NCBI GenBank assembly: GCA_039811945.1
Contig: JBDHZQ010000001.1
Location: 162 to 64,161 of the forward strand
Source of the DNA: Propionibacteriaceae bacterium
GTDB taxonomy: Bacteria; Actinomycetota; Actinomycetes; Propionibacteriales; Propionibacteriaceae
Length of the DNA: 64,000 nucleotides
Reading direction: 5' to 3'
Both the position numbers and the translations under genes were made by a program. This document shows, one piece after another, positions 1 through 64,000 of this stretch; the first letter of the stretch is position 1, and every line of letters starts with the position of its first letter. The notes under the pieces were generated by a model that saw nothing but the letters and a program-made list of their open reading frames with translations, did not search any database and had not been told where the DNA came from.

Positions 1-1200
1 GCGATAGGCGGCGTGCGGCCAGTACGTCGTGAACTCGCCCGTCACCTCCTTCACGCCGAGCTTCTGCGCGGCTTCGGTCGTGAACGCGGCTTGGGCGACC
101 GTGGCCTCGACCGTGCCGGTCCGCTCAGCGGCGGGTTTCGGCAGAAGAGGTACGACAGCGGCTGCCAGTTTCTCGGCGGTGATGGTGAGGCCGTCCTTCG
201 ACGGGGTGACGGCGGGCTTGCCGTCGGCCCCGATCGCAATCTTGGCGTCCACCGGCGCGCCGAGCTGGACCGCCGCCATCGCATTGGTTGCGGAACTGAG
301 CAGCTTCGCCGGGTCGACATTGAGCGTGAGGGCCCCGTCCTTGGCGACGAACGTGGTGGCACTGGCGATCGCCTCGGGCGACACCTGGAAACTGCCCTTG
401 CCGGAATCGAGGGCGACGGGCGCCGCCACGGCGGGCTTCGCCAGCTTGGTCAGAGCGTCGTCCGCTTCGGCGGTGGTGATGTCGGGGTGGGCGATGGCAG
501 CCTTGGCCGCGATCGTGGTCTGCTTGAGGTACGACGACACGATCTCCTCGGCGGTCCCCGGCTGGTCGACGGTCACGCCGTCGACGGCTTCGGTCCTGAC
601 CGGCTCCACGCCTTGGTAGGTGATACCGGCGTTGACCGGCGTCGTGTCCAGGGATGCCGCGGCCGTCGTCACCGCCGCCGACAACGCGCTCTGGTCGACC
701 GCTGGGACCGGGTCGACCGTTCCGCCGCCGGTCAAGACTCGCCAGATATGGACCGGCGACCAGCTGCGGCCCACGCCGGTGGCGTCGACGGTCTTCTCCG
801 CGTCGAGCGACAATCCGGCCGATTCAGGCGTGATCGTCGCGCTCTTGGCCTCGACGGTGAGGGTCAGCGGGGCGACAGCCTGGTCGGCCAGACCCGCCTT
901 CACGGCGTCGATCGCGGTGGCTCTCGTCAAGCCGCCGAGCTTGATGTTCGACACCGTCGCGTTGCGCGGCACTGTGTCGCCGGCAGCGACGTACCCGGCT
1001 ACGTAGGCGCCACCGACCAGCACCAACGCTGCGAGGCCGGACACGAGCGGCCAGCGGCGTCGCCGCTTGTCGGCGGGAGGCTCCGGCTGCTGCGCAAGGT
1101 CGTCCGACAGGGTCTCGGGACCTTCGGAGGGCAGGACTAGCGTCTCGTCGGGCCCCCGGGAAGGAGTCGGGACAGGCTTGTCGGATGGGGCGTCGGTCAC
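1..1200 (-). CDS. VanW family protein (N-terminal ~400 aa; 3' end runs off the window)
   Basis: My own minus-strand translation from GTG 1200-1198 (GAGG ~8 nt upstream). Acidic/Pro-rich N-terminus, then KRRRRW plus one TM helix (PLVSGLAALVLVGGAYVAGYV) and long Ala/Val/Thr-rich repeats. It ends KLGVKEVTGEFTTYWPHAAYR, the typical entry into the VanW domain. The ORF is open at the window edge, so it is absent from the track. The + ORFs 13..1140 and 29..619 are its shadows. Confidence 0.7.
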   Translation of the reverse strand, partial: MTDAPSDKPVPTPSRGPDETLVLPSEGPETLSDDLAQQPEPPADKRRRRWPLVSGLAALVLVGGAYVAGYVAAGDTVPRNATVSNIKLGGLTRATAIDAVKAGLADQAVAPLTLTVEAKSATITPESAGLSLDAEKTVDATGVGRSWSPVHIWRVLTGGGTVDPVPAVDQSALSAAVTTAAASLDTTPVNAGITYQGVEPVRTEAVDGVTVDQPGTAEEIVSSYLKQTTIAAKAAIAHPDITTAEADDALTKLAKPAVAAPVALDSGKGSFQVSPEAIASATTFVAKDGALTLNVDPAKLLSSATNAMAAVQLGAPVDAKIAIGADGKPAVTPSKDGLTITAEKLAAAVVPLLPKPAAERTGTVEATVAQAAFTTEAAQKLGVKEVTGEFTTYWPHAAYR

Positions 1201-1340
1201 ACGGCACCTCGTCGGAAAAGTGGGATGAACCCCACCACGGTACCCCGATGATGGACGTTTCAAGAAACTCGCACGGCCATCGCGCGCGGGTCCGGGCCCG
1301 GCCGAGGAAGCCGTACCGGCGCTGCGATCAGGGCGTTCGA

Positions 1341-2345
1341 TCAGGCAAGCACGTCACGAGCAGCCGCGAAATGACAGGCCGACCGATGGCTCGAGACTCC
1401 GTCGGGACGATCGATCAACTCCGGTTCGGACACCGAGCACACGTCCTGGGCCTTCCAGCATCGGGTATGGAACCGGCAGCCGGACGGCGGATTCGCCGGA
1501 CTCGGCACGTCACCGGTCAGCATGATCTGGTCGCGTTTGCCGCGGGTCGTCGGATCGGGTACGGGGACGGCGGACAGGAGCGCTTGGGTGTACGGATGAG
1601 TCGGGTGGCTGTAGATCTGGTCTTCGTCGCCGAGTTCGACGATCTTGCCGAGATACATGACCGCGACCCGATCGGAGATGTGCCGTACCACCGCCAAGTC
1701 GTGGGCGATGAAGACGTACGACAACCCGAGTTCGTTCTGCAACTCCTCCAGGAGGTTGACCACCTGCGCCTGCACGGACACGTCGAGCGCCGAGACCGGC
1801 TCGTCGCAGATCAGCACCTTCGGGTTGAGCGCGATGCCGCGGGCGATGCCGATCCGCTGCCTCTGACCGCCGGAGAACTGGTGTGGGTACCGGTTGATGT
1901 GCTCGGGGTTGAGGCCCACCAGATCGAGGAGTTCCTGGACCCGCTTGCGCCGCCCTTCTTTCGGCACGACGTCGGGATGGATCTCGTACGGCTCGCCGAC
2001 GATGTCGCCCACGGTCTTGCGAGGGTTCAGGGAGGTGTAGGGGTCCTGGAACACGATCTGGATGTCGCGACGCAGACGCCGCATGTCACCGCCTCGTTGG
2101 GCGTACATGTCGATCCCGTCGAAATCGAGCGATCCGGCGGTCGGTTCTTCCAGCCGCATGAGGAGTCGGCCCAGGGTCGACTTGCCGCAACCCGACTCCC
2201 CGACGACCCCGAGCGTTTCGCCCCGCTTGAGCTCGAACGAGACCCCGTCGACCGCTCGGACGTGCCCGACGGTACGGCGCAGCACGCCGCCTTTGATCGG
2301 GTAGTGCTTGACGAGCCCTTCGGCTCGCAGAACGACGTCACTCAC
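1341..2345 (-). CDS. Peptide ABC transporter ATP-binding protein (OppF/DppF-like)
   Basis: 334 aa. Walker [10 protein letters not shown], signature FSGGQRQR, Walker [12 protein letters not shown]. Opp-type C-terminal Cys motif [10 protein letters not shown]. Overlaps the upstream ATPase gene by 8 nt. Confidence 0.93.
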
Positions 2346-3372
2346 CGGCGAGCACCTCCTGGCTGAAATGACACGCCGCCCAGCGCCGATCGCCGACCTC
2401 GAGCAGGGGCGGGGGTGCGCCCGTACGGCAGACGTCCTGGGCGTAGTGACACCGCGGGTTGAACGGGCACCCCGGTGGGATCCGGGTCAGGTTCGGCGGC
2501 AACCCGCCGATCGCATTGAGCTCGTGCCCCTTCTGGTCCAAGCGCGGAATCGAATCCAGCAAACCTTTCGTGTACGGGTGAGCCGGCTTGCGGTAGAGGT
2601 CGTACACGTCGGCCAGTTCGACGATTCTGCCGGCGTACATAACCGCGATCCGATCGGCGACGTCGGCGACCACACCCAGATCGTGGGTGATCAGGATGAG
2701 TCCCATCTTCCGTTCCGCCTGGAGGTCTTCGAGCAGGCTCATGATCTGGGCCTGGACGGTGACGTCGAGCGCGGTGGTCGGTTCGTCGGCGATGAGGACC
2801 GCCGGGTCGAGCGCGATGGCCATGGCGATCATGATCCGTTGCCGCATCCCGCCGGAAAACTGGTGCGGGTAGTTGTCGACCCGTTCCTTGGCGGCCGGGA
2901 TCTTCACCCGCTGCATGAGCTGAATAGCACGATCCCGGGCGTCGGACTTGTTGAGCCCCCGGTGAACCCGAAACATCTCGGCGATCTGCCACCCAACCGG
3001 GAACACAGGATTCAGCGCACTGAGCGCGTCCTGGAAGATCATCGAGATCTCCGCGCCGCGGATCTTGCGCCGCTGGTCCTCAGGCATCGTCAGCAGTTCC
3101 GTGCCGCAGTAGCGCACGGAGCCGCCCGTGACGTACCCAGGAGGCGTATCGAGGATGCCCATGATGGCCTGGGCGGTCACCGACTTGCCAGATCCGGACT
3201 CACCGAGGATCGCGAGTGTTTCCCCTTGATCCAGCGTGAACGACGCCTTGTTGATCGCTTTGGCCACGCCGTCGCGGGTCCGGAACTCGACCTGCAGGTC
3301 CTCGACCTCCAGGAGTCGGCCGTCGACGGGCTGCCACACGCCGGCGGAGTCCATGATTTCGGTGGTCGTCAT
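2338..3372 (-). CDS. Peptide ABC transporter ATP-binding protein (OppD/DppD-like)
   Basis: 344 aa. Walker A GESGSGKS, signature FSGGMRQR, Walker [13 protein letters not shown]-terminal [10 protein letters not shown]. Confidence 0.93.
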
Positions 3373-3373
3373 C

Positions 3374-4342
3374 TCACCGCAGCTTCGGATCGAGAGCGTC
3401 CCGCACGACCTCGCCGAGCATGATGAATGCCAGCACGGTCAGGGACAGGAACAGGGACGGGAACAACAACATGTGCGGTGCGGCGACGATGTAACCGAGG
3501 CCAGACGCCTCCGAGATGGCGATGCCCCAGCTGATGGCGGGAGGTTGTAGGCCGATGCCCAGGAAGGACAGTGTGGCCTCGGCGGCGATGTAGACGCCGA
3601 GGTTGATCGTCGCGACCACAATCACCGGCGCCAGGGCGTTGGGGACGATGTGGCTGACGATGATCCGCGCGGGATTCGCCCCGAGAGCTCGTGCGGCTTG
3701 GACGTACTCGTTCGGCTTGACCTGCAACACGCTCGATCTCATGATCCGGGCCAGGCTGGGCCAGCCGAGCACCGACAGGGCGAACACGACCTTGAGCACG
3801 ACCACCATGTACGGCGTCTGCAGTGTGCTGGGGATCGAGTACATGATCACGATGCCGCCCAGCAACGTCGGGATCGCGAAGAAGATCTCCCCGACTCGGG
3901 ACAGGATCGTGTCCACCCATCCCCCGTAGAAGGCCGAGATCGTGCCGACGATGCCGCCGACCAACGTCGTCACCAGCGTGGTCAGCACCCCGACCAGGAC
4001 CGACGAGCGTGCGCCGTACACCGTCCGGGCGTAGACGTCGCAGCCCTGTAGGTCGAGCCCGAACCAGTGCTGGGCGCTCGGTGGCTGCCGGGAATTGGCC
4101 AGCACGCAGTAGCCGGGATCCTGGTTCGTGAATAGCTGCGGTACCGCGGCCATGAGCAGCACGAGCACGATGAGGACGACCGACACCCAAAACAGTGGGC
4201 GACGACGCATCTCCCCCCAGGCATCGGACCACAGAGACCGTGCCTTGTCCTGCGCGGCGGGGGCAGGTGCGGAAGCGTCCAGGGCCAGCTCGGCCGTCGC
4301 AGAGAGTTCTGCCACCTGAGGTTCGACGGGCCTGTCAGTCAT
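3374..4342 (-). CDS. Peptide ABC transporter permease (OppC/DppC-like)
   Basis: 322 aa, multi-TM. EAA loop EYVQAARALGANPARIIVSHIVPN. Lies 1 nt from the downstream ATPase gene and overlaps the upstream permease gene by 8 nt. Confidence 0.9.
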   Translation of the reverse strand: MTDRPVEPQVAELSATAELALDASAPAPAAQDKARSLWSDAWGEMRRRPLFWVSVVLIVLVLLMAAVPQLFTNQDPGYCVLANSRQPPSAQHWFGLDLQGCDVYARTVYGARSSVLVGVLTTLVTTLVGGIVGTISAFYGGWVDTILSRVGEIFFAIPTLLGGIVIMYSIPSTLQTPYMVVVLKVVFALSVLGWPSLARIMRSSVLQVKPNEYVQAARALGANPARIIVSHIVPNALAPVIVVATINLGVYIAAEATLSFLGIGLQPPAISWGIAISEASGLGYIVAAPHMLLFPSLFLSLTVLAFIMLGEVVRDALDPKLR

Positions 4343-5264
4343 GGCTGATCCTCGGATCGAGTACGCCGTACATCACGTCGACGACGAGGTTGGCCAGCAG
4401 GTAGATCAGGACCAAGACGGTCACGGCTCCGACGACAGACACGCCGTCGAGCTGGTTGATGCTGCGGTAGATGAAGCCGCCGATCCCGTTGATGTTGAAG
4501 ATACGTTCGGTGACGATGGCTCCGCCCATCAGTGAGCCGATGTCGTACCCGATGAAGGTGATGACCGGGATCATCGAGTTTCGCAAGGCGTGGACACCGA
4601 TGGTACGGGCCGCGCTCAACCCTTTCGCCTTCGCTGTCCGGACGTAGTCCGCGCGAAGGTTCTCGACCAGGTTGGTCCGAGTCAGACGCGCCGAGTAGGC
4701 CACCGACAGCGAGCCCAGCACCATGCCGGGTACGAGCAACTGTTGCCAGGTCCCTTGACTGGCTGTCACCGGGAAGATGCTGTTGAGGTCGAACTTCAGA
4801 ATGCCGAACTGGGCCATCGAACCGATGACGAACACGGGAATCGAGATGACCACCAGGGTCGCTACCGTCACGAGCGAGTCGATGAAGGTTCCACGGCGGA
4901 TACCCGCCACGAGGCCAGCGCCGATGCCAATGACGATCTGGAACAGCAGGGCCAAAATGGCCAACTTGATCGTGGTCGGGTACCGAGCGGCCAGTTCGTC
5001 GACCACTCGGTTGTTGTAGAAGTTGGTGCCCAAGTCTCCTTGGACGAGCCGGAGGAGGTAGAAGCCGTACTGCACCGGCAGCGATTCGTCCAGGTGGTAG
5101 TCCTGCTTGAACTTCGCGATGTAGGCGTCCGAACACGGCCGTTCACCGCATCGGCCTTCCCACGGCTCGCCGGGGAGCGCATACACGAGCGAGAAGATCA
5201 AGAACGTCGCCCCGATGATCACGGGGATCATCTGGAGCAGGCGTCTGACGATGTACGTACCCAC
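4335..5264 (-). CDS. Peptide ABC transporter permease (OppB/DppB-like)
   Basis: The ORF track gives 4335..5285. I prefer the GTG at 5264 (VGTYIVRRLLQMIP), which sits 7 nt after AAGGAGG. EAA loop DYVRTAKAKGLSAARTIGVHALRN. Confidence 0.9.
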   Translation of the reverse strand: MGTYIVRRLLQMIPVIIGATFLIFSLVYALPGEPWEGRCGERPCSDAYIAKFKQDYHLDESLPVQYGFYLLRLVQGDLGTNFYNNRVVDELAARYPTTIKLAILALLFQIVIGIGAGLVAGIRRGTFIDSLVTVATLVVISIPVFVIGSMAQFGILKFDLNSIFPVTASQGTWQQLLVPGMVLGSLSVAYSARLTRTNLVENLRADYVRTAKAKGLSAARTIGVHALRNSMIPVITFIGYDIGSLMGGAIVTERIFNINGIGGFIYRSINQLDGVSVVGAVTVLVLIYLLANLVVDVMYGVLDPRISHD

Positions 5265-5333
5265 GCGACCACCTCCTTGTGACACCGCTACGGCGGCACC
5301 CGGACGAACCGGGTGCCGCCGCGCGTGCTCAAA

Positions 5334-7004
5334 CTACTTGACGCTGATGCTCGACATGTCCAAGACGCCGAACGCGTTGACCTGGACGTTCGTCACCTTG
5401 TTGGACCACGCAGCAGGCTGAGTGCGGTACCACAGAGGAGCCGTCGGGAAGTCGTTGGCGAGAATCGCCTCGGCATCCTGGTACAGCTTGTTGGCCTGAG
5501 CCAGATCCTTGGCCGCGGCCGCTTCCTTCAACTTCGCCTCGAACGCGGGGCTGTCGTACTTGGAGTAGTTCGAGCCTGCACCCTTGGCGTAGATCGGGGT
5601 CAGGAAGTTCTCGATGGACGGGTAGTCCATCTGCCAGCCGTTCCGGAAGGCGCCCTTGAGCTCGCCGGCCTTGGCGCGGTTCAACAACGTGCGGAAGTCC
5701 GGCGTGGTCTGCGCGACGCAATCCATGCCGAGGTCGTTCTTGAGGTTGTTGCAGACTGCGTCAGCCCACGGCTTGTGACCGCCGTCCTGGTTGACCGTCA
5801 GGGTGAAGGTGCCCTTGTAACCGCCGGCCGCGTCGTATGCCGTCTTGGCCTTCGCCTTGTCGTACGTGCACGGATCGCCGCACTGGCCCGCCTTGTAGCC
5901 GTCGACGACCGGGGAGACCCAGCCGGTCGCGGGGGTACGGGTGCCGTTGTAGATCTGCTTCGTGATCGTCGCACGATCGATCGACTCCGAGATCGCCTTG
6001 CGGAGCGCAGGGTTCTTGTTGAGTTGCTCATCGGCCGGCGAGAAGGTCATGACCTCGATCACGCCGGCTTCGCGAACGACCGTCCGGTCGGCGCCCAACT
6101 GGGCCTTCCACGCGTCACCGACCAACTGGTCAGGCGGGATCACGTCGGTGAAGTCGATGTTGTTGGCGACGACATCGGTGAAGGCCGCTGCCGGGTCGTT
6201 GTAGATGCGGTACGTGACCTTGTCGACGTGCCCCTTGTTGGCGCCCGTGTATTCGGTGTTCTTTTCGAGCACGATCTCCGTCGCCGTGTTCGACGTCACC
6301 TTGTACGGGCCGCTCGACAATGGCATCTTGCCGTAGTCGGCGTTGGCCGGGTCGGCGAGGTACTTGTCCGAACCAGGAGCGAACGCGGAGTAACCCAGCC
6401 GAACGGGCAGGTTCGACGTCGGCTCGGTCGTCTTGACCGTGAAGGTGTAGTCGTCGACCACCTTGAGACCGGTCATGGTCTTCGCGGCGGGGGCGTGACC
6501 TGTGCAGTCGGTCTTGCCATCCGCGCCAGAGCCACACTGCAAGGCGTCATAACCCTCGATCGGCTCGAAGAAGTAGCTGCCCTCGTGGCCGTTGGGGCCG
6601 TACGCCCCCACGTTCCACGCGTCCACGAAGTTCTTGGCCTTGATCTCGCTGCCGTCGGAGAACTTGTGGCCCTTCTTCAGGGTCACCGTGAAGGTGATGG
6701 AGTCGTCGGTCTTGATGGAGTCGGCCAGGTCGTTCTCAGGAGCGGCAGTCTTCGAGTTGTAGTGGACCAGCTTCGACGTCGTCCAGTCGATGACGTTGCC
6801 GCCACACACCTCACCGGTCATCGAACCGATCAGGGGGTTCTGCGGCGTGCACCCACGGATGATGATGGCGCCGCCATCTTTACCGGCTGCGGTCGCGCCA
6901 CCCGTGGCGCCGGACGTAGTAGTACCGCTACTCCCGCACGCGCTGGCCACGAGGGCGAACGCGACGAGTGAGGCGGCGGCCAGGGGGCGAGTCTTTGCCC
7001 GCAT
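5334..7004 (-). CDS. ABC transporter substrate-binding lipoprotein, family 5 (peptide/nickel type)
   Basis: The ORF track gives 5334..7100. The internal ATG at 7004 is preceded by AAGGAGG and yields a lipoprotein signal, MRAKTRPLAAASLVAFALVASAC. Length and composition are typical of Opp/Dpp binding proteins. It is the first gene of the 5-gene importer operon. Confidence 0.9.
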   Translation of the reverse strand: MRAKTRPLAAASLVAFALVASACGSSGTTTSGATGGATAAGKDGGAIIIRGCTPQNPLIGSMTGEVCGGNVIDWTTSKLVHYNSKTAAPENDLADSIKTDDSITFTVTLKKGHKFSDGSEIKAKNFVDAWNVGAYGPNGHEGSYFFEPIEGYDALQCGSGADGKTDCTGHAPAAKTMTGLKVVDDYTFTVKTTEPTSNLPVRLGYSAFAPGSDKYLADPANADYGKMPLSSGPYKVTSNTATEIVLEKNTEYTGANKGHVDKVTYRIYNDPAAAFTDVVANNIDFTDVIPPDQLVGDAWKAQLGADRTVVREAGVIEVMTFSPADEQLNKNPALRKAISESIDRATITKQIYNGTRTPATGWVSPVVDGYKAGQCGDPCTYDKAKAKTAYDAAGGYKGTFTLTVNQDGGHKPWADAVCNNLKNDLGMDCVAQTTPDFRTLLNRAKAGELKGAFRNGWQMDYPSIENFLTPIYAKGAGSNYSKYDSPAFEAKLKEAAAAKDLAQANKLYQDAEAILANDFPTAPLWYRTQPAAWSNKVTNVQVNAFGVLDMSSISVK

Positions 7005-7241
7005 AGATGAGCCTCCTTGGTTGGGCAAGGTGCCCGTACGGCATTGCACGGGCAGGTCGGGGTGTTCCCCGAGCGATGGCGCCCAACCTATTGCTGTCAA
7101 GCGATTTCAGCCACGGCCCCCGCGCTATGACGGGAAATCGTTGTTCAGCCGTTACCTGACCACACCTGCCGTGTGAGGAGGGGCCCGAGCTTGGACCCAG
7201 GTCTGACGCGCCGCCGTCGACGGAGGGGCAGACTTGCCATC

Positions 7242-8162
7242 GTGGCTCGCTCGGAACTTGTGGTCGACGTCCGCGGCCTGCTTAAGGTGTACGGCTCCCG
7301 CGGTTCGTACCACCGCGCGCTCGACGGGCTCGACCTGGTCGTGCCGTACGGGGGCGTCCATGCGTTTCTGGGTCCCAACGGCTCGGGCAAGACGACCACC
7401 ATCCGGATCCTGCTCGGTCTGACCAGGGCTGACGGCGGCAGCGTGGCGCTGATGGGCGCGTCCGTGCCCGCCGGACTCAGCTCGGTCATGAGTCAGGTCG
7501 GCGCGATCGTCGAATCGCCGCGGTTCTTCGGCGGATTCACCGCCCGGCAGACGCTCGGCCTGCTCGCCGACGCCGCTGGAGCGCCGCGAGCGCGTGTCGA
7601 CGAGTCCCTCGACCGGGTCGGCCTGCTCGACCGTGGCAACGACCGGGTGAGCGACTACTCGCTCGGGATGCGACAACGCCTCGCGATCGCCACGACGCTG
7701 CTCAAGAACCCTCGCCTGTTCGTCTTCGACGAGCCCACCAACGGTCTCGATCCCGAAGGGATTCACGAGGTACGGCAGACCATCCGTCGGCTCGGCGACG
7801 AGGGACACACCGTGCTCCTGTCGAGCCACCTGCTGAGCGAGGTCGAGCATCTGGCCCACCGGGTCACCGTGATCTCCCACGGCCGTGCCGTACGTTCCGG
7901 TGCGCTCTGCGATCTCCTCGTCGGTGATCCGGGCATCTCCGTCGACATCGCGCAGGTCGACCACGCGACGGCCGCACTCGTCGCCGCCGGTTTCGCCGTC
8001 CGACGCTCGGGCCCCCGCTCCCTCGTCGCGACCGGCCCGGAGGCAAGCGCCCCATCGGTGGGGCGAGCACTCGCCACCCACGACCTGTGGCCTGACTCGA
8101 TCGGCCCGCACAGACCCGACCTGGAACAGGCCTACCTTTCGTTGACAGGAGCCGACCGATGA
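7242..8162 (+). CDS. ABC transporter ATP-binding protein (ABC-2 exporter type)
   Basis: Walker A GPNGSGKTT, signature YSLGMRQRL, Walker B LFVFDEPTNGLD. The GTG at 7242 follows GGAGGGG; the track start at 7173 is probably too long. Confidence 0.9.
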   Translation: MARSELVVDVRGLLKVYGSRGSYHRALDGLDLVVPYGGVHAFLGPNGSGKTTTIRILLGLTRADGGSVALMGASVPAGLSSVMSQVGAIVESPRFFGGFTARQTLGLLADAAGAPRARVDESLDRVGLLDRGNDRVSDYSLGMRQRLAIATTLLKNPRLFVFDEPTNGLDPEGIHEVRQTIRRLGDEGHTVLLSSHLLSEVEHLAHRVTVISHGRAVRSGALCDLLVGDPGISVDIAQVDHATAALVAAGFAVRRSGPRSLVATGPEASAPSVGRALATHDLWPDSIGPHRPDLEQAYLSLTGADR

Positions 8163-8986
8163 CCACGACCACCACGTGGCGACCACCCACCCACGCGCCG
8201 ACCGCGTCGTACGGAGCGCTGGTCACCATCGAGATCCGGCGCTACGCGATGCGGAGGCTTCCCCGAGCGGCGCTGGCCAGTCTTGGGGCGCTGACCCTGG
8301 CGGTGTGGTTCCTGATCAGTCCGAGGTTCGTCATGAGCGTGGGCTCCCAGGCCGACACGGCGGAGATGCTCGGCGCCCCCGTCATCGCCATGACCGTACT
8401 GATGATGCTGCTGCTCTATGCGACGGCAGCCACGTTCATCGGCGCTGACAGTTCCAGCGGCGCGCTCTCCCAGTGGCTCACCTTCGCCCCCGATCGCACG
8501 AAGGTGTTCTGGTCCAAGGCGACGGCCGTCGCGGTCTGTTCGGTGATCGTGGCCGGTGCGGTGCTGGCACTCACGATGGTCGTGGCCTTTGCCACGTTCG
8601 TGGCCTCGGGCGTCCACGTGCCGAGCATCCTGACAGCGCTGCCGTACGCAGCCCGCGGCCTCGTCGCCTGCGTGCTCGCGGCCCTGGGTGGGTACGCCGT
8701 GTCCGCCGCGTTCGGACGTACGGCAGCGGCACCCCTCGCCATCGCCGTGTACGTCGCCCTGTTCGTGACCCGGAACGTCTTGTTCAGCGCAGGGTGGGAG
8801 TACGACTGGCGCTTCGGCCCGGCGGTCTCGCTGATGGCATTCCTGCTCGGAGGGACGTGGGTCACCCAGCACCCGTTCCACCAGGCGTACGTCACCTGGC
8901 AGCAGGGCGCAGCGATCCTGGCCCTGCTCGTCGCGACCGCGCTGCTCGCTTCGTGGGCCTGGTTCTGTCGCCGAGATCACGACTAA
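8159..8986 (+). CDS. ABC-2 family transporter permease
   Basis: 275 aa with about 6 hydrophobic helices. A 4-nt ATGA overlap couples it to the preceding ATPase gene. Confidence 0.75.
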   Translation: MTTTTTWRPPTHAPTASYGALVTIEIRRYAMRRLPRAALASLGALTLAVWFLISPRFVMSVGSQADTAEMLGAPVIAMTVLMMLLLYATAATFIGADSSSGALSQWLTFAPDRTKVFWSKATAVAVCSVIVAGAVLALTMVVAFATFVASGVHVPSILTALPYAARGLVACVLAALGGYAVSAAFGRTAAAPLAIAVYVALFVTRNVLFSAGWEYDWRFGPAVSLMAFLLGGTWVTQHPFHQAYVTWQQGAAILALLVATALLASWAWFCRRDHD

Positions 8987-9082
8987 CCCCGCCCGACGGC
9001 CGGCCCGACTCTGCGGCCACGACTGGCGCCGGTCATCCCCTTCAGGCCGCACTGTGCAGGTGAGGCGTCCTAGCATGCAGCC

Positions 9083-10306
9083 GTGACCTTGTCGCTTTCC
9101 ATCCCCGAGCAGGACCTGGTGCGCTGGTTCGAGCGGCGAGGTCTGGGACTGTTCCTCAGAGACACCGGGATCGGCGGCGGGACGAGCACCAGGGCCGCGC
9201 CCGCCCTGGTCGTGGAGTTCGTGCTGGCGATGCTGCTCGTGATCCCAGCCGCGACAGAGGCGACCCTCGTGGGGGTCCTGCCGATCTGTCTGGCCGTACT
9301 GGCGCTGGTCTGGGTCGGCGGAAACCTGCTGCGCAGGAAACCACCGCTCGCCCCCATCAGCCGAATCGGACCGCTCGAGGTCGTCGCCTTCGTCGTCGCG
9401 CCGATCGTGGCGATGGGGCTGGTCCCCCAGCAGCCGATCGTGCTCGAGGGTTTCGAGATCTCGACGCTGGAGCTTCGGTTGTCGTCGATAGCCGTAGTCG
9501 GGGTGCTGCAGGCCGTCGTGCTCGCTGTGGTCTGGGTGATCGTGGCGAACGGGATCGACTCGCTGTCGATCTACCTGTTCAGGCACCTCTGGCGAACGCT
9601 CGGCAACGCCGCCACAGCCCTGGCGACCACGTTGCCGGTGCTGCTCGGTGTCGTGTTCTTCTTCTTCCTCAACCCCGGGGTCTGGGTCTCCATCGGCCGA
9701 CTGCCGCCGGTGCCGTACTCCACCGTGTGCGCGCTGCTGCTGGTGCTCGCGGCCCTGTTCCTCGGCAGCCGCAGCCAACTCGACCTCGATCCGCTGACCC
9801 GCTTCGACACCGCCGACGACCTGAGATCCGCGCTGGTCGGGACACCACTCGAGGATCGTCCGGTCGAGCTGACCGAACCGGTCGTCGTACCCCTCGAGCG
9901 TCGCCAGCGGCTCAATGCCCGGGCGGTCGGGGTGATCAGCCGAATGGTGGTGGGTACCGTGATCGCGTTGGGCGTCTTCTGCTTCTTCGTCGTGCTCGGC
10001 TACCTGGCCGTGGACGAGGACACCGTCAAGGGCTGGACTCGAGTCGACCCCCACGTGCTGCTTCGGTTCACGACGCGCGCCCACGCCTACATCTTGTCGA
10101 CCGAGCACCTCCGGATCGCCGGCTTCCTGGCCTGCTTTGCCGCGCTGAACTTCTCGCTGGCCTCGGCGACCGACGCGCGCCTTCGCCACGGCGCGCAGGG
10201 AGCCGCCGAAGACGTCATCAGGCAGGCAGCGGGAGTCAGATTGTGGCTGCTCTCAGCCCGCGAGAACGCGGGCCCGCGGCTGGCGGCTGACCTGCCACCG
10301 ACGTAG
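9083..10306 (+). CDS. Integral membrane protein, function unknown
   Basis: 407 aa. Many hydrophobic helices, high GC3, and no catalytic motif that I recognise. Confidence 0.6.
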   Translation: MTLSLSIPEQDLVRWFERRGLGLFLRDTGIGGGTSTRAAPALVVEFVLAMLLVIPAATEATLVGVLPICLAVLALVWVGGNLLRRKPPLAPISRIGPLEVVAFVVAPIVAMGLVPQQPIVLEGFEISTLELRLSSIAVVGVLQAVVLAVVWVIVANGIDSLSIYLFRHLWRTLGNAATALATTLPVLLGVVFFFFLNPGVWVSIGRLPPVPYSTVCALLLVLAALFLGSRSQLDLDPLTRFDTADDLRSALVGTPLEDRPVELTEPVVVPLERRQRLNARAVGVISRMVVGTVIALGVFCFFVVLGYLAVDEDTVKGWTRVDPHVLLRFTTRAHAYILSTEHLRIAGFLACFAALNFSLASATDARLRHGAQGAAEDVIRQAAGVRLWLLSARENAGPRLAADLPPT

Positions 10307-10316
10307 CGTCTCCCCC

Positions 10317-11177
10317 ATGACGCGGGCCCCCCTCAGGCGACTGCTCCTGGTCGGCCTGTCTACGGCACTGGCCGCAGGCTGTTCGCCCGCCGGGTCCACC
10401 CGCCAACTCGACCTCCTGGAAGGGCAACTCGGCGCATCGATCGCTGACAAGCACGCACCCGTGGTGGCCGTCGTCGTGGACCAGAGCCGTACCTCGGTCA
10501 GCTACAGCCTCGACGGCCGGATTCAGCCGTACACGCTCTGGCCCACCCCGGCCCAGGGCGACGTGACCGACGCCGCGGTGGTCGCTCTGGCCGTCGACAC
10601 GTTCCCGGTCGCGTCCTTTGCCTCGCTCACCCGCGATTTCGTCACGGGGTGCTCGGCGAGCACGTACAGCGTCGAGGTCAGGGCCGTGTCGGCGGCCGCG
10701 TTCACGACCAGCAGCACGTGCGGCACGCAGCGTGGCCCCGCCCGCCTCAACGACACCGGCCTGGTGGCCCTGGCCGGCGACTGGACCCCGGAAACCCTCG
10801 CCTCTCTCTGGTCGGAACTGGCGGTTCTGGGTACGCCGATCCTCCAGATCACCGCTCTCCCGGACACGGTCGAGGTGGTGCTCGCCGAGGAACCGGCCAC
10901 CAGCCCGAACCACGCGTGTTCGATCACCTGGCATCGCAACCGGGCCGACCCCTGGGTGTCGGCGTCGACCTGTCAGCCGAGCCGACCGTCCCAGCAGCAG
11001 GTGTTGGACCTGGATCGCCTGACTCCGGCGACGGTGGCGGGGGCCTTGCAGAGCGCCATGACAGAGGCAGGCCTGGTCGAGCAACGAGGAGTCACCGTGA
11101 CCCTGGCGAATTGGGGGACGCCCCGGCTCACCGTGAGTCGAGGCACCGCCCAGGCAAGCGTGGACCTGCGGCAGTGA
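10317..11177 (+). CDS. Putative lipoprotein, function unknown
   Basis: 286 aa. Signal plus lipobox MTRAPLRRLLLVGLSTALAAGCSP. Begins 10 nt after the upstream membrane-protein gene. Confidence 0.65.
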   Translation: MTRAPLRRLLLVGLSTALAAGCSPAGSTRQLDLLEGQLGASIADKHAPVVAVVVDQSRTSVSYSLDGRIQPYTLWPTPAQGDVTDAAVVALAVDTFPVASFASLTRDFVTGCSASTYSVEVRAVSAAAFTTSSTCGTQRGPARLNDTGLVALAGDWTPETLASLWSELAVLGTPILQITALPDTVEVVLAEEPATSPNHACSITWHRNRADPWVSASTCQPSRPSQQQVLDLDRLTPATVAGALQSAMTEAGLVEQRGVTVTLANWGTPRLTVSRGTAQASVDLRQ

Positions 11178-11187
11178 GGAGAACGAT

Positions 11188-11748
11188 ATGACCGACGCCT
11201 ACACCGACCCCGCGGGGGTGATCACGGTCCGGCTCGACGGTGGGCTGGTCGACGGAATCTCGATCGGCAATCGGTGGCGCACCGTTTACGATCCGCGAGC
11301 ACTGGGTGAGGCGTTGACCCAGCTGTTGACCTCCGCTCTACCGCCCCAGCACTCGGTGTCGTACGAGGACACCCCAGCGCCGGGAGTGGTCGGCGAGCTG
11401 TCCGAGTCGTCGGCGAGGGCGTTCTGGGAGGAGCTCGCGCAATACCAGCACTTGCTCGCCCGGCGGCGTCAGCGGGCCGCGGCCGGGGTCGAGGCCGTCG
11501 ACACCCCTGCCGTACCTCGCACCGTCTTCGATGCCCGCCGACGAGTCGGCGTCAGCTACGCCGAGGGCCGGTTCGAATCGGTCGCGGTCGATCCCGACTG
11601 GGCCGATCGCGTCTCGGTGAGCGAATTGGGCGACCGGATCTGTGAGGCCCTGACCCAGCATCCCCTGTGGCCGCCGGCCCACGCCGATCCCGAACTCGCC
11701 CAGATCGACCAGCACCGGCGCAACTTCCTGTCGTACCTGCGCAGCTAA
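11188..11748 (+). CDS. YbaB/EbfC-like (EspL-like) tandem-domain protein
   Basis: 186 aa. Two segments fit the YbaB-like pattern by eye: GVITVRLDGGLVDGISIGNRW...LGEALTQLL and RVGVSYAEGRFESVAVDPDWADRVSVSELGDRICEAL. Confidence 0.5.
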   Translation: MTDAYTDPAGVITVRLDGGLVDGISIGNRWRTVYDPRALGEALTQLLTSALPPQHSVSYEDTPAPGVVGELSESSARAFWEELAQYQHLLARRRQRAAAGVEAVDTPAVPRTVFDARRRVGVSYAEGRFESVAVDPDWADRVSVSELGDRICEALTQHPLWPPAHADPELAQIDQHRRNFLSYLRS

Positions 11749-11764
11749 CCCCGAGGAACTCCGA

Positions 11765-13027
11765 ATGGGAATTCAAGAAACCATCGCGCAGGTCAAACAA
11801 GCGTGCGCGGACATGAAACAGACCTTCGCCACGCTGGCCGAAGGGGCCGCCCCGGCGTTCGAACGGCTCAACTCGACGATCGGTCGCGTCACGGCTTGGC
11901 AAGTCACGTCGGGAATGGCCACCGAGATCCGAGAAACGGAGCCCAACTGGGCCGAGATGGTGTTCCTCTACAACTGTCTCTTCGAGGTCGTGGACGTCAA
12001 GGAGATCCCCCATCCGCGCGCCGAGGAGGCCCGCCAAGCTGCAGCCTCGCTCTTCGGCACAGCCGCGACCAACGACGCCCAGTTCAAGCTGCGCACCGAA
12101 GACATCGCCGCGACCCCGGAGAAGCTCGGAGACCTGATGGGCCGGTGGCTCGAGTTCGCCGACACGTTCTCCAAGGACGTGGCCCAGCGGATTCCTTCGA
12201 GTACGGCATATATCCCGACTGCGGGTGGTCTCGACGGGTGGCAAAGCCCCACCGCGAGCGGCGTCTACGAGGCATCCGCGTCGTCACAGAACTCGGCGGC
12301 CGACACCACCTCGGCCGTGATCACCGCATACCTGAACAACTGCGCGAAGTTCCTCAGCCACCTGCAGGGAAGCCTGGCCAGCATGGCGAGCCTCACGGCC
12401 GACCAGGAGAAGTACTACACCGACATCATCACCGGGCTGACCGTGCCGGACAAGATGAGCTTCGACGCGGTCATGGGTGTGATCAACACCGGAGTCACGA
12501 TCGTGCAGGGGCTGAAGGACAACGAACGCAAGACGGCCGAAGCCCTGGGCACGATGCTCAACAGCTCGATCGAAGCGCTGCTCGACATCGCCTCGCTCGA
12601 CCGTCAGATCACCGAGATGGGCGAGCAGACCGGTGACAACGGCTGGCCCGGGCCGGCTCCGATGAAGCTCGGCACTCCCCCGCCTGACAAGCCAAGTCGC
12701 ACGACGCTGACCTACAACACCCAATACTTCAAGGATCACTCGGCGTTCTGGCTCGACGTCAGCCAGAACATTCGTCCCCTGCAGTACCTCAGCGCCGGAC
12801 TGCCCGATCTGCCTGTCATGTTCGTACGGATCCCCACGTTCTCGGCCAACCAGTCGGACGCGCTGAACAACCTCGTGCACCGCATCTCGGCTGACGCGTT
12901 CGGCAAGGGAGCGGACGCCACGGAAGGCTTGTCGCACAAACTCGACGAGACGATCAAGGCCTACCTGGCCGTCGAAGCCCAGAATGCTGCCGAAGCCCAG
13001 CAGATCTACAAGCAGATCTACGGGTGA
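11765..13027 (+). CDS. Hypothetical 420-aa helical protein (possible secretion substrate)
   Basis: Asn/Gln/Lys/Thr/Ser-rich and visibly richer in A/T-ending codons than its neighbours. No TM segment or signal peptide. Contains a WXG-like segment, LDGWQSPTASGVYEA. Confidence 0.6.
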   Translation: MGIQETIAQVKQACADMKQTFATLAEGAAPAFERLNSTIGRVTAWQVTSGMATEIRETEPNWAEMVFLYNCLFEVVDVKEIPHPRAEEARQAAASLFGTAATNDAQFKLRTEDIAATPEKLGDLMGRWLEFADTFSKDVAQRIPSSTAYIPTAGGLDGWQSPTASGVYEASASSQNSAADTTSAVITAYLNNCAKFLSHLQGSLASMASLTADQEKYYTDIITGLTVPDKMSFDAVMGVINTGVTIVQGLKDNERKTAEALGTMLNSSIEALLDIASLDRQITEMGEQTGDNGWPGPAPMKLGTPPPDKPSRTTLTYNTQYFKDHSAFWLDVSQNIRPLQYLSAGLPDLPVMFVRIPTFSANQSDALNNLVHRISADAFGKGADATEGLSHKLDETIKAYLAVEAQNAAEAQQIYKQIYG

Positions 13028-13051
13028 GATCCGCCAGAGTTCCTCGGTTCT

Positions 13052-14467
13052 CTAGAGCGCGCGCAGGATGTCCTCGACGCGTTGTTTGGCGTCGCCGAAC
13101 AGCATTTGCGTGTTTTCCTTGTAGAACAAGGGATTTTGAACGCCTGCGTAGCCGGTGTTCATCGACCGCTTGAACACGATGACGTCGCGCGCATGCCACA
13201 CCTCGAGCACCGGCATCCCGGCGATGGGGCTGTGCGGGTCGTCGAGCGCGGCCGGGTTGACCGTGTCGTTGGCGCCGATCACCAACACGACGTCGGTGTC
13301 GTCGAAGTCGGGGTTGATCTCGTCCATCTCGAGCACGATGTCGTACGGCACCTTCGCCTCGGCCAGCAGCACGTTCATGTGTCCGGGCAGGCGCCCAGCG
13401 ACCGGATGGATACCGAAGCGCACGTTGACGCCCTGGGCCCGAAGCTTCGACGTCAGTTCGGCGACCGGGTACTGCGCTTGGGCCACGGCCATGCCGTACC
13501 CGGGCGTGATCACGACCGACGACGCGTGCTTGAGCAACTCCGCCACGGCCGGCGCCGTGATCTCCCGGTGCTCTCCGTAGTCGCGGACCTCGCCGGTCAC
13601 GGTGCCGTCGGATCCGAATCCGCCTGCGATCACCGAGATGAAGGACCGGTTCATGGCCTTGCACATGATGTACGACAGGTAGGCACCCGAGGAGCCCACG
13701 AGCGCCCCGGTGATGATGAGCAGGTCGTTCGACAGCATGAAGCCGGCAGCCGCGGCGGCCCAGCCAGAGTAGGAATTGAGCATTGACACGACGACCGGCA
13801 TATCCCCGCCGCCGATCGCGGCGACGAGGTGCAGCCCGAGCAGCAGGGCGATCACGGTCATGACGACGAGCAGCCAGATCGACGGAGCCACCACGAACCA
13901 TGCGGTCAGGGCGACCACCACGACCACCGCAGCCAGGTTGATCAGGTTGTGGCGCGGCAACGCGAGCGGGGCCGAGCTCATCTTCGCGCTCAGCTTGAGG
14001 TAGGCGATGACCGACCCGGTGAACGTGACCGCGCCGATGAATGCGCCGACGAACACCTCGCCGAGGTGGATCTTGTCGGTGTGATCGCCGGTCAAGTAGG
14101 AGTTGTAGCCGACCAGTACCGCGGCCAGACCCACGAAGCTGTGCAGCATCGCGATCAGTTCGGGCATGCCGGTCATCTCGACGCGGCGTGCCAGCGTCAC
14201 CCCGATCACTGCTCCGACGGCCATCGCCGCCGCGATCAGGGCGAGGCCGAGCCAACCCGACCCTGGAGCATCGGTCGCCTGCGTCCAATGCACGCCGGCC
14301 ACGGCCGCCAGGACCGTAATGACGAGCGCGAACCCCATGCCGACGATGCCGTACCTGTTGCCGTTCTTCGCGGTCTCGTGTTTCGACAAGCCGGCCAGCG
14401 CGAGGATGAACGCGATGCCGGCGAGAATGTAGGCCCCCTGCATGAGGGACGCAGGAACCATCGGCAT
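13052..14467 (-). CDS. pntB: NAD(P) transhydrogenase subunit beta
   Basis: 471 aa. N-terminal multi-TM domain plus a C-terminal NADP(H)-binding domain ([10 protein letters not shown]...[12 protein letters not shown]). Confidence 0.95.
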
Positions 14468-14468
14468 G

Positions 14469-16007
14469 TCAGCCCCTCCTGAACATGCCGAGCATGCGTT
14501 GAGTGACGGTGAATCCGCCGAATATGTTGATGCTGGCGAGGAGGATGCCGACCAGCGCGAGCACCGTCACGATCAGGCCTGAGCTCGCATGGCCGACCTG
14601 CAGGAGCGCCCCGACGATGATGATCCCCGAGATGGCGTTGGTCACGCTCATGAGCGGGGTGTGCAAAGCGTGGTGCACGTTGCCAATCACGTAGTAGCCG
14701 ATCACGACGCTCAACATGAACACCATGAAGTGGCCGAGGAACGACTCCGGCGACGCCCACAACAGGGCGAGCAGAGCAACCGCGGAGATCCCCAGCAGGG
14801 CCAGAGAACGGAACGGGCTCGGCGCCGGCTTCTCCAGCTCGGTCGACGTCACCGGCTCGGGTTTCGCCACCACCTGCGACGACACCTGAACCGGCGGCGG
14901 TGGCCACGTCACCTCCCGCCCACGCGCGACCGTCATGCCCCGGACGATCACGTCGTCCATGTCGAGCACGAGCTGCCCGTCCTTGGTCGGGGTGAGCAGC
15001 TTCATGAGGTTGACGATGTTGGTGCCGTAGAGCTGCGACGACTGGGTCGGCAGTCGGCCCGCCAGGTCGGTGTAGCCGATGATCTTGACACCGTTGGGGG
15101 TGATCGTGAGCTGGTCGGCCACGCTGCCCTCCACGTTGCCCCCGTTGGCCGCCGCCATGTCGACGATGACCGACCCAGGCTTCATCGTCGCGACCATCTC
15201 CTTAGTGATCAGCCGTGGCGCAGGCTTTCCGGGGATCAAAGCGGTGGTGATGATGATGTCGACGTCGGTGCACTGCTGCGCGTACAGCTTCGCCGCAGCC
15301 TCGTTGTACGCCTCCGAGGTCTGTTTCGCATACCCGTCGGTCGACACCTCTTGCTGCTCGACCTCGACGGCGAGGAACTCTGCCCCCATCGAGGAGACCT
15401 GTTCGGCCACCTCGGGGCGGGCGTCCGTAGCCCGTACGATCGCGCCGAGCGAGCGAGCCGTACCGATGGCAGCCAATCCGGCGACCCCAGCGCCGACCAC
15501 CAGGACCTTCGCCGGCGGAACCTTGCCCGCCGCCGTGACCTGACCGGTGAAGAACGAGCCGAACTCGTGCGCCGCCTCGACCACGGCCCGGTAGCCGGCG
15601 ATGTTCGCCATCGACGAGAGGACGTCGAGTGCCTGAGCGCGCGAGATGCGCGGCACCGCGTCCATCGCCAGCACGGTCAGATCGCGGGCGGCGAGCGACT
15701 TCAGCAGGTCTGGCTGGAGTGCAGGCGAAATCAAGGAAATCAACGTCGCGCCGTCGGTGAGCTGGTCGATCTCCGCCGAGGTCGGTGGGTCGACCTTGCA
15801 GACGACCTCGTTGTCCCAGACGTCCTTGTAGTCGACGATGCGGGCGCCGGCGTCGGCGTACGCGTGGTCGGGATAGCTCGCCATCAGGCCGGCTCCGGAC
15901 TCGACCTCGACGTCGTACCCCAACTGCACCAACTGGGCCACAGTCTTGGGTGTGGCGGCGACTCGAGTCTCACCTGGCAACGATTCAACCGGGATCCCGA
16001 TCCGCAT
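14469..16007 (-). CDS. pntA: NAD(P) transhydrogenase subunit alpha (fused alpha1+alpha2)
   Basis: [20 protein letters not shown], with AGGAGG 4-5 nt upstream of the ATG at 16007. Rossmann motif [14 protein letters not shown]-terminal 4-TM segment. The track start at 16034 is probably too long. Confidence 0.93.
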
Positions 16008-16107
16008 CCGTCCTCCTGTCCGGGCCTCCGCCACACCTTAGTGGCGGGTCCGGCGGGCCCGGGAATCGGGGTGGTGCCTCCTCACGCTGACGTCGTCGCT
16101 TGGACGA

Positions 16108-17472
16108 TCAGCGCGGCGAGGAACCGGAACGGGCGGCCGAGTACCGTCGCAACGCCTCGTCGCGCTCCTCGGCCAGGTCGATGATCGGCTCAGGGTATTC
16201 GTCCACGCCAGTCGCGCCGGGCCGATGGACTGCGGGGGCGGTGACCTGCCGCAACTCGGGAATCCAACGCCGGATGTAGTCGCCGTTCGGGTCGAAGCGT
16301 TCGCTCTGCAGGACAGGGTTGAAGATCCTGAAGTACGGCGCGGCATCGGTGCCGGTGCCGGCCACCCACTGCCATCCGTGGTTGTTCGACGCCAAGTCTG
16401 CGTCGATGAGGTGACGCAGGAAGTGGCGAGCACCGACCTGCCAACGCACGTGCAGGTGCTTGGTGAGGAAGCTGGCGGTGATCATTCGGAGCCGGTTGTG
16501 CATCCAGCCGCTCCCGAGCAATTGCCGCATGCCGGCGTCGACGAACGGGAAGCCGGTACGGCCCTCCTTCCAGGCGGTGACGGCCTGCGACTCCGAGTCG
16601 TCGTACTCGAGGCAGACGAGGTTCGGTCGGAGGTCTTCCCACAGACTGTCGGGCCGGTGACCGACAACGTCGGCGTAGAACTCTCGCCACGCCAACTCGG
16701 TCACGAACCGCTCGCACCCGCTGCCAGTACGCACGACCAGGTCGGCCAGAAGAGTACGGGGGTGCACCACCCCGAGTTTGAGGTACGGCGACAACCTCGA
16801 TGTCGACTCGGCAGCCGGAAGGTCGCGCCCGGAGGCGTACGCCTCGAGACCGTCGTCGAGGAACTCCGACCACCGCCGGAAGAAGCCGGCTTCTCCAGGC
16901 TCGGGGAGGTCGGGCCCTGGCGACGTGGCCTCGGCCCTGACCAGGTCCCAGACCTCCTCGTCACTCCGGTCGGGCGCGAGGGAGAGCCGTTTCGGATCGG
17001 CGGCTGGAGCCCGCCACCCGTGCGCCCGCCAGGCACGTGAGAAGGGGGTGAAGACGTGGAATGGCTGGCCTTCGCGCGTCACGACCCTGCCTGGCGTTAC
17101 GGCGTACGGACTGCCGGTCCGGACCAGTTGCACGCCGAAGTCGGCCAACGCACTCGACACGTCGCGATCGCGCCGCGCTCCGGCGGGTTCCGTCTCCTCG
17201 GAGACGTGCACCCGGGTCGCCCCCAACTCACGTGCGACTTGCGGCACGACGGTTCGCGGGTCGCCCCGCCGCAGCGTCAGCCGACCGCCGTACGTGTCAC
17301 GGAGGCTGATGAGGTTCGCCGCCAGCCAGCGACGCGGCCCTGGCCCCGCCGGGTCCCAGAACTGCGGGTCGACGACGAAGAGGACTGCGACGTCACCGTT
17401 CTCGGTCGCGGCGCCGAGGGCAGGAAGATCGGCCCTGCGCAGGTCTCGCCTCAACCACAGCAGGTCGGTCAT
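16108..17472 (-). CDS. phr: Deoxyribodipyrimidine photolyase / cryptochrome family protein
   Basis: MTDLLWLRRDLRRADLPAL at the N-terminus. C-terminal FAD-binding motifs (TGFPFVDAGMRQL, WMHNRLRMITASFL, NNHGWQWVAGTGTDAAPYFRIFNP). Confidence 0.93.
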   Translation of the reverse strand: MTDLLWLRRDLRRADLPALGAATENGDVAVLFVVDPQFWDPAGPGPRRWLAANLISLRDTYGGRLTLRRGDPRTVVPQVARELGATRVHVSEETEPAGARRDRDVSSALADFGVQLVRTGSPYAVTPGRVVTREGQPFHVFTPFSRAWRAHGWRAPAADPKRLSLAPDRSDEEVWDLVRAEATSPGPDLPEPGEAGFFRRWSEFLDDGLEAYASGRDLPAAESTSRLSPYLKLGVVHPRTLLADLVVRTGSGCERFVTELAWREFYADVVGHRPDSLWEDLRPNLVCLEYDDSESQAVTAWKEGRTGFPFVDAGMRQLLGSGWMHNRLRMITASFLTKHLHVRWQVGARHFLRHLIDADLASNNHGWQWVAGTGTDAAPYFRIFNPVLQSERFDPNGDYIRRWIPELRQVTAPAVHRPGATGVDEYPEPIIDLAEERDEALRRYSAARSGSSPR

Positions 17473-17579
17473 GGATGACTCCGACGGTCGGGACAACTGG
17501 GGAACCCGGGTCGCCAGGAGACCCGGAGCGACGAGCGCGGCAGAGGTAACGTGGGGGCGCGGCCGGCCGAGGAGGGTAC

Positions 17580-18782
17580 ATGGGCCAGCGGAAAGCTGAA
17601 CGCCCCGACGAGCCGGGTGGACCCCGCTTGGACCGGGTCGGTCACGTCGTCCGGATCCGATCCTTGGCTGCCGCCCAGCAGGTGCTGCGTGAGCGCCGCC
17701 GCACGCGGCAGGCTGGTTTCACCGCCGAGTACGTCCCTCAGGGTGTCCTGCGTCACCACCCCATTCTCTTCTCCGACGGTCCACTCCATGACGAACAGCG
17801 GCGCAAGGTGGCCCGGTTCTTCGCGCCGACGGTCGTCGCCGACCGGCACACCGGTGTGATGCAGGAAGTCGCGGAACGGCTGCTCTGTCATGCCGGTCGG
17901 GCCGGAGGGTGTGATCTGGCGGAACTGGCGCTGCTGTATTCGGTCTCGGTGAGCGCGGAGGTGATCGGCCTCACAGCCTCGCCGGTGGCCGCCATGGCCC
18001 GACGTCTCGTCACGTTCTTCAACCAGCCGCCGTTCGACATCACCAAGCCTGACCTGGGCCGGACCCGTGGGCAATGGGCCATGGCGGCGGTGCGTGGTCT
18101 GCTGCCCGTCGCCCGCTTCTACCTGCGCGATGTCCGCCCTGCGATCCGAGATCACCGACAACGACCGCGGGACGACGTCATCAGTCACCTCATCACCGAG
18201 GAGTACACCAACGCCGACATCGCGATCGAGTGTGTGACGTTCGGCACGGCCGGAATGGTGACCACGCGCGAGTACATCTGCATGGCCGCCTGGCATCTGC
18301 TGGACGACGCGCGGTTGCGCACGACCTACCTGACGGCGGAGCAACCGGGCAGGCTTGCGATCCTCCGAGAGGTGATTCGGCTCGAGCCAGTGGTCGGACA
18401 TCTCTACCGTCGGGTCACCGAACCGTTCGGCGTCCACGACGGGGAGGAGACCCTCGCGCTCGAGCCGGGTGATCTGGTCGACATCTGCGTTCGGGACACC
18501 AACGCCGACCCGGTGGCCGTGGGTGAGGACCCCCTTGGTCTGCGCCCGGGGCGAGTCCTGGAGGCCGGGATCGACGGGGCGGGGCTCGCCTTCGGCGACG
18601 GTGCGCACAAGTGCCCCGGACAGCCCCTCGCCCTGCTGGAGGCGGATGCGCTTCTCGTCCGGCTTCTCGCGCTCGACCCCGTCGTTACGGCTGAGCCCAC
18701 CGTGGGCTGGGACGATCTCGTTGCGGGCTACACCCTGCGCGGCTTCACCGTGCGGTTCCCATCCGGCGAGGGTGTTGTCTAG
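17580..18782 (+). CDS. Cytochrome P450
   Basis: 400 aa. Heme-thiolate loop FGDGAHKCPGQPLA and EVIRLEP (ExxR). GGAGGG RBS. Confidence 0.9.
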   Translation: MGQRKAERPDEPGGPRLDRVGHVVRIRSLAAAQQVLRERRRTRQAGFTAEYVPQGVLRHHPILFSDGPLHDEQRRKVARFFAPTVVADRHTGVMQEVAERLLCHAGRAGGCDLAELALLYSVSVSAEVIGLTASPVAAMARRLVTFFNQPPFDITKPDLGRTRGQWAMAAVRGLLPVARFYLRDVRPAIRDHRQRPRDDVISHLITEEYTNADIAIECVTFGTAGMVTTREYICMAAWHLLDDARLRTTYLTAEQPGRLAILREVIRLEPVVGHLYRRVTEPFGVHDGEETLALEPGDLVDICVRDTNADPVAVGEDPLGLRPGRVLEAGIDGAGLAFGDGAHKCPGQPLALLEADALLVRLLALDPVVTAEPTVGWDDLVAGYTLRGFTVRFPSGEGVV

Positions 18783-18832
18783 GCTTTGTGGAATGTTTAG
18801 TGTGGAGTCAACCCGAACTCGGAAGGACCATC

Positions 18833-19300
18833 ATGGCACCTCAGACCGACCGCGACCGGCTGCACGACCTCGTCGAGAAGCAGCGGTTCGTCATGCTCAC
18901 GACAGCAGACGAGGAGGGAACTCTCGTCAGCCGCCCCATGACCGTGCAGGAGGTGGACGGCTGGGTGCTTCGCTTCATCACCCAAGGCGATACCCGGGTC
19001 ACCCGCGAGGCAGAGGGCCGACACGTCAACCTTGCGTCGAACAACGGCGGAACCTATCTGTCCCTCTCCGGAACCGGAAGCGTGACGCGTGATCTGGCGC
19101 TCAAGAAGGAACTGTGGAATCGCCTCAACGAGGCATACGCCGGCGATGCCGAGGATCCGAACAACGTCGTCCTCGAGGTGCAGGTGGACTCGGGCGAGTA
19201 CTGGGAGTCGGGCAACCCCGTGGTCGAAGTGATCGGGCTCGCCAAGACTCTGATCACCGGGACTCCACAGAACAGCGAGCACGGCAGCGCTTCGGTCTGA
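18833..19300 (+). CDS. Pyridoxamine 5'-phosphate oxidase-like / general stress protein 26 family protein
   Basis: MAPQTDRDRLHDLVEKQRFVMLTTADEEGTLVSRPM. The internal ATG at 18833 follows GGAAGGA. Confidence 0.75.
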   Translation: MAPQTDRDRLHDLVEKQRFVMLTTADEEGTLVSRPMTVQEVDGWVLRFITQGDTRVTREAEGRHVNLASNNGGTYLSLSGTGSVTRDLALKKELWNRLNEAYAGDAEDPNNVVLEVQVDSGEYWESGNPVVEVIGLAKTLITGTPQNSEHGSASV

Positions 19301-19306
19301 CCCTCC

Positions 19307-19636
19307 ATGGATCGGTTCGAGTACCTGCTCCTCATGGCCGCATGTCTCCTGGTGACGATGCCGCTGGAGTTCGTGCTGCGGGCGCGTGTCTACCGCCGAC
19401 CCCTCCGCCTCCTGATCGCGCTTCTGCCGACAGTCGCCGTGTTCGTCGTATGGGACGTCGTCGGGATCCTGCGTGGCCACTGGTCGTACAACCCACGCTT
19501 CACCACAGGAGTCACCATCGGCGTCATGCCGATCGAGGAACTGGTGTTCTTCCTGGTCATTCCGATCTGCGGCCTGCTGACGTACGAAGCGGTCGGCCAC
19601 GTCCTGGCTCGCGCGCGGAAGGCCAACGATGCCTGA
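19307..19636 (+). CDS. crtYc: Lycopene cyclase domain protein (heterodimeric type, subunit 1)
   Basis: 109 aa with 3 TM helices (MDRFEYLLLMAACLLVT...PIEELVFFLVIP). Overlaps the second subunit gene by 8 nt. Confidence 0.8.
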   Translation: MDRFEYLLLMAACLLVTMPLEFVLRARVYRRPLRLLIALLPTVAVFVVWDVVGILRGHWSYNPRFTTGVTIGVMPIEELVFFLVIPICGLLTYEAVGHVLARARKANDA

Positions 19637-19958
19637 GTACACGCTGCTCACCGTCCTGGCCGTCATCGCTGTCGTGGTCGCCGAAGTGGCCTTGTTCCGT
19701 ACCGGCATCTTCCGAACTCCGCAGTACTGGCTCGCCATGGCGATCGTCTTCTTCTTCCAGGTGATCGTCGACGGTTGGCTCACGAAGTTGTCCGACCCCA
19801 TCGTGATCTACCACCCAGCTCACCACAGTGGGGTCCGGCTGCCGTGGGACATCCCGGTCGAGGACTTCGGCTTCGGCTGGGCCATGGTGACCCTCACCAT
19901 CCTGGCGTGGCTCCGCCTCGCAGGCCGCCTCCCCGACCACACATCCGAGCAGTCGTGA
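19629..19958 (+). CDS. crtYd: Lycopene cyclase domain protein (heterodimeric type, subunit 2)
   Basis: 109 aa with 3 TM helices (...PVEDFGFGWAMVTLTILAW). Confidence 0.8.
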   Translation: MPEYTLLTVLAVIAVVVAEVALFRTGIFRTPQYWLAMAIVFFFQVIVDGWLTKLSDPIVIYHPAHHSGVRLPWDIPVEDFGFGWAMVTLTILAWLRLAGRLPDHTSEQS

Positions 19959-20665
19959 GTACGACGGAAGCCTTCGACCGCGGGGCACCGCGGTACGACA
20001 CCATGGTCGGGCTGAACCCGGGGTACCACCGAGAGCTGCGGCGGGCCGCTCGCACTCTGATCGACCGCGTGGGCGTCAGGCACGGGCTTCGGCTGCTCGA
20101 CCTGGCCTGCGGATCCGGCGCCTCGACCCGTGCCTTGGTCTCCGCGGCACCGTCGGGGGCACAGATCCTCGGAATCGACGCCTCCTCGGGGATGCTGCGC
20201 GAGGCGGAACGAAAGAACTGGCCGCCGGGCGTCCGGTTCGAGCAGGCCGTCTGCGGCGAGCTCACCGACGGCGACATCGACGGCGACCGCGACGGAATCC
20301 TCGCCTGTTACCTCTTCCGCAACGTTCCGCCCGAGACGAGGGACCGGGCCTTGGCCGAGTCGCTCTGCCTTCTGAAGCCGGGCGGCTGGCTGGTCGTCCA
20401 GGAGTACTCGGTCGCCGGAGACCCGCGTGCCCGGCGGGTCTGGGACATCGTGTGCCGAGGCATCATTGTGCCGCTCGGGGTGGTCGTGGACCGCAACCAT
20501 GACCTGTACCGGTACCTCTGGGCGAGCGTCTACCGGTTCGACTCGGTGAGCGAGTTCTGTGACCGCCTGCGGGAGGCCGGCTTCACCGACGTCGCCCACC
20601 GCACGGCGTCCGGGTGGCAGCGCGGAATCCTGCACACGTTCGTCGGCCGGAAGGGCCAGCTATGA
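19955..20665 (+). CDS. Class I SAM-dependent methyltransferase (carotenoid-cluster associated)
   Basis: The GTG at 19955 overlaps the crtYd stop (GTGA). SAM motif LLDLACGSGASTRAL. The track ORF 19775..20665 is over-extended into crtYd. Confidence 0.8.
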   Translation: MSTTEAFDRGAPRYDTMVGLNPGYHRELRRAARTLIDRVGVRHGLRLLDLACGSGASTRALVSAAPSGAQILGIDASSGMLREAERKNWPPGVRFEQAVCGELTDGDIDGDRDGILACYLFRNVPPETRDRALAESLCLLKPGGWLVVQEYSVAGDPRARRVWDIVCRGIIVPLGVVVDRNHDLYRYLWASVYRFDSVSEFCDRLREAGFTDVAHRTASGWQRGILHTFVGRKGQL

Positions 20666-22212
20666 CCGTACGGCCAGGGCGTGACCGACACGCCGTACTC
20701 CATCCCGGTCGCCCCGGCTCAGCGCGCCCCAGCCAGCCGCGGTCGGCGGCAGTCGTGGGCGGTGGCATCTCCGGGGTGGCCACGACGGCGGCCCTGGCCG
20801 AGCGAGGTGTCTCGGTGACGCTCCTGGAGTCCTCGGACCGCCTCGGTGGCCGGGTCGCCGCGTGGCCCTTGCCCGATGGACGCACCATGAGCCGTGGCTT
20901 CCACGCCTTCTTCCGCCAGTACTACAACCTGCGGGCGCTGCTGCGCCGCATCGACTCTGACCTGGGTTTCCTGATCCCGGTCGATGATTACCCGCTTCAG
21001 CGCCCCGACGGGATGCGCGACTCCTTCACCGGCCTGGTCAGAACGCCCCCCTGGTCGGTCATGCAGTTCGTCGCCCGGAGCCCGGCCTTCACCGCGAAGT
21101 CCCTGGCGCGGGTGAACGTCCTGGCGGCACTGGAGCTGCTGAGGGTCCGGTTTCCCGACACCTACTCGGCGTACGAGGGCGAGTCCGCCGCCGCGTTTCT
21201 CGACCGGCTGCAGTTCCCGCCTCTTGCCCGCGACCTGGCCCTGGAGGTGTTCGCGCGGTCCTTCTTCGCCGATCCGAGGGACTTCGCAGCTGGGGAACTG
21301 GTCGCGATGTTCCACACCTACTTCCTGGGGTCGGCCGAAGGCCTCCTGTTCGACGTTCCGGTCGACGACTACGACACGGTGCTGTGGGCGCCGCTGCGCG
21401 AGTATCTGGAGGGTCTCGGCGTGAGGGTACGGACGTCGACTCCGGTCTCCGGCGTGCACATCGACGACGATCGGGTCGAGGTGATGCTGGAGGGTGAGAA
21501 CGTCCGGGCCGACGCTCTCGTCATGGCCGCCGACCCACGCAGCGCCAGGCGGTTGTTGGCCTCCACCTCTCTGCCCCAACCCTGGCGTCACGAGGTCGGC
21601 CGCACGGTCAACGCTCCGCCCTTCGTCGTCGTCCGACAGTGGCTCGACCTGCCGCTCCGGGCGGACCGCCCGGCGTTCCTCGGTACGGCAGGTTACGGCT
21701 TGCTCGACAACATCTCCATCCTGGACCGCTTCGAGAAGGGTGCCGCTGCGTGGGCGGGAGAGCACGGCGGAGCGGTGGTCGAATTGCACGCCTACGCCTG
21801 CGAACCGGAGGTCGCGACCGACGCCGGAACGGTCGAGCGCGTGCTGAACTCCCTCGTGGGAGAACTGCACCGCGCGTATCCGGAGGCCCGAGATGCCGGC
21901 GTCGTTCACCAAGACGTGCTGGTCCGCGACGACTGCACGCTGATCGGCCCGTCAGGTTGGAACCGACGCCCCGGCGTCCGTACGCCCTCGGAGCGTCTTT
22001 TCCTGGCAGGCGACTGGGTCCGGTGCGACTATCCCGTCGCACTGATGGAGCGGGCCGCCACCACCGGGTTCATGGCAGCCAACGAGATCCTCGCCCGCTG
22101 GGGTGTCTCCGGCCACGATCTCTGGACGGTACCGATGCACGGGCTGCTGAGCTCCCGATCGTCGCCGCGGGGAGGCGACGCACGTCACCCGTCGGTCACC
22201 AGCCAACGTTGA
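20662..22212 (+). CDS. crtU: FAD-dependent carotenoid desaturase, CrtU-like
   Basis: An ATGA overlap couples it to the methyltransferase gene. Dinucleotide fold AAVVGGGISGVATTAALAERGVSVTLLESSDRLGG. About 516 aa. The assignment rests on context with crtYcYd, a methyltransferase and crtEIB, the arrangement seen in actinobacterial isorenieratene clusters. Confidence 0.55.
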   Translation: MTVRPGRDRHAVLHPGRPGSARPSQPRSAAVVGGGISGVATTAALAERGVSVTLLESSDRLGGRVAAWPLPDGRTMSRGFHAFFRQYYNLRALLRRIDSDLGFLIPVDDYPLQRPDGMRDSFTGLVRTPPWSVMQFVARSPAFTAKSLARVNVLAALELLRVRFPDTYSAYEGESAAAFLDRLQFPPLARDLALEVFARSFFADPRDFAAGELVAMFHTYFLGSAEGLLFDVPVDDYDTVLWAPLREYLEGLGVRVRTSTPVSGVHIDDDRVEVMLEGENVRADALVMAADPRSARRLLASTSLPQPWRHEVGRTVNAPPFVVVRQWLDLPLRADRPAFLGTAGYGLLDNISILDRFEKGAAAWAGEHGGAVVELHAYACEPEVATDAGTVERVLNSLVGELHRAYPEARDAGVVHQDVLVRDDCTLIGPSGWNRRPGVRTPSERLFLAGDWVRCDYPVALMERAATTGFMAANEILARWGVSGHDLWTVPMHGLLSSRSSPRGGDARHPSVTSQR

Positions 22213-23083
22213 CGCCGGGGGTCAAAGCACGGAGCGCGACCGCGAGTTTCTCCGGGTCGGGCACGCGAACTCGGCCGCCAAAGACGTCGTAGTCGGCCGC
22301 CTCGATCCGGTCGAGGATCCTGCTGTACAACACCAGCGCCGTCCCCACGCAGCGCCGCGACGCAGGCGGCAGCATCGGCAATCCGAGCCGACCCTGGTGG
22401 TACAAGTCCCGGTTCCGAGCGACCTGCTCGGCCATCATCGAGCGCCATGCCGGGGTGACCCGCCTCACCAGAGGATCGGCCCCGTGCCGGGCCAGGTCCT
22501 CCTGCGGGAGGTACACCCGCCCCCGGTCGAGGTCTTCGGCCACGTCGCGAAGGAAGTTCGTCAACTGGAACGCGTTCCCCAGCGCACGGGCCGGACCCTT
22601 CGCCTCAGACGTGTACGGCTCCAATACCGGCAGCATCATCTCGCCGATCACGGCGGCGGACCCCTCCATGTAGCCGTCCCGCAACTCGGCCCACGAGCTC
22701 CACGTCGTCTGGGTCAGGTCGGCTGCCATGGCGTCGAAGAACCGCTCGAAGCACTCGGGAGAGGTCTGGCGGCGACGCACGGAGTCCACGATCGCCGCCA
22801 TCACCGGTTGCGGAGCGTCACCGCGGGCCAGCGCGGCGAAGAAGCGCGCGCGGAACTCGCTCAATCTCTCCTCGGGAGTCCCGTCACGCGGCACTGCCGT
22901 GTCCTCCGGCGCCACGGACCCGGGCTCGTCGACGATGTCGTCGGCCAGTCGACACAGCGCGTACACCGCAAACACGTCCCGGCGCTGCCGGACGGGCAAG
23001 AGTCGAGCGCCCCAGTAGTACGTCGTCCCGTGCCTTCTCGTGAGCTCTCCGCAGCGGCGGTAGCCGGCGGCGAGCAGCGTCAC
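22196..23083 (-). CDS. crtB: Phytoene synthase
   Basis: The GTG overlaps the crtI stop (GTGA) and gives VTLLAAGYRRCGELTRRHGTTYYW. Asp-rich motifs YALCRLADDIVDE and LTNFLRDVAEDL. The track ORF, which runs to 23338, is over-extended. Confidence 0.9.
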   Translation of the reverse strand: MTLLAAGYRRCGELTRRHGTTYYWGARLLPVRQRRDVFAVYALCRLADDIVDEPGSVAPEDTAVPRDGTPEERLSEFRARFFAALARGDAPQPVMAAIVDSVRRRQTSPECFERFFDAMAADLTQTTWSSWAELRDGYMEGSAAVIGEMMLPVLEPYTSEAKGPARALGNAFQLTNFLRDVAEDLDRGRVYLPQEDLARHGADPLVRRVTPAWRSMMAEQVARNRDLYHQGRLGLPMLPPASRRCVGTALVLYSRILDRIEAADYDVFGGRVRVPDPEKLAVALRALTPGVNVGW

Positions 23084-24555
23084 CGCAGGCCCTCTCGCAC
23101 ACGCTGGGCCGCCAGCTTCCCCGAGATCAGAACCATCGGGATTCCTACCCCCGGAATCGTGCCCGACCCGGCGAACACCAGCCCTGGCACCCGGCGATCG
23201 ACATTCCCCGGCCGAAACGGGCCAGTCTGGCGAAACGTATGTGAGAGCGCGAACGGCGTCCCCGCCGCCATCCCCTGTCCTTCCCAGTCGGCGGGGGTGA
23301 CGAGGCGCTCGGTCACGATCTCCGTCGGATACCCCCAACTCGTCAGGGCCCGCAGCATGCGCTCGCGCAGCAGCGGCGCCGTCGTCTCCCAGTCCAGCCG
23401 GCCGACCTGGAGGTTCGGAACGGGCTCCAAGACATACAGCGCATGGCAGCCCGCGGGCGCGGCGCCCGGATCATCGACGGACGACACCGCAACGAACCGG
23501 GACGGATCCGCCATCGGCCGGCCTCGGTCGAGCAGATCCGCGAAGGCGTCGTCCCAAGCCAGCCCGAAGTGGAGGTTGTGATGACCGACGTTCGGGGGCA
23601 GGACACCTCGGACGCCCACGTGCCAGACCAGAGCACTGGGCGAGTAGCGGCCTCTCCGGACGACGCGCGGGGCCGGTACGTCCGGCAGCAGGCGCTCGTA
23701 GGCGACCGGCAAGTCAGCCGTCACCACGACCGCATCTGCTACGACCTTCTGCCCATCGGCCAGGCGCACGCCGACCGCCCGCCCACGGCTGTCGCGCTCG
23801 ACCCGCTCCACAGACGTCGACCAGTGGAACGTCACCCCCGCTTGCTCGGCCGCCGCGACCATGGCCCGCGGCACCGCGTGCATTCCCCCGTCGGGGAACC
23901 AGACCCCCTCGACGGAGTCCATGTAGGTAATCACCGCATACAAGGCCAGCGCCCTGGCCGGTGCCAGCCCGGCGTACATAGCCTGGAAGCTGAACGCCCG
24001 ACGCAGCCGCTCGTCGTCGAACCGGCGTGCCACGGCCGGGCCGAGGCGACCGAAGGCTCCCAGTCGCAGCAGCTCGAGCGCGGCCCGGGGCGAACGCAGG
24101 AGGCTCAGCGGAGACGCAAAGTTGGTGTCGATGAAGTGGGGTAGCTCGACATCGTTGAGCCGCTTCAGCCACGCCACGAACTGGTCGAACGCGGCCGCGT
24201 CCTTCGGCCCGCACTCGGCCAGGATCTCGTCGCGCATGAGGGCGTGTCCCGGTCGTACGGCGAGTCGCGACCCGTCGGCGAACCACGCCTGGTACGCCGG
24301 ATCCAGCAGCCTCATGGCAACGTGGTCGTCGACGCGGCTGCCCACCGCGCGGAACGCGTCCTCCAGCAACGGCACCATCGTGAAAACCGTGGGGCCGGTG
24401 TCGAAACGGAAGCCGTCCTGCTCCAGCGTTCCGTTGCGGCCGCCGGGCATGGGCTCGCGTTCCAGCACCGTCACCCGATTCCCGTCGGCCAGGTGCATCG
24501 CCGCTGAAAGACCCGAGAGACCGGCGCCGACGACGACGATGTGCGCTCCAGTCAT
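23080..24555 (-). CDS. crtI: Phytoene desaturase
   Basis: 491 aa. N-terminal FAD fold HIVVVGAGLSGLSAAMHLA. C-terminal GLVFAGSGTIPGVGIPMVLISG. Confidence 0.93.
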   Translation of the reverse strand: MTGAHIVVVGAGLSGLSAAMHLADGNRVTVLEREPMPGGRNGTLEQDGFRFDTGPTVFTMVPLLEDAFRAVGSRVDDHVAMRLLDPAYQAWFADGSRLAVRPGHALMRDEILAECGPKDAAAFDQFVAWLKRLNDVELPHFIDTNFASPLSLLRSPRAALELLRLGAFGRLGPAVARRFDDERLRRAFSFQAMYAGLAPARALALYAVITYMDSVEGVWFPDGGMHAVPRAMVAAAEQAGVTFHWSTSVERVERDSRGRAVGVRLADGQKVVADAVVVTADLPVAYERLLPDVPAPRVVRRGRYSPSALVWHVGVRGVLPPNVGHHNLHFGLAWDDAFADLLDRGRPMADPSRFVAVSSVDDPGAAPAGCHALYVLEPVPNLQVGRLDWETTAPLLRERMLRALTSWGYPTEIVTERLVTPADWEGQGMAAGTPFALSHTFRQTGPFRPGNVDRRVPGLVFAGSGTIPGVGIPMVLISGKLAAQRVREGLR

Positions 24556-26207
24556 GCGTCCCGCCAGGCGATCGCATGGGCCGCGTCGCGGAGTCCGGCG
24601 ACGCCCTCCGCCACGAGCGGCTGGCTGTCGAGGGCCTGCAGGGCCTCCCCGACCGCGAGCGCGATGAGCTTCTCCACCTCGGCCTCGACGCCAGCCTCCC
24701 GCATGGCGTACGCCAGCGGCTGCACGTCAGACGCTCTGAACGCCGTGGTTCCCACCCGACGCAGCCGGTCGGCATCCAGACCTGAAAGCCGTTCGCCCGC
24801 GATGACCAGCAGCACGGTCGACTTGGCCTCGGCCAGATCGTCGCCCGCAGGTTTCCCGGTCACGCGAGGATCCCCCCACACGCCCAGGCAGTCGTCACGC
24901 ATCGCGAATGCCCGGCCGAGGTGGTCGCCGTACGCCGCCAGAGAGGACGCCACGTCGTCGCCCGCGCCGGCCGCAGCCGCGCCCAGCTGCAGCGGTCTGG
25001 ACACGGTGTATCGACCAGACTTCACCCGGGCCACGTGCTCGGCGTGCTCGCGGTCGCGACGACCAGCCGCCGACCCGGTGAGATCCGCCCGTTGCCCGGC
25101 GATGAGTTCGACCGACAGTTCGTACCAGACCGTCCGCATCGGCTGTGACAGGCCGTCAACGAGCCGGTCGGCCACCGTGTGGGCCAGGTCGCCGAGCAGC
25201 ACGGCCAGGTTCCGACCGAACAGGTCGACGTCGCCGAGAGCGTGAGCAGCACGGTGCCAACCCGCGGCCTCGACGTGCGCGGCTGGGCGACCCCGGCGGA
25301 ACTCCGACTCGTCCATCACATCGTCGTGGACGAGAGCGAACAGGTGCAGGGTCTCGAGCGCGGCGGCGGCGCGGATCAGATGCTCGTACCCCACTGAGCC
25401 GTGCAGGCCGCCCGCGGCGATGAATCCCCAGTAGGCGAGAACGACCCTCAGCCTCTTGCCGCGTCCCAGCAGTTGGCGGCCCAGCCACCGGGGAAGGTCG
25501 GCCGGGAGGAGGTCGAGGCCGAACCCGCCTGCGTAGGTCTCCCACTCGGCCGCCAACGCCTCCACCTCGGCCGACAACAGGGCCTCCACGTCGCGCAGCG
25601 CGGCGACAACGTCCGGAGGTGTCTGGTCGGATTCGGCGCGGCCGTCGTGGCGAGCCTCGATGAGAGGGACCTGGAGGACGCTCCACGGGCTGTACACACC
25701 CGGGGTCGCGGCCACCGCAGCCACGAGCCTGTCCCACGGCACCCAGGCCCATTCGACCACCTCGTCGGGGTCGGGCTGCGGGTCACCGTCCAACACGAAG
25801 CCGGCATAGACGGGGCAGATCTCGTTCTCTACGATCCCCGACGCATCCGTAGCGCGATACCGAAAGTCGGGCAGGAGGGTCTGGAGGGGGCCGACGTGGA
25901 GCCCGAGTTCCTCACGAATCCGGCGCCTCGCGGCGGCGTCGAGGTCCTCCCCGGGTCGGGGGTGACCACAACAGGAATTCGTCCACACTCCCGGCCAGGT
26001 CTTCTTGCCGAGCGCCCGGCGGGTGATCAGCACCTCCCCGCGCATGTTGAACAGGTAGGTCGAGAAGGCCAAGTGAAGCGGGGTTTCGTGGGTGTGGACC
26101 TCGACTCGGCCCGCCCGCCCGACCGCGTCGCCCGCCTCGTCGAGGAGCACCACATCGTCGGAGGTAGGCCGCGGCGACCTCACGTGACGCCCGAGTGGCC
26201 GTGTCAT
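24552..26207 (-). CDS. Bifunctional isopentenyl-diphosphate delta-isomerase (type 1) / polyprenyl (GGPP) synthase fusion
   Basis: 551 aa. The N-terminal ~185 aa are a Nudix-type Idi (HLAFSTYLF, WTNSCCGHP, VENEICPVY). The C-terminal ~350 aa are a trans-prenyltransferase with FARM LVHDDVMDESEFRRGRP and SARM FAMRDDCLGVWGD. A 4-nt overlap couples it to crtI. Confidence 0.85.
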   Translation of the reverse strand: MTRPLGRHVRSPRPTSDDVVLLDEAGDAVGRAGRVEVHTHETPLHLAFSTYLFNMRGEVLITRRALGKKTWPGVWTNSCCGHPRPGEDLDAAARRRIREELGLHVGPLQTLLPDFRYRATDASGIVENEICPVYAGFVLDGDPQPDPDEVVEWAWVPWDRLVAAVAATPGVYSPWSVLQVPLIEARHDGRAESDQTPPDVVAALRDVEALLSAEVEALAAEWETYAGGFGLDLLPADLPRWLGRQLLGRGKRLRVVLAYWGFIAAGGLHGSVGYEHLIRAAAALETLHLFALVHDDVMDESEFRRGRPAAHVEAAGWHRAAHALGDVDLFGRNLAVLLGDLAHTVADRLVDGLSQPMRTVWYELSVELIAGQRADLTGSAAGRRDREHAEHVARVKSGRYTVSRPLQLGAAAAGAGDDVASSLAAYGDHLGRAFAMRDDCLGVWGDPRVTGKPAGDDLAEAKSTVLLVIAGERLSGLDADRLRRVGTTAFRASDVQPLAYAMREAGVEAEVEKLIALAVGEALQALDSQPLVAEGVAGLRDAAHAIAWRDA

Positions 26208-26243
26208 CTCACTCCGATGTCTATTGTTTGTGCAATGTGGGAG

Positions 26244-26273
26244 ACCCTACCGCCGGCATTCCCTCCTGCACAA
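26244..26273 (-). promoter_or_regulatory. Candidate promoter of the idi/crtE-crtI-crtB operon
   Basis: Minus strand reads TTGTGC - 18 nt - TAGGGT (a TANNNT-type -10), about 35 nt upstream of the ATG at 26207. A 7-nt inverted repeat, TTGTGCA (26228-26234) / TGCACAA (26267-26273), brackets it. By-eye call only. Confidence 0.25.
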
Positions 26274-26290
26274 TGCCATCCTCGACGGAC

Positions 26291-28000
26291 TTAACCCAGG
26301 CGGATACGGTACGGCACACTGAGGACGCCGGACGGCGCGAGCCCGAGGCGGGCGGCCAGCCCGGCCAGCAGTCCTTCGGGGGTCAGGTCGGTGACCGCCG
26401 CATCCAGCCCACCCGGCTGTTCGCTCGATTCGGCCGGTTGAAGCCGTTCGAGCAGACCCAAGAGCGGCAAGGGACGTACGGAGACCCGCTCCCGATCGAG
26501 TCCGGCGAGCGCACATGCCCGATCGACGGCCAGATCCCGGCCACCGAGGTGGTCGACCAACTTGCGTTCGAACGCATCGGCACCCGTCCACACCCGTCCG
26601 CGAGCGAGTGGCTCGAGCTCTTCGATTGCCATCCCGCGGTCGTGGGCGGCCTTGGCCGTGAAGTCGGCGTAGACGTCGTCGAGCCACGCATCGAGGATGC
26701 GCCACTGCTCCTCGGAGAACGGCCGGTTGCCGGTCAGGAAGTCGGCATTGGCACCGGCTTTGACGTCGTCGCGGGTCACGCCGAGCTTGTCGAACAATCC
26801 CTGGGTCACCATCTTGCCGGCGAGCACACCGATCGAGCCGGTCAGGGTCGACGGATTCGCGACGATCTCGTCGGCCCCCATGGCCACGAAGTAGCCGCCG
26901 CTGGCCGCAACGTCGCCCATCGTGGCGACGACGGGCTTGCCGGCCTGCCGTACCTGCAAGACGGCTCGACGGATCGTGTCCGACGCAATGTAGGAACCGC
27001 CGCCGGAGTCCACCGACAAGACGACCGCCTTGACGGTGTCGGACTTCGCAGCCTGCCGCAGGTGCTCACTGACCACCTCGGATGCGGCCTGCCGCCCGCT
27101 CATCGGGGTGACCGGAGCGCCTCTGCCCTGCACGATGCCACCGTGCGCCGACACGACAGCCACGGTCGGACGCTGTGACGACGTCAGCTTCTCGAGTGCC
27201 CGAGTGGCCAGCGAACCGGAGTAGCGCGCCGCGTACTGGAGCGCGACGTCGTCGCCCCACTCGGCGCGGATCGCGCCGTACACCTCGTCGCGGTAGCCGA
27301 TCTTGTCGACGAAGCCTCGGTCCAACGCTGCCTGAGCCGTCATCGGGCCGGAGTTGACCGCGTCCCAGACAGCCTGTTCGTCGAGGTGACGACGCTGCGA
27401 CACGGCCTTGACCGTGGATTCGGCGAGCGATTGGGCGAGCCGCTGGCTCATCTCCCGATTGGCCTGGCTGATCTCCTTGCCGCCGTAGACCTCGGCTGCG
27501 GTCTTGTACTCCTTGCGCTGGGCGAACTCGGGTTCGATGCCCAGCTTCTCCAACCCGCCGCGCAGCAGCAGCATGTCGACGTGCACGCCGCCCAACCCCA
27601 GAGCACCGGACGGCTGCAGCCACACCTGGTTGGCGGCGATCGCCAGCCGGTAGGCGAACATGCCGCTGGAGAGCTCACCGAAGGATTCGGCGTACGCCAC
27701 CGTCGGCTTCGAGCGACCGAACAGCGTGATCACCTCGACCAACTCGTCGACGGTGGCGGCGGAAACCGGGCAGGTGCCGATGTGCACCACGAGTCCTTTG
27801 ACCCGAGGGTCGCCGGCTGCCTTGCGGAGGGCTTCGGCCAGCACGCCCAGAGTGGGCGAGTTGATCGCCCTCAACGCCTGGAGCGGATTCTCCGGAGTGG
27901 CCTTGAGGATCCCGCGATCGAGATCGATCTCCAGAACGAGGGGGCCGACCGCCTTGGCGGGAAACAGGGAACTGAGCAGGGTCGATGTGCCGGGTCGCAT
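26291..28000 (-). CDS. sppA: Signal peptide peptidase SppA, 67K type (S49 family)
   Basis: 569 aa with two S49 repeats (LSVDSGGGSYIASD; ATMGDVAASGGYFVAMGADEIVANPSTLTGSIGV). Confidence 0.9.
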   Translation of the reverse strand: MRPGTSTLLSSLFPAKAVGPLVLEIDLDRGILKATPENPLQALRAINSPTLGVLAEALRKAAGDPRVKGLVVHIGTCPVSAATVDELVEVITLFGRSKPTVAYAESFGELSSGMFAYRLAIAANQVWLQPSGALGLGGVHVDMLLLRGGLEKLGIEPEFAQRKEYKTAAEVYGGKEISQANREMSQRLAQSLAESTVKAVSQRRHLDEQAVWDAVNSGPMTAQAALDRGFVDKIGYRDEVYGAIRAEWGDDVALQYAARYSGSLATRALEKLTSSQRPTVAVVSAHGGIVQGRGAPVTPMSGRQAASEVVSEHLRQAAKSDTVKAVVLSVDSGGGSYIASDTIRRAVLQVRQAGKPVVATMGDVAASGGYFVAMGADEIVANPSTLTGSIGVLAGKMVTQGLFDKLGVTRDDVKAGANADFLTGNRPFSEEQWRILDAWLDDVYADFTAKAAHDRGMAIEELEPLARGRVWTGADAFERKLVDHLGGRDLAVDRACALAGLDRERVSVRPLPLLGLLERLQPAESSEQPGGLDAAVTDLTPEGLLAGLAARLGLAPSGVLSVPYRIRLG

Positions 28001-28075
28001 AGAGCAACCCTAGGCGCCACCCTGCGCCGGACCACTCCGGGATTGCCCGGACCTGGCCGTGGCCTCGCGCTCGGA

Positions 28076-28681
28076 TCAGATGAAGATCGTCTGCGCACCC
28101 TCACTGATCTCGATGAAATCGGCGGCGCTGATCACTCCCTTGACGGCCGGGTGCAGGTCAGCCTCGATCAGTTTCATCATGTCGAAACTCATCTTGCAGG
28201 CCCACATCGAGACGCCGGCGGCAGCGAGCAGGTCGACGAATTCGGGTACGGCCGGCACCTCCAGATCGGAGATCTGCTTCCTCATCATGGCGGTCGCGAT
28301 CGCCGTCATGCCCGGGATCCGTCCCATGACTTGCGGCATCGACGCGTGTTCCAGCCCCGGCCGCAGGTAACCGAGCTCGGGCATGTGCATGGCCGTGTTG
28401 CCGACCATCGTGAACTTCAGCTTGCCGTTGGTCTTGCGGTTGACGATGTCGAGGCCCCAGAACGTGAAGAAGATGTGGGTCTCGATCCCCTCCCCCGCCG
28501 CCGCGTTGCCCAGGATCAGGCCGGGATAGGCCATGTCGAGGTTGCCTTTGGAGCAGATCAGGGCGAGCTTGCGAGGGCCGGCGTATCCGGTCGGGACACC
28601 GGCCGGTGTGGTGTCCGAACTGACCGGCGGCGCTGCCGTACCGAACTGGGGAAGGACGAAGCCAGCAGGTGGCTGACGCAT
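28076..28681 (-). CDS. DsrE/DsrF-like sulfur relay family protein
   Basis: 201 aa. Core KLALICSKGNLDMAYPGLILGNAAAGEGIETHIFFTFWGLDIV, with a conserved Cys in WACKMS. Carries a ~45-aa Pro-rich N-terminal extension. Confidence 0.75.
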   Translation of the reverse strand: MRQPPAGFVLPQFGTAAPPVSSDTTPAGVPTGYAGPRKLALICSKGNLDMAYPGLILGNAAAGEGIETHIFFTFWGLDIVNRKTNGKLKFTMVGNTAMHMPELGYLRPGLEHASMPQVMGRIPGMTAIATAMMRKQISDLEVPAVPEFVDLLAAAGVSMWACKMSFDMMKLIEADLHPAVKGVISAADFIEISEGAQTIFI

Positions 28682-28693
28682 GGTGAACTCCTC

Positions 28694-29014
28694 TCAGACG
28701 CAGCCGACGGGCTTGCGGAGGCCCGCGAGATAGGCCATCTTCTTGGCCGGTTTGACGGGGAACAGCTCGAACAGTTCGGCGACGTCGAAGCCGCCGACGT
28801 TCTGGGTACGGCGCAGGGTCGGGGTCACGCCGGTCTTGGCCGCGTCCTCACGCAGGAAACGCAAGACCGCCCAGTGCCGGTCGGTCAGGTGGTCGATGCC
28901 GACGAGGTCGGCGAGAATCTCGGCGAGGTCTTCGTTCCATTCTTCGCGACGGGTGAAGAATCCTTCTGCGTCGATCTCGAAGGAATGGCCGTCGATCGTG
29001 TTCGTGGGCATCAC
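28694..29014 (-). CDS. TusE/DsrC/DsvC family sulfur relay protein
   Basis: 106 aa. DHLTDRHWAVLRFLRE and a C-terminal arm ending PVGCV, which holds the conserved penultimate-region Cys. Confidence 0.85.
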   Translation of the reverse strand: MMPTNTIDGHSFEIDAEGFFTRREEWNEDLAEILADLVGIDHLTDRHWAVLRFLREDAAKTGVTPTLRRTQNVGGFDVAELFELFPVKPAKKMAYLAGLRKPVGCV

Positions 29015-30258
29015 GTGCTCCTGGTCAGGGCCGGGTGTTTGCCGGTCATCGACATGGTGGTGGGAACAGGCAGGGGCCGCCCGGGAAGGAGCAGGTTCCA
29101 GTAGATCTGCTCGAAGGCAAGCTTGCCGAGATGGTTGACCCGTGACTCCTTGAGGAGGCGCAGAGGCCCGACGACCGGCAGCGGGAAGTCGCCGGTCAGC
29201 GGTTCGACGTCATAGCTGAAGTCGAGCAGAAGTGCCTTGCTACGTCCGGTTTCGACAAAGCAGTTCGCATGCCCGTCGAACAGGCTCGTCATCGGCCGGC
29301 CCTCGGTGTGGGCGACGAAGTTCTCGACGAAGTGTTCGGCCTCGAAGTGCGCGACGGCTCCCGCCTTGGACGTGGGCACGTTGGTGGCGTCACCGATCGC
29401 GAAGATCGTGTCGTGGTCCGTGCTCAGCAGGGTGTGCTTGTCGACCGGCACGAATCCGAGGTCGTCGCCGAGTCCCGAATCGCTCACGAACGTCGCGCCT
29501 GCGTTGACGGGTACGGTCACCAGCAGGTCGAACGGGAGGCGACGGCCGTCGCACCCCACGAGTTCAGACCGCTCGTTGTCGATCTCGGAGACAGCGAAGT
29601 CGGGAGCCAGCCGTACGCTGCGATCGTCGAGCAGGTTCCCCAGCGCCTTCGAGGCGACCGGCTTCGTGAACGCCCCGTCCAGGGGCGTGACGAACGTGAT
29701 GTCGACCTTGTGCCGCATGCGCCGTTTGCGGAAGTAGTCGTCGGCGAGGAAGGCGAACTCCAAAGGTGCGACCGGGCATTTGATCGGCATCTCGCTGATG
29801 TGGACCAGCAGGCGCCCGCCTTCGAACTTTCCGAGCGCCTCGCGCAAGACCGTCGCCCCGTCGAGGGTGTAGAAGTCGAAAACTTTCTTGCGCCACAAGA
29901 ATCCGTCGGCCATTCCCGGAGTCAGGTCGGGCCTAGGACGGGTGCCGGAGGCGATGATCAGCCAGTCGTACGGCAGCGTTCGGCCGTCACCTAGCCGTAC
30001 CACCTTGGCTGCCGGATCGACCCTGGCCACCTCCCCCAGGACGAACTGGACGCCGTCGGCCAACTGGCCGCGGCGACTCTTGGCGACCCGTCCGGGGCGA
30101 TAGTGGCCGAAGGGAACGAACAGGTACCCGGGCTGGTAGTGGTGCGCGTCGTCGGAATCGACGGCGGTGATGGACCATGTGGAGTCGAGCCCCGCGCGGA
30201 GCCGATTGGCCACGATCGTGCCGGCGGTGCCGGCACCGAGAATGAGGACTCGTGCCAT
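29011..30258 (-). CDS. NAD(P)/FAD-dependent oxidoreductase, sulfide:quinone oxidoreductase-like
   Basis: MARVLILGAGTAGTIVANRL (ATG at 30258; the track start at 30324 would run through the tkt terminator hairpin). PIKCPVAPLEF and IFAIGDATN motifs. A 4-nt overlap couples it to the TusE/DsrC gene. Confidence 0.75.
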   Translation of the reverse strand: MARVLILGAGTAGTIVANRLRAGLDSTWSITAVDSDDAHHYQPGYLFVPFGHYRPGRVAKSRRGQLADGVQFVLGEVARVDPAAKVVRLGDGRTLPYDWLIIASGTRPRPDLTPGMADGFLWRKKVFDFYTLDGATVLREALGKFEGGRLLVHISEMPIKCPVAPLEFAFLADDYFRKRRMRHKVDITFVTPLDGAFTKPVASKALGNLLDDRSVRLAPDFAVSEIDNERSELVGCDGRRLPFDLLVTVPVNAGATFVSDSGLGDDLGFVPVDKHTLLSTDHDTIFAIGDATNVPTSKAGAVAHFEAEHFVENFVAHTEGRPMTSLFDGHANCFVETGRSKALLLDFSYDVEPLTGDFPLPVVGPLRLLKESRVNHLGKLAFEQIYWNLLLPGRPLPVPTTMSMTGKHPALTRST

Positions 30259-30324
30259 GATGCCGACGATACCCCCGCGGGTATGAATGGGAACGGCGGG
30301 GGTCTCGATTGCCGTACGCAGCAC

Positions 30325-30358
30325 GAGGCCCCGACCCGTGGGTACGGATCGGGGCCTC
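30325..30358 (-). terminator. Hairpin downstream of tkt (intrinsic terminator candidate)
   Basis: Perfect 10-bp GC-rich stem, GAGGCCCCGA / TCGGGGCCTC, with a 14-nt loop, 16 nt after the tkt stop. No U-tract, as is common in actinobacteria. Confidence 0.55.
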
Positions 30359-30373
30359 GTCGGCAGAACTGGT

Positions 30374-32446
30374 TCAGCCGATCAGTTCCTTGGCCGCAGT
30401 GGCGACGGCCTCGGCGGTGATGCCGAACTCCTGGTACAACAGAGGCGCAGCAGCCGACGCACCGAAGTGGTCGATGCCGATGCTCGCCGAGTTGGCGCCG
30501 AGCACGTCCTTCCAGCCGATCGGGCTCGCTGCCTCGACAGAGACGCGCGGCAAGTCACGCGGCAGGACCGAGTCCTTGTAGTCCTGGTCCTGCTCGTTGA
30601 ACCACTCGACGCACGGCATCGAGACCACGCTGGCGGCGATCCCGTCGGCCTTGAGCAGGTCGGCAGCAGCGGCAGCGATCTCGAGTTCGGAACCCGTACC
30701 CACCAGCACCACCTGGGCGTTCTCGGCCGGGGCCAAGACGTACCCGCCCTTCGCGACGCCGTCGGTGCTGGCGAAGCCCGAGCCCTCGGAACGATCGAAG
30801 ACCCGCAGGTCCTGGCGCGACAGGATGAGTCCGACCGGAGCGTCCTTGCGCAGGATCGCAGCCCAGGCGGCGGCGGTCTCGTTGGCATCGCCGGGGCGAA
30901 CCACGGCGAACTTCGGGATCAACCGCAGCGACGGCACGTGCTCGATCGGCTGATGGGTGGGGCCGTCCTCGCCGACACCGATGCTGTCGTGGGTCCACAC
31001 GAACGTCGACGGCGCGTCGGAGATCGCGGCCAGCCGGGCCGTGGGACGCATGTAGTCGGAGAACACCAGGAACGTGCCGCCGTACGGACGGGTCAGACCC
31101 GACAACGCGATCGCGTTGACAATGCCGCCCATCGCGTGCTCGCGAATACCGAAGTGGAGGGTACGGCCGTTGGGCCCCCCGACGAAGTCGTGGCTCGAGC
31201 GCTCCGACGGCAAGAAGGAGGGCTGGCCCTTCATCGTGGTGTTGTTCGAGCCGGCGAGGTCGGCCGAACCGCCCCACAGTTCGGGTACGGCGCTGGCGAG
31301 GGCGCTCAGCGTGTCGCCTGAGGCCGCGCGAGTCGACTTCTTCTTGTCGGCCGGGAAGACCGGCAACGCTGCGTCGAGGTCGGCCGGCAGTTCACGCTTC
31401 TGCACTCGCTCGAGCAGAGCCGCCTGGTCAGGGTTCGCGGCCTTCCACGCGTCGAACCTGGGCTGCCACTCCGCCTTCGCCGCCGCAGCGCGGTCGGCTG
31501 CGTTCTTGCGCGTGTACGCCAGAACCTCGGGGTCGACGTCGAAGGACTTCTCGGGGTCGAATCCGAGCTCCTGCTTGAGGGCTGCCACTTCGGCGGCACC
31601 GAGCTTCGAACCGTGAACGGAGTGGTCACCCTGCTTGTTCGGTAGCGGCCAGCCGATGATCGTCGTCACCTTGATGAACGAGGGACGATCGGTCACGGCC
31701 TTCGCACGGTCGATCGCGTCGTAAAGTTCGGCGACCTTCTCCTCGTACGTGGTGAAGCCGTTGGTGAAGTCGACGTGCTGGGTGTGCCAGCCGTACGCGG
31801 CGTAGCGACCCTCGACGTCCTCGGAGAAGGCGATCTTGGTGTCGCCCTCGATCGAGATCCGGTTGTCGTCGTAGATGAGGATCAAGTTGCCCAGATTCTG
31901 GGTCGCGGCGAGGGACGACGCCTCGGAGGCCACACCCTCCTGCATGCAGCCGTCGCCTGCGATCGCGTAGACGAAGCGGTCGAACACCGACTCACCGGCC
32001 ACCGCATTGGGGTCGTACAACTGCTGTTCCTTGCGGGCTGCCATGGCAAACCCGACCGCGTTGGAGACGCCCGCTCCCAGGGGGCCGGTCGTGCACTCGA
32101 CGCCCTTGGTGTGGTGCACCTCCGGGTGGCCGGGCGTCAACGAGCCCCATGTGCGCAGAGAGGCGATGTCTTCGACCTGCAGGCCGAAGCCGGCCAGGAA
32201 GAGCTGGTTGTACTGGGTGAGCGAGGAATGGCCAGCGCTGAGCACGAACCGATCCCGACCGATCCAGGAGGGGTCGGCAGGATCGTGCTGCATGACTTTC
32301 TGGTACAGCAGGTATGCGATCGGGGCGAGCGAGATCGCCGTACCAGGGTGACCGTTGCCGACCTTTTCGACGGCGTCGGCAGCGAGGACTCGCGCGGTGT
32401 CGACGGCCTTTTTGTCGAGCTCAGACCAAGTCAAAGAGGTGTTCAC
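30374..32446 (-). CDS. tkt: Transketolase
   Basis: 690 aa. GHPGTAISLAPIAY, the ThDP motif GDGCMQEGVASEA, and HDSIGVGEDGPTHQPIEH. Confidence 0.97.
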   Translation of the reverse strand: MNTSLTWSELDKKAVDTARVLAADAVEKVGNGHPGTAISLAPIAYLLYQKVMQHDPADPSWIGRDRFVLSAGHSSLTQYNQLFLAGFGLQVEDIASLRTWGSLTPGHPEVHHTKGVECTTGPLGAGVSNAVGFAMAARKEQQLYDPNAVAGESVFDRFVYAIAGDGCMQEGVASEASSLAATQNLGNLILIYDDNRISIEGDTKIAFSEDVEGRYAAYGWHTQHVDFTNGFTTYEEKVAELYDAIDRAKAVTDRPSFIKVTTIIGWPLPNKQGDHSVHGSKLGAAEVAALKQELGFDPEKSFDVDPEVLAYTRKNAADRAAAAKAEWQPRFDAWKAANPDQAALLERVQKRELPADLDAALPVFPADKKKSTRAASGDTLSALASAVPELWGGSADLAGSNNTTMKGQPSFLPSERSSHDFVGGPNGRTLHFGIREHAMGGIVNAIALSGLTRPYGGTFLVFSDYMRPTARLAAISDAPSTFVWTHDSIGVGEDGPTHQPIEHVPSLRLIPKFAVVRPGDANETAAAWAAILRKDAPVGLILSRQDLRVFDRSEGSGFASTDGVAKGGYVLAPAENAQVVLVGTGSELEIAAAAADLLKADGIAASVVSMPCVEWFNEQDQDYKDSVLPRDLPRVSVEAASPIGWKDVLGANSASIGIDHFGASAAAPLLYQEFGITAEAVATAAKELIG

Positions 32447-32588
32447 AGGGCGGCGCCTTTCAAGGACGGAATGGCTTCACCCGGCAGTGGCCGGGTCCTA
32501 TCGGAACCTTAGGCTTTCAGCCCGTCCGGCGCAGACCGAACGTTTGGAGACTGTTGCCAAACGGCCCTATGGGAGGCGAGACCGCCCC

Positions 32589-33914
32589 CTACCCTTCCAG
32601 CAGTTCGGCGTTCTTCCGCTCGGGCAGGAACAGAGAACCGACGGTGGCGAGCAAGAACGCCACGGCGAACGCACCGAAGGCGAGCGGGCGGCCCCCGACC
32701 GGCACGAGGTACGGGATCGACAGCGGGGCAATCATCGCTGCGATACGTCCGAAGGCCGCGGCAGCGCCCGTACCCGTGCCTCGGATCGTGGTCGGGTAGA
32801 CCTCAGGCCCCACGGCGTAGAGCGCACCCCAGGCGCCCAGGTTGAAGAACGAGAGCAAACAGCCGGCACCGATGACGTATCCGGCGGTGAGCGGCTGCTG
32901 CGAGACGGCCCAGCCGAACAGTCCGGCGGCCACGGCCGAACCGGCGAGGAACGTCGCCAAGGTCGCCCTACGCCCCCAGACCTCGATCAGGAAGGCGGCT
33001 GCGCCGTACCCGGGTAACTGAGCGAGCGTGATGATCAGCGTCCAACCGAACGACTTGGTCAGGCTCGCGTCGCCAGCGCTCAGCAGGGTGGGAATCCACG
33101 TGAACGCGCCGTAGTACGAGAAGTTGATCCCGAACCAGACCGCCCAGAGCGCCGCCGTCCGTACCCGCAGCCGCGCCGACCAGATCGACTCGGTCTTCGC
33201 CGACACAGGATCGGGGTCGCGGGTCGGGGCCGGGTCGAGACCGGCTGTTTCCTCGAACAGGCGTACGGCTTTCTCGGCCTCGGCGTCTCGGCCCTTCGAT
33301 TCGAGGAACCGCACGGATTCGGGGAGCCCGAAGCGCACGACGAGGGCGTAGATCGCTGGCACGAGACCGGCGGCCAGCGCCCACCGCCAGCCGTCGGGGT
33401 GGGTGGGGATCAGGAAGTACCCGAGCAGTGCGGCCATGATCCAGCCGATGGCCCAGAAGGCCTCCAGGGCGACGACGACTCGGCCTCGGATCTTCTTCGG
33501 GGCGTACTCGCTCACGAGCGTCGAGGCGACGGGTAGTTCGGCGCCGAGACCGATGCCCACGACGAACCGCAGCGCCATCAGCATCGCGACGCTGGTGGAC
33601 AGGGCCGCGGCGCCGGTGGCAATGCCGTACACCAGCAGGGTCAGGGCGAAGACCTGCCGGCGTCCGATGCGGTCAGCCAGCAGACCGCCGAGACTCGCTC
33701 CGGCAGCCATGCCGACGAAGCCGATCGACCCGATCCAGCCCAACGTGGTCGTGTCGAGTTGCCATTGCTTCGCCAAGGCGGCCATCACGAATCCGATGAG
33801 TCCGACATCCATGGCATCCAAGGCCCAACCGATGCCCGACCCGGCCAGCAGCGTGCCGTGTCGGCGTGTAAAGGGGAGCCGATCGAGTCGCTCCGAGCGC
33901 GTCATAGCGGTCAT
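32589..33914 (-). CDS. MFS transporter (sugar porter / metabolite:H+ symporter-like)
   Basis: 441 aa with 12 TM helices. GGLLADRIGRRQVF and PESVRFLESKGR motifs. Confidence 0.85.
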   Translation of the reverse strand: MTAMTRSERLDRLPFTRRHGTLLAGSGIGWALDAMDVGLIGFVMAALAKQWQLDTTTLGWIGSIGFVGMAAGASLGGLLADRIGRRQVFALTLLVYGIATGAAALSTSVAMLMALRFVVGIGLGAELPVASTLVSEYAPKKIRGRVVVALEAFWAIGWIMAALLGYFLIPTHPDGWRWALAAGLVPAIYALVVRFGLPESVRFLESKGRDAEAEKAVRLFEETAGLDPAPTRDPDPVSAKTESIWSARLRVRTAALWAVWFGINFSYYGAFTWIPTLLSAGDASLTKSFGWTLIITLAQLPGYGAAAFLIEVWGRRATLATFLAGSAVAAGLFGWAVSQQPLTAGYVIGAGCLLSFFNLGAWGALYAVGPEVYPTTIRGTGTGAAAAFGRIAAMIAPLSIPYLVPVGGRPLAFGAFAVAFLLATVGSLFLPERKNAELLEG

Positions 33915-33994
33915 GTTTGTAGTCTATAAGTACAAGAAAGCTCGAGGCTAGATGCGGCCGCAGTGGTACCCGCACGGCGTGCCAAGGTGGTGCC

Positions 33995-34975
33995 ATGAAG
34001 GGCACACGGTTCTACGAGGACGCCCCCATCGAGGACATCTACCGTTGGTGGGGCGCGGAGGCCGCGGGCTCGTCGCCGGCGTGGGAACGGGTCTGCAACC
34101 AAGTGGCGACCACCGCGGAACTCCAGGCGCTGCTCGAATCACTTCCGGGTGCGAAACGGCAGCCGAACCTGTTCCTGGGAGCACTGCGGTACCTCGGCGG
34201 CCCGCAGGAAGCGGGCGACGACCTGCTGGCCTGGGTGCTCGGCCACTGGCCCGACATCCGGCACACGATCCTCACCCGTCACACCCAGACCAACGAGGTC
34301 GGACGCTGTGCGGTGCTCGCCCCGGTGCTCGCCTCGCTGCCCCAGCCGATCGCGCTGATCGAGGTCGGCATGTCGGCGGGGTTGTGCTTGTTCCACGATC
34401 TGTACCGGTATCGGTGGTCCGTCGACGGTCACGTCACGACGGCCGGTTCGGGCGACGTGCTCGTGGAGTGTCGAGTTTCTGGTGGCGGCCTGCCCCTGGC
34501 CGTACCCGCCATCGCGTGGCGCGGCGGAAGTGACCGAAACCCCCTCGATCCAGCCGACTCCGACGACGCGCGCTGGCTGCAGGCCCTGGTCTGGCCCGGC
34601 GAATCGGCCCGCGAACGACGCCTCGACGCTGCCCTGGCCGTCGCGGCTGATCAGCCCGTTCATCGCGTGACCGGGGACGTGACGGCCACCTTGCCCGACC
34701 TCGTGGCCGCGGTCCCGGCCGGCCTGACCACCGTCGTGGTCCACTCCGCCGTGCTGGCCTACCTCGACCGTCACGCGCGCGAACGGCACATCGCACTGCT
34801 CAAGGACTTAGGAGTTCGCTGGGTCACCAACGAGGGCATGCGCGTCGTCGCCGAGGTACGGCATCGCCTCCCCCGCGGGTTCGAGGACGACTCCCGGCCG
34901 TGCTTCGTGCTCGCACTCGACGGCCAACCACTGGCCCGTGTCGGCTCCCACGGGCAGTGGCTGGAGTGGCTGTAG
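33995..34975 (+). CDS. DUF2332 domain-containing protein
   Basis: 326 aa. FYEDAPIEDIYRWWGAEAAGSSPAWERV...RQPNLFLGALRYLGG matches my memory of DUF2332. Confidence 0.7.
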   Translation: MKGTRFYEDAPIEDIYRWWGAEAAGSSPAWERVCNQVATTAELQALLESLPGAKRQPNLFLGALRYLGGPQEAGDDLLAWVLGHWPDIRHTILTRHTQTNEVGRCAVLAPVLASLPQPIALIEVGMSAGLCLFHDLYRYRWSVDGHVTTAGSGDVLVECRVSGGGLPLAVPAIAWRGGSDRNPLDPADSDDARWLQALVWPGESARERRLDAALAVAADQPVHRVTGDVTATLPDLVAAVPAGLTTVVVHSAVLAYLDRHARERHIALLKDLGVRWVTNEGMRVVAEVRHRLPRGFEDDSRPCFVLALDGQPLARVGSHGQWLEWL

Positions 34976-34976
34976 G

Positions 34977-36143
34977 TCAGAGGACCCGCGCGGTCAGCAC
35001 CCCGGGGATCGCGCGCACCTGGGCCAGTACGTCCGGACCGATCTCACCTTCGACGTCGATGAGCGTGTAGGCCAGGTCGCCGCGCGACTTGTTGAGCAGG
35101 TCGGCGATGTTGAGGCCGGCTTCGGCGAGCAGCGTCGAGATCTGACCGACCATGTTCGGCACATTGGAGTTCGCGATGGCCAACCGAGCCGTACCTGGCG
35201 CCCTCCGCAGCTTCGCCTCCGGAAAGTTCACCGAATTGGTGATCTCGCCGCGATCCAGGAAGGCTCTCAACTGGTCAGCGGCCATCACCGCGCAGTTGTC
35301 CTCCGCCTCGCCCGTGGACGCGCCCAGGTGGGGCAGCGAGATGACCCGCGGGTGGGCGAGCAACGCTGCGGACGGGAAGTCGCACACGTACGCCCGCAAC
35401 TGTCCCGAGTCCAGGGCCGCTAGCACCGCTTCGGTATCGACGATCCCGCTGCGTGCGAAGTTGAGGAGTACGGCTCCGGGCCTCACGAGCGCGAGCCGAC
35501 CGGCATCGACGAGGCCTTTGGTGGCCTCGATCAGGGGGACGTGAATCGTGATCAGGTCGGACCCTGCGAACACGTCGTCGATCGTGGCTGCACGCTCGAT
35601 GTCGCTGGACAGCTGCCAGGCATGGCGGATCGTGATCTGCGGGTCGAACCCGAGCACGTGCATGCCGAGGCTGCGCGCGGCGTTGGCGACCTGGACGCCG
35701 ATCGCACCCAGGCCGATCACGCCGAGGGTGCGGCCCGGCAGTTCGAAGCCGACGAACGCCTTCTTGCCTTTCTCGGTCGCCGCGTCGATCTCGGGATCGG
35801 AACCGGTGAGTTCGCTCGCGAACCTGGCCGCGGGGATGATCTGGCGCGCCGCGAGCAACATGCCGGCAATCACCAGCTCCTTCACCGCATTCGCGTTGGC
35901 ACCAGGGGTATTGAACACCACCACGCCCCGCTCCGACAGCGCCGGCACCGGGATGTTGTTCGTGCCCGCCCCTGCCCGAGCGATCGCCTTCACTTGGTCG
36001 GGAAGCTCCACCTCGTGAAGGTTGGCCGAGCGCACCAGGATGCCGTCGGGGTGTTCGACATCGGCTCCGACCTCGTAGTCGTCAGGCAACCGTTCGAGGC
36101 CGAGGGAACTGATCGCGTTGTACGTACGGATGCGATACGACAC
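34977..36143 (-). CDS. serA: D-3-phosphoglycerate dehydrogenase-like 2-hydroxyacid dehydrogenase with C-terminal ACT domain
   Basis: 388 aa. NAD fold GVIGLGAIGVQVA and the catalytic region NFARSG...LPHLGAST. Lies immediately downstream of serC. Confidence 0.8.
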   Translation of the reverse strand: MSYRIRTYNAISSLGLERLPDDYEVGADVEHPDGILVRSANLHEVELPDQVKAIARAGAGTNNIPVPALSERGVVVFNTPGANANAVKELVIAGMLLAARQIIPAARFASELTGSDPEIDAATEKGKKAFVGFELPGRTLGVIGLGAIGVQVANAARSLGMHVLGFDPQITIRHAWQLSSDIERAATIDDVFAGSDLITIHVPLIEATKGLVDAGRLALVRPGAVLLNFARSGIVDTEAVLAALDSGQLRAYVCDFPSAALLAHPRVISLPHLGASTGEAEDNCAVMAADQLRAFLDRGEITNSVNFPEAKLRRAPGTARLAIANSNVPNMVGQISTLLAEAGLNIADLLNKSRGDLAYTLIDVEGEIGPDVLAQVRAIPGVLTARVL

Positions 36144-36146
36144 CCG

Positions 36147-37229
36147 TTAGCCGTTCTTCTCGGCGAACTCGGTCATGAACGCGATGAGGGCGTCGACCCC
36201 TTCGCGTGGCATGGCGTTGTAGATACTCGCGCGCATGCCGCCCACCGACCGGTGGCCCGCCAGGAACATGAGCCCGGCCGCGTCCGCCTCCTTGACGAAC
36301 TGCTTGTCCAACTCAGGATTGGCCAACAGGAACGGCACGTTCATGATCGACCGGCTCTCCACCGCCACCGGGTTGGAGTAGAAGTCGTGACCGTCGATGA
36401 AGCCGTACAGAGCAGCCGCTTTCTCGGCGTTGAGCTTGCCGATGCCCTCGGCGCCGCCCTGCCGCTCCACCCACTTCAGGATCTTGCCCAGGAGGTACAG
36501 GCCGAACGTGGGGGGCGTGTTCGTCATCGAGTCGTTGGCGGCCATGCCGGCCCAGTCGACAATCGTCGGCGTCGCGAGGCGGGCACTGCCGAGCAAGTCC
36601 TTGCGCACGATGACCAGGCACATGCCGGCCGGGCCCAAGTTCTTCTGAGTGCCGGCGAAGATCACGCCGAACTTCGACACGTCCATCGGCCCCGACAGGA
36701 TCATCGAGCTCATGTCGGCGACCAGGGGCACGTCACCGGTCTCGGGAATGTAGGGGAACGCGACGCCACCGATCGTCTCGTTCGGCGTGTAGTGGAGGTA
36801 CTTGGCACCAGGGGTGAGCTCATAGGAACCAGCGGCGGGAGTTGTCGTGTAGCCCGACGCCTTCTCGTCTGCGATGACGCGAACGTCGACCCCGAACTTC
36901 TTGGCCTCCGAGATCGCCTTGGCCGACCACTGGCCGGTGTTCAGAAAATCGACGGCGTCACCCGCGGCGGTCAGGTTGAGCGGAATCGCCGCGAACTGAC
37001 CGGTGGCGCCACCCTGCAGGAACAGCACGGCGTAGTCGTCGGGAACGCCCATGACCGACCGGACGAGCGCCTCGGTCTCGGCCGCACAGGCGACGAATGC
37101 CTTGCCGCGGTGGGAGACCTCCATGACGGACATGCCGGAGCCCTGCCAATCGGTGAGCTCGGCCTTCGCCTCCTCGAGCACCTCGTGAGGCATGACAGCG
37201 GGACCAGCGGAGAAGTTGTAGACAGCCAC
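36147..37229 (-). CDS. serC: Phosphoserine aminotransferase
   Basis: 360 aa. YNFSAGPAVMP, FLQGGATGQF and the PLP-Lys region FAGTQKNLGPAG. Confidence 0.93.
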   Translation of the reverse strand: MAVYNFSAGPAVMPHEVLEEAKAELTDWQGSGMSVMEVSHRGKAFVACAAETEALVRSVMGVPDDYAVLFLQGGATGQFAAIPLNLTAAGDAVDFLNTGQWSAKAISEAKKFGVDVRVIADEKASGYTTTPAAGSYELTPGAKYLHYTPNETIGGVAFPYIPETGDVPLVADMSSMILSGPMDVSKFGVIFAGTQKNLGPAGMCLVIVRKDLLGSARLATPTIVDWAGMAANDSMTNTPPTFGLYLLGKILKWVERQGGAEGIGKLNAEKAAALYGFIDGHDFYSNPVAVESRSIMNVPFLLANPELDKQFVKEADAAGLMFLAGHRSVGGMRASIYNAMPREGVDALIAFMTEFAEKNG

Positions 37230-37330
37230 GGGGGCATCCTTTCATTCGCCCGTGACTCGCCGGCAACCGGCGTCGTCAGTTGCCGCCTGCCGTACCCTCG
37301 AACGAGCCCGACAGAAAGGTTGTCCTCGAC

Positions 37331-38137
37331 GTGAACGATCGAGTCGTCGTCATCACCGGAGCCAGCGACGGGATCGGCGCCGCCGCCGCCGAGGCCCTGA
37401 ATCGGCCCGGAACCCGCGTGGTGCTGGTCGGTCGGTCACCTGCCAAGACCGAGGCCGTGGCCGCCTCGTTGGGCGTCGAACACCACGTCTGCGATTTCTC
37501 GTCCCTGGCCCAGGTACGGCAGTTGGCCCAGACCCTGGGTGGTCGGCATCCTCGCATCGACGTCCTGGCGAACAACGCCGGTGGGGTGATGCCCCGGCGG
37601 TCCGTGACCGAAGACGGGTACGAGACAACGATCCAGGTCAACTACCTCGCCCCGTTCCTGCTCACCCGGCTGCTGCTGCCGAACCTACGAGCCGGAGACG
37701 GCGTCGTCGTCGTCACCGCCAGCGACGCCGCCCGGCGGGGACGCATCGACCTGGCCGACCTCTCACTGGCGCGTCGATGGACGTCGTTCGGCGCCTATGC
37801 GAACTCCAAGCTCGCCGACATCTGTTTCGCCCGGGGGATGTCCCGCCGCTGGGCCGGAATCCGGGCCGCCTCCTTCCATCCCGGCGTCGTGGCCTCGAAC
37901 TTCGGAAGCAACGGACCAGCCTTCGTGGCCAGGTTCTACGGGTTGGCGTCCCGGTTCATGCTCGACAGCCAGGCCGGGGCCGACACGCTGGTGTGGTTGG
38001 CGAGCGATCGATCGGCCGTGGATTGGGAGAACGGCGGGTACTACGTGCGCCGCCAGTCCGCCCAATTCCCGGGGCAGGCCGCCGACACCGGTTTCGTGGA
38101 CCGCCTGTTCGACGCCACCGACCTGATCCTGGCGTGA
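37331..38137 (+). CDS. SDR family oxidoreductase
   Basis: VNDRVVVITGASDGIGAAAA (TGxxxGxG) and YANSKLAD (YxxxK). The GTG at 37331 is preferred over the track start at 37280, which would leave only 50 bp to the divergent serC. Confidence 0.85.
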   Translation: MNDRVVVITGASDGIGAAAAEALNRPGTRVVLVGRSPAKTEAVAASLGVEHHVCDFSSLAQVRQLAQTLGGRHPRIDVLANNAGGVMPRRSVTEDGYETTIQVNYLAPFLLTRLLLPNLRAGDGVVVVTASDAARRGRIDLADLSLARRWTSFGAYANSKLADICFARGMSRRWAGIRAASFHPGVVASNFGSNGPAFVARFYGLASRFMLDSQAGADTLVWLASDRSAVDWENGGYYVRRQSAQFPGQAADTGFVDRLFDATDLILA

Positions 38138-38144
38138 CCGCCGG

Positions 38145-39062
38145 TCAGCCGCGCGACAACGCCAGATAGAGCGTTGGCATCACGACGATGCCGACCAGAA
38201 TCGACACCGAGTTCACGAACGTCGAGATGCTCACATCGCCTCCGATCTCTTGGGTGAATCCGGGGATCATCGATGCCACCGGCGCGAACAGGATCATCAT
38301 CGTGGTGAGCCGAACCTCGGTCGGGAACGGCAGCAGGAACCAGACGCCCGCGGCGAAGAGCGCCGCCAGCACGTAGCGGGTCACCAGCACCCTGACGGCC
38401 ACACCCAGCTTGTGGCGAGGCAGCCGGATCTCCAATCCGATCCCGATCATCAGCATGGCCAGGAACGGGTTGGCTGCCCCCACCAGCGTCGTGAACGCGA
38501 GCACCGGCGCAGGCAGGTGCCAGTCCAGCAGGCGGATCACCACGAGCACGAAGTAGGTGAGGAACACCGGCGACGCGAACATCGTCCAGAGGTACGACGC
38601 GACCGTCGTCTTCTTCTCCGGCGTCGCGACCGCGTGGGCCGTACTGCGACCGAGGCCCGCGGCGGACAGTGAATTGCCGACGTCGAACAAGGAGGCATAG
38701 ACCAGGGCGCTGGGCCCCAGGAACCCCGAGAGGTACGGAATCGCGAACGCGCCGATGTTGTACGTCCCGCCGTGCAGAACCCCGAATCCTCGCTCGACTG
38801 CGGTCCCCGACCGGGCCTGGAGGTAGCCGATCAGTTGCTGGGTCATGTTGACGACGATCGCCACCACGGCCAGTCCGAGCAGCGCTAGGTCGATCGTGAA
38901 CCCGTCGAACGACGTCGCCAAAGCGCAGGGCAGCGTGATCTGCAGCACGAGCTTGGAGAAGATCGGAAAGTCCGTGGCTTTGACCCAGCCGGCCCGCTTG
39001 ACGAGGTTGCCGATCACCACGATGACGACCAGGATCAGCGCCTTCGTCAGGATCTCGACCAC
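38145..39062 (-). CDS. AEC (auxin efflux carrier) family transporter
   Basis: 305 aa with about 10 TM helices. The N-terminus MVEILTKALILVVIVVIGNLVKRAG is typical of the family. Confidence 0.8.
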   Translation of the reverse strand: MVEILTKALILVVIVVIGNLVKRAGWVKATDFPIFSKLVLQITLPCALATSFDGFTIDLALLGLAVVAIVVNMTQQLIGYLQARSGTAVERGFGVLHGGTYNIGAFAIPYLSGFLGPSALVYASLFDVGNSLSAAGLGRSTAHAVATPEKKTTVASYLWTMFASPVFLTYFVLVVIRLLDWHLPAPVLAFTTLVGAANPFLAMLMIGIGLEIRLPRHKLGVAVRVLVTRYVLAALFAAGVWFLLPFPTEVRLTTMMILFAPVASMIPGFTQEIGGDVSISTFVNSVSILVGIVVMPTLYLALSRG

Positions 39063-39141
39063 TCTGCTCCCACCCCGTGCGTGCGTGGCTCGATCGTTTC
39101 ACTGACGAGCGTCGGGAGCCGCAGGGGTCCACTTCTCGTCG

Positions 39142-40374
39142 TCAGTCGAACTGGACCGGTCCCCGCTCGGCCCATCGTTCGAGGCTGACGACCGCCTGTT
39201 CGACGCCGCGCTCGGCGCCCAGGCGGCGCGCGGCTCCGCGAGCCCGTTGCGCGATCGGCTCGCGGTGGGCCCTCTCGACCGCTTTGGCGACGGCCGCGAC
39301 GGTCACGTGCCGGGCGTCGAGAGGTGGCGTGGCCACGCCCTTGAGCCGCAATCGTCGCGCCCAGAACGGCTGGTCGGCGGTCATCGGCATCGGGATCGTG
39401 GGGATCCCCGCGCGCAGGGCGGAGTGTGCCGTACCCGCGCCACAGTGATGCACGGCTGCGGTCACCTGCGTGAAGAGCCAGCGATGCGGGAGATGTCCGA
39501 CGATCCGAACGGTGTCGGGCACGTCCACGCCGGTGAGATCGCCCCACCCGGCGGACAAGATCGCCCGCCGGCCGTCGAGGCCCGCCACCACGATTCGTAC
39601 CAGTCCCGGGTCGAGCCCCATCGACCCCAGGCCCACGTAGACCGGCCGTTCACCCGAAGACAGCCACGCCACGAGGTCGGCCGGCGGTTCGACGTCCTCG
39701 TCGACCAGCGGCCAATCGCCGGTCACGGTGACGTCACAGGGCCAGTCGACCGGCTTGGGCAGCAGCCAGCTCGACCATCCACAGATCGCGGGCCGGGTCC
39801 GCCACATGCGTCGGCGAGCGGGGAGTCCGATCGCGGCGCGACCAGCGTTGATGCTCGGCCGAACCGCCTGCCAGAACAGTCTTCCCGTCACCTCGAACAG
39901 CGGTTTGCGCAACGGAGCGGGTACGACGAGGTCCAACGACGGCACGAACTCACGGGTCCCGAGCATCGGCTGCAGCAGCGCAGCAACGCCGGGCACACCG
40001 TGGAGTTCGGCGGCGGACCTACCCGGAGCGAGGGCGAGGCCGCTGTACGTCACGAGGTCGGCTCCGGCTGCGGCTTCGGCAGCCACGCGATGCCACGGAG
40101 CCATCAGTTCCTCGTACAGGCGACCGACCAGTCCCATGCCTGCCGCCGTACCACCGCCTCCGCGGATGTAGCGCCCCAGCTCGTCCTCGGACATTCGCCG
40201 CTTCAAGTCCCCGTCGAGCGGGACGAACTCGATCCCGTACCGGGTGGCCGTCGCAGTCAGTGCCTGGTCGGAGACCACGACCGCCGAATGTCCCGCGGCA
40301 ACCAGGCCCCTGGCCAGGGCGAGCATCGGCCGAGTGTCTCCCTCGGTGCCGTAGGTCACCAGGGCCGCTCGCAC
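39142..40374 (-). CDS. Glycosyltransferase, GT1 MGT/UDP-glycosyltransferase-like
   Basis: 410 aa. N-terminal YGTEGDTRPMLALARGLVAAGH and C-terminal HHCGAGTAHSALRAGIPTIPMP (nucleotide-sugar motif). Confidence 0.85.
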   Translation of the reverse strand: MRAALVTYGTEGDTRPMLALARGLVAAGHSAVVVSDQALTATATRYGIEFVPLDGDLKRRMSEDELGRYIRGGGGTAAGMGLVGRLYEELMAPWHRVAAEAAAGADLVTYSGLALAPGRSAAELHGVPGVAALLQPMLGTREFVPSLDLVVPAPLRKPLFEVTGRLFWQAVRPSINAGRAAIGLPARRRMWRTRPAICGWSSWLLPKPVDWPCDVTVTGDWPLVDEDVEPPADLVAWLSSGERPVYVGLGSMGLDPGLVRIVVAGLDGRRAILSAGWGDLTGVDVPDTVRIVGHLPHRWLFTQVTAAVHHCGAGTAHSALRAGIPTIPMPMTADQPFWARRLRLKGVATPPLDARHVTVAAVAKAVERAHREPIAQRARGAARRLGAERGVEQAVVSLERWAERGPVQFD

Positions 40375-40385
40375 GCTCGACCCGC

Positions 40386-40649
40386 CTAGTCGCGATCGTC
40401 GACGAGGTCGGTCGCGCCCGCGTTGCGGGCCGCGCGCTCGGATTCCAGATGGCGGCGTGCGGCCTCGCGCCGGTCAGGGGTGTCACTGGCTGTGAGGTCA
40501 TCGAGGACGTCAGCGGGCAGCGGGCCACCGGGCAGACGCGGGCTCCGGAGAAGCGGGTCAGGCTTCACATCGGTCGCGGGCAGCTTCGGCCTGGCACCGA
40601 CCTTCGACTTCTTGGTCGGCTTCTTCTTCGGCTGCGGCACTTTCGGCAT
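40386..40649 (-). CDS. Small basic protein (87 aa), hypothetical
   Basis: The ATG at 40649 lies 29 nt after the CHAT stop; the stop lies 11 nt before the glycosyltransferase GTG. Sequence MPKVPQPKKKPTKKSKVGARPKL...RREAARRHLESERAARNAGATDLVDDRD. High GC3. In the track it appears only as the tail of the spurious 326-aa ORF 40386..41366. Confidence 0.45.
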   Translation of the reverse strand: MPKVPQPKKKPTKKSKVGARPKLPATDVKPDPLLRSPRLPGGPLPADVLDDLTASDTPDRREAARRHLESERAARNAGATDLVDDRD

Positions 40650-40678
40650 CGTCACCACGCCTGGCACAGTACGCCCGA

Positions 40679-43090
40679 TCAGCCCGCCAGCCGCCAGGTC
40701 GAGCCCATTGCCACGAAGGGACCGGCTTCGGTCGCGGTCGCTTCGGCGAGCGCGACGTCGCTGGGCCGGCCGGCGGCGAGGCTGGAGTGGTACCGGGCCA
40801 TCACCGACGCCGCCGCGTCGTCTCGGATCGGTGCGACGGCCGCCACGACACAGCGGACGCCCAAGGCCACCAGCGTGCTGGCCAGACCGAGCGACTCCCC
40901 GCCCGGGCGCACCTCTGCCGTACCCGCCTCGCACGCCGACAAGACAACGTGCCCTGCGCTGACGCCGGTGACGGGCAACTCGTGGGCGTACACGTCTCCG
41001 TCGGACATGCGCAGCGACGAGAACAACGGTGAGCTCGGCTGATGCTGACCGTGGGCGGCGACGTGGACGACTTCGGCCTCGTGGAGCGCTGCCACGAGAT
41101 CGGCAGACGAGGCGGTCGGTCCAGGCGACGACGCGGATCCGTTCCAGACCGACAGTACGGCCTGTCGCTCGGTGTCGGCGAAGTCGAGTTGAGGTCCGGT
41201 CAGCACCGCGACGTTCGCCGGACCCGCACCTTGGCGCCCGGCCCACTCGGTCAGCGATCGAGCCACGGTGACGGGAACCCCGCGCAGACTCGGCAGCATC
41301 CCCCAGGGCAGTTGGTTGACCGCGTAGCCGCCGGCGATCACCACGCCACCGGAACGGAATCTCCACGGGCGGATCAACAGGTCGTCGAGGCGACCGAGTG
41401 ACTCGGCCAGAGATCGCTCGACCACCGGCCGTAGGTCGCCCAATTCCGGGTGCGCCGCGACTCTCAGATCGGCCCGAGCCCGCCGGACGATCTCGGTGAC
41501 AGCGGCCGCCTCACCGATCCGGACGACCCGCTTGCGGCCGCCCACGACGGCGATGCCATGCAACGTCGGACCGTGGGAGAAGAACCAGACGAAGTCCCGA
41601 TCGGCGGCGGCGACCTCCCCGATCGACTCGGTGACGCCGGGCAGGATCGAGGCATCGCCCGATGCCTGGGCGTGGCCGAGTCCACGCACGGTCAGACGTC
41701 GCCGGAGGCGCCGCATCTCCTGGCGCCAGGCGGGTACGGCGGGCGAATCGGGCTCGTCGCGGACCCGTTGCCCCAACATCCGGAGCGTCTGGGTCAGGTC
41801 GGCGAGCCCCGGATCGTCGGGTGGCCTTACGATGGGCAGCGCCTGGCCGGTCGAGCGCCACCGTTCCAGGGCGGTCAGCAACGGGATCGGGCCTTGATTC
41901 AGCGCGATTCCGAGGTCGAGACGGGCCAGCCTGATCGTGAGCACGCTCCGCGCCGCGCGCGAATCCAGAGCAGCGCTGCCGGCCTGGCTGGCGCCAAGTT
42001 CCGCAGCCGCCCGCATTAGACGGGCTCGCGCCGATCGAACCTTGTTCTCGGCCAGGTCGGTCAGAACGGCGGCATGGGCATGTCGCATCCGCAACACCAA
42101 ACCGAGTTCGGAAGGCGGGTACGACTCGAGGGCCTGCCTTGCCATGGTCGGCTCGCCGATGCGCGTGTAGGCCTCGGCCGCCACGACCAGGCTGCGCGCC
42201 TGCACGTCGACGTCACCGCGCCCGGCAGCGTCCTCGGCCAGTTCGACCGCCGATCGGGAGACGCGTGCCAAGCCCCTGGACAGCATCAACTCGCAGTCGA
42301 GCACGGTGGCCTGAGCCCGTACGGCCAAGCCGTGCGCCCCCAGCCGACGCATCCGGTCCCGACTCGACCTGGCCGCTGCCAATGCCGCCGGGATGTCGTC
42401 GGCGAGCCGGAGCACCCGGGCCCGCTCCAGGTCGATCTCGGCCATGACCAACGGCTCCTGGCGAGCTCGGCACTGCGCCGCCGCTCGATCCAGAGTGTTG
42501 AGTGCCTCGTCCACGAGGCCGGCCTCGTGCAGCACCCGGCCCAAGTCGAGCAACGACGGTGCCCGTTCGACGTCGACGTCCATCTCCTGGGCCGCGGTGA
42601 TGGCAGAGATGGCTCCGGGCAGGTCACCGGTCAGATACCGAGCGAAGCCGGCGTTGTGCCGAGCCATGAACTGCTGTCGGTCGAATCCGCCGCTCTCGGC
42701 CAGCGCTGCGGCTTCGTCGAAGGACGCGGCCGCTTCGGCGGCTCGACCCAGGGCCAGCAACACGTTGCCTCGGTTGAGCTGCAGAGAACAGCGTTCGAGC
42801 AGGGTGAACCAGGCACGTTCCTGCCGGGTCAGGAGCAGTTCGGTCGAGGCCGAGGCGAGGTCGCCGCTCCGGCCGTGAACGAGGCCCGACTGCACCCGGC
42901 AGCGGGCGCGAAACTCCGGGTCCAACCCGGCCAGTTCCGTCGCGGCGTCGAGGTACGCCTCTGCCGCGCCTCGGCCCTGGCCGGACATGGCCACGTAGGC
43001 GAGCGTCAACAGGCAGGCGATCCGGACCACGTCGACGTCGCGGGTGGCGGGCTGGTCGAGAGGCGGAAGCAGGCTGAGGGCAGCCTTCAA
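40679..43090 (-). CDS. TPR-repeat CHAT-domain (caspase-like) protease
   Basis: 803 aa from the TTG at 43090. N-terminal ~500 aa of TPR-like helical repeats. C-terminal CHAT domain with the His/Cys dyad HVAAHGQHQ ... VVLSACEAG. The reading frame stays open and protein-like up to the TAG at 43196-43198, so the true start is probably upstream (see finding). Confidence 0.88.
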   Translation of the reverse strand: MKAALSLLPPLDQPATRDVDVVRIACLLTLAYVAMSGQGRGAAEAYLDAATELAGLDPEFRARCRVQSGLVHGRSGDLASASTELLLTRQERAWFTLLERCSLQLNRGNVLLALGRAAEAAASFDEAAALAESGGFDRQQFMARHNAGFARYLTGDLPGAISAITAAQEMDVDVERAPSLLDLGRVLHEAGLVDEALNTLDRAAAQCRARQEPLVMAEIDLERARVLRLADDIPAALAAARSSRDRMRRLGAHGLAVRAQATVLDCELMLSRGLARVSRSAVELAEDAAGRGDVDVQARSLVVAAEAYTRIGEPTMARQALESYPPSELGLVLRMRHAHAAVLTDLAENKVRSARARLMRAAAELGASQAGSAALDSRAARSVLTIRLARLDLGIALNQGPIPLLTALERWRSTGQALPIVRPPDDPGLADLTQTLRMLGQRVRDEPDSPAVPAWRQEMRRLRRRLTVRGLGHAQASGDASILPGVTESIGEVAAADRDFVWFFSHGPTLHGIAVVGGRKRVVRIGEAAAVTEIVRRARADLRVAAHPELGDLRPVVERSLAESLGRLDDLLIRPWRFRSGGVVIAGGYAVNQLPWGMLPSLRGVPVTVARSLTEWAGRQGAGPANVAVLTGPQLDFADTERQAVLSVWNGSASSPGPTASSADLVAALHEAEVVHVAAHGQHQPSSPLFSSLRMSDGDVYAHELPVTGVSAGHVVLSACEAGTAEVRPGGESLGLASTLVALGVRCVVAAVAPIRDDAAASVMARYHSSLAAGRPSDVALAEATATEAGPFVAMGSTWRLAG

Positions 43091-43195
43091 CGACCGGGCG
43101 GCCCGAGCGGGTCGACCGGCCGAGACCTCGGCCAGGCCCCGTTGCCGGAGCGCCTTGGCTTGTTCGAGGACGGGTTCGACGATGCTTCCCTCCAG

Positions 43196-43645
43196 CTACA
43201 GGTCGACGGCCGGCGTGATCACCGGCCGGTGGTCGTTCCTCCTCACCACGAAATGGGTACGGCCACGTGGCACGTCCGCGACGGCGAACCGGCCACCGTC
43301 GTCAGCAACGGCGTTCAACGTGGCACCTTCGGCCACGATCTCGATTTCCGCCCCCGGGGCCGTGACCCACCCGTCGACGCGAACCTTCCGGTGTTGCGGC
43401 ACCGTGGTCACCAGCAGGCGAAGTGACCCGCACGTGAACGTGATCGAGTCGGTCTCGTCCTCGCCTCGCACACCGGCCAGCGAGTTCCTCGTCAACTCGG
43501 CGACCTCCGCTTCGAGCGCTTGCACGGAGAGCGCGAACGTGACCCGGTCGACCAGCCCGGTCGGCATCGGGTCGAGGCGGGAGTACATGCGCTGGAGCTG
43601 GGTGAGGATCGTCGCGTCGACGTCGTCTAACAGATCGTCGTACAT
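43196..43645 (-). CDS. Hypothetical 149-aa protein (candidate anti-sigma / adaptor)
   Basis: Acidic helical N-terminus (MYDDLLDDVDATILTQLQRMY) plus a C-terminal beta-rich segment resembling a carboxypeptidase-regulatory-like fold (DDGGRFAVADVPRGRTHFVV). No TM segment. Starts 3 nt after the sigma-factor stop, with GGGAGGA inside the sigma 3' end. Confidence 0.7.
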   Translation of the reverse strand: MYDDLLDDVDATILTQLQRMYSRLDPMPTGLVDRVTFALSVQALEAEVAELTRNSLAGVRGEDETDSITFTCGSLRLLVTTVPQHRKVRVDGWVTAPGAEIEIVAEGATLNAVADDGGRFAVADVPRGRTHFVVRRNDHRPVITPAVDL

Positions 43646-43648
43646 GGG

Positions 43649-44221
43649 TCAGTCCTCCCAACGTGGGTCGGCGGCCAGCGCGGCCCTGAGCTTGGCCAGG
43701 CAACGGCCCCGAGTCGGCCCGATACTGCCCACGGGCATGCCCAGGCTCTCGGCGATGGCGGCGTAGTCGGGGGTGGGGGAGAAGGCGATCACGCGGAGCA
43801 GGGCCTGGCAGCGTTCCGACAGCGTCGCAACGTGGCGCCAGAGCACCAGTTGACTCTCGGCCAGGACGGCGTCGTCTTCGGGAGTTTCGGTGCTGACCGG
43901 TTCGGGCAGCCCGGAGTCGGGTTCGGCTTCGCGACCGTTGAGGCGGAGCAGCCTCCAGGTCTCGCGCTTGACGGTGACGACCAGCCAACTCGTCACGGCT
44001 CGGGGCTCGGTGATCGCATCGGCAGCGTCGACGAGCCGGAGCCAGGCCGTCTGGATGGCGTCCTCGGCGACGGAGGTGGTCGCGTGTTGAGACCGTGCCG
44101 TGTGCCACAACAGGGGCGAGAGCATCTCGACGAGGTCACCGAGCCGGGACCGATCCCCCTCCCGATAGTCGGAGAAGGCGGCTGCTGCTCGGGCGCCGAG
44201 CGTCTCGGTCGCCGTACTCAT
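43649..44221 (-). CDS. ECF-type RNA polymerase sigma-70 family factor
   Basis: 190 aa. Region 2 (AEDAIQTAWLRLV, VVTVKRETWR) and region 4 HTH (YAAIAESLGMPVGSIGPTRGRCLAKLR). An ATGA overlap couples it to the S8 protease gene. Confidence 0.88.
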   Translation of the reverse strand: MSTATETLGARAAAAFSDYREGDRSRLGDLVEMLSPLLWHTARSQHATTSVAEDAIQTAWLRLVDAADAITEPRAVTSWLVVTVKRETWRLLRLNGREAEPDSGLPEPVSTETPEDDAVLAESQLVLWRHVATLSERCQALLRVIAFSPTPDYAAIAESLGMPVGSIGPTRGRCLAKLRAALAADPRWED

Positions 44222-45750
44222 GCCACCGGGCGCGCCAGCGCCCCCCCGAGTACGGCGTCGATCGCCTGCCAGCCCCGGTCGACCAAGCCGTCGGCCGTGA
44301 TGTCGTCGGTCCCGATGTCGATGAGCGCCTGGGCGAGTTCGCCGGCGAGCACCGGGGCGGCGAACGACGTACCCGACCAGACCCCGAACCCGCCGGAGAA
44401 GTCGTCCCGGTCGATCGTCGCTCGGGGCCGGGTGTCGGGGCTGACATCGGCCGCTTCCAGGGTCGGCTGAGCTGCCGCGTTCTGCTGGTCAGGCAGAGTG
44501 GAGACGACCGCTCCGCCCGTGCGATAGGTGGTGACCCAGGTGCCGGCGTTGGAGAACAGGCAGACGGTCGCGTTGTTGGGGTTGAGGGCGCCGACGCTGA
44601 CCAGGGGCAATGCCGTACGCCGCAAACCCGTCACTTGACCTGCCAAACCGGCGGGCAGCATGGGGCGGGTCGTCGCGTCGTTACCGGCTCCGGCGACGAC
44701 CAGCACGCCTGCCTCCCCGAGGTCGCGCATGACCTGCGCGACGGTCGTATCGGTCAGTTGGTCGTCGGGCTTCTCGTGGTAGTAGCCCAGCGAGAGCGAC
44801 AGGACGTCGATGATGCCCGCCGGGTCCCGGGCCGCGATCGCCGCCCGCTGCTGGGTGAGCAGTTGGTCGAGGAGTCCCAGCAGTTCGCTTTCCAGCAGGT
44901 AGCCGTCCGACCGTACGACCGAATGCGCCACCAAGCGGGCTGCCGGGCACTTCTGCCTGACGATCCCGGCGATGAACGTGCCGTGGCCCGCGATCCGATC
45001 GAGAGAACCGAGCAGAGGATCACTGACACCTGGTTCGTCGTCGGAGATCGGAGAGCCGGTGACGACGACCGAGCCGGGCACGGCTGCGATCATCCGCGCG
45101 TCACCGTCGGCTCGGGGGAACCAGGGATGACGACCGATGCCGGTGTCGGGCATGACGACCACGGGGGGCCTCGCGGGCACCGTCGCGGTCAGCGCTGGAT
45201 CGGCCATGACGACGCTGACGGGCATCTTGCCGCCCGATCCCGGGCGCGCGAACTCCGACGCCCCGGCCCCGATCGAATCCCAATAGGGAATGGAATCCCA
45301 ATAGGGGATCGAATCCCAGTACGGGATCGAGTCCCAGTACGGGATCGGCGCCACGATGTGGTCCAGCTCGAGGGACTCGGCGACCTCGGGGGATGCCGCG
45401 GCGATGTGCTGCAAGGCGACCCAGGCATCGGGCGGCGAGGTCAGCGTGTCGCCGATCGGCGCCAGGTCGAGCGGGGTCACCCGGCTCGTGGTCGGCTGCG
45501 GCGCGACCGCGTCGAACTCGCGCTGGGCCGTCCGTTCTTCGGGGGGCGTTGGGCTGGCACGCCAGCCGAGTTTGGCGAGGGCGTCAGTCGCCTCGGCGGG
45601 CAGAACTCGAGGCGGCCCGATCTCAGCCCCGTCGGTCGGGGCCGGCGCGGCATGGCGCCAGAGCAGTCTGTTTGCGACGTATGCGGCGCGTCGCGGCGCA
45701 ACCGATCCACGGACCACAGCCGTCGCAGGATCGAGCACCCTGATGTCCAT
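44218..45750 (-). CDS. S8 family (subtilisin-like) serine peptidase, no signal peptide
   Basis: Catalytic triad motifs VMPDTGIG (Asp), GHGTFIAGIV (His) and GTSFAAPVLAG (Ser). The ATG at 45750 (MDIRVLDP) sits 5 nt after GGGAGGG; the track start at 45831 is probably too long. The N-terminal ~200 aa have unknown function and contain (IPYWDS)x4. Confidence 0.88.
   Translation of the reverse strand: MDIRVLDPATAVVRGSVAPRRAAYVANRLLWRHAAPAPTDGAEIGPPRVLPAEATDALAKLGWRASPTPPEERTAQREFDAVAPQPTTSRVTPLDLAPIGDTLTSPPDAWVALQHIAAASPEVAESLELDHIVAPIPYWDSIPYWDSIPYWDSIPYWDSIGAGASEFARPGSGGKMPVSVVMADPALTATVPARPPVVVMPDTGIGRHPWFPRADGDARMIAAVPGSVVVTGSPISDDEPGVSDPLLGSLDRIAGHGTFIAGIVRQKCPAARLVAHSVVRSDGYLLESELLGLLDQLLTQQRAAIAARDPAGIIDVLSLSLGYYHEKPDDQLTDTTVAQVMRDLGEAGVLVVAGAGNDATTRPMLPAGLAGQVTGLRRTALPLVSVGALNPNNATVCLFSNAGTWVTTYRTGGAVVSTLPDQQNAAAQPTLEAADVSPDTRPRATIDRDDFSGGFGVWSGTSFAAPVLAGELAQALIDIGTDDITADGLVDRGWQAIDAVLGGALARPVA
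45271..45342 (-). repeat. 4 x 18-bp in-frame tandem repeat encoding (IPYWDS)4 inside the S8 peptidase gene
   Basis: Plus strand reads gatcgaatcccaataggg / aatggaatcccaataggg / gatcgaatcccagtacgg / gatcgagtcccagtacgg. Two of the units use the rare codons ATT and TAT. Confidence 0.95.
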
Positions 45751-46072
45751 GCGACCCTCCCGTCGGCGCCGCCAGCCTAGGAAACGACCGACTTCCCTGA
45801 CTAGAGCCGCCAAGCAGAGGTTCTGATACATCCGTGCATCGATTGGCGTTGTTCTCTCACCCGTTGGACGGAATCGACCTCAGGCGGCTTTGAAAGTACG
45901 GTTCACCCCATGCGTTCAGCCACCGCCCTCGTGACCCGTCGTCACGTGGATTTCCAGCGCGTGCTGAGCCACTTGTGTCGCGTTCTCTGACGCGCCCCCT
46001 ATCCAGCCGGGCGTCACCGCCGGGCAGTTCTTTGCCTCGGCGCTGCGCCGATCCAGCCCAGAGGACACACCA

Positions 46073-47779
46073 GTGACGACCACCGACCAACCGTCGGCCA
46101 GCCGCGTACGGCCGCCGCGCGAAGACCGCTCCAACGGCCAATGGCTGGTGGACGGCCGTACACCCCTCAACCACAACGAGGAATTCAAGGCCGAGGACAA
46201 CCCGCTCAACGTACGGCGACGGATCGAGGAGATCTACGCCAATCAGGGGTACGGCTCCATCCCCACCGACGACGTGCACGGACGGTTCCGCTGGTGGGGT
46301 CTGTACACCCAACGCCGACAGGACATCTCCGGTAGCCGTACCGCGTCGTTGGGCCCGGACGAGCTGAGCGATGCGTACTTCATGATGCGGATCCGACTCG
46401 ACGGCGGCGCCCTCACCACCGACCAGGTGAGAGTCATCGCCGACATCTCCACGACGTTCGCGCGCGACACCGCCGACATCTCCGACCGTCAGAACATCCA
46501 GCTGCACTGGGTACGGATCGAGGACGTGCCGGAAATCTGGCGACGCCTCGAAGCCGCCGGCATGCAGACCACCGAGGCCTGCGGCGACTCCCCTCGGGTC
46601 ATCCTCGGGTCGCCGGTCGCCGGCATCGCGGCCGACGAAATCATCGACCCGACGCCCGTGATCCGCGAGATCGTCGACACCTACATCGGCGACCCCGAGA
46701 TTGCCAATCTGCCCAGGAAATTCAAGACGGCGGTCACCGGTCATCCGAGCCTCGACGTCGTGCACGAGATCAACGACGTCTCCCTGGTCGGCGTGGTGCA
46801 CCCCGAGCTGGGTGCCGGGTACGACCTGTGGGTCGGCGGCGGCCTGTCGGTCTCCCCTCGCCTGGCCGAACGGTTGGGCGTCTTCGTGCGGCCCGAGGAA
46901 GCGGCCGAGGTCTGGTACGGCGTGATCCGCATCTTCCGCGACTACGGATACCGCCGCCTGCGGGCGAAGGCCCGCCTCAAATTCCTCCTGGCCGAGTGGG
47001 GCGCGGCCAAGTTCCGCCACGTGCTGGAGACCGAATACCTGGGCCGGGCGCTGGCCGACGGCCCCTCCCCCGCCGTCCCCAGCCAGCCTGGCGACCACCT
47101 CGGCGTCCACGAGCAGAAGGACGGTTCGTCGTACGTCGGTTTCGCCCCGACCGTGGGACGGGCCTCGGGTACGGCATTGGCCGCGATCGCGGACCTGGCC
47201 GAACAGGCCGGGTCGAAACGCATCCGGCTGACCCCCCACCAGAAGCTGCTCGTGCTCGACGTGGCGCCGGATCGCGTCGACGCGCTCATCCGCGGCATGG
47301 ATGCCCTCGGCTTCAGCGCCCATCCGAGCCCGTTCCGGCGTCACACGATGGCCTGCACGGGGATCGAGTACTGCAAGCTGGCGTTCGTCGACACCAAGGA
47401 CACCGCCAAGGCGACGATCTCTGCGCTCGAGCAGCGACTGTCCGACGTGACCCTCGACGTACCGATCACGCTCAACATCAACGGCTGCCCCAATTCCTGC
47501 GCACGGATCCAGACCGCCGACATCGGGCTCAAGGGCCAGATCCTGACCGGCGCGGACGGCGAACCCGAGTTCGGATTCCAGGTGCATTTGGGCGGCGGAC
47601 TGGCCTCCACCGAGCGTGAGGAAGCGGGGTTGGGCAAGACCGTACGCGGGTTAAAGGTGACCGCCGACAACCTTCCCGACTACGTGGAACGGGTGACTCG
47701 CCGCTACCTCGACGACCGGATCACCGGCGAGTCGTTCGCGGTCTGGGCGCACCGCACGAGCGAGGAGGCGCTGCGATGA
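46073..47779 (+). CDS. sirA: Ferredoxin-dependent sulfite reductase (NirA/SirA family)
   Basis: 568 aa. Two nitrite/sulfite reductase repeats with the siroheme/4Fe-4S Cys cluster (ACTGIEYCKLA ... NGCPNSCAR). First gene of the sulfate assimilation operon. Confidence 0.92.
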   Translation: MTTTDQPSASRVRPPREDRSNGQWLVDGRTPLNHNEEFKAEDNPLNVRRRIEEIYANQGYGSIPTDDVHGRFRWWGLYTQRRQDISGSRTASLGPDELSDAYFMMRIRLDGGALTTDQVRVIADISTTFARDTADISDRQNIQLHWVRIEDVPEIWRRLEAAGMQTTEACGDSPRVILGSPVAGIAADEIIDPTPVIREIVDTYIGDPEIANLPRKFKTAVTGHPSLDVVHEINDVSLVGVVHPELGAGYDLWVGGGLSVSPRLAERLGVFVRPEEAAEVWYGVIRIFRDYGYRRLRAKARLKFLLAEWGAAKFRHVLETEYLGRALADGPSPAVPSQPGDHLGVHEQKDGSSYVGFAPTVGRASGTALAAIADLAEQAGSKRIRLTPHQKLLVLDVAPDRVDALIRGMDALGFSAHPSPFRRHTMACTGIEYCKLAFVDTKDTAKATISALEQRLSDVTLDVPITLNINGCPNSCARIQTADIGLKGQILTGADGEPEFGFQVHLGGGLASTEREEAGLGKTVRGLKVTADNLPDYVERVTRRYLDDRITGESFAVWAHRTSEEALR

Positions 47780-48501
47780 CGATCACGACCCACGGCCCCG
47801 GCCGTACCCGCACCGCGGACGAACTGCGCGCCCTTGCCGACGAGGCGTCGGTGCGATTCGGCGAGGCATCAGCCGACGAGGTGTTGGCCTGGGCAGCCGA
47901 CACCTTTGGTACGGCATTGGCGGTCGCCTGCTCGATGGCCTCCGACACCGTGGTTCCGCACCTGGTCAGCCGTTTCCAGCCCGGTGTGGACGTGTTGTTT
48001 CTCGAGACGGGGTACCACTTCGTCGACACGATCGGCACCCGGGACGAGCTGGGGTACACCGTGCCCGTGACGATCGTCGACGTCCGGCCGGCCCAGACGG
48101 TCGCCGAGCAGGACGCGACGTATTCGGAGAAGCTCTACTCCCGCGATCCCGGCCTGTGCTGCCAACTGCGGAAAGTCGACCCGATCAACGCCGAACTGGC
48201 CACGTACGAAGCGTGGGTGACCGGCGTGCGCCGGGAGGACAACGCGCTGCGTGCCAACACAGGCACCGTCGAGTGGGATGCGAACCACCAGATGGTGAAG
48301 ATCAACCCGATCGCGGCGTGGACCTTCGACGACGTGTTGTCCTACGCGACCGAGCACCGAGTGCCGGTGAATCCGCTGCTCGCCGACGGCTACCCGTCGA
48401 TCGGCTGCGAACCCTGCACCCGGCGGGTGGCTCCGGGAGAAGACCCACGGGCCGGCCGATGGGCCGGGCTCGGCAAGACCGAATGCGGGTTGCACGTATG
48501 A
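47776..48501 (+). CDS. cysH: Adenylyl-sulfate (APS)/PAPS reductase, CysH family; Cys pairs suggest the APS-reductase type
   Basis: 241 aa. ECGLH catalytic tail (KTECGLHV), plus the CC (PGLCCQLRKV) and CxxC (SIGCEPCT) pairs typical of Fe-S APS reductases. This fits a CysN without an APS-kinase domain. Confidence 0.9.
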   Translation: MTITTHGPGRTRTADELRALADEASVRFGEASADEVLAWAADTFGTALAVACSMASDTVVPHLVSRFQPGVDVLFLETGYHFVDTIGTRDELGYTVPVTIVDVRPAQTVAEQDATYSEKLYSRDPGLCCQLRKVDPINAELATYEAWVTGVRREDNALRANTGTVEWDANHQMVKINPIAAWTFDDVLSYATEHRVPVNPLLADGYPSIGCEPCTRRVAPGEDPRAGRWAGLGKTECGLHV

Positions 48502-49397
48502 CGCGGCAGTTGACCCAGCTCGAGGAGCTGGAATCCGAGGCGATCCACATCTTCCGCGAGGCGGTCGGCGAGCTCGAACGGCCGGTGCTGCTGTTCAGCG
48601 GCGGCAAGGACTCGGTCGTCATGCTGCACATCGCGCGCAAGGCGTTCTGGCCCGGCCCGGTGCCGTTCCCGTTGCTGCACGTGGACACGGGACACAACTT
48701 CCCCGAAGTGCTGGCCTATCGCGACGAGCAGGTCGCGAAGCTGGGCTTGCGGCTCGTCGTGGCCAAGGTTCAGGACTACATCGACGACGGCCGGCTGCTC
48801 GAGCGGGCCGACGGGACCCGAAATCCCTTGCAGACCCAGCCGTTGCTGGACGCCATCGCCGCCCATCGGTTCGACGCCGTATTCGGCGGCGGCCGCCGTG
48901 ACGAGGAGAAGGCCCGGGCCAAGGAGCGTGTCGTCAGCCTGCGCGACGAGTTCGGTCAGTGGGACCCGCGCAACCAGCGCCCCGAGCTGTGGACGATGTA
49001 CAACCCCCGGCATCGCCCCGGAGAGCACGTGCGGATCTTCCCGCTCTCGAACTGGACCGAACTCGACGTCTGGCGCTACATCGCGGCCGAGCGGATCGAA
49101 CTGCCCGACCTCTACTACGCCCACACCCGTGACGTGTTCAGTCGCGACGGCATGTGGCTGGCGGTGGGCGAATGGTCCCGTCCTCGCAACGGCGAGCAGG
49201 TCGAGTCGAGGATCGTGAGGTACCGGACGGTCGGCGACATGAGCTGCACGGGAGCCGTGGAATCGAGCGCGGCCGACGTGACTGCCGTACTCGCCGAAGT
49301 CGCGGCCACCCGGATCACCGAACGCGGCGCGACCAGGGCCGACGACCGCCTGACCGAGGCCGCCATGGAGGACCGCAAGAAGGAGGGGTACTTCTGA
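48498..49397 (+). CDS. cysD: Sulfate adenylyltransferase subunit 2
   Basis: MTRQLTQLEELESEAIHIFRE...LLFSGGKDSVVMLH (PP-loop). An ATGA overlap couples it to cysH. The track ORF 48156..49397 is over-extended. Confidence 0.95.
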   Translation: MTRQLTQLEELESEAIHIFREAVGELERPVLLFSGGKDSVVMLHIARKAFWPGPVPFPLLHVDTGHNFPEVLAYRDEQVAKLGLRLVVAKVQDYIDDGRLLERADGTRNPLQTQPLLDAIAAHRFDAVFGGGRRDEEKARAKERVVSLRDEFGQWDPRNQRPELWTMYNPRHRPGEHVRIFPLSNWTELDVWRYIAAERIELPDLYYAHTRDVFSRDGMWLAVGEWSRPRNGEQVESRIVRYRTVGDMSCTGAVESSAADVTAVLAEVAATRITERGATRADDRLTEAAMEDRKKEGYF

Positions 49398-50674
49398 TGG
49401 GGACTTTGCTCCGGCTGGCCACCGCAGGCAGCGTCGACGACGGCAAGTCCACGCTGGTCGGGCGGTTGCTGCACGATTCCAAGTCGGTGTTGGCCGACCA
49501 GCTCGAAAGCGTGGCGCGGGTCTCGGCCGAACGCGGCCTCGGCCAGGTGGATCTGGCCTTGCTCACCGACGGTCTGCGCGCCGAACGAGAGCAGGGCATC
49601 ACGATCGACGTGGCGTACAGGTACTTCGCGACACCGAAACGCACGTTCGTGCTCGCCGACTGCCCGGGACACGTCCAGTACACGCGCAACACCGTGACCG
49701 GCTCGTCGACCGCCGACGTGCTGGTGCTCCTGGTCGACGTACGCAAGGGAGTCCTGGAACAGACCCGGCGCCACCTGGCCGTTGCCGCCCTGCTGAGGGT
49801 GCCGTACCTCGTGTTCGCCGTGAACAAGATCGACCTGGTGGGGTACGACGAGGCCGTGTTCCGGCGAGTGGCCGACGAGTTGGCCGTGGTCGCGCACGAT
49901 CTCGGGGTCTCGCACGTCGAGAGCGTTCCGGTGTCGGCCTTGGTCGGCGACAACATCGTCGAGCCGTCGGCGCACACTCCTTGGTACGGCGGGCCGACCC
50001 TGTTGGAACTGTTGGAGGACCTGCCGGCCGCCGACGATCCGGCCGAGGAGCCGTTTCGCTTTCCCGTTCAACTCACGATCCGGCCGAACTCGGACTATCG
50101 GGGGTACGCGGGGCAGGTCGCCTCGGGCGTCGTCAGCGTCGGAGATTCGGTCGTGGTGTTACCCTCGGGCCGGACGACCACGGTGGTCGGCATCGACACC
50201 GCCGACGGGCCGCTGACCGAAGCGTTCGCACCGCAGTCGGTGACCCTCCGACTCGCCGACGAGGTCGACATCACGCGCGGGGATCTGATCGCGGCGGCCG
50301 ACGCTGCACCGGTGCCGACCCAGGACTTGCACGGGCTGGTCTGCTGGCTCTCGGATACGGCACTGCGACCCGGGGCACGGGTGCTGGTGAAGAACACGAC
50401 CCGGACGGTGCAGGGCATCGTTCGGGAGATCCACGGCCGGCTCGACCTGGACACGATGACGCCCGTGGCCGCCGAGGGTCTGACGTTGAACGACATCGGG
50501 CGGGTGACGGTACGGCTCGCGTCCCCGATCGCGGCCGAGAATTACACCGAATCCCGCAAGACTGGGGCGTTCCTGCTCGTCGATCCGCAGATGGGGAGCA
50601 CGCTGGCCGCCGGGATGGTACGTGCACCCCTCGCCGAAGATCCCGACGCCGACGCGTTGACATGGGCCATCTAG
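49397..50674 (+). CDS. cysN: Sulfate adenylyltransferase subunit 1 (GTPase; no CysC fusion)
   Basis: MGTLLRLATAGSVDDGKSTLVGRLL (G1), DCPGH (G3), NKID (G4). About 425 aa. The start overlaps the cysD stop (TGATG). Confidence 0.95.
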   Translation: MGTLLRLATAGSVDDGKSTLVGRLLHDSKSVLADQLESVARVSAERGLGQVDLALLTDGLRAEREQGITIDVAYRYFATPKRTFVLADCPGHVQYTRNTVTGSSTADVLVLLVDVRKGVLEQTRRHLAVAALLRVPYLVFAVNKIDLVGYDEAVFRRVADELAVVAHDLGVSHVESVPVSALVGDNIVEPSAHTPWYGGPTLLELLEDLPAADDPAEEPFRFPVQLTIRPNSDYRGYAGQVASGVVSVGDSVVVLPSGRTTTVVGIDTADGPLTEAFAPQSVTLRLADEVDITRGDLIAAADAAPVPTQDLHGLVCWLSDTALRPGARVLVKNTTRTVQGIVREIHGRLDLDTMTPVAAEGLTLNDIGRVTVRLASPIAAENYTESRKTGAFLLVDPQMGSTLAAGMVRAPLAEDPDADALTWAI

Positions 50675-50801
50675 GAGGTTCCTCAAGGCACCCGTCGACG
50701 CGATCGCGACCGAACAGAGCTACGTCCAGATCCTGAAGCCGGCCGATCTCATCGCCAAGGTCGATCCCAAGAGTTACATTCTGGCCGAGGAGTACAAGGG
50801 C

Positions 50802-52268
50802 ATGACGCGACCGAACCTCGTCTTCATCTTGGCCGACGACCACGCTCCCCACGCCATCTCGGCGTACGGGAGCGTGGTCAATGCCACGCCCCAGATCGAT
50901 CGCCTGGCGCGCGAGGGAGCAACGCTCACCTCGACGTACTGCACCAACTCGATCTGTACGCCCTCGCGAGCCACGATCCTGACCGGCACGTACAGCCACG
51001 TGAACGGTGTGCCGGGCATTTTCGCCGAGATGGACTACCGGGTTCCCACGTACGTCGATGCCCTGCACGAAGCTGGTTACGCCACTGCCATCTTCGGCAA
51101 GTGGCACCTCGGCGAGTCGGTCGGCGCGCAGCCGCGCAACTTCGACGCCTGGCGCGTGTTCCCGGGACAGGGCGACTACGTCGACCCGGTGATGATCGGG
51201 CCGGACGGCGAGGAGGAGGTACGGGGGTACGCGACCGACATCGTCACCGATCTGAGCCTGGCGTGGCTCGAACAGCGGGACCACGGGCAGCCCTTCGCGC
51301 TGATGATCCACCACAAGGCCCCTCACCGGCCGTGGCTGACCGACGCGGCCCACGCCAACCTGTACCCGGTGGGCACGATCCCCGAACCGGCCACGTTCGG
51401 CGACGACCACGCCACCCTGAGCCAAGCCGTACGCACCGTGACCATGAGCATCGCCGACGACTTGACCGAACGTGACGTCAAAGAGCCGACTCCGCCAGAA
51501 CTGGAGGGTCCGGACAAGACGGCTGAGCGAGCCAGCTGGAAGTACCAGCGCTACATGCGCGACTACCTCGGCTGCATCGCCTCGATCGACGACAACGTGG
51601 GCCGGGTGCTGGATTACCTGACTGCCGCCGGCCTGGACCGCGACACGATCGTGGTCTACTGCTCCGACCAAGGCTTCTTCCTGGGCGACCACGGCTGGTT
51701 CGACAAGCGGCTCATGTTCGAGCAGTCGCTGCAGATGCCGGTGCTCGTGCGGTGGCCGGCGGAGATCCCCGCGGGCGTACGGGTGGACGCCATGATCACC
51801 AACGTCGACTTCGCCGCCACGTTCCTCGACCAGTGCGGCCTGGATCCGGCGGCGGCCCTTCCGATGCACCAGGGGCGGAGCTTTCGTCACCTCTTGCGCG
51901 GTGAAGAGGTCGAGGGATGGCCGGATTCGATGTACTACCGGTACTGGGAACACGACGACCCTCACCATCACGTACCCGCTCACTACGGGGTCCGTACCCG
52001 AACCCACAAGCTGATCCGCTACTACGGCGCACCGTTGGGAGTGCCGGGCTCGTCGGACCGGATCACACCCGACGAATGGGAGATGTTCGACCTGGTCGAG
52101 GACCCGCTCGAACTAGTGAACGTCTACGACGATCCGGGGTACGCCAGTGTCCGCCTCAGCCTGGAGGCAGAGTTGGCCCGACTGCAAGACCAGTACGGCG
52201 ACCTGCCCTACGCGGGACCCGGAACGTGGCACCCGGCCTGGGGTGAGGGCTTCCAACAGCACAGTTGA
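50802..52268 (+). CDS. Sulfatase (Cys-type, formylglycine-dependent family)
   Basis: 488 aa. NLVFILADDH and the FGly motif CTPSRATILTG. No signal peptide from the ATG at 50802. The frame is open and coding-like for a further 141 nt upstream (see finding). Confidence 0.9.
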   Translation: MTRPNLVFILADDHAPHAISAYGSVVNATPQIDRLAREGATLTSTYCTNSICTPSRATILTGTYSHVNGVPGIFAEMDYRVPTYVDALHEAGYATAIFGKWHLGESVGAQPRNFDAWRVFPGQGDYVDPVMIGPDGEEEVRGYATDIVTDLSLAWLEQRDHGQPFALMIHHKAPHRPWLTDAAHANLYPVGTIPEPATFGDDHATLSQAVRTVTMSIADDLTERDVKEPTPPELEGPDKTAERASWKYQRYMRDYLGCIASIDDNVGRVLDYLTAAGLDRDTIVVYCSDQGFFLGDHGWFDKRLMFEQSLQMPVLVRWPAEIPAGVRVDAMITNVDFAATFLDQCGLDPAAALPMHQGRSFRHLLRGEEVEGWPDSMYYRYWEHDDPHHHVPAHYGVRTRTHKLIRYYGAPLGVPGSSDRITPDEWEMFDLVEDPLELVNVYDDPGYASVRLSLEAELARLQDQYGDLPYAGPGTWHPAWGEGFQQHS

Positions 52269-52440
52269 CGTGCAGCTCCGGACTCAGCGTGTCACGAGCG
52301 AGTGGGACGTTCAGCCCAGTGGAGACGGTCGTGGTCGGCCCGAACTCGGCGGTTTGTGAATCGGGACTCCGAGGTGAAACGGATCCGAGGTGCCAGGCGT
52401 AGACAGGGTGAAGTACCCGAACGAACCGAAGGGAAACGCC

Positions 52441-53064
52441 ATGTCCACCACCCGCGCACTGTCCCTGATCGCCCTCGTCGTCTTGGCCGGGTGCGCGACC
52501 ACAACCGCCTCGCCGGCCGGGTCACCCTCGGCCCCGATGACCTCCCCCGTTGCGACGTCGGCCGCTTCGACGGCATCCGGGGCCGCGACGACCGCCCCGG
52601 CCAGTGTGCTCGCGGCGAACGACCGGCTGACCACCGCCGGCATCGGCGCGATCCAGATCGGCGCCTCGGTCACCGCGCTCGAGGCGCTCGGAGCGGCCGC
52701 TCCAGCCGACACCTGCGAGAACGCGGTCGGGCCGAGCAAGGCTCTGGCAGCTGAAGGTGTGAGTTTCCACGTCGACTACGAGACCAAGCGCGTGTCCCAG
52801 GTCGAACTCACCACTCCAAAGCGCTCGACGCTCGACGGGGCACGTGTCGGCATGCTCGTGTCTCAGGTGAAGGCGCTGTACGGCACCAAGGTCGCCGTGG
52901 CGACCGTGTCGGTGATGCAGAACCAGCGTCAGCAACTGGTCATGCGGGCCGATGGAGCGATGATCGTCTTTCTCACCGACGCCCCGGTCAGTGACTCGGC
53001 CAGCGTCGTCACTATCGTGCTGAAAGCCGACAACGGGTCCGCGGTGGTGACACAGGACTGCTGA
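52441..53064 (+). CDS. Putative lipoprotein, function unknown
   Basis: The internal ATG at 52441 gives MSTTRALSLIALVVLAGCATT (lipobox). Confidence 0.6.
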   Translation: MSTTRALSLIALVVLAGCATTTASPAGSPSAPMTSPVATSAASTASGAATTAPASVLAANDRLTTAGIGAIQIGASVTALEALGAAAPADTCENAVGPSKALAAEGVSFHVDYETKRVSQVELTTPKRSTLDGARVGMLVSQVKALYGTKVAVATVSVMQNQRQQLVMRADGAMIVFLTDAPVSDSASVVTIVLKADNGSAVVTQDC

Positions 53065-53098
53065 TCCGGCAGGACAACGTCGGTGCAAGAGGTGGTCG

Positions 53099-53596
53099 AT
53101 GGACGAGCAGGCATTCGACGCGTTCTACTCGTCGTCGTTCGCCCCGATCGTGTCGCAGGTAGCAGCCATGTGCGGTAGCCGTACAGAAGCCCAAGACTGC
53201 GTGCAGGAAGCGTTCATCCGGGCTTGGGACCACCGGAGAGACCTGGACCGCGCCTCATCCCCGGAAGGGTGGGTACGGACGGTCGCCACTCGGCTGGCGG
53301 TCAGTCGGTGGCGCCACCGCTCCCTGGACAGCCGCGCGGGCGACCGGTCGGTCGCTCCCACCCCACCCAGGGAGCCCTCGCCTGACCGGGTCGCGCTCCA
53401 ACGGGCCATGGCCACGCTCCCCTTCGAGCAGCGGCAGGCGCTGGTGCTCTACCACACCGCTGATCTCGACATCGGGACGATCGCGGCCGAACTCCGGACC
53501 AACCCCAACACAGTCAAGACGAGACTCGCCCGTGGGCGGGCGGCGCTGGCCAAGCTCTTGGCCGAGCCCGACGAGGAGGCGAGCCATGTTCGATGA
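53099..53596 (+). CDS. ECF-type RNA polymerase sigma factor
   Basis: 165 aa. Region 2 (AQDCVQEAFIRAWDHR) and region 4 (LPFEQRQALVLYHTADLDIGTIAAELRTNPNTVKTRLARGR). Confidence 0.9.
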   Translation: MDEQAFDAFYSSSFAPIVSQVAAMCGSRTEAQDCVQEAFIRAWDHRRDLDRASSPEGWVRTVATRLAVSRWRHRSLDSRAGDRSVAPTPPREPSPDRVALQRAMATLPFEQRQALVLYHTADLDIGTIAAELRTNPNTVKTRLARGRAALAKLLAEPDEEASHVR

Positions 53597-54386
53597 GACG
53601 AGGCTCGACAGCCTGCTGAAGCAGGCCAACGACCCCTCGATCGTCCCCGACTTTTCGGCCGCAGAGGTCCGTCGAGCGGGTGGGCGGCGTCGTCGTCGCC
53701 GCTACCTGGCGACCACCGCGACCGCGGTCGTGGTCGGCCTGCTCTCCATCGGCGGCATCGTTGCGCTGACGCGCGCCGCCGTATCCCCCACGGTTGCGGC
53801 CCCGGCGACGCCGACGCTGTCGGCCACTGCGCACGAGACTCCTTCGACGCCGCCATTGCAGTCGAGCGCGTCGCAGACGCCAACCACACGGGTGGCCGTG
53901 GTGCCCACCAGCACGATCGATTCGCTGCTCCCCCTCGCCGTGGGCTCGGCGCAGGCGACCGGGCGGCCGTACGGCGGGTCCGTGGTCTGGGACCCTGCCG
54001 TGATCCTCGACCCCGGCCCCAACGCGTCGGCCTGCGGCACCGCGCTCAACGGATCGTTCACGCCTGCCAAACGCGGTACATCATTCGCGATGGTTCCCGG
54101 TGACAGCTCGACTGATTGGGGTTACGCCCTCGCGTACCTAGACCCGGGCGCTGCAACGACGGCGATCGACCACCTGACCCAAGCCTTGACCGGCGTCTGC
54201 GCGCCGGTGGCGAAGGCGGGCGGCACCCAGATCATGGGCGACGGCGTCACGGTCAGCGTGTTCACGCCAGCCGCCGGTGGCCGGATCTACCTCATCCGCG
54301 ACCGCAACGTCGTCGTGTACTGGGCCGACACCCTGGGCATCGACCCAGCAGCCTTTGCCACGGCACTGCACGCCAAGCTCCCGTAG
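53586..54386 (+). CDS. Putative membrane-anchored anti-sigma factor
   Basis: The ATG at 53586 overlaps the sigma-factor 3' end by 11 nt. Short cytoplasmic N-terminus, RRRRRR then a TM helix (YLATTATAVVVGLLSIGGIVAL), a Pro/Thr/Ser linker and an extracytoplasmic domain. Confidence 0.6.
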   Translation: MFDETRLDSLLKQANDPSIVPDFSAAEVRRAGGRRRRRRYLATTATAVVVGLLSIGGIVALTRAAVSPTVAAPATPTLSATAHETPSTPPLQSSASQTPTTRVAVVPTSTIDSLLPLAVGSAQATGRPYGGSVVWDPAVILDPGPNASACGTALNGSFTPAKRGTSFAMVPGDSSTDWGYALAYLDPGAATTAIDHLTQALTGVCAPVAKAGGTQIMGDGVTVSVFTPAAGGRIYLIRDRNVVVYWADTLGIDPAAFATALHAKLP

Positions 54387-54646
54387 TCGCAGGCGGCGCT
54401 CAAAGCCGATCAGGAGAGGCGGGACAGAGCTTCGGCACTCAATCGCAGGCACGAGCACATCGACTCTGCCGCCGAAAAGCGGGCCAAACGCCGACAAGCG
54501 GGCCAAGGCGAAGCACCGTGGTCACCGAGGCCATGGCGAGGGAGGTTGCCGTACGTGCGCTCAGTTCCGCTCGGTCGCCTGACTAGCGCCCAGGCAGCGA
54601 GCTAGCCTCGGCAGCACGTCGCTCGCCCGAAACTCGACAACTCGGT

Positions 54647-54922
54647 GTGATGTTCCATCACGACACATCAACCGGCCCTGAAAGCACCCTCGCCGCTCTG
54701 AGGCTGGCAACCGCGACATGGATCACCGACGTCGTCGAACACTGCGCCACCCTCGGTCTCGTGCGCAACGACCTGCCCGTCAAACTCGCAACCGAACTCG
54801 CACTTCAAGTCGTCACGACGATCGACCGATTTGCGGTTGACAATGCACTCCATTCCCCTGGCGGAATCGGCCAGCCGACGCTGGCCATCAGCCTCCTTCG
54901 GGGCCTCCTCGACCCCCCGTGA
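54647..54922 (+). pseudogene. Probable TetR-family regulator C-terminal fragment
   Basis: 91 aa of helical sequence (ATWITDVVEHCATLGLVRNDLPVKLATELALQVV) without the N-terminal HTH. Lies at the far edge of the ychF-proximal islet. Confidence 0.35.
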
Positions 54923-54991
54923 CGGGACATACAGCAATCCACAGAAGAATGTCGGAGGCAGCGGACGGGCCCATGCGGACGCCGGGTCGAA

Positions 54992-55387
54992 TCACCCCGA
55001 CGCGACAGGATCGACCGTGCCGAGACCGAGATGTTCAGCCACCGCTTTCATGGTGACGTCATGGGTCGCAACCGTGACTGATTCTCCGATCAGCAGCGCG
55101 GTCGCAAGATGCAAGGCGTCGAGCGTCCTGACATGCCTCTCGATGGACTCCGCAACCGCGTGCGTCTCTCGGGTGATGTCGAACATCCCGACGCGGCTGA
55201 GAAGCGCGTCCCCGTCCGACAACGGCCTTTGATCGCGTCGCAGCACGCGGATCACCTCGGTCCGCAGCAGCCTGGATGAAACAAAATCCGTGTCAGGCAG
55301 GTCCATCCAACCCTGCAGTCGCAGCCGTTCTGGCACATCGATGATCGTGCGAAGAGCCACCGAGGAGTCGAGATAAACAATGCCCAT
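54992..55387 (-). CDS. vapC: Type II toxin, PIN-domain VapC family
   Basis: 131 aa. MGIVYLDSSV (first acidic residue), a later ...ITRETH..., and ALHLATAL. Confidence 0.85.
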   Translation of the reverse strand: MGIVYLDSSVALRTIIDVPERLRLQGWMDLPDTDFVSSRLLRTEVIRVLRRDQRPLSDGDALLSRVGMFDITRETHAVAESIERHVRTLDALHLATALLIGESVTVATHDVTMKAVAEHLGLGTVDPVASG

Positions 55388-55390
55388 GGT

Positions 55391-55669
55391 TCAATGCTCG
55401 CCCTTCATCTGGTCCAGCAGCTCATCGACGTCTTCGGACCGGTAGCGAGGACCGCCGACCTCGCTGGGCCACGGCACCGGATGCGACGCCGGAGGCGTGT
55501 ATCGCCCCTGTCGTTGGGCTCGGGCAAGAGGGTCGTCCTGACCACGGTAGGAGCTCACCCGCCAGCGCGGCTCGCCCCGCTCCGTCACGATCACCTCGCC
55601 GGCCACCGCCGCCTGCGCGAGGACCTCCGTCGTGCGCTGGTTGAGATCGCGCTTCGTCACCGTCGCCAT
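55391..55669 (-). CDS. Type II antitoxin, Phd/YefM family
   Basis: 92 aa. MATVTKRDLNQRTTEVLAQAAVAGEVIVTERGEPRWRV. Lies 3 nt upstream of vapC. Confidence 0.85.
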   Translation of the reverse strand: MATVTKRDLNQRTTEVLAQAAVAGEVIVTERGEPRWRVSSYRGQDDPLARAQRQGRYTPPASHPVPWPSEVGGPRYRSEDVDELLDQMKGEH

Positions 55670-55711
55670 GGATGCAGTGTACTACTTGCGTCTGACATGG
55701 ACAGATCTCGT

Positions 55712-55736
55712 GCGGAGTGGAGCGGAACTCCACCAT
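55712..55736 (-). repeat. Degenerate copy of the ychF 3' end (stop lost)
   Basis: Plus strand gcggagtggagcggaactccaccat, versus the real end acgttgaagcgaaactcgaccac. The minus strand encodes MVEFRS.. Confidence 0.45.
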
Positions 55737-55856
55737 ATTCCGTAGCCGAACCGCATGACCGATGATCACGCTGCGACCTGCTGCGAACGCCCGGAGGGAC
55801 ATTGGAAGCCCACAGACACGGCGACTACCGCGCCAGCAGGCCGAGTGGGACGACGG
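55721..55856. repeat. ~115-135-bp dispersed repeat, copy 1 (copy 2 at 59743..59856)
   Basis: Shared blocks: agcggaactccacca ... cgcatgaccgatgatcacg ... cctgctgcgaacgcccggag ... gactac(c/g)gcgccagca(g/a)gccgagtgggacgacgg. Spans the 3' end of a DUF4143-ATPase reading frame, about 90 nt of spacer and a ychF-3'-like core. Confidence 0.8.
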
Positions 55857-55935
55857 CTTGGTCGTCGACGTCGATCAACGACTCCAGTTCCGGACCTTCG
55901 AGCAGATTGATTCCGACCTCCCGAGGCCGGATTGC
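55825..55935 (-). pseudogene. 3' fragment of a DUF4143/AAA ATPase paralogue
   Basis: Encodes ...AIRPREVGINLLEGPELESLIDVDDQAVVPLGLLAR*. Compare the intact gene's end, RPDGISVVALTSLGP*, and the second fragment's, RPDGVAVVPLGLLAP*. Confidence 0.55.
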
Positions 55936-55972
55936 GAAGGGCAACGTATGGAGCGACTGGAAGCGAACGCGG

Positions 55973-56066
55973 TTCACCGAAACCGAAAGAGAGACCTTGA
56001 TGGTGTTCGAGGCCACCAAGGACCCTACGAACTGAACCTGAACTCGACCACGTTCGGTGCGTGTGA
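55973..56066. repeat. ~92-bp direct repeat A flanking mazEF (contains a ychF-3'-like core at 56025-56060)
   Basis: ttcaccgaaaccgaaagagagaccttgatggtgttcgaggccaccaaggaccctacgaactgaacctgaactcgaccacgttcggtgcgtgtga. About 90% identical by eye to copy B. The minus strand of the core encodes VVEFRFSS*. Confidence 0.9.
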
Positions 56067-56103
56067 CTATTAGCCGTAGCACTCACAGCCGAGTGCCGGG
56101 CCT

Positions 56104-56442
56104 CTACAAGTCCAGCAGGATGGCCAGCGTCTCGCGTAGCTCACCGAGGATGACCGGGCCAACGTTGCCCGTCGTGGCAGCGATGCGTGTCACCGCCACC
56201 GACCTCACGTGCTGACACCGCGCCGACGACACGTCAGCGAGCCCGTTGGCTTGGTCGGGTTCGATCACGACCTCGGACCCACTGTCGCGGATCGCTCGCG
56301 TCAAGGGAACGACCTGGACGACGTTGGGGCCACCCCGAAGCACGCGGGCAGCAGTCACGACAACGGCTGGACGTTGCAGCCCAGCCTCACTCCCCGCAGG
56401 CGTCCCCAAGTCGAGTTCAACAACGTCACCCGGCGTCAGCAT
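56104..56442 (-). CDS. mazF: Type II toxin, MazF/PemK family endoribonuclease
   Basis: MLTPGDVVELDLGTPAGSEAGLQRPAVVV...VVPLT. The track start at 56460 is also possible. Confidence 0.88.
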   Translation of the reverse strand: MLTPGDVVELDLGTPAGSEAGLQRPAVVVTAARVLRGGPNVVQVVPLTRAIRDSGSEVVIEPDQANGLADVSSARCQHVRSVAVTRIAATTGNVGPVILGELRETLAILLDL

Positions 56443-56623
56443 CGAGCCATGTCGTCTCATCGTCGGTCAGCGGGACCGCAAGGTCCCGACCGATCGCGTC
56501 CTGCCGGAGCACCCGAAGCGCGCGGGCCACGGTTTCGTCGATCGTCTCGTGACGCTGGGCAGCCAGACGCGTGACCCTCGCGTGCGTCTCGCGGCTCACC
56601 CGGATCGTTGTTGTGTCGGCCAT
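56426..56623 (-). CDS. Type II antitoxin (RHH/MazE-like)
   Basis: 65 aa. TTIRVSRETHARVTRLAAQRHETIDETVARAL (ribbon-helix-helix pattern). Overlaps the mazF 5' end. Confidence 0.75.
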   Translation of the reverse strand: MADTTTIRVSRETHARVTRLAAQRHETIDETVARALRVLRQDAIGRDLAVPLTDDETTWLDADAG

Positions 56624-56738
56624 ACCCGGAGTCTACTCCAAGGTAGACGAATCAGTCTACCTAAAGTTCCGACCGCAGCCGGGACTCTGGTCGAAGATCC
56701 GATCACGTGTCATACAAGTGCGCGACCACGCGGCGCCG

Positions 56739-56830
56739 TTCACCGGAACCGACACGGAGACCTTGATGGTGTTCGAGGCCACCAAGGACCCTACGAACTG
56801 AACCTGAACTCGAACACGTTCCGTGTGTGA
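56739..56830. repeat. ~92-bp direct repeat B flanking mazEF (contains a ychF-3'-like core at 56791-56825)
   Basis: ttcaccggaaccgacacggagaccttgatggtgttcgaggccaccaaggaccctacgaactgaacctgaactcgaacacgttccgtgtgtga. Confidence 0.9.
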
Positions 56831-56908
56831 AGGTCAGGCTTGCGCTACGACGCGCTGTCGAACGCCAGGAAGTGCTATTCCGGCCCTGGACGCCATCGCG
56901 GCTGCACG

Positions 56909-58165
56909 CTACGGCCCCAGTGAGGTGAGCGCGACAACCGAGATGCCGTCGGGGCGGACATAGCTGGGACCGGTGGGGACGAGCACCGCGGCGATCGCTG
57001 GCGCACCCGTCGAATCGGCATCCACCACCTTCAGCAAACGCTTGAGATTCTCTGCGCCCTCATCGATCCGGCCGGACCCGAGCTTGATCTCCAGAGCCGC
57101 CCACCTGCCGTCGTCGCGCTGCACGATGGCATCAATCTCCAACCCGGCCTTGGCACGCAGGTGCCTCACCTCGGCACCCTGAAGCGCGGCATAAGCACGG
57201 AGTTGCTGAACCGCGAAGGATTCGAACAAGATGCCCAAAGTCTCTGGATCCTTGAGCAGGCGGTCGACCGAGCTGACCCGCAATGCGGCACACGCCAGCG
57301 ACGAGTCAACGAGGTGGCGCTTGGGAGACTGCCGCAACGGGGTCCGGGTCCTCAGGGTCGGACCCCATGCCTCTTGCACCTCCAACACGAAGATCCGCTG
57401 CAGTGCTTCAAGGTATCGAGCAACCGTGTCCGGGTGCAGTGGTCCTGCGGAACCGCCGGCGTCGGCAGCCAGCGTTCGCATGGATACTTCACTCGCTGAC
57501 GTCCGCGCGAGAGACCGCAGCAAGGCAGCCACCTTGACCGGGTCATGCTGCACATGACCCGCTGCCGCCACGTCCAAACGAGCGATCTGGTCGAGGTAGC
57601 CCCTCGCGTACCGGGCCGCCCCCATCGTCGGCAAGTCCAGGCTTGCAGGCCAACCACCCGCGATCAGCCGCTCCACAACGTCGGAGAACGAACCGAGGAC
57701 GTCCGAACTCCTTGGCGGGACGCCGTCGAGGAGCCCTCGCAGCGACACCTCGCCAGACGCGTGACCTGTCTCGGCCATCGTCAAGGGGTGCATCCGAAGC
57801 CACGAGAAGCGGCCGGTCCCCGTGTGGCGGGTAACGTCATCGCTGGGCGACGCGGATCCGGTCAGGACGAACTGACCTTTCGCCTGCCGACGGTCAACCT
57901 CGTGGCGTACCGCATTCCACAGGGCAGGCACCGTCTGCCACTCGTCAAGGAGTCTTGGCGCCTCACCGGCAAGCACCAGCTGGGGATCAGCCAACGCCAG
58001 TTGACGCAGCGCCAAGTCGGTGTCGAGATACGCCTGACTTCGGGTACACCGACTGGCAGTCTCGGTCTTCCCCACGGCCTTCGGGCCATCGATCACTACC
58101 GCCCCAGACCATGCCAGATGCTCAGTCAGCGCCCCCTCTAGCAAACGCTCCACATACTCCGACAC
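56909..58165 (-). CDS. ATP-binding protein, AAA (AAA_14) + DUF4143 family
   Basis: 418 aa. Walker A VIDGPKAVGKTE and Walker B-like APRLLDEWQ. The C-terminal part is typical of DUF4143 ATPases. Confidence 0.75.
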   Translation of the reverse strand: MSEYVERLLEGALTEHLAWSGAVVIDGPKAVGKTETASRCTRSQAYLDTDLALRQLALADPQLVLAGEAPRLLDEWQTVPALWNAVRHEVDRRQAKGQFVLTGSASPSDDVTRHTGTGRFSWLRMHPLTMAETGHASGEVSLRGLLDGVPPRSSDVLGSFSDVVERLIAGGWPASLDLPTMGAARYARGYLDQIARLDVAAAGHVQHDPVKVAALLRSLARTSASEVSMRTLAADAGGSAGPLHPDTVARYLEALQRIFVLEVQEAWGPTLRTRTPLRQSPKRHLVDSSLACAALRVSSVDRLLKDPETLGILFESFAVQQLRAYAALQGAEVRHLRAKAGLEIDAIVQRDDGRWAALEIKLGSGRIDEGAENLKRLLKVVDADSTGAPAIAAVLVPTGPSYVRPDGISVVALTSLGP

Positions 58166-58290
58166 GTGGACAGGCTAGCATCGATTAGGCGATTTGGCGG
58201 CCAATCATTAGGTGATTCGGAGGTCGCAGGTTAGGTGATTTGACCAATCGACCCTACGTTCCATGCGCCAGCTCAACTGACAGCGCGCCA

Positions 58291-58321
58291 CTACACGTTG
58301 AACCTCCACTCGACCGCGGTC
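58291..58321 (-). repeat. Degenerate copy of the ychF 3' end
   Basis: Plus strand ctacacgttgaacctccactcgaccgcggtc. The minus strand encodes ..AVEWRFNV*, versus the real YchF end VVEFRFNV*. Confidence 0.6.
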
Positions 58322-58359
58322 CGAGTGTTGTGGTTCCTCCCGAATCGCGGAGGGTTTCG

Positions 58360-59024
58360 TTATGCCGCGTCTCGGTTGAGGGCGGTGGTCTCGTAGGTGA
58401 TCGGTGACATCATCGCGGCTGCGGTGTGTCGGCGCTGGTGGTTGTAGAAGCCGTAGCACCAGTCCAGCACGACCGGCTGGGCTGTGGCGGGGTTGTCGAA
58501 GTCGCGTCGCGACAAGACTTCCCATTCCAGGCTGGAGAAGAACGCCTCGGCGGCGGCGTTGTCGAAGCAGGATCCGACCCTACCCATGGACTGCCGGATG
58601 CCGAGGGTGCGGCACAGACCGGTGAACGCGTGGGCGGTGTAGGTCGAGCCGCGGCCGGTGTGCGAAATTCTCAAAGGCCGTACGACTGTCGGCATGTGGT
58701 CGCCCTGCGCTCGCCGAGGAAGGCGGCAACAAGCCACTGGCATACCCCCCGCTTCCTGTAGCGCTTCCCGGTAGCAGTGACGAGCTCTTCCGAACGCCCC
58801 GGCCTGTTTCTTGGGGTCGCAATCGAAAGCTCCCTCACGGATGCAGAGTATCGATTCGGATCCGGAGCATCGAAGAAGAGTTGCCCGAGCGGGAGCCTGG
58901 TGTGGTGAATCCGGGCTGAAAGTGTCCGTACGAAGATCGGCGAGAAGCGAGAGAGATAACCCACCGCACGGACACACGCGACGTGATCCGTGATGACGTC
59001 GAAGCGATCACCCAGTGCCTCCAC
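58360..59024 (-). mobile_element. IS3-family transposase relic (C-terminal rve/DDE part; 5' part frameshifted or absent)
   Basis: 58360..~58695 encodes ISHTGRGSTYTAHAFTGLCRTLGIRQSMGRVGSCFDNAAAEAFFSSLEWEVLSRR...VVLDWCYGFYNHQRRH, a classic IS3 OrfB C-terminus. Upstream similarity survives only in another frame. No OrfA and no inverted repeats were seen. Confidence 0.75.
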
Positions 59025-59087
59025 GACGCTCGACTGGTCAGCACCCGGCCCGATCCAGCAGGATCCACACCCGACCTGGCCGCAGAG

Positions 59088-59351
59088 TCACACATAGGCG
59101 TCTCGCCGGTGGCGAATGGTGATCACGCGGACCACCACCCGCTCCTCATGGATCTCGTAGATCACGCGGAACTCGCCCCGCCTGGCAGACCAGCGGCCCG
59201 CCAACTCGTTGCGCAGCGGCTTGCCCACCCGGTGAGGCTGTTCGGCGAGTACATCCACGAGGAAGTTCAGACACGCCGCAGCAACAGCCTCGGGCAGAGT
59301 CTCCGTCAGCGCACGTCGGGCAGCGGGAGCCAGCTCGATTCGGTAGGTCAC
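59088..59351 (-). CDS. Type II toxin, RelE/ParE family
   Basis: 87 aa. MTYRIELAPAARRAL...GEFRVIYEIHEERVVVRVITIRHRRDAY. Confidence 0.88.
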   Translation of the reverse strand: MTYRIELAPAARRALTETLPEAVAAACLNFLVDVLAEQPHRVGKPLRNELAGRWSARRGEFRVIYEIHEERVVVRVITIRHRRDAYV

Positions 59352-59638
59352 TGAGCCAGTCGACCCAGCGCGCGCATCTCAGCCTGCACTTCATCAAGTG
59401 AGTAGACCTCGCCGCGCGCGCCAGCCCGCTCGGACTCTCGGATCTCGGCCATGGCCTCTGGATCACCCAAGATCTCAAGGGTCTCGATCAGCGAGTCATA
59501 GTCATCGACGCTCAGCAGCACCGCGGCCCGGCGCCCGTTCTTGGTGACCTCAATACGCTGGTGGGTCCGTTCGGCCTCCTCGACGAGACGCGAGAGTTGC
59601 GCACGAACTTCAGCCAGAGGCAGCGTAGTCATGTACAT
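59348..59638 (-). CDS. Type II antitoxin, Phd/YefM family
   Basis: 96 aa. LPLAEVRAQLSRLVEEAERTHQRIEVTKNGRRAAVLLSVDDYDSLIETLEIL. A 4-nt overlap couples it to the toxin gene. Confidence 0.88.
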   Translation of the reverse strand: MYMTTLPLAEVRAQLSRLVEEAERTHQRIEVTKNGRRAAVLLSVDDYDSLIETLEILGDPEAMAEIRESERAGARGEVYSLDEVQAEMRALGRLAQ

Positions 59639-59731
59639 AATTGTAGCGCGCCACTGCGATCAGCACACGGCTGCCTCGCTGCGGCAGCATGTAGTCACAC
59701 CTGTGGCGCATCCGGGTGACCATGACGTGGT

Positions 59732-59759
59732 TCACGAACTGAAGCGGAACTCCACCACG
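59732..59759 (-). repeat. Degenerate copy of the ychF 3' end
   Basis: Plus strand tcacgaactgaagcggaactccaccacg. The minus strand encodes VVEFRFSS*, the same variant as in repeats A and B. Confidence 0.6.
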
Positions 59760-59824
59760 AATCGCATGACCGATGATCACGGCTGTGGCCTGCTGCGAAC
59801 GCCCGGAGCCCGCTGACAGGGTGA

Positions 59825-60025
59825 CTACGGCGCCAGCAAGCCGAGTGGGACGACGGCGACGCCGTCCGGTCGGCGGTACGCGGTGGGGCCGGTGGTAATG
59901 ACGATGGCGTCGAGCAGGCGGTGCCCCAACTGCTCGCGGACCCAGAGTTGGGCCAGCACGTCCCGATAGGCAATCGAGGTCGATCGGGCGGGCTTCTCAG
60001 CTAGGCCAGGGGCCGAAGCATCCAA
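59825..60025 (-). pseudogene. 3' fragment of a DUF4143/AAA ATPase paralogue
   Basis: 66 codons ending ...ITTGPTAYRRPDGVAVVPLGLLAP*, which aligns with the C-terminus of the intact 418-aa gene. Confidence 0.55.
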
Positions 60026-60556
60026 GATCTAGCCATAGCTGGCGATGCTTGAGGTCGCGGCAGCGTCCAGATCGCAGCCTATGAATCAGTCAAATCGCAG
60101 GCATCGGATCAACTAGACCGCAGCACCCGCCCCAGGGCGACTGGGCCTTCTTCTCCGAACGGTACGGGCCGTTCCGCACCATACGAAGGCCAAGCTCGAG
60201 TACGGCTGATACCCCAGCCGGGCAGATCCTGCTGGCCCTCGGTTCCCTCTTGACGACCGGCACGACCGGCACGACCGGCCTCGTGGCCCCGCGGATCCTC
60301 GCGGTCCTGGTCTTTCCCTCAACTACCTCCTGCTACACCGGCAGTCTGGATTCGCCAGAGTCGAGGAGAAGCTCAACTCTGGGGGCCGACTTGAGGAGCC
60401 CGAGGTGACCGCCTACCTGCGTTGGAACCTACCTCCGCATGTCGTGCTGGGGCTGCTCTACATGGCCACTTACGTTTCCTGCGCGCTCCCCGTTTAGCCG
60501 TCGAACACGTCGCCTGTGCGCAGTCCGTCAACGGCCCAAGGTCACGAGGCGCCGAC

Positions 60557-61630
60557 TCACACGTTGAAGCGAAACTCGACCACGTCGCCGTCGGCCATGA
60601 CGTACTCCTTGCCCTCGATGCGAGCCTTGCCGGCGGAGCGTGCGGCAACGATCGAACCTGAGGCGACGAGGTCGTCGTACGACACAATCTCAGCCTTGAT
60701 GAAGCCCTTCTGGAAGTCGGTGTGGATGACCCCGGCGGCCTCGGGTGCGGTGGCGCCCTTCCTGATCGTCCAGGCGCGGGATTCCTTCGGCCCGGTCGTC
60801 AGGTAACTCTGCAGGCCGAGCGTCTCGTACCCCACCCTGGCCAGCACGTCGAGTCCAGGCTCGCTCACTCCGGCGTCGGCGAGAAACTCGACTGCCTCGT
60901 CCGGCTCCAAGTCGATGAGTTCTGCTTCGAACTTCGCGTCGAGGAACACGGCCTCCGCCGGTGCCACCAGAGTTCGCATCCGCTCTTTGAGGGTCTCGTC
61001 GGACAGCTCGTCGGCGTCGCAGTTGAACACGTAGAGGTACGGCTTGGCCGTGAGTAAGAACAGGTCACGCAAGGGTGCAGGGTCGAGTCCCGCCTGGAAT
61101 ACGCCCTTGCCGGAATCGAGCACCCGCTGGGCTTCGAGGTACGCCTCCAGCTTCGGGCGTGCCTCCTTCTTGATGCGGGCTTCCTTCTCGGCGCGAGGTA
61201 CGGCACGCTCCAGCGTCTGCAGGTCGGCCAGGATCAGCTCTGTCGCGACGGTCTCCAGGTCGTTCGCCGGGTTGACCCCGCCGTCGACGTGGGTCACGTC
61301 CGGATCGGTGAACACTCGCGTCACCTGACAGATCGCGTCGGCTTCCCGAATGTTCGCCAAGAAGGCGTTCCCCATCCCCTCACCCTGACTCGCGCCTTTG
61401 ACAATTCCGGCAATATCGACGAACGTCACGGTCGCCGGGATCGTCTTCTCCGACTTGCTGATCCGCGTCAACACCTCCAGCCGCGGGTCGGGGACACCCA
61501 CCACGCCGGTGTTGGGTTCGATCGTCGCGAATGGGTAGTTGGCCGCGAGAACGTCGTTCTTCGTCAGCGCATTGAACAGGGTGGACTTTCCCGCGTTGGG
61601 TAGTCCGACGATGCCGATAGTCAAAGCCAC
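60557..61630 (-). CDS. ychF: Redox-regulated ribosome-binding ATPase YchF
   Basis: VALTIGIVGLPNAGKSTLFNALT (GTG at 61630; the track start at 61696 is over-extended). TGS-like C-terminus ending GKEYVMADGDVVEFRFNV*. Confidence 0.95.
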   Translation of the reverse strand: MALTIGIVGLPNAGKSTLFNALTKNDVLAANYPFATIEPNTGVVGVPDPRLEVLTRISKSEKTIPATVTFVDIAGIVKGASQGEGMGNAFLANIREADAICQVTRVFTDPDVTHVDGGVNPANDLETVATELILADLQTLERAVPRAEKEARIKKEARPKLEAYLEAQRVLDSGKGVFQAGLDPAPLRDLFLLTAKPYLYVFNCDADELSDETLKERMRTLVAPAEAVFLDAKFEAELIDLEPDEAVEFLADAGVSEPGLDVLARVGYETLGLQSYLTTGPKESRAWTIRKGATAPEAAGVIHTDFQKGFIKAEIVSYDDLVASGSIVAARSAGKARIEGKEYVMADGDVVEFRFNV

Positions 61631-61797
61631 GACCGGACAGCCTATCCGGGTACGGCCTTCCCTCGCGTCGGCGTGCGGTGCCGTACACCAACCCACTCAC
61701 CGGGCCAAGGGGCTCGCTCACCCCATGAGAAGATGCCCGACACGCCGACTCGAAGCCTGGACAGGCCTGTCGAGGCACTGGCTACTCTCGGCGGTCC

Positions 61798-63597
61798 ATG
61801 CCTCGCCCAGCCCCCGAACCCGTGAGTACCGGGAGCAGTCTGCCCGCAGCGCCGGGCACCTTGGACGGCCTGTCACCGGCATTCCCCGGCCGCGCCCCGT
61901 GGGGTACGGCAGATCGGCTCCGCGCGTGGCAAGCCGATGCCCTGACTCACTATCTCACCTTGTCACGACAGGATTACCTGGCCGTCGCGACCCCAGGAGC
62001 GGGCAAGACCACGTTCGCCCTCCGGGTGGCCAACGAACTCCTCCACCGTCGGGTGGTGGAACGGATCATCGTCGTCTGTCCCACGGAGCATCTGAAGGTT
62101 CAATGGGCAGGCGCCGCCGCCCGGGCCGGCATCCACCTCGACCCGGGCCTGGGCAGCAGCGGGAAGCGAGCAAGAAGCAGGGAGTACGACGGGCTGGTCC
62201 TCACCTATGCCGGTGTCGCCACTCAGGTGCTGGGGCTGGCTGCTCGCTGCCACGGTCGCCGTACCCTCGCCATCCTCGACGAGATCCACCATGCCGGCGA
62301 CTCACGCGCCTGGGGCGACGCCGTCGCCGAGGCCTTCGACCCTGCCGTACGTCGCCTCGCTCTCACCGGCACGCCCTTCCGCAGCGACGACCACCCGATC
62401 CCGTTCGTGGCCTACGAGACGAGATCGGACGGCAGCCGGATCAGTCGGCCGGACTTCTCATACGGCTACGCAGACGCCCTGCGCGACCACGTCGTACGGC
62501 CGGTCCTGTTCATGACGTACGGCGGACCGATGCGATGGCGGACCAAAGCCGGTGACGAGATCGCAGCCAACTTGTCCGAGGCACTGACCGTGGACCTGTC
62601 CGCCCAGGCGTGGCGCACCGCGCTCGATCCGAAGGGTGACTGGATCCCTCACGTGTTGTCGGCCGCAGATCGTCGGCTGACCGAGGTACGGCGCCACGTG
62701 CCCGATGCAGGCGGTCTCGTCATCGCGACGAACCAGGCGCAGGCCCGGGCGTACGGACGGATCTTGAACGAGATCTCAGGAGTGCCGCCCACCGTGGTGG
62801 TTTCCGAAACTCCGCGGGCGAGCCGCAAGATCGAGCAGTTCACGCGTTCCTCGGACCGCTGGCTGGTCGCGGTGAGGATGGTGTCGGAGGGTGTCGACGT
62901 GCCCCGACTCGCCGTGGGTGTCTATGCCACCTCCACTTCCACCCCCCTCTTCTTCGCCCAAGCCGTCGGCCGCTTCGTGAGAGCTAGGCGTCGCGGCGAA
63001 CTCGCGACCGTGTTCTTGCCCACGGTGCCGAAGCTGCTCGCCCACGCATCCGCGCTGGAGCGCAGCCGGGACCACGTGCTTGGCAGACCCCGTATCGCCG
63101 ACGACCTCTGGGCCGAAGAGCAATCACTGTTGGACGAGATCCGACGTGAGAGGACGGTCCCCGACGAGACTGGCGATTTCGAGGCCCTGGCCTCCGCAGC
63201 GTCGTTCGACCACGCTCTGTTCGAAGGTCAGCAATGGGGGCTCCATGCCGAACCGACGAGCCAGGACGAAGCTGACTACCTCGGTCTGCCCGGGCTGCTC
63301 GAACACGGCCACGTCCACTCCGCGCTCGCTGATCGGCAGCGTCGGCAGGTCCTCAGGCGGCAACGGGACGAATCGCGTGCGTCGGCGCCGCCCGACGCGG
63401 CCCTCCATCGCCGGCTGGGTGAACTGAGAAAGAGCCTCCACGGACTGGTCGGTCAGTACGCCCGGATCGCCGGAAAACCGCACAGTCACGTGCACGCCGA
63501 ACTGCGCCGCCACTGTGGGGGACCTCCGGTCGGCCAGGCCACCACCGCCGAGATCGAAGCCCGGATCACGGCGGTCCGGACGTGGCTGGCGGCGTAG
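61798..63597 (+). CDS. Superfamily-2 DEAD/DEAH-box (ResIII-type) helicase
   Basis: 599 aa. Motif I ATPGAGKTT, motif II ILDEIHHAG, motif III LTGTP, and a helicase C domain (VAVRMVSEGVDVPRL, QAVGRFVR). Confidence 0.88.
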   Translation: MPRPAPEPVSTGSSLPAAPGTLDGLSPAFPGRAPWGTADRLRAWQADALTHYLTLSRQDYLAVATPGAGKTTFALRVANELLHRRVVERIIVVCPTEHLKVQWAGAAARAGIHLDPGLGSSGKRARSREYDGLVLTYAGVATQVLGLAARCHGRRTLAILDEIHHAGDSRAWGDAVAEAFDPAVRRLALTGTPFRSDDHPIPFVAYETRSDGSRISRPDFSYGYADALRDHVVRPVLFMTYGGPMRWRTKAGDEIAANLSEALTVDLSAQAWRTALDPKGDWIPHVLSAADRRLTEVRRHVPDAGGLVIATNQAQARAYGRILNEISGVPPTVVVSETPRASRKIEQFTRSSDRWLVAVRMVSEGVDVPRLAVGVYATSTSTPLFFAQAVGRFVRARRRGELATVFLPTVPKLLAHASALERSRDHVLGRPRIADDLWAEEQSLLDEIRRERTVPDETGDFEALASAASFDHALFEGQQWGLHAEPTSQDEADYLGLPGLLEHGHVHSALADRQRRQVLRRQRDESRASAPPDAALHRRLGELRKSLHGLVGQYARIAGKPHSHVHAELRRHCGGPPVGQATTAEIEARITAVRTWLAA

Positions 63598-63634
63598 ACC
63601 TCGCTTCGAGATGACTCGCTTTTGGCTCGAACCG

Positions 63635-63656
63635 GGCACCGCCCGGACGCGGTGCC
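63635..63656 (+). terminator. Hairpin downstream of the helicase gene
   Basis: GGCACCGC - ccggac - GCGGTGCC: a perfect 8-bp stem, 38 nt after the stop. Confidence 0.4.
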
Positions 63657-63796
63657 ACCGTTCGCCAACACCCACCGACCGCCGCCGCCTGCGCGAGGAC
63701 CCTCGGACCCCGCCGAACGTCAGAACCCCGGGACGCCGGGGATCGCCTGATCGGCTCGGGTGGTCCCGGCGGTCTCGGCAGCCGTACGCTCCGAGC

Positions 63797-64000
63797 GTGG
63801 ATACGTATCGGCTCTACCAAACCTTGACCTCGTACCCGCTGGGCCGGACCTTGTTCTCTCTGGCGTACGGCATCAAGGCGCCGTACTTCGCCACCGTGCG
63901 ACCCGACGTCCTGGTGATGCGGGAGAACTACGCCGAGGTCGTCGTCGCCCAGCGCAGGTCGGTCAGAAACCACATCGGCACCGTGCATGCGATCGCGATC
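63797..64000 (+). CDS. Hotdog-fold (DUF4442/PaaI-like) protein, 5' part only
   Basis: My own translation from the GTG at 63797: VDTYRLYQTLTSYPLGRTLFSLAYGIKAPYFATVRPDVLVMRENYAEVVVAQRRSVRNHIGTVHAIAI, which runs off the window. Confidence 0.55.
   Translation, partial: MDTYRLYQTLTSYPLGRTLFSLAYGIKAPYFATVRPDVLVMRENYAEVVVAQRRSVRNHIGTVHAIAI

Follow-up and report, generated by a model that had tools for sequence, protein, structure and literature searches.

What do two proteases do in an operon with a sigma factor? The question is raised by a stretch of 64,000 nucleotides from a Propionibacteriaceae bacterium (the window, in which all positions are given), whose minus strand carries four tightly coupled genes encoding an S8 subtilase, an ECF sigma factor, a 149-aa protein (p149) and a TPR-CHAT protease. 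A sequence-only reading had taken this set for a possible CRISPR-independent counterpart of the Csx29-Csx30-RpoE signalling arm, with a composition not known to the reader from any characterised system and a possible role in phage defence. The genes and one further ORF are located as follows.

44218..45750, minus strand: S8 pro-subtilase, 510 aa, Pfam Peptidase_S8
43649..44221, minus strand: ECF sigma factor, 190 aa, Sigma70_r2 and TIGR02937
43196..43645, minus strand: p149 partner protein, 149 aa, weak CarboxypepD_reg match
40679..43195, minus strand: TPR-CHAT protease, about 834-838 aa counted from just after the TAG
40386..40649, minus strand: 87-aa Lys/Pro-rich ORF downstream of CHAT

We found the ORFs and junctions as first described: the S8 and sigma genes share an ATGA overlap, the sigma gene and the 149-aa ORF are separated by 3 nt, and the 149-aa ORF closes with an in-frame TAG of the CHAT reading frame, which extends to 40679. 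Since 15 of 44 orthologous p149/CHAT junctions are in frame, this arrangement is a matter of chance. The reported motifs were all present as well, namely DTG, HGT and GTSFAAP in S8 (Peptidase_S8, E = 1.9e-12) and HVAAHG and LSACEAG in the CHAT protein, and the TPR repeats were matched by several Pfam families (TPR_12, TPR_2 and TPR_9) that, together with CHAT (E = 1.7e-24), were the only kinds found in this protein. Hydropathy analysis revealed no N-terminal signal-like or transmembrane segment in any of the four products, again as described, and the sole 19-residue segment with a Kyte-Doolittle value above 1.6 (2.06, CHAT residues 769-787) lies in the catalytic core beside Cys755. All four products look cytoplasmic by sequence.

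The idea of a functional unit had supposed that the four genes co-occur in related genomes and that both active sites are conserved, and direct comparison bore this out. All four genes were found close together in 56 of 58 other actinobacterial species genomes; the window order (S8, sigma, p149, CHAT) is kept in 54 of the 58, and two further genomes have the order sigma, p149, S8, CHAT. The S8 catalytic residues are Asp202, His256, Asn357 (oxyanion) and Ser462, with Asp, His and Ser kept in 56 of the 58 species orthologues and the oxyanion Asn in 57; they are intact in every orthologue whose sequence reaches these sites. The caspase-like dyad of the CHAT protein consists of His715 (41051..41053) and Cys755 (40931..40933; 838-residue numbering), and among the roughly 51 orthologues from the 58 species that cover this region, the His is kept in 51 and the Cys in 50. 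The hosts belong to several orders of Actinomycetes and to Euzebya, with flanking genes that vary among loci, and the named homologues and loci are all Actinomycetota (Propionibacteriales, Micrococcales, Jatrophihabitans, Pseudonocardiales and Euzebya). These results demonstrate that the four genes are a real actinobacterial operon and a conserved unit. The 87-aa ORF had been considered along with them; its GC3 of 0.82 is coding-like, it forms a single-member cluster and it has no Pfam or NCBIfam match. Because no homologue was found in any of the 58 related loci, this ORF is probably lineage-specific and outside the module.

Of the four proteins, sigma varies least among the 58 loci (45-71% identity). 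It matched Sigma70_r2 (2.2e-08) and TIGR02937 (1.6e-14), which span residues 28-182, and it consists of sigma2 and sigma4 only, without a regulatory extension. The ECF group relevant here, ECF54, is reportedly to be traced to Huang et al. 2015. According to a 2022 review, the conserved neighbours of ECF54 are carboxypeptidase, subtilase and CHAT domains, and proteolytic control has been proposed for the group (PMC8999054). Subtilase, carboxypeptidase-regulatory-like and CHAT domains are all in the window and occur together in 56 of the 58 related species genomes, so that the composition once thought unknown matches a published context, and proteolytic activation of the sigma factor, offered as a hypothesis, had already been proposed in print. 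Casas-Pastor 2021 describes ECF54 as having no recognisable anti-sigma factor and adds a 4Fe-4S protein in its vicinity (PMC7826278). Likewise, no cassette protein matched any of the anti-sigma families of Pfam and NCBIfam, and a sulfite reductase (NIR_SIR, 4Fe-4S) is encoded at 46073..47779, divergent from the operon; no sulfite reductase was found within 10 kb of the cassette in the 58 other loci. The window shares with ECF54 an actinobacterial ECF sigma factor, the lack of a canonical anti-sigma factor and the subtilase, carboxypeptidase-regulatory-like and CHAT neighbours, the nearby 4Fe-4S protein being a possible further likeness, and it holds nothing in conflict with the published group description. 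The ECF54 reference is SFT86700.1 from Geodermatophilus amargosae, and no Geodermatophilus protein is among the 120 best sigma homologues listed. Assigned from its gene context, the locus appears to represent the actinobacterial ECF54 module, and its gene set is not new. What is new, relative to the ECF54 accounts other than Huang et al. 2015, is a conserved GTATCA-N16-CTC promoter, the p149 architecture with an invariant Arg and the repeats at the S8 junction, all of which are absent from the accounts compared.

Two conserved elements were identified upstream of the S8 gene.

45803..45829, minus strand: ECF-type promoter motif GTATCA-N17-CTCT, 53 nt upstream of the S8 start codon
45773..45780, minus strand: second conserved box CTAGGCTG, about 25 nt downstream of the CTCT element

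The GTATCA...CTC motif has a single match in the whole window, where 0.43 matches per 64 kb are expected by chance. Across the family, 57 of 62 loci have the bipartite motif just before their first cassette gene, with a spacer of 16 nt in 84 of 99 instances, and in L057-L059, whose cassettes start with sigma, it shifts along with that gene. We presume that the GTATCA-N16/17-CTC motif is the autoregulatory promoter of the operon. A box of the form C(A/T)CTA(G/C)GCTG occurs at the matching relative position in many orthologous upstream regions, and CTAGGCTG could be a TAnnnT-type -10 element or a 5′UTR element. A longer S8 ORF of 537 aa was rejected as spurious because its ATG falls on the conserved -35 element.

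We then asked what p149 might do. The AlphaFold2 (AF2) model, with a pLDDT of 88 that falls below 50 at residues 57-61 only, predicts a helical hairpin (aa 8-55), a disordered linker and a seven-strand beta-sandwich (aa 66-149). The linker residue Arg60 (codon 43466..43468) is invariant in 59 of 59 sequences, and the CarboxypepD_reg match in the C-terminal half (4e-04) lies under the curated cut-off. Translational coupling to sigma was found in essentially all loci, with a gap of 1-4 nt or an overlap. At E<=1e-10 the family numbers 653 representative clusters, almost exclusively of stand-alone proteins of 150-185 aa. The comparison with Csx30, Csx31 and anti-sigma folds that had been called for gave no relevant match: Foldseek of the confident model against the PDB returned generic beta-sandwiches only, none at E<=0.001, a profile of 71 homologues run against all PDB chains found nothing relevant and no anti-sigma factor, and neither by sequence nor by fold did the hairpin match a solved anti-sigma domain. 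Class II anti-sigma factors such as NepR and CnrY are short helical inhibitors of ECF sigma factors. p149 resembles them in its N-terminal module of two helices (about 50 aa) and in following sigma immediately, with translation coupled to it, whereas it differs in the additional beta-sandwich and in having no profile match to anti-sigma factors in the PDB. Judged by gene position, coupling and predicted shape, p149 is a candidate for a soluble anti-sigma factor with a built-in cleavage site, and hence for a protease substrate.

The S8 protein begins with a propeptide-like N-domain (aa 1-135), which is followed by a linker of repeats (aa 136-159) and the catalytic domain. In its AF2 model (pLDDT 78.6, pTM 0.85), residues 138-165 have pLDDT values below 50 and form a disordered junction that holds the following repeats.

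45274..45345, minus strand: four tandem IPYWDS hexapeptides (18-nt unit) at the S8 propeptide/catalytic-domain junction

The best Foldseek matches of the model are the unautoprocessed pro-subtilisins 3whi, 2z2z, 2e1p and 3afg, with about 480-510 aligned columns over both domains. The predicted N-domain and catalytic domain superpose on unautoprocessed pro-subtilisin E and pro-Tk-subtilisin, and the triad is intact. The protein thus looks like a zymogen with a pro-subtilisin-like fold, its propeptide packed on the catalytic domain; it had been suggested as an upstream sensor, for which we found no support. Unlike these pro-subtilisins, the window S8 is predicted to be cytoplasmic, is set in a sigma-factor operon and has tandem identical, lineage-specific peptides in place of the usual single autoprocessing site. 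TRF applied to the S8 gene reported a period of 18 with 4.3 copies. The four IPYWDS copies are identical in protein, while 5 of 18 nucleotide columns vary, all synonymously; over 46 loci, the codon variants of the repeats comprise 189 synonymous and 8 non-synonymous changes, showing that the copies are held identical by selection. In all but one of the full-length orthologues, a lineage-specific unit of 6-10 aa occurs 3-9 times at the equivalent site, and across the family overall the junction has 1-9 tandem copies of a 5-11-aa peptide, some members having a single copy or no clear copy. The units differ widely among lineages (GYWGGIG, NPIEHS, GVGETH and others), and they change in concert between related species, as in the Y/W exchange in all six copies between L047 and L051. 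A repeated peptide at the self-cleavage junction of a subtilase is unusual. The wide variation of the unit is awkward for one protease specificity unless enzyme and site co-evolve.

We propose that the locus is an autoregulated ECF54 operon encoding the sigma factor and its own control machinery, which would probably act through cytoplasmic proteolysis. To this reading we give roughly an even chance; the binding partners, which protease cuts what, and the triggering signal are the parts that we infer. p149, made in step with sigma by virtue of the coupling, would hold sigma inactive via its two-helix hairpin, which may serve as a soluble minimal anti-sigma domain. A protease would then cut the p149 linker at Arg60, before a small residue, parting the hairpin from the beta-sandwich, and this cut would release or destabilise the inhibitor. 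Because many clan-CD enzymes cut after Arg, TPR-CHAT may be the likelier cutter. S8 would be made as a zymogen, as its predicted fold suggests, with a string of identical short peptides at the junction. In the simplest view these units may be recognition or cleavage sites for S8 autoprocessing or for the CHAT protease, in which case the two proteases would be linked in a cascade and an activation threshold would be set. Free sigma would transcribe its own operon from the conserved promoter motif, giving positive feedback, and in other lineages it may also drive a divergent promoter with lineage-specific cargo. Several points weigh against this reading: the p149 hairpin matches no solved anti-sigma domain, Casas-Pastor 2021 names no recognisable anti-sigma factor for ECF54, the repeat units vary greatly from lineage to lineage, and a few family members show a single copy or no clear one.

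Alternatively, the proteases may be outputs. Sigma would then be controlled otherwise, by transcription, by redox at an invariant Cys pair or by a distant partner, and S8, CHAT and p149 would be effectors of a stress response or of quality control. One sigma-type promoter precedes all four genes, and therefore all are at least targets; moreover, Casas-Pastor 2021 cautions that ECF54 neighbours may be targets and not regulators, which context cannot separate (PMC7826278). The only two cysteines of sigma, Cys138 and Cys174, are invariant in 120 of 120 homologues, which would suit redox control. Two species (L038 and L059) have no S8 or CHAT gene in the flanks covered (about 10 kb, and for L038 about 4 kb on the downstream side) but retain sigma paired with p149; the missing proteases count against the proteolysis model, the kept pairing in its favour. 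However, the translational coupling and strict pairing of p149 and sigma are typical of sigma/anti-sigma pairs, the disordered linker with an invariant Arg between folded modules resembles a processing site, and two cytoplasmic proteases equipped with a propeptide and a TPR array are better suited to signalling than to bulk proteolysis. We regard a pure output role as rather unlikely.

A second alternative, which we hold to be improbable, starts from the S8 repeats: S8 may double as a multi-copy precursor whose 5-11-aa units are excised as intracellular or exported signal peptides or as RiPP-like products, possibly sensed by the CHAT TPR array. Tandem alpha-factor copies are cut out by S8 enzymes of the kexin type, and the TPR domains of RRNPP and arbitrium receptors serve as binding sites for peptides of 5-10 aa. 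In line with this, purifying selection keeps the units of any one protein identical while they diverge between lineages, like multi-core precursors and pherotypes, they sit exactly at the subtilase processing junction, and a TPR protein is always co-encoded. Nevertheless, no export signal or transporter is present, most loci are without modification enzymes, some homologues have one copy or none, and the units are not separated by flanking cleavage motifs. A further reading, which is a long shot, is a self-contained cytoplasmic peptide relay: activated S8 would clip the junction array and release several identical, lineage-specific 5-11-aa peptides, the TPR array of CHAT would bind them, free or still attached, and the caspase-like domain would be switched on, cut p149 at Arg60 and free the ECF54 sigma factor. 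By analogy, TPR and peptide would co-evolve like the receptor and peptide of pherotype systems. If true, such a relay would be a new mode of sigma-factor control and would provide an example of bacteria using intracellular peptide messengers made by proteolysis.

Returning to the favoured reading of an autoregulated operon under proteolytic control, we compared it with two known systems that connect TPR-CHAT proteins to sigma factors. The type III-E Craspase arm consists of Cas7-11 (gRAMP) with Csx29 (TPR-CHAT), Csx30, Csx31 and RpoE. Both loci co-encode a TPR-CHAT protease, a small partner and an ECF-type sigma factor, and share the idea that partner cleavage frees sigma. However, the ECF54 locus has no Cas7-11, array or RNA trigger, and it has an additional S8 zymogen, a housekeeping setting and signs of vertical inheritance. 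In agreement with the earlier statement that the 64 kb hold no cas gene or array, we found no ORF above 1000 aa and no CRISPR-like array, the sole short-range direct repeat being the 18-nt repeat inside the S8 gene. The CHAT protein scored 22.2 bits against the Csx29 model NF041237 (cut-off 300) and is not a Csx29 orthologue; Csx29 chains are the closest solved relatives of its core, with marginal matches (E about 0.004-0.01) over about 116 catalytic-core residues only. p149 is unrelated to Csx30 and Csx31 in sequence and fold. The claim of a Csx29-Csx30-RpoE counterpart thus gives way: by these comparisons the parallel is an analogy, not a homology.

The second system, DdvS-DdvA of Myxococcus xanthus, pairs an ECF sigma factor with a transmembrane anti-sigma factor bearing a periplasmic TPR-CHAT domain (PMC11506125). 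In DdvA, one chain combines an N-terminal anti-sigma domain that binds zinc, a transmembrane helix and a TPR-CHAT part whose active site is incomplete, and CHAT-mediated cleavage has been proposed as the first step in sigma release (PMC11506125). Both systems tie an ECF sigma factor functionally to a TPR-CHAT module, whereas in the window the CHAT protein is separate, lacks an N-terminal transmembrane segment and has TPR and CHAT families only, and p149, a separate small protein, is the candidate anti-sigma factor.

These likenesses bear on an anti-phage or abortive-infection role in the manner of Craspase, in which infection would trigger TPR-CHAT and the partner would be cut and sigma released, or the proteases would be toxic effectors. 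The parts list equals Csx29, small substrate and RpoE, the CHAT core is nearest to Csx29 chains and gave a weak BovA match in PADLOC (core only), and DdvA-DdvS is a TPR-CHAT anti-sigma system able to control defence genes (PMC11506125). In addition, the lineage-specific units and the tandem duplications of the cassette in L028, L032 and L055 resemble fast-evolving conflict systems, and in three lineages the divergent promoter faces an operon of trypsin-like, APH/TCAD9 kinase, HopA1 and LanC genes. Even so, we consider this role, which the sequence-only reading had raised, very unlikely, since cas genes and arrays are absent from the window, PADLOC found no defence system, the Csx29 and Csx30/Csx31 comparisons fail as described, there is no sign of a defence island around the locus, whose neighbours are housekeeping genes of sulfate assimilation and of sugar and amino-acid metabolism, and in several genera of Intrasporangiaceae the cassette adjoins a prephenate dehydratase (PDT) gene, a synteny that points to vertical inheritance.

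A minor observation concerns the start of the CHAT gene. Its frame contains no ATG, GTG or TTG between the TAG and the TTG at 43090, and the alignments with orthologues begin at residues 2-10 of the extended frame. Because they start upstream of the first canonical start, TTG 43090, the start is probably non-canonical, either GGAGGG-N4-ATC at 43183, which we favour, or CTG at 43195.

Four co-directional genes on the minus strand make up the cassette, and the packed junctions described in the sequence-only reading were confirmed. The features of the cassette region are listed below, with family assignments from Pfam/NCBIfam.

44218..45750, minus strand: S8 subtilase, 510 aa (Peptidase_S8)
45274..45345, minus strand: tandem repeat of four IPYWDS units at the propeptide/catalytic junction of S8
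43649..44221, minus strand: ECF sigma factor, 190 aa (Sigma70_r2/TIGR02937), with an ATGA overlap with S8
43196..43645, minus strand: p149, the 149-aa ORF, separated from sigma by a 3-nt gap (weak CarboxypepD_reg signal)
End at 40679, minus strand: TPR-CHAT frame, continuing that of the 149-aa ORF beyond its TAG (CHAT and TPR families)
40386..40649, minus strand: 87-aa ORF, without a counterpart in the 58 orthologous loci

As that reading had also held, the catalytic motifs quoted for S8 and CHAT were all found in the window proteins, and the four proteins showed no signal-like or transmembrane segment at the N-terminus; the sole hydrophobic 19-residue window in them lies within the CHAT catalytic core. 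The single in-frame TAG between the 149-aa ORF and CHAT is present as claimed, but it is a chance feature, because only 15 of 44 orthologous p149/CHAT junctions are in frame, as chance predicts. On this ground, and with 0 fused proteins among the best 150 family representatives, read-through or fusion of p149 and CHAT across the TAG was rejected. Apparent natural sigma-p149 fusions in two orthologous loci (L009 and L045) were rejected as frameshifted MAG sequences, because their sigma4 motif is scrambled. The CHAT frame carries no ATG, GTG or TTG in the 35 codons after the TAG (43091-43195, minus strand), yet orthologues align there, and its initiation codon is likely to be either the ATC of GGAGGG-N4-ATC at 43183 or the CTG at 43195. 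Public gene calls begin CHAT at TTG 43090, cutting off the first TPR helix.

The 149-aa family profile retrieved 58 loci from species-representative genomes, all of Actinomycetota, in which gene order was scored by tblastn with the window's proteins. Their genera include Intrasporangium, Terrabacter, Humibacillus, Phycicoccus, Pedococcus, Nostocoides, Pseudactinotalea, Nocardioides and Propionicimonas, and a Euzebya locus was obtained by a separate look-up outside this retrieval. The order S8, sigma, p149, CHAT was observed in 54 of the 58 loci and the order sigma, p149, S8, CHAT in two, which bears out the co-occurrence of the four genes that had been set as a check, while two loci kept only sigma and p149. 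The anatomy of the cassette and its conservation are observed, the folds of p149 and S8 being AlphaFold2 predictions. Conservation also extends to the S8 triad and the CHAT dyad, a further check of the sequence-only reading: each of the S8 positions is kept in at least 56 of 58 orthologues (Asp, His and Ser in 56, the oxyanion Asn in 57), and the CHAT His and Cys are found in 51 and 50 orthologues, respectively, essentially all of those covered at these positions. Flanking genes vary by lineage, and sulfite reductase, glycosyltransferase and the 87-aa ORF were rejected as parts of the module, none being conserved in the 58 loci. Several genera of Intrasporangiaceae have the cassette beside a prephenate dehydratase (PDT) gene, an arrangement that points to vertical descent. 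At E≤1e-10, S8 matched at least 1621 database clusters among 8000 candidates scored, and p149 matched 653 representative clusters, almost all of them stand-alone proteins of 150-185 aa. The cassette proteins of the window are themselves single-member database clusters; the closest p149 relatives are 61-63% identical, and the named ones belong to Propionibacteriaceae and unclassified Actinobacteria MAGs.

In essentially all loci, p149 and sigma are coupled, their genes overlapping or lying 1-4 nt apart, and p149 remains with sigma where the fetched flanks carry no S8 or CHAT. Its AlphaFold2 model (pLDDT 88) predicts two helices (8-24 and 31-55), a disordered segment (57-61) and a seven-strand sandwich (66-149). 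Arg60 in the predicted disordered linker is invariant (59/59), and the residue after it is Gly, Ser or Ala. The profile and fold comparison suggested for relating the 149-aa protein to Csx30, Csx31 or anti-sigma folds gave no such relationship: a profile of 71 sequences searched against all PDB chains returned nothing relevant, and the model matched only generic beta-sandwiches. In the sigma factor (gene 43649-44221), Cys138 and Cys174 are the only cysteines; both lie in region 4 and are invariant in 120/120 homologues, possibly forming a redox or metal site.

The AlphaFold2 model of S8 (pLDDT 78.6, pTM 0.85) comprises a beta-alpha-beta domain (1-135), a disordered segment (138-165) and a subtilase core. 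In the PDB it is most similar to pro-subtilisins that have not undergone autoprocessing, with both domains included in the alignment, and S8 is therefore predicted to be a zymogen. All full-length S8 orthologues but one carry, at the same place as the IPYWDS repeat, 3-9 copies of a lineage-specific unit of 6-10 aa, such as GYWGGIG, PFWGGH, GYGSGV, GYLQGV, PYWDPV, VGQWGS, NPIEHS or GVGETH. Copies within one S8 encode the same amino acids with different DNA (189 synonymous versus 8 non-synonymous codon variants in 46 loci), the same unit is retained between species despite S8 identities of only 63-81%, and related pairs show one substitution in every copy (Y/W between L047 and L051, A/M between L036 and L039). 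Taken together, these patterns argue that selection acts on the repeat peptide and not merely on slippage-prone DNA. Among the best 120 S8 homologues in the protein database, 46 had at least three copies of a 5-11-aa unit, and the others had two copies or one, a few being without a recognisable unit.

The window holds a single copy of the motif GTATCA-N15-19-CTCH, 53 nt upstream of the S8 start (45803..45829, coding strand). The ATG of a 537-aa version of S8 falls within this conserved promoter element, which makes that longer ORF spurious. Of 62 fetched loci, 57 have the motif upstream of whichever cassette gene comes first; its spacer is 16 nt in 84 of 99 instances, and its geometry, typical of ECF promoters, suggests that the cassette promoter is autoregulated by its own sigma factor. 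About 25 nt downstream of the CTC element lies a box, CTA(G/C)GCTG (45773-45780, minus strand, in the window), which occupies the same relative place in many loci and may be either a -10 element of the housekeeping type or an element of the leader. In L038 and L059, the sigma-p149 pair stands alone behind the same promoter motif, and S8 and CHAT were not found in the fetched flanks (~10 kb; ~4 kb downstream in L038); the neighbours there are an amidase, a META-domain protein, a C26 peptidase, GT87 and the PDT gene.

Most other loci carry a twin GTATCA-N16-CTC on the opposite strand, ~60 bp upstream and pointing away from the cassette (for example, L029 7711-7736 and L013 7625-7650); this twin is absent from the window, which has one motif only. 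A small RNA or a long leader could be transcribed from the twin. Conserved GC-rich hairpins whose loops are G-rich (CAGGGG, GGAGGGG) come after it in many loci, and hairpins beside the divergent promoter gave no Rfam match apart from tRNAs. L028, L032 and L055 hold two whole tandem cassettes with a promoter pair apiece, the twin motif being duplicated along with the cassette. In Euzebya, a PROP2 actinobacterial MAG and Nocardioides gansuensis, this twin or a further minus-strand copy of the motif faces an operon, located in the fetched loci as follows.

L002, 2603-7606, minus strand: ~480-550-aa trypsin-like/Nal1_C protein, APH/TCAD9 kinase, HopA1 and LanC-like protein
L005, ~2800-7715, minus strand: the same gene set
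L054, ~3138-7564, minus strand: the same gene set

This operon is possibly part of the sigma regulon. The second motif copy in L005 precedes an 86-aa ORF resembling the N-terminus of the trypsin-like protein. In the Terrabacter group, the divergent copy faces a PG_binding_1 protein. No homologues of the trypsin-like, APH, HopA1 and LanC operon or of the PG-binding protein were found in the window.

We assigned the window sigma factor to ECF54 on the basis of its distinctive gene context. Casas-Pastor 2021 (PMC7826278) describes 16 groups, ECF54 among them, as lacking a canonical regulator, mentions a 4Fe-4S protein nearby and cautions that the neighbours are possibly regulators or targets. A review of non-canonical ECF sigma factors (PMC8999054), citing Casas-Pastor 2021 and Huang 2015, reports proteolytic control as an existing proposal for ECF54. 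The window fits these published descriptions, including the divergent sulfite reductase, though that gene is not conserved in the 58 loci. The gene set is therefore of a kind already catalogued, of which the window is a further member, and the sequence-only proposal of a CRISPR-independent counterpart to Csx29-Csx30-RpoE holds in part, as an analogy. The literature searched yielded no experimental study of the group.

Of the readings considered, an autoregulated sigma module under cytoplasmic proteolysis has the best support. Through its hairpin, p149 would act as a minimal soluble anti-sigma factor, and cleavage at Arg60, for which the TPR-CHAT enzyme is the probable protease, would inactivate it. 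The repeated peptides at its junction would link the S8 zymogen to the cascade, perhaps as sites of autoprocessing, perhaps as sites that the CHAT protein reads. Here, we infer the binding, the cleavage and the triggering signal. One rival is that the proteases are mere outputs of the sigma factor, consistent with the published view of the neighbours as possible targets, while the same source allows that they are regulators. Another is a peptide-producing relay, in which excised repeat units would be signals read by the TPR array.

The likeness of the proteolytic sigma module to Csx29-Csx30-RpoE and to DdvA-DdvS of Myxococcus xanthus is one of logic, not descent. The claim that the genes occur without any cas gene or array was upheld, as neither an ORF >1000 aa nor a CRISPR array was found within the 64-kb window, which sets it apart from the type III-E arm. 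The CHAT protein scored 22 bits against the Csx29 model (cut-off 300), and its match to PDB Csx29 chains was marginal, covering only ~116 residues of the catalytic core. A defence system is the weakest rival; PADLOC gave one weak match, of BovA to the CHAT core, and the assignment was rejected. Nor did the defence-island setting raised as a check appear, the surroundings being sulfate assimilation, a sulfatase, a transketolase, transporters and a second ECF sigma factor. Should the cascade be real, sigma would be activated along an entirely cytoplasmic protease route, parallel to Craspase-Csx30-RpoE and DdvA-DdvS but independently arisen and widespread in Actinomycetota. How ECF54 sigma factors are switched on becomes directly testable because of the promoter, p149 and S8-junction features described here: the promoter is usable as a reporter, Arg60 can be mutated in the candidate anti-sigma factor, the two proteases have defined catalytic residues, and the copy number and sequence of the S8 junction repeats can be altered.

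Further along the window, ~7 kb from the cassette, lies another ECF sigma factor, unrelated to the first (165 aa, Sigma70_r2 + r4_2; 53099-53596, plus strand), downstream of a 224-aa protein without a Pfam match (52390-53064, plus strand). A sulfate-assimilation cluster (46073-50674, plus strand), comprising sulfite reductase, PAPS reductase, a CysD-like PAPS_reduct protein and a CysN-like GTPase, is followed by the sulfatase (50802-52268). The cluster is the divergent neighbour of the cassette whose sigma factor bears the invariant Cys138 and Cys174.

Follow-up and report, generated by a model that had tools for sequence, protein, structure and literature searches.

Small recombinase-less cassettes in tandem at the 3' end of ychF: probable serial site-specific insertion in a Propionibacteriaceae genome

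The islet downstream of ychF in this Propionibacteriaceae genome is probably a tandem series of small cassettes without recombinase genes, each added in turn when a site-specific recombinase, inferred to be encoded elsewhere, acted on the 3' end of ychF. Most of the cargo is made up of type II toxin-antitoxin pairs and of genes with a candidate role against phages, one of them a DUF4143 ATPase (PDC-S01). Serial insertion at this site had been proposed in a first-pass annotation of the window (the whole 64,000-nucleotide stretch that was analysed), and each element of the proposal that was tested is supported at the level of the cassette family. Recombinase-less cassette stacks at the ychF end occur in many actinobacteria and seem to have gone undescribed so far.

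The product of ychF is 100% and 98% identical to two database YchF proteins and possesses MMR_HSR1 and YchF-GTPase_C domains (Pfam). The last 27 nucleotides of the gene recur four times (c1 to c4) with 21 to 23 matches, all on the ychF strand, and beyond these a fifth copy (c5) is degenerate and a sixth (c6) is truncated; the sites are read on the minus strand with the consensus GTSGTSGAGTTCCGSTTCAACGTSTRR, and their positions are given in plus-strand coordinates (Table 1). With at least 21 of 27 matches required, the entire window contains five sites in the orientation of ychF (the true gene end and c1 to c4) and none in the opposite one. At a control rate of 1.9e-6 per nucleotide, taken from 2.1 Mb of related loci, 0.011 matches are expected in 6 kb (Poisson P(>=4) = 6e-10), which bears out the earlier description of degraded ychF ends in a single orientation. 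An independent repeat search of the window also recovered this family. Copies c4 and c3 are contained in a longer repeat of 96 nt (55968-56063 and 56734-56829, respectively; 92% identity) and have 53 nt in common to the right of the core.

Table 1. Features of the ychF-proximal islet, from ychF outward
Feature	Position	Strand	Details
ychF, redox-regulated ATPase YchF	60557-61630	-	357 aa, GTG start
ychF terminus, putative live proximal recombination site	60557-60583	-	GTGGTCGAGTTTCGCTTCAACGTGTGA; VVEFRFNV*; reference for all copies
Module A	59759-60556	-	Non-coding/relic DNA and frameshifted DUF4143 ATPase C-terminal fragment (59825-60100)
c1	59732-59758	-	23/27; VVEFRFSS*
Module B	58318-59731	-	Phd antitoxin 59348-59638; ParE/RelE toxin 59088-59351; IS3-type rve relic 58360-58977
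c2	58291-58317	-	23/27; AVEWRFNV*; left flank cggacc
Module C	56818-58290	-	Intact AAA_14 + DUF4143 ATPase 56909-58165
c3	56791-56817 (core)	-	21/27; VFEFRFSS*; left flank cggaac; within repeat 56734-56829
Module D	56052-56733	-	MazE-like antitoxin 56426-56623; MazF toxin 56104-56460
c4	56025-56051 (core)	-	22/27; VVEFRFSS*; within repeat 55968-56063
Module E	55737-55967	-	DUF4143 cassette 3' remnant, paralogous to end of module A
c5	55710-55736	-	MVEFRS, stop lost; degenerate; pattern match with 2 mismatches
Module F	54642-55709	-	Phd-like antitoxin 55391-55669; VapC PIN toxin 54992-55387
ORF inside module F	54647-54922	+	91 aa
c6	54615-54641	-	Truncated distal copy; weakest member

Most of the module contents named in the first-pass annotation were confirmed. 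In module B, matches to PhdYeFM (1.7e-20), ParE_toxin (1.6e-8) and rve_3 (2.3e-9) were found; in module D, to PemK_toxin (2.4e-14) and DUF7557 (4.7e-4); and in module F, to PIN (1.7e-10) and, under the gathering score, PhdYeFM (8.5e-4). The intact ATPase of module C matches DUF4143 (6e-31), AAA_14 (2.7e-11) and the PADLOC candidate defence family PDC-S01 (4e-68), and upstream of it are three TTAGGYGATTY repeats (58185-58241; 0.01 expected). The fragment in module A matches the C-terminus of the DUF4143 ATPase of locus L086 (66% over 44 aa, E 6e-16, blastx) and, in a second frame, the same protein again (E 4e-7); the small ORFs of this module have no Pfam match. Part of module E (55747-55866) repeats the end of module A (59758-59866) at 83-96% identity. 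The plus-strand ORF previously called a TetR fragment has no Pfam match even at E <= 1, and its identity could not be confirmed.

The association with ychF extends well beyond this genome. Among 80 actinomycete species, the compartment downstream of ychF, read on the same strand as the gene, contains 27 copies with at least 21 of 27 matches, and three control compartments together contain 4; with at least 20 of 27 matches, the numbers are 53 versus 13, 13 and 10. At least 120 metagenomic contigs matched a scan for the junction motif, and the 80 that were retrieved (354 kb) contain 146 copies. These share one orientation without exception and form arrays with as many as six members, spaced at a median of 1075 bp (67 intervals). 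Cassette sizes are concentrated at 0.45-2.6 kb. Although these loci were found by the junction motif alone, ychF itself is directly upstream in 32 of the 80.

Insertion is seen directly in a Cutibacterium-like contig (L138), which is 97.4% identical through ychF to Cutibacterium sp. V947 and has an extra 4.06 kb (two cassettes) exactly at the ychF terminus. The terminus and native flank of V947 reappear 4 kb downstream, now after a cassette-end motif, as anticipated if each insertion restores the gene end and pushes the old end outward. Mobility of individual modules likewise holds at the family level: VapBC and HigBA-like cassettes occupy different array positions in different genera, and these shared units are more similar (83.6% and 81.1%, respectively) than the accompanying ychF genes (75.3% and 74.9%). 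Cassettes are shared whole between genera, with their edges at the copies, and a HigA-like helix-turn-helix cassette with a similar left end was found also in Nocardia farcinica.

The junctions have a conserved cassette-end motif, AGATGTT.TTC.GT.ACGGAAC, which is not ychF sequence and is present also in junctions outside those selected by the search pattern. Likeness to ychF is only 0.04-0.14 at positions -6, -4 and -3 and at least 0.9 from position +6; the motif gives way to ychF homology between positions -1 and +3 of the 27-mer, and the homology itself is limited to approximately 24-27 nt, its left boundary being fixed across over 100 junctions. Within the window, the full motif is found only to the left of c5 (GCGGTTCGGCTACGGAAT, 55737-55754), where the flank is typical of the family (PWM score 17.9, top 2e-5 of window positions) and where 28 nt of the copy match the junction of L086 at 86% identity. 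The inner motif is present at c3 (CGGAAC, top 0.8% of positions by PWM) and as variants at c4 (CCGAAC) and c2 (CGGACC). A PWM scan of the window found no cassette-end motif at c1 or c6; by eye, the left flank of c1 reads as a paralogue of that of c5 with an 11-nt deletion, and that of c6 resembles that of c4. The single-strand folding of junctions is no better than that of shuffled sequence. In another array (L055), a pair of copies (15445/17411) has 98 nt of flank in common, and a 63-aa (about 190-nt) fragment of ychF is present. The L055 fragment implies that some events used longer homology or were not site-specific, and neither the 98-nt flank nor the 53 nt shared by c3 and c4 is predicted by a simple crossover confined to the core.

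According to the proposed mechanism, each incoming cassette, inferred to be circular, would bring a site of approximately 50 bp in which the cassette-end motif (approximately 24 nt) precedes a copy of approximately the final 24-27 nt of ychF. Crossover at or just to the right of the boundary between them would keep ychF whole, its last codons now being those supplied by the cassette, and would displace the previous terminus outward with the cassette-end motif now in front of it. Arrays could build up because the ychF end stays competent, and the newest cassette would be the nearest to ychF. Because the cassette would supply the last codons, the tail is expected to vary, and live ychF genes do carry alternative tails (FNV*, FSS*, RHS* and TGLTSGGKK*). 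Six other species have FSS* at the end of their live ychF gene, and the native ends of L009 and L010 resemble c1 (96% identity over 28 nt) and c4 (91% over 33 nt), respectively, all of which supports the suggestion that the FSS* copies are foreign. Only GTTGTCGAGTTTCG is left of c6, with 13 of 14 matches to the ychF terminus; the similarity stops after GAGTTYCG, which is also where ychF ends with alternative tails depart.

No integrase or serine recombinase was found in cis in the window, as had been stated earlier, or in the 354 kb of metagenomic arrays, and a motif search for serine recombinases detected none in or near arrays. Pfam summaries, which cover only the 25 commonest families, and the ten largest proteins include no recombinase, but a lone odd small one could escape such inspection. 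The recombinase is therefore presumed to act in trans; neither the enzyme nor its class has been identified.

The array in the window is old and decaying: its copies have degenerated, two of its DUF4143 cassettes survive only in truncated form, it includes an insertion sequence relic, and the same array is found in its only close relative, collinear at 98.75% identity. The module-level polymorphism sought among related strains is thus absent from its own lineage, and neither a circular intermediate nor an empty site was seen in its own species, so that mobility is demonstrated for the family and not for this instance.

Decay of this kind is also the basis of an explanation that is unlikely but not negligible, in which the modules are leftovers of larger self-integrating elements at ychF (AICE-like with a tyrosine integrase, prophage or pipolin) that lost all but addictive toxin-antitoxin or defence genes and were never mobile as small units. 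Five integrating elements with tyrosine integrases, three of them AICE-like, use the same ychF end, which also counts in favour of site-specific insertion of the cassettes, as does its use by pipolins; integrase 3' relics adjoin ychF in six loci, and one relic is distal to the L086 cassette. However, neither an integrase nor its relic is held by any of 71 cassettes from 92 sources, the DNA newly inserted in L138 is already without one, and the gaps of 43-126 nt between copy and next gene are too short to accommodate one in the window, where the ychF-proximal flank (module A) contains no detectable relic (p 0.07-0.6). The clustering of sizes, the sharing of entire cassettes bounded by copies, and the conserved end motif also argue against decay, as does the boundary of homology, which in the integrase-bearing class starts instead at GTTCCGC.

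It is considerably less probable that local duplication, gene conversion, or Campbell-type or homology-facilitated recombination, with no dedicated site-specific recombinase, built the arrays on ychF as an anchor. The gene is conserved highly enough to serve as one, and the ychF fragment of L055 and the long repeats of L055 and of c3 and c4 are in keeping with such events, but the homology is short and has a fixed left boundary, a conserved motif foreign to ychF is directly to the left of the junctions, the tails resemble foreign ychF ends and not the resident one, and every metagenomic copy is co-oriented. Two further readings can be considered refuted, namely that the similarity is due to chance in GC-rich DNA and that the motif is a generic repeat, dispersed and without connection to ychF. 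Single copies are short, and c5 and c6 are weak on their own, but the strand bias and low expectation place the similarity above chance, the motif is essentially absent outside the compartment downstream of ychF, and 32 of the 80 metagenomic loci directly adjoin ychF.

Site-specific accretion of cassettes thus remains the preferred reading, and several known systems resemble parts of it. Cis-mobilizable elements (CIMEs) and the site-specific accretion of ICEs and IMEs, for example ICESt1 and ICESt3 at the 3' end of fda, involve att-flanked units without integrase and transfer genes that line up behind a housekeeping gene, at its 3' end, and are presumed to be mobilised in trans; for CIMEs, an integrase-bearing partner with the same att site is known. 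In contrast, the integrase-bearing elements found at ychF differ from the cassettes in element arm and homology boundary, and the ychF arrays are longer and their units cassette-sized. The composite SCC and pseudo-SCC islands of staphylococci result from repeated insertion at the 3' end of rlmH (orfX), with tandem elements of 3-60 kb, some without ccr, separated by direct repeats of the gene end; the locus itself contains Ccr serine recombinases, whereas none was found in or near ychF arrays. The first-pass annotation had called the array integron-like, which is acceptable only as an analogy. Co-oriented cassettes of 0.5-2.6 kb with one or two genes each, a conserved recombination motif at the cassette end with AAC...GTT dyad symmetry, one fixed proximal insertion site and frequent toxin-antitoxin cassettes are features in common, but the defining features of integrons are lacking: no IntI adjoins the ychF array, the junction is approximately 50 bp of cassette motif and gene-end replica and not an attC of 57-141 nt, its folding does not surpass that of shuffled sequence, and 29% of genes point the other way.

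Several types of element share ychF as a target in Actinomycetota, and also in Firmicutes. Apart from the AICE-like elements, pipolins with large serine recombinases target it in Actinomycetota (PMC11551731), and a phage contig abuts the ychF stop; a paper on a pneumococcal prophage reportedly involves ychF as well. These other elements are autonomous, 7 kb or more in length, with their own recombinase, whereas the islet and its relatives are non-autonomous stacks of cassettes of approximately 1 kb. The ssrA islands of Dehalococcoides are found in tandem downstream of a single-copy essential gene, each bounded by a 20 bp direct repeat of the gene's 3' end with a conserved 15-bp element-derived motif directly upstream; sixteen carry a CcrB-like serine integrase beside attL, and fifteen have no integration module and were interpreted as cis-mobilizable elements or products of accretion (PMC3146451). 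The ychF arrays share their tandem units, gene-end repeats, upstream element motif and integrase-less units, but the ssrA units are multi-gene genomic islands, whereas the ychF units have a median size of approximately 1 kb and include a recombinase in none of 71 cases, and their target is a protein-coding gene with its last codons replaced. By analogy, the ychF arrays may be viewed as combining the tandem site-specific accretion of cis-mobilizable elements, SCC and ssrA islands with a compactness like that of integrons.

The 3' end of ychF recurs in degraded form downstream of the gene in the window, always in the orientation of ychF, as the first-pass annotation had described. With a degenerate consensus built from actinomycete ychF ends (GTSGTSGAGTTCCGSTTCAACGTSTRR) and a cut-off of at least 21 matches in 27 nt, five sites were found on the ychF strand, four of them downstream of the gene, and none on the opposite strand; a repeat search returned a direct-repeat family (D2) of five members, the ychF terminus and four downstream sites. 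Two more distal copies (c5 and c6) are weaker. In 2.1 Mb of related loci used as control, sites occurred at 1.9e-6 per nt, from which 0.011 would be expected per 6 kb (Poisson P ~6e-10), and the four downstream similarities thus exceed chance.

Features of the ychF islet and of comparison loci (contigs and genomes designated L).
Feature	Locus	Coordinates	Strand	Remarks
ychF	window	60557-61630	-	GTG start; 3' end GTGGTCGAGTTTCGCTTCAACGTGTGA, encoding VVEFRFNV*
Copy c1	window	59732-59758	-	at least 21/27
Copy c2	window	58291-58317	-	at least 21/27
Copy c3	window	56791-56817	-	at least 21/27
Copy c4	window	56025-56051	-	at least 21/27
Copy c5	window	55710-55736		core degenerate; family-typical flank, PWM top 2e-5
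Copy c6	window	54615-54641		only GTTGTCGAGTTTCG retained
Longer repeat pair	window	55968-56063, 56734-56829		96 nt, 92%
Longer repeat pair	window	55747-55866, 59758-59866		
TTAGGYGATTY repeats	window	58185-58241		+ strand coordinates
IS3-family relic	window	58360-58977		module B
AAA_14 + DUF4143 ATPase	window	56909-58165		
AAA_14 + DUF4143 ATPase, fragment	window	59825-60100		
AAA_14 + DUF4143 ATPase	L086	12085-13335		
AAA_14 + DUF4143 ATPase	L138			two
AAA_14 + DUF4143 ATPase	L162			
AAA_14 + DUF4143 ATPase	L058			
MazE/AbrB-type antitoxin + PIN cassette	L064, L041	array positions 1 and 2		cassette 83.6%, ychF 75.3%
HigBA-like cassette	L007, L020	array positions 1 and 3		cassette 81.1%, ychF 74.9%
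YchF C-terminus fragment	L055	17246-17437		in frame, 63 aa, VIHTDFGKGFIKAEV...VVEFRFNV*
Copies with shared right flank	L055	15445, 17411		98 nt
AadA-like nucleotidyltransferase cassette	L212	9582-10400		
Integrase and GTTCCGCTTCAACGTCTGA repeat	L210	9550-10755; 10849-10875		IMG/VR element
Phage contig abutting ychF stop codon	L211	1-10166		IMG/VR, 51% GC

Toxin-antitoxin and DUF4143 modules had been assigned between the copies, and Pfam domains bear them out: Phd + ParE, an rve relic, an AAA_14 + DUF4143 ATPase, MazE-like + MazF, and Phd-like + PIN. Module A retains, with a frameshift, a C-terminal part of a DUF4143 ATPase of the type found in locus L086. A TetR fragment listed with them received no confirmation from Pfam. 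The type II toxin-antitoxin criterion of an adjacent pair with family domains is supported for Phd + ParE and for MazE-like + MazF; in the Phd-like + PIN pair, the Phd-like match falls under the Pfam gathering score. The IS3-family transposase relic is in ychF orientation, retains the C-terminal part only (rve_3, rve, rve_2) and lacks an intact partner ORF. Three direct repeats of TTAGGYGATTY with an exact spacing of 23 nt (0.01 expected) closely precede the start of the intact DUF4143 ATPase and probably form an operator or other protein-binding array for that cassette. The two FSS* copies of the 96-nt repeat pair remain alike for 53 nt beyond the stop codon on the right, a stretch with an inverted repeat (CCTTGGTGG...CCATCAAGG), so that the MazEF cassette and the DUF4143 remnant begin alike. 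A promoter scan of the islet, with a consensus unsuited to actinobacteria, found nothing, and tblastx of the islet against all loci without a low-complexity filter gave only GC-driven noise and was discarded, the parallel blastn being retained.

The possibility that the core is a generic repeat unrelated to ychF was excluded by its distribution. Among 80 species loci with 10-kb flanks around ychF, 27 copies with at least 21/27 matches lie downstream on the ychF strand versus 4 in three control compartments together, and at 20/27 or better the counts are 53 versus 13, 13 and 10. Arrays were found in Parenemella (L055, four copies), Cutibacterium sp. V947 (L020, three copies) and a Nocardioides MAG (L041), and single small cassettes in Micropruina, Enemella, Kitasatospora and others. 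Five copies follow ychF in a 2.66-Mb PLSDB record of Nocardia farcinica (L212). This record (NZ_LN868939.1, 'Nocardia farcinica NCTC11134 plasmid 2'; L212 is 1759173-1783219 of it), which contains ychF and has two annotated features only, looks like part of a chromosome deposited under the name of a plasmid; an AadA-like nucleotidyltransferase cassette is part of its array. A metagenome scan with CGGAAYNNSGTGGAGTTCCGSTTCAA matched at least 120 contigs, of which 80 (354 kb) were fetched. All 146 copies in these 80 of the at least 120 contigs are on the seed strand; ychF lies immediately upstream in 32/80 (61-82% amino acid identity to that of the window), the largest array has six copies (L153), and the 67 inter-copy intervals have a median of 1075 bp, mostly 0.45-2.6 kb.

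That repeated insertion restores the ychF end and displaces the old one, as had been proposed for the window, is supported by a pair of close relatives. In ychF and the DNA upstream of it, the Cutibacterium-like metagenomic contig L138 matches Cutibacterium sp. V947 (L020) with 97.4% identity; it then carries 4.06 kb absent from L020, and collinearity resumes (92.8%) exactly at the ychF terminus of L020. The displaced terminus in L138 (GAGTTTAGATT.CAA.GTCTGA) has the unusual codons and native flank of L020 and is preceded by AGATGGTTCTGCGTGCCGGAAC, whereas the live ychF end of L138 uses other synonymous codons (GAGTTCCGGTTTAACGTGTAG). The insert consists of two cassettes with a DUF4143 ATPase in each. 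Cassettes are also common to different genera at differing array positions, with identity above that of ychF. The evidence for mobility is comparative only, consisting of this gain and of cassette sharing.

The junctions have a defined structure. The sequence to the left of each copy does not match ychF and instead forms a conserved motif, AGATGTT.TTC.GT.ACGGAAC (106 junctions in 80 of the at least 120 metagenomic contigs); the junction motif is also written CGGAAY-NN-SGTGGAGTTCCGSTTCAA. In 51 junctions that were not selected by the search pattern, agreement with ychF is 0.04-0.14 at positions -6, -4 and -3, 0.57-0.71 at +1 and +2, and at least 0.9 from +6 onward, a profile in which element sequence gives way to gene sequence at a fixed place, about -1 to +3. 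Each junction thus comprises ~24 nt of cassette motif and a 27-nt replica of ychF. Within it, CGGAAC and GTTCCG form an inverted repeat around an 8-nt spacer. There is also an outer dyad (ACGTT / AACGT), whose cassette-side arm is 5 nt more distant than its gene-side arm. The spacing of attP versus attB half-sites of large serine recombinases resembles this asymmetric outer dyad. Such half-site geometry, with the boundary near the dyad centre, hints at an unusual serine recombinase and may serve as a lead only. Folding of the junctions as single-stranded DNA was no better than that of shuffled sequences (z -0.02 to -2.1), so they are not attC-like hairpins.

The last codons of live ychF genes vary in a corresponding manner. 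Alternative tails (FNV*, FSS*, RHS*, TGLTSGGKK* and FQHASGGKAAGK*) diverge directly after GAGTTCCG and are followed by unrelated DNA, as expected if incoming DNA supplies the last codons. The FSS* copies of the window, which had been suspected to have arrived with foreign DNA, match live FSS* ends of other Propionibacteriaceae with 96% and 91% identity, which favours that origin. Non-canonical live tails occur in eight loci (L012, L022, L054, L055, L073, L083, L086 and L212) as TGLTSGGKK*, HGPTSGRNK*, FQATSGQQK*, FQHASGGKAAGK* or RHS*; those of the form ..TSG.KK are homologous between genera despite unrelated DNA past the stop codon.

The window's own array shows signs of being old and eroding: the copies are degenerate, two DUF4143 cassettes are truncated, an IS3-type relic is present, and the flank of c1 has an 11-nt deletion relative to c5 (read by eye). 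The best species-level match of its YchF is 82% (Propionibacteriaceae bacterium Y1685), and exact-protein look-ups of this YchF and of the 100% identical database protein P0001 gave no record. The module-level polymorphism sought in related strains is not seen in the nearest relative (L081, GCA_009612815.1; YchF 98% identical), in which the whole islet has the same layout and is collinear at 98.75%; the array is therefore older than the split of the two, and no polymorphism is visible at that distance. Relatives with ~86% YchF identity differ: some have a contig break right after ychF, others an insertion sequence, and in others the old VEFRFNV* end lies beyond a single DUF4143 cassette. The metagenomic contigs L082, L083 and L085 in this group stop 0.2-1.3 kb past the ychF stop codon, which fits strain heterogeneity or repeats at the site that break assemblies, and in L083 and L084 an insertion sequence (DDE_Tnp_1) sits at the ychF stop region.

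The 71 distinct cassettes, drawn from 92 sources, mostly encode one or two proteins (median 126 amino acids), with 96/136 genes oriented with ychF and 40/136 opposite. Their Pfam domains are of toxin and antitoxin types (ParE, PIN, FitA-like and CopG RHH, Phd, HTH_3, Fic) and others (AAA_14 + DUF4143, PD-(D/E)XK nucleases, AadA-like nucleotidyltransferase, methyltransferases, hydrolases). AAA_14 + DUF4143 ATPases are the most recurrent large cargo, which may mean either that they are defence genes under selection or that they have a part in mobility; DUF4143 was reportedly included in a survey of the PD-(D/E)XK nuclease superfamily, and a search for a solved structure gave no informative match. 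Defence activity is only predicted, from PADLOC matches to PDC-S01 (4.2e-68 for the DUF4143 ATPase of the window, 3.1e-74 for the L086 protein); further matches are to PtuA / PDC-M01A, PDC-S26 and PDC-S56.

No recombinase had been noticed in the islet or beyond ychF within the window, and none emerged from tblastn and profile searches of the window for an integrase. Tyrosine recombinases were absent from the window and loci L001-L087 except for unrelated AICE-type integrases; a profile of ychF-abutting integrases matched nothing in the 354 kb of metagenomic arrays (80 of the at least 120 contigs); and the serine-recombinase catalytic motif, sought in all ORFs of at least 80 amino acids, was found in one small resolvase only (L075). 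The ten largest cassette proteins have no Resolvase or Recombinase domains, and no recombinase recurs beyond the distal end of the arrays. What precedes ychF is not constant either, with a helicase gene in the window and DUF4442 in other loci. A peptide likeness beside the window's ychF (CAQSVNGP...ADS versus ADSVRTG...ADS) was rejected as an integrase 3' relic (p 0.07-0.6 in alignment to ten relic flanks). As for a phage-borne or plasmid-borne attP, a junction-motif scan of IMG/VR gave two matches without the rest of the ychF terminus, read as chance, and PLSDB returned chromosomal-type records only, including that of N. farcinica.

Autonomous elements also use the ychF end. In L079 (a ~7-kb element with a 19-nt attR) and L080, the stop codon directly adjoins tyrosine integrases of the actinomycete integrative-element type; tyrosine integrases lie downstream of ychF in L019, L058, L075 and the IMG/VR element L210, and integrase 3' relics follow ychF at eight other loci. 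Since their similarity to ychF starts at GTTCCGC and their arm differs from that of the cassette junctions, with only a loose GATGR...CGRAAC resemblance read by eye, these elements constitute a second class of user of the ychF end. The integrase of L210, an element of ~9 kb, is at the distal end beside a GTTCCGCTTCAACGTCTGA repeat, and its tyrosine type is predicted from N-terminal sequence only; L211, another user of the site, is a phage contig that adjoins the ychF stop codon. A paper on pneumococcal prophage excision is said to involve ychF. In Actinomycetota, ychF is also an integration site of pipolins that encode large serine recombinases (PMC11551731).

The best reading of these data is that non-autonomous cassettes accreted in tandem at the ychF terminus by site-specific recombination, through a recombinase inferred to act in trans; the earlier remark that the islet encodes no recombinase agrees with the failure of the searches to find one. 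An integrase of the L079 type is a candidate for that role in sharing the same ychF terminus, but its att arm and homology boundary are unlike those of the cassette junctions. Derivation of the cassettes by erosion of larger integrase-bearing elements is disfavoured, as the cassettes contain no integrase relics at all, are tightly distributed in size and have an end motif specific to them, and the fresh insertion in L138 is already integrase-less. Homology-driven events probably contribute: the Parenemella array (L055), whose live ychF tail is TGLTSGGKK*, includes a 63-amino-acid fragment of the YchF C terminus, so that the part of the gene displaced in one event or more was ~190 nt and not 27 nt, and flanks of 96-98 nt are duplicated. 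Crossover within the core alone leaves the shared right flanks (53 nt in the window, 98 nt in L055) unexplained, but homology in turn does not account for the fixed boundary and the non-ychF motif.

Building on accretion with a recombinase in trans, it is possible, though on balance doubtful, that Actinomycetes have a dedicated, integron-like platform for cassette capture, anchored at the ychF stop codon and regenerable without disruption of ychF. A recombinase encoded elsewhere would recognise a site of ~50 bp, made up of the 24-nt cassette-end motif and the 27-nt ychF terminus, in a reaction that would regenerate substrate-type sites on both products; toxin-antitoxin and anti-phage cassettes of ~1 kb could then be inserted, excised and reshuffled indefinitely while ychF stays intact. 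Less probably, the DUF4143 ATPase-nuclease cassettes that recur in the arrays would themselves contribute to mobility, suggested by their place in the newest, ychF-proximal cassettes of L138 and L086 and, as a fragment, in the proximal one of the window. 

The arrays would account for metagenomic contigs that break right after ychF, and the compact site should lead to a new site-specific recombinase. The ychF end also offers a predictable location in which to look for toxin-antitoxin and anti-phage systems of Actinomycetes, among them Nocardia, Cutibacterium and possibly mycobacteria, where vapBC32 adjoins ychF. The window's own biology is modest: an old, part-eroded stack of toxin-antitoxin modules and a single candidate defence ATPase that is still intact.

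The literature searched held no account of cassette arrays at ychF; novel aspects are the use of ychF as target, units no larger than cassettes, the wide occurrence among Actinomycetes and the total lack of a linked recombinase. The concept of accretion is known from CIMEs and from SCC at rlmH. It is also known from the ssrA islands of Dehalococcoides, which, like the ychF junctions, combine a repeat of the target 3' end with a conserved element motif upstream (PMC3146451). Some SCC and ssrA islands encode a large serine recombinase (Ccr/Dsi-like), not found in the ychF arrays, and AICE-like elements at ychF have an integrase or relic next to the terminus or copy, not found in the window. Cis-mobilizable elements resemble the ychF arrays as tandem units flanked by att repeats at one site and lacking recombination or transfer genes; a cognate autonomous element with the same att site, and with an integrase able to act in trans, is known for them, and the integrase elements found at ychF share the terminus, with a different arm. 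Integrons differ in that IntI adjoins the array and in attC sites that are folded palindromes of 57-141 nt, unlike the shorter, indistinctly folding ychF junctions. Integron cassettes are mostly promoterless and co-oriented under a common promoter; at ychF, most cassette genes share the orientation of ychF and the others are opposite. To our knowledge, integrons are rare or absent in the phylum Actinomycetota. Should the ychF cassettes indeed be mobile as units, integrons would have a phylogenetically separate counterpart in the ychF terminus, a second way to stockpile and exchange small adaptive genes at one safe chromosomal address.
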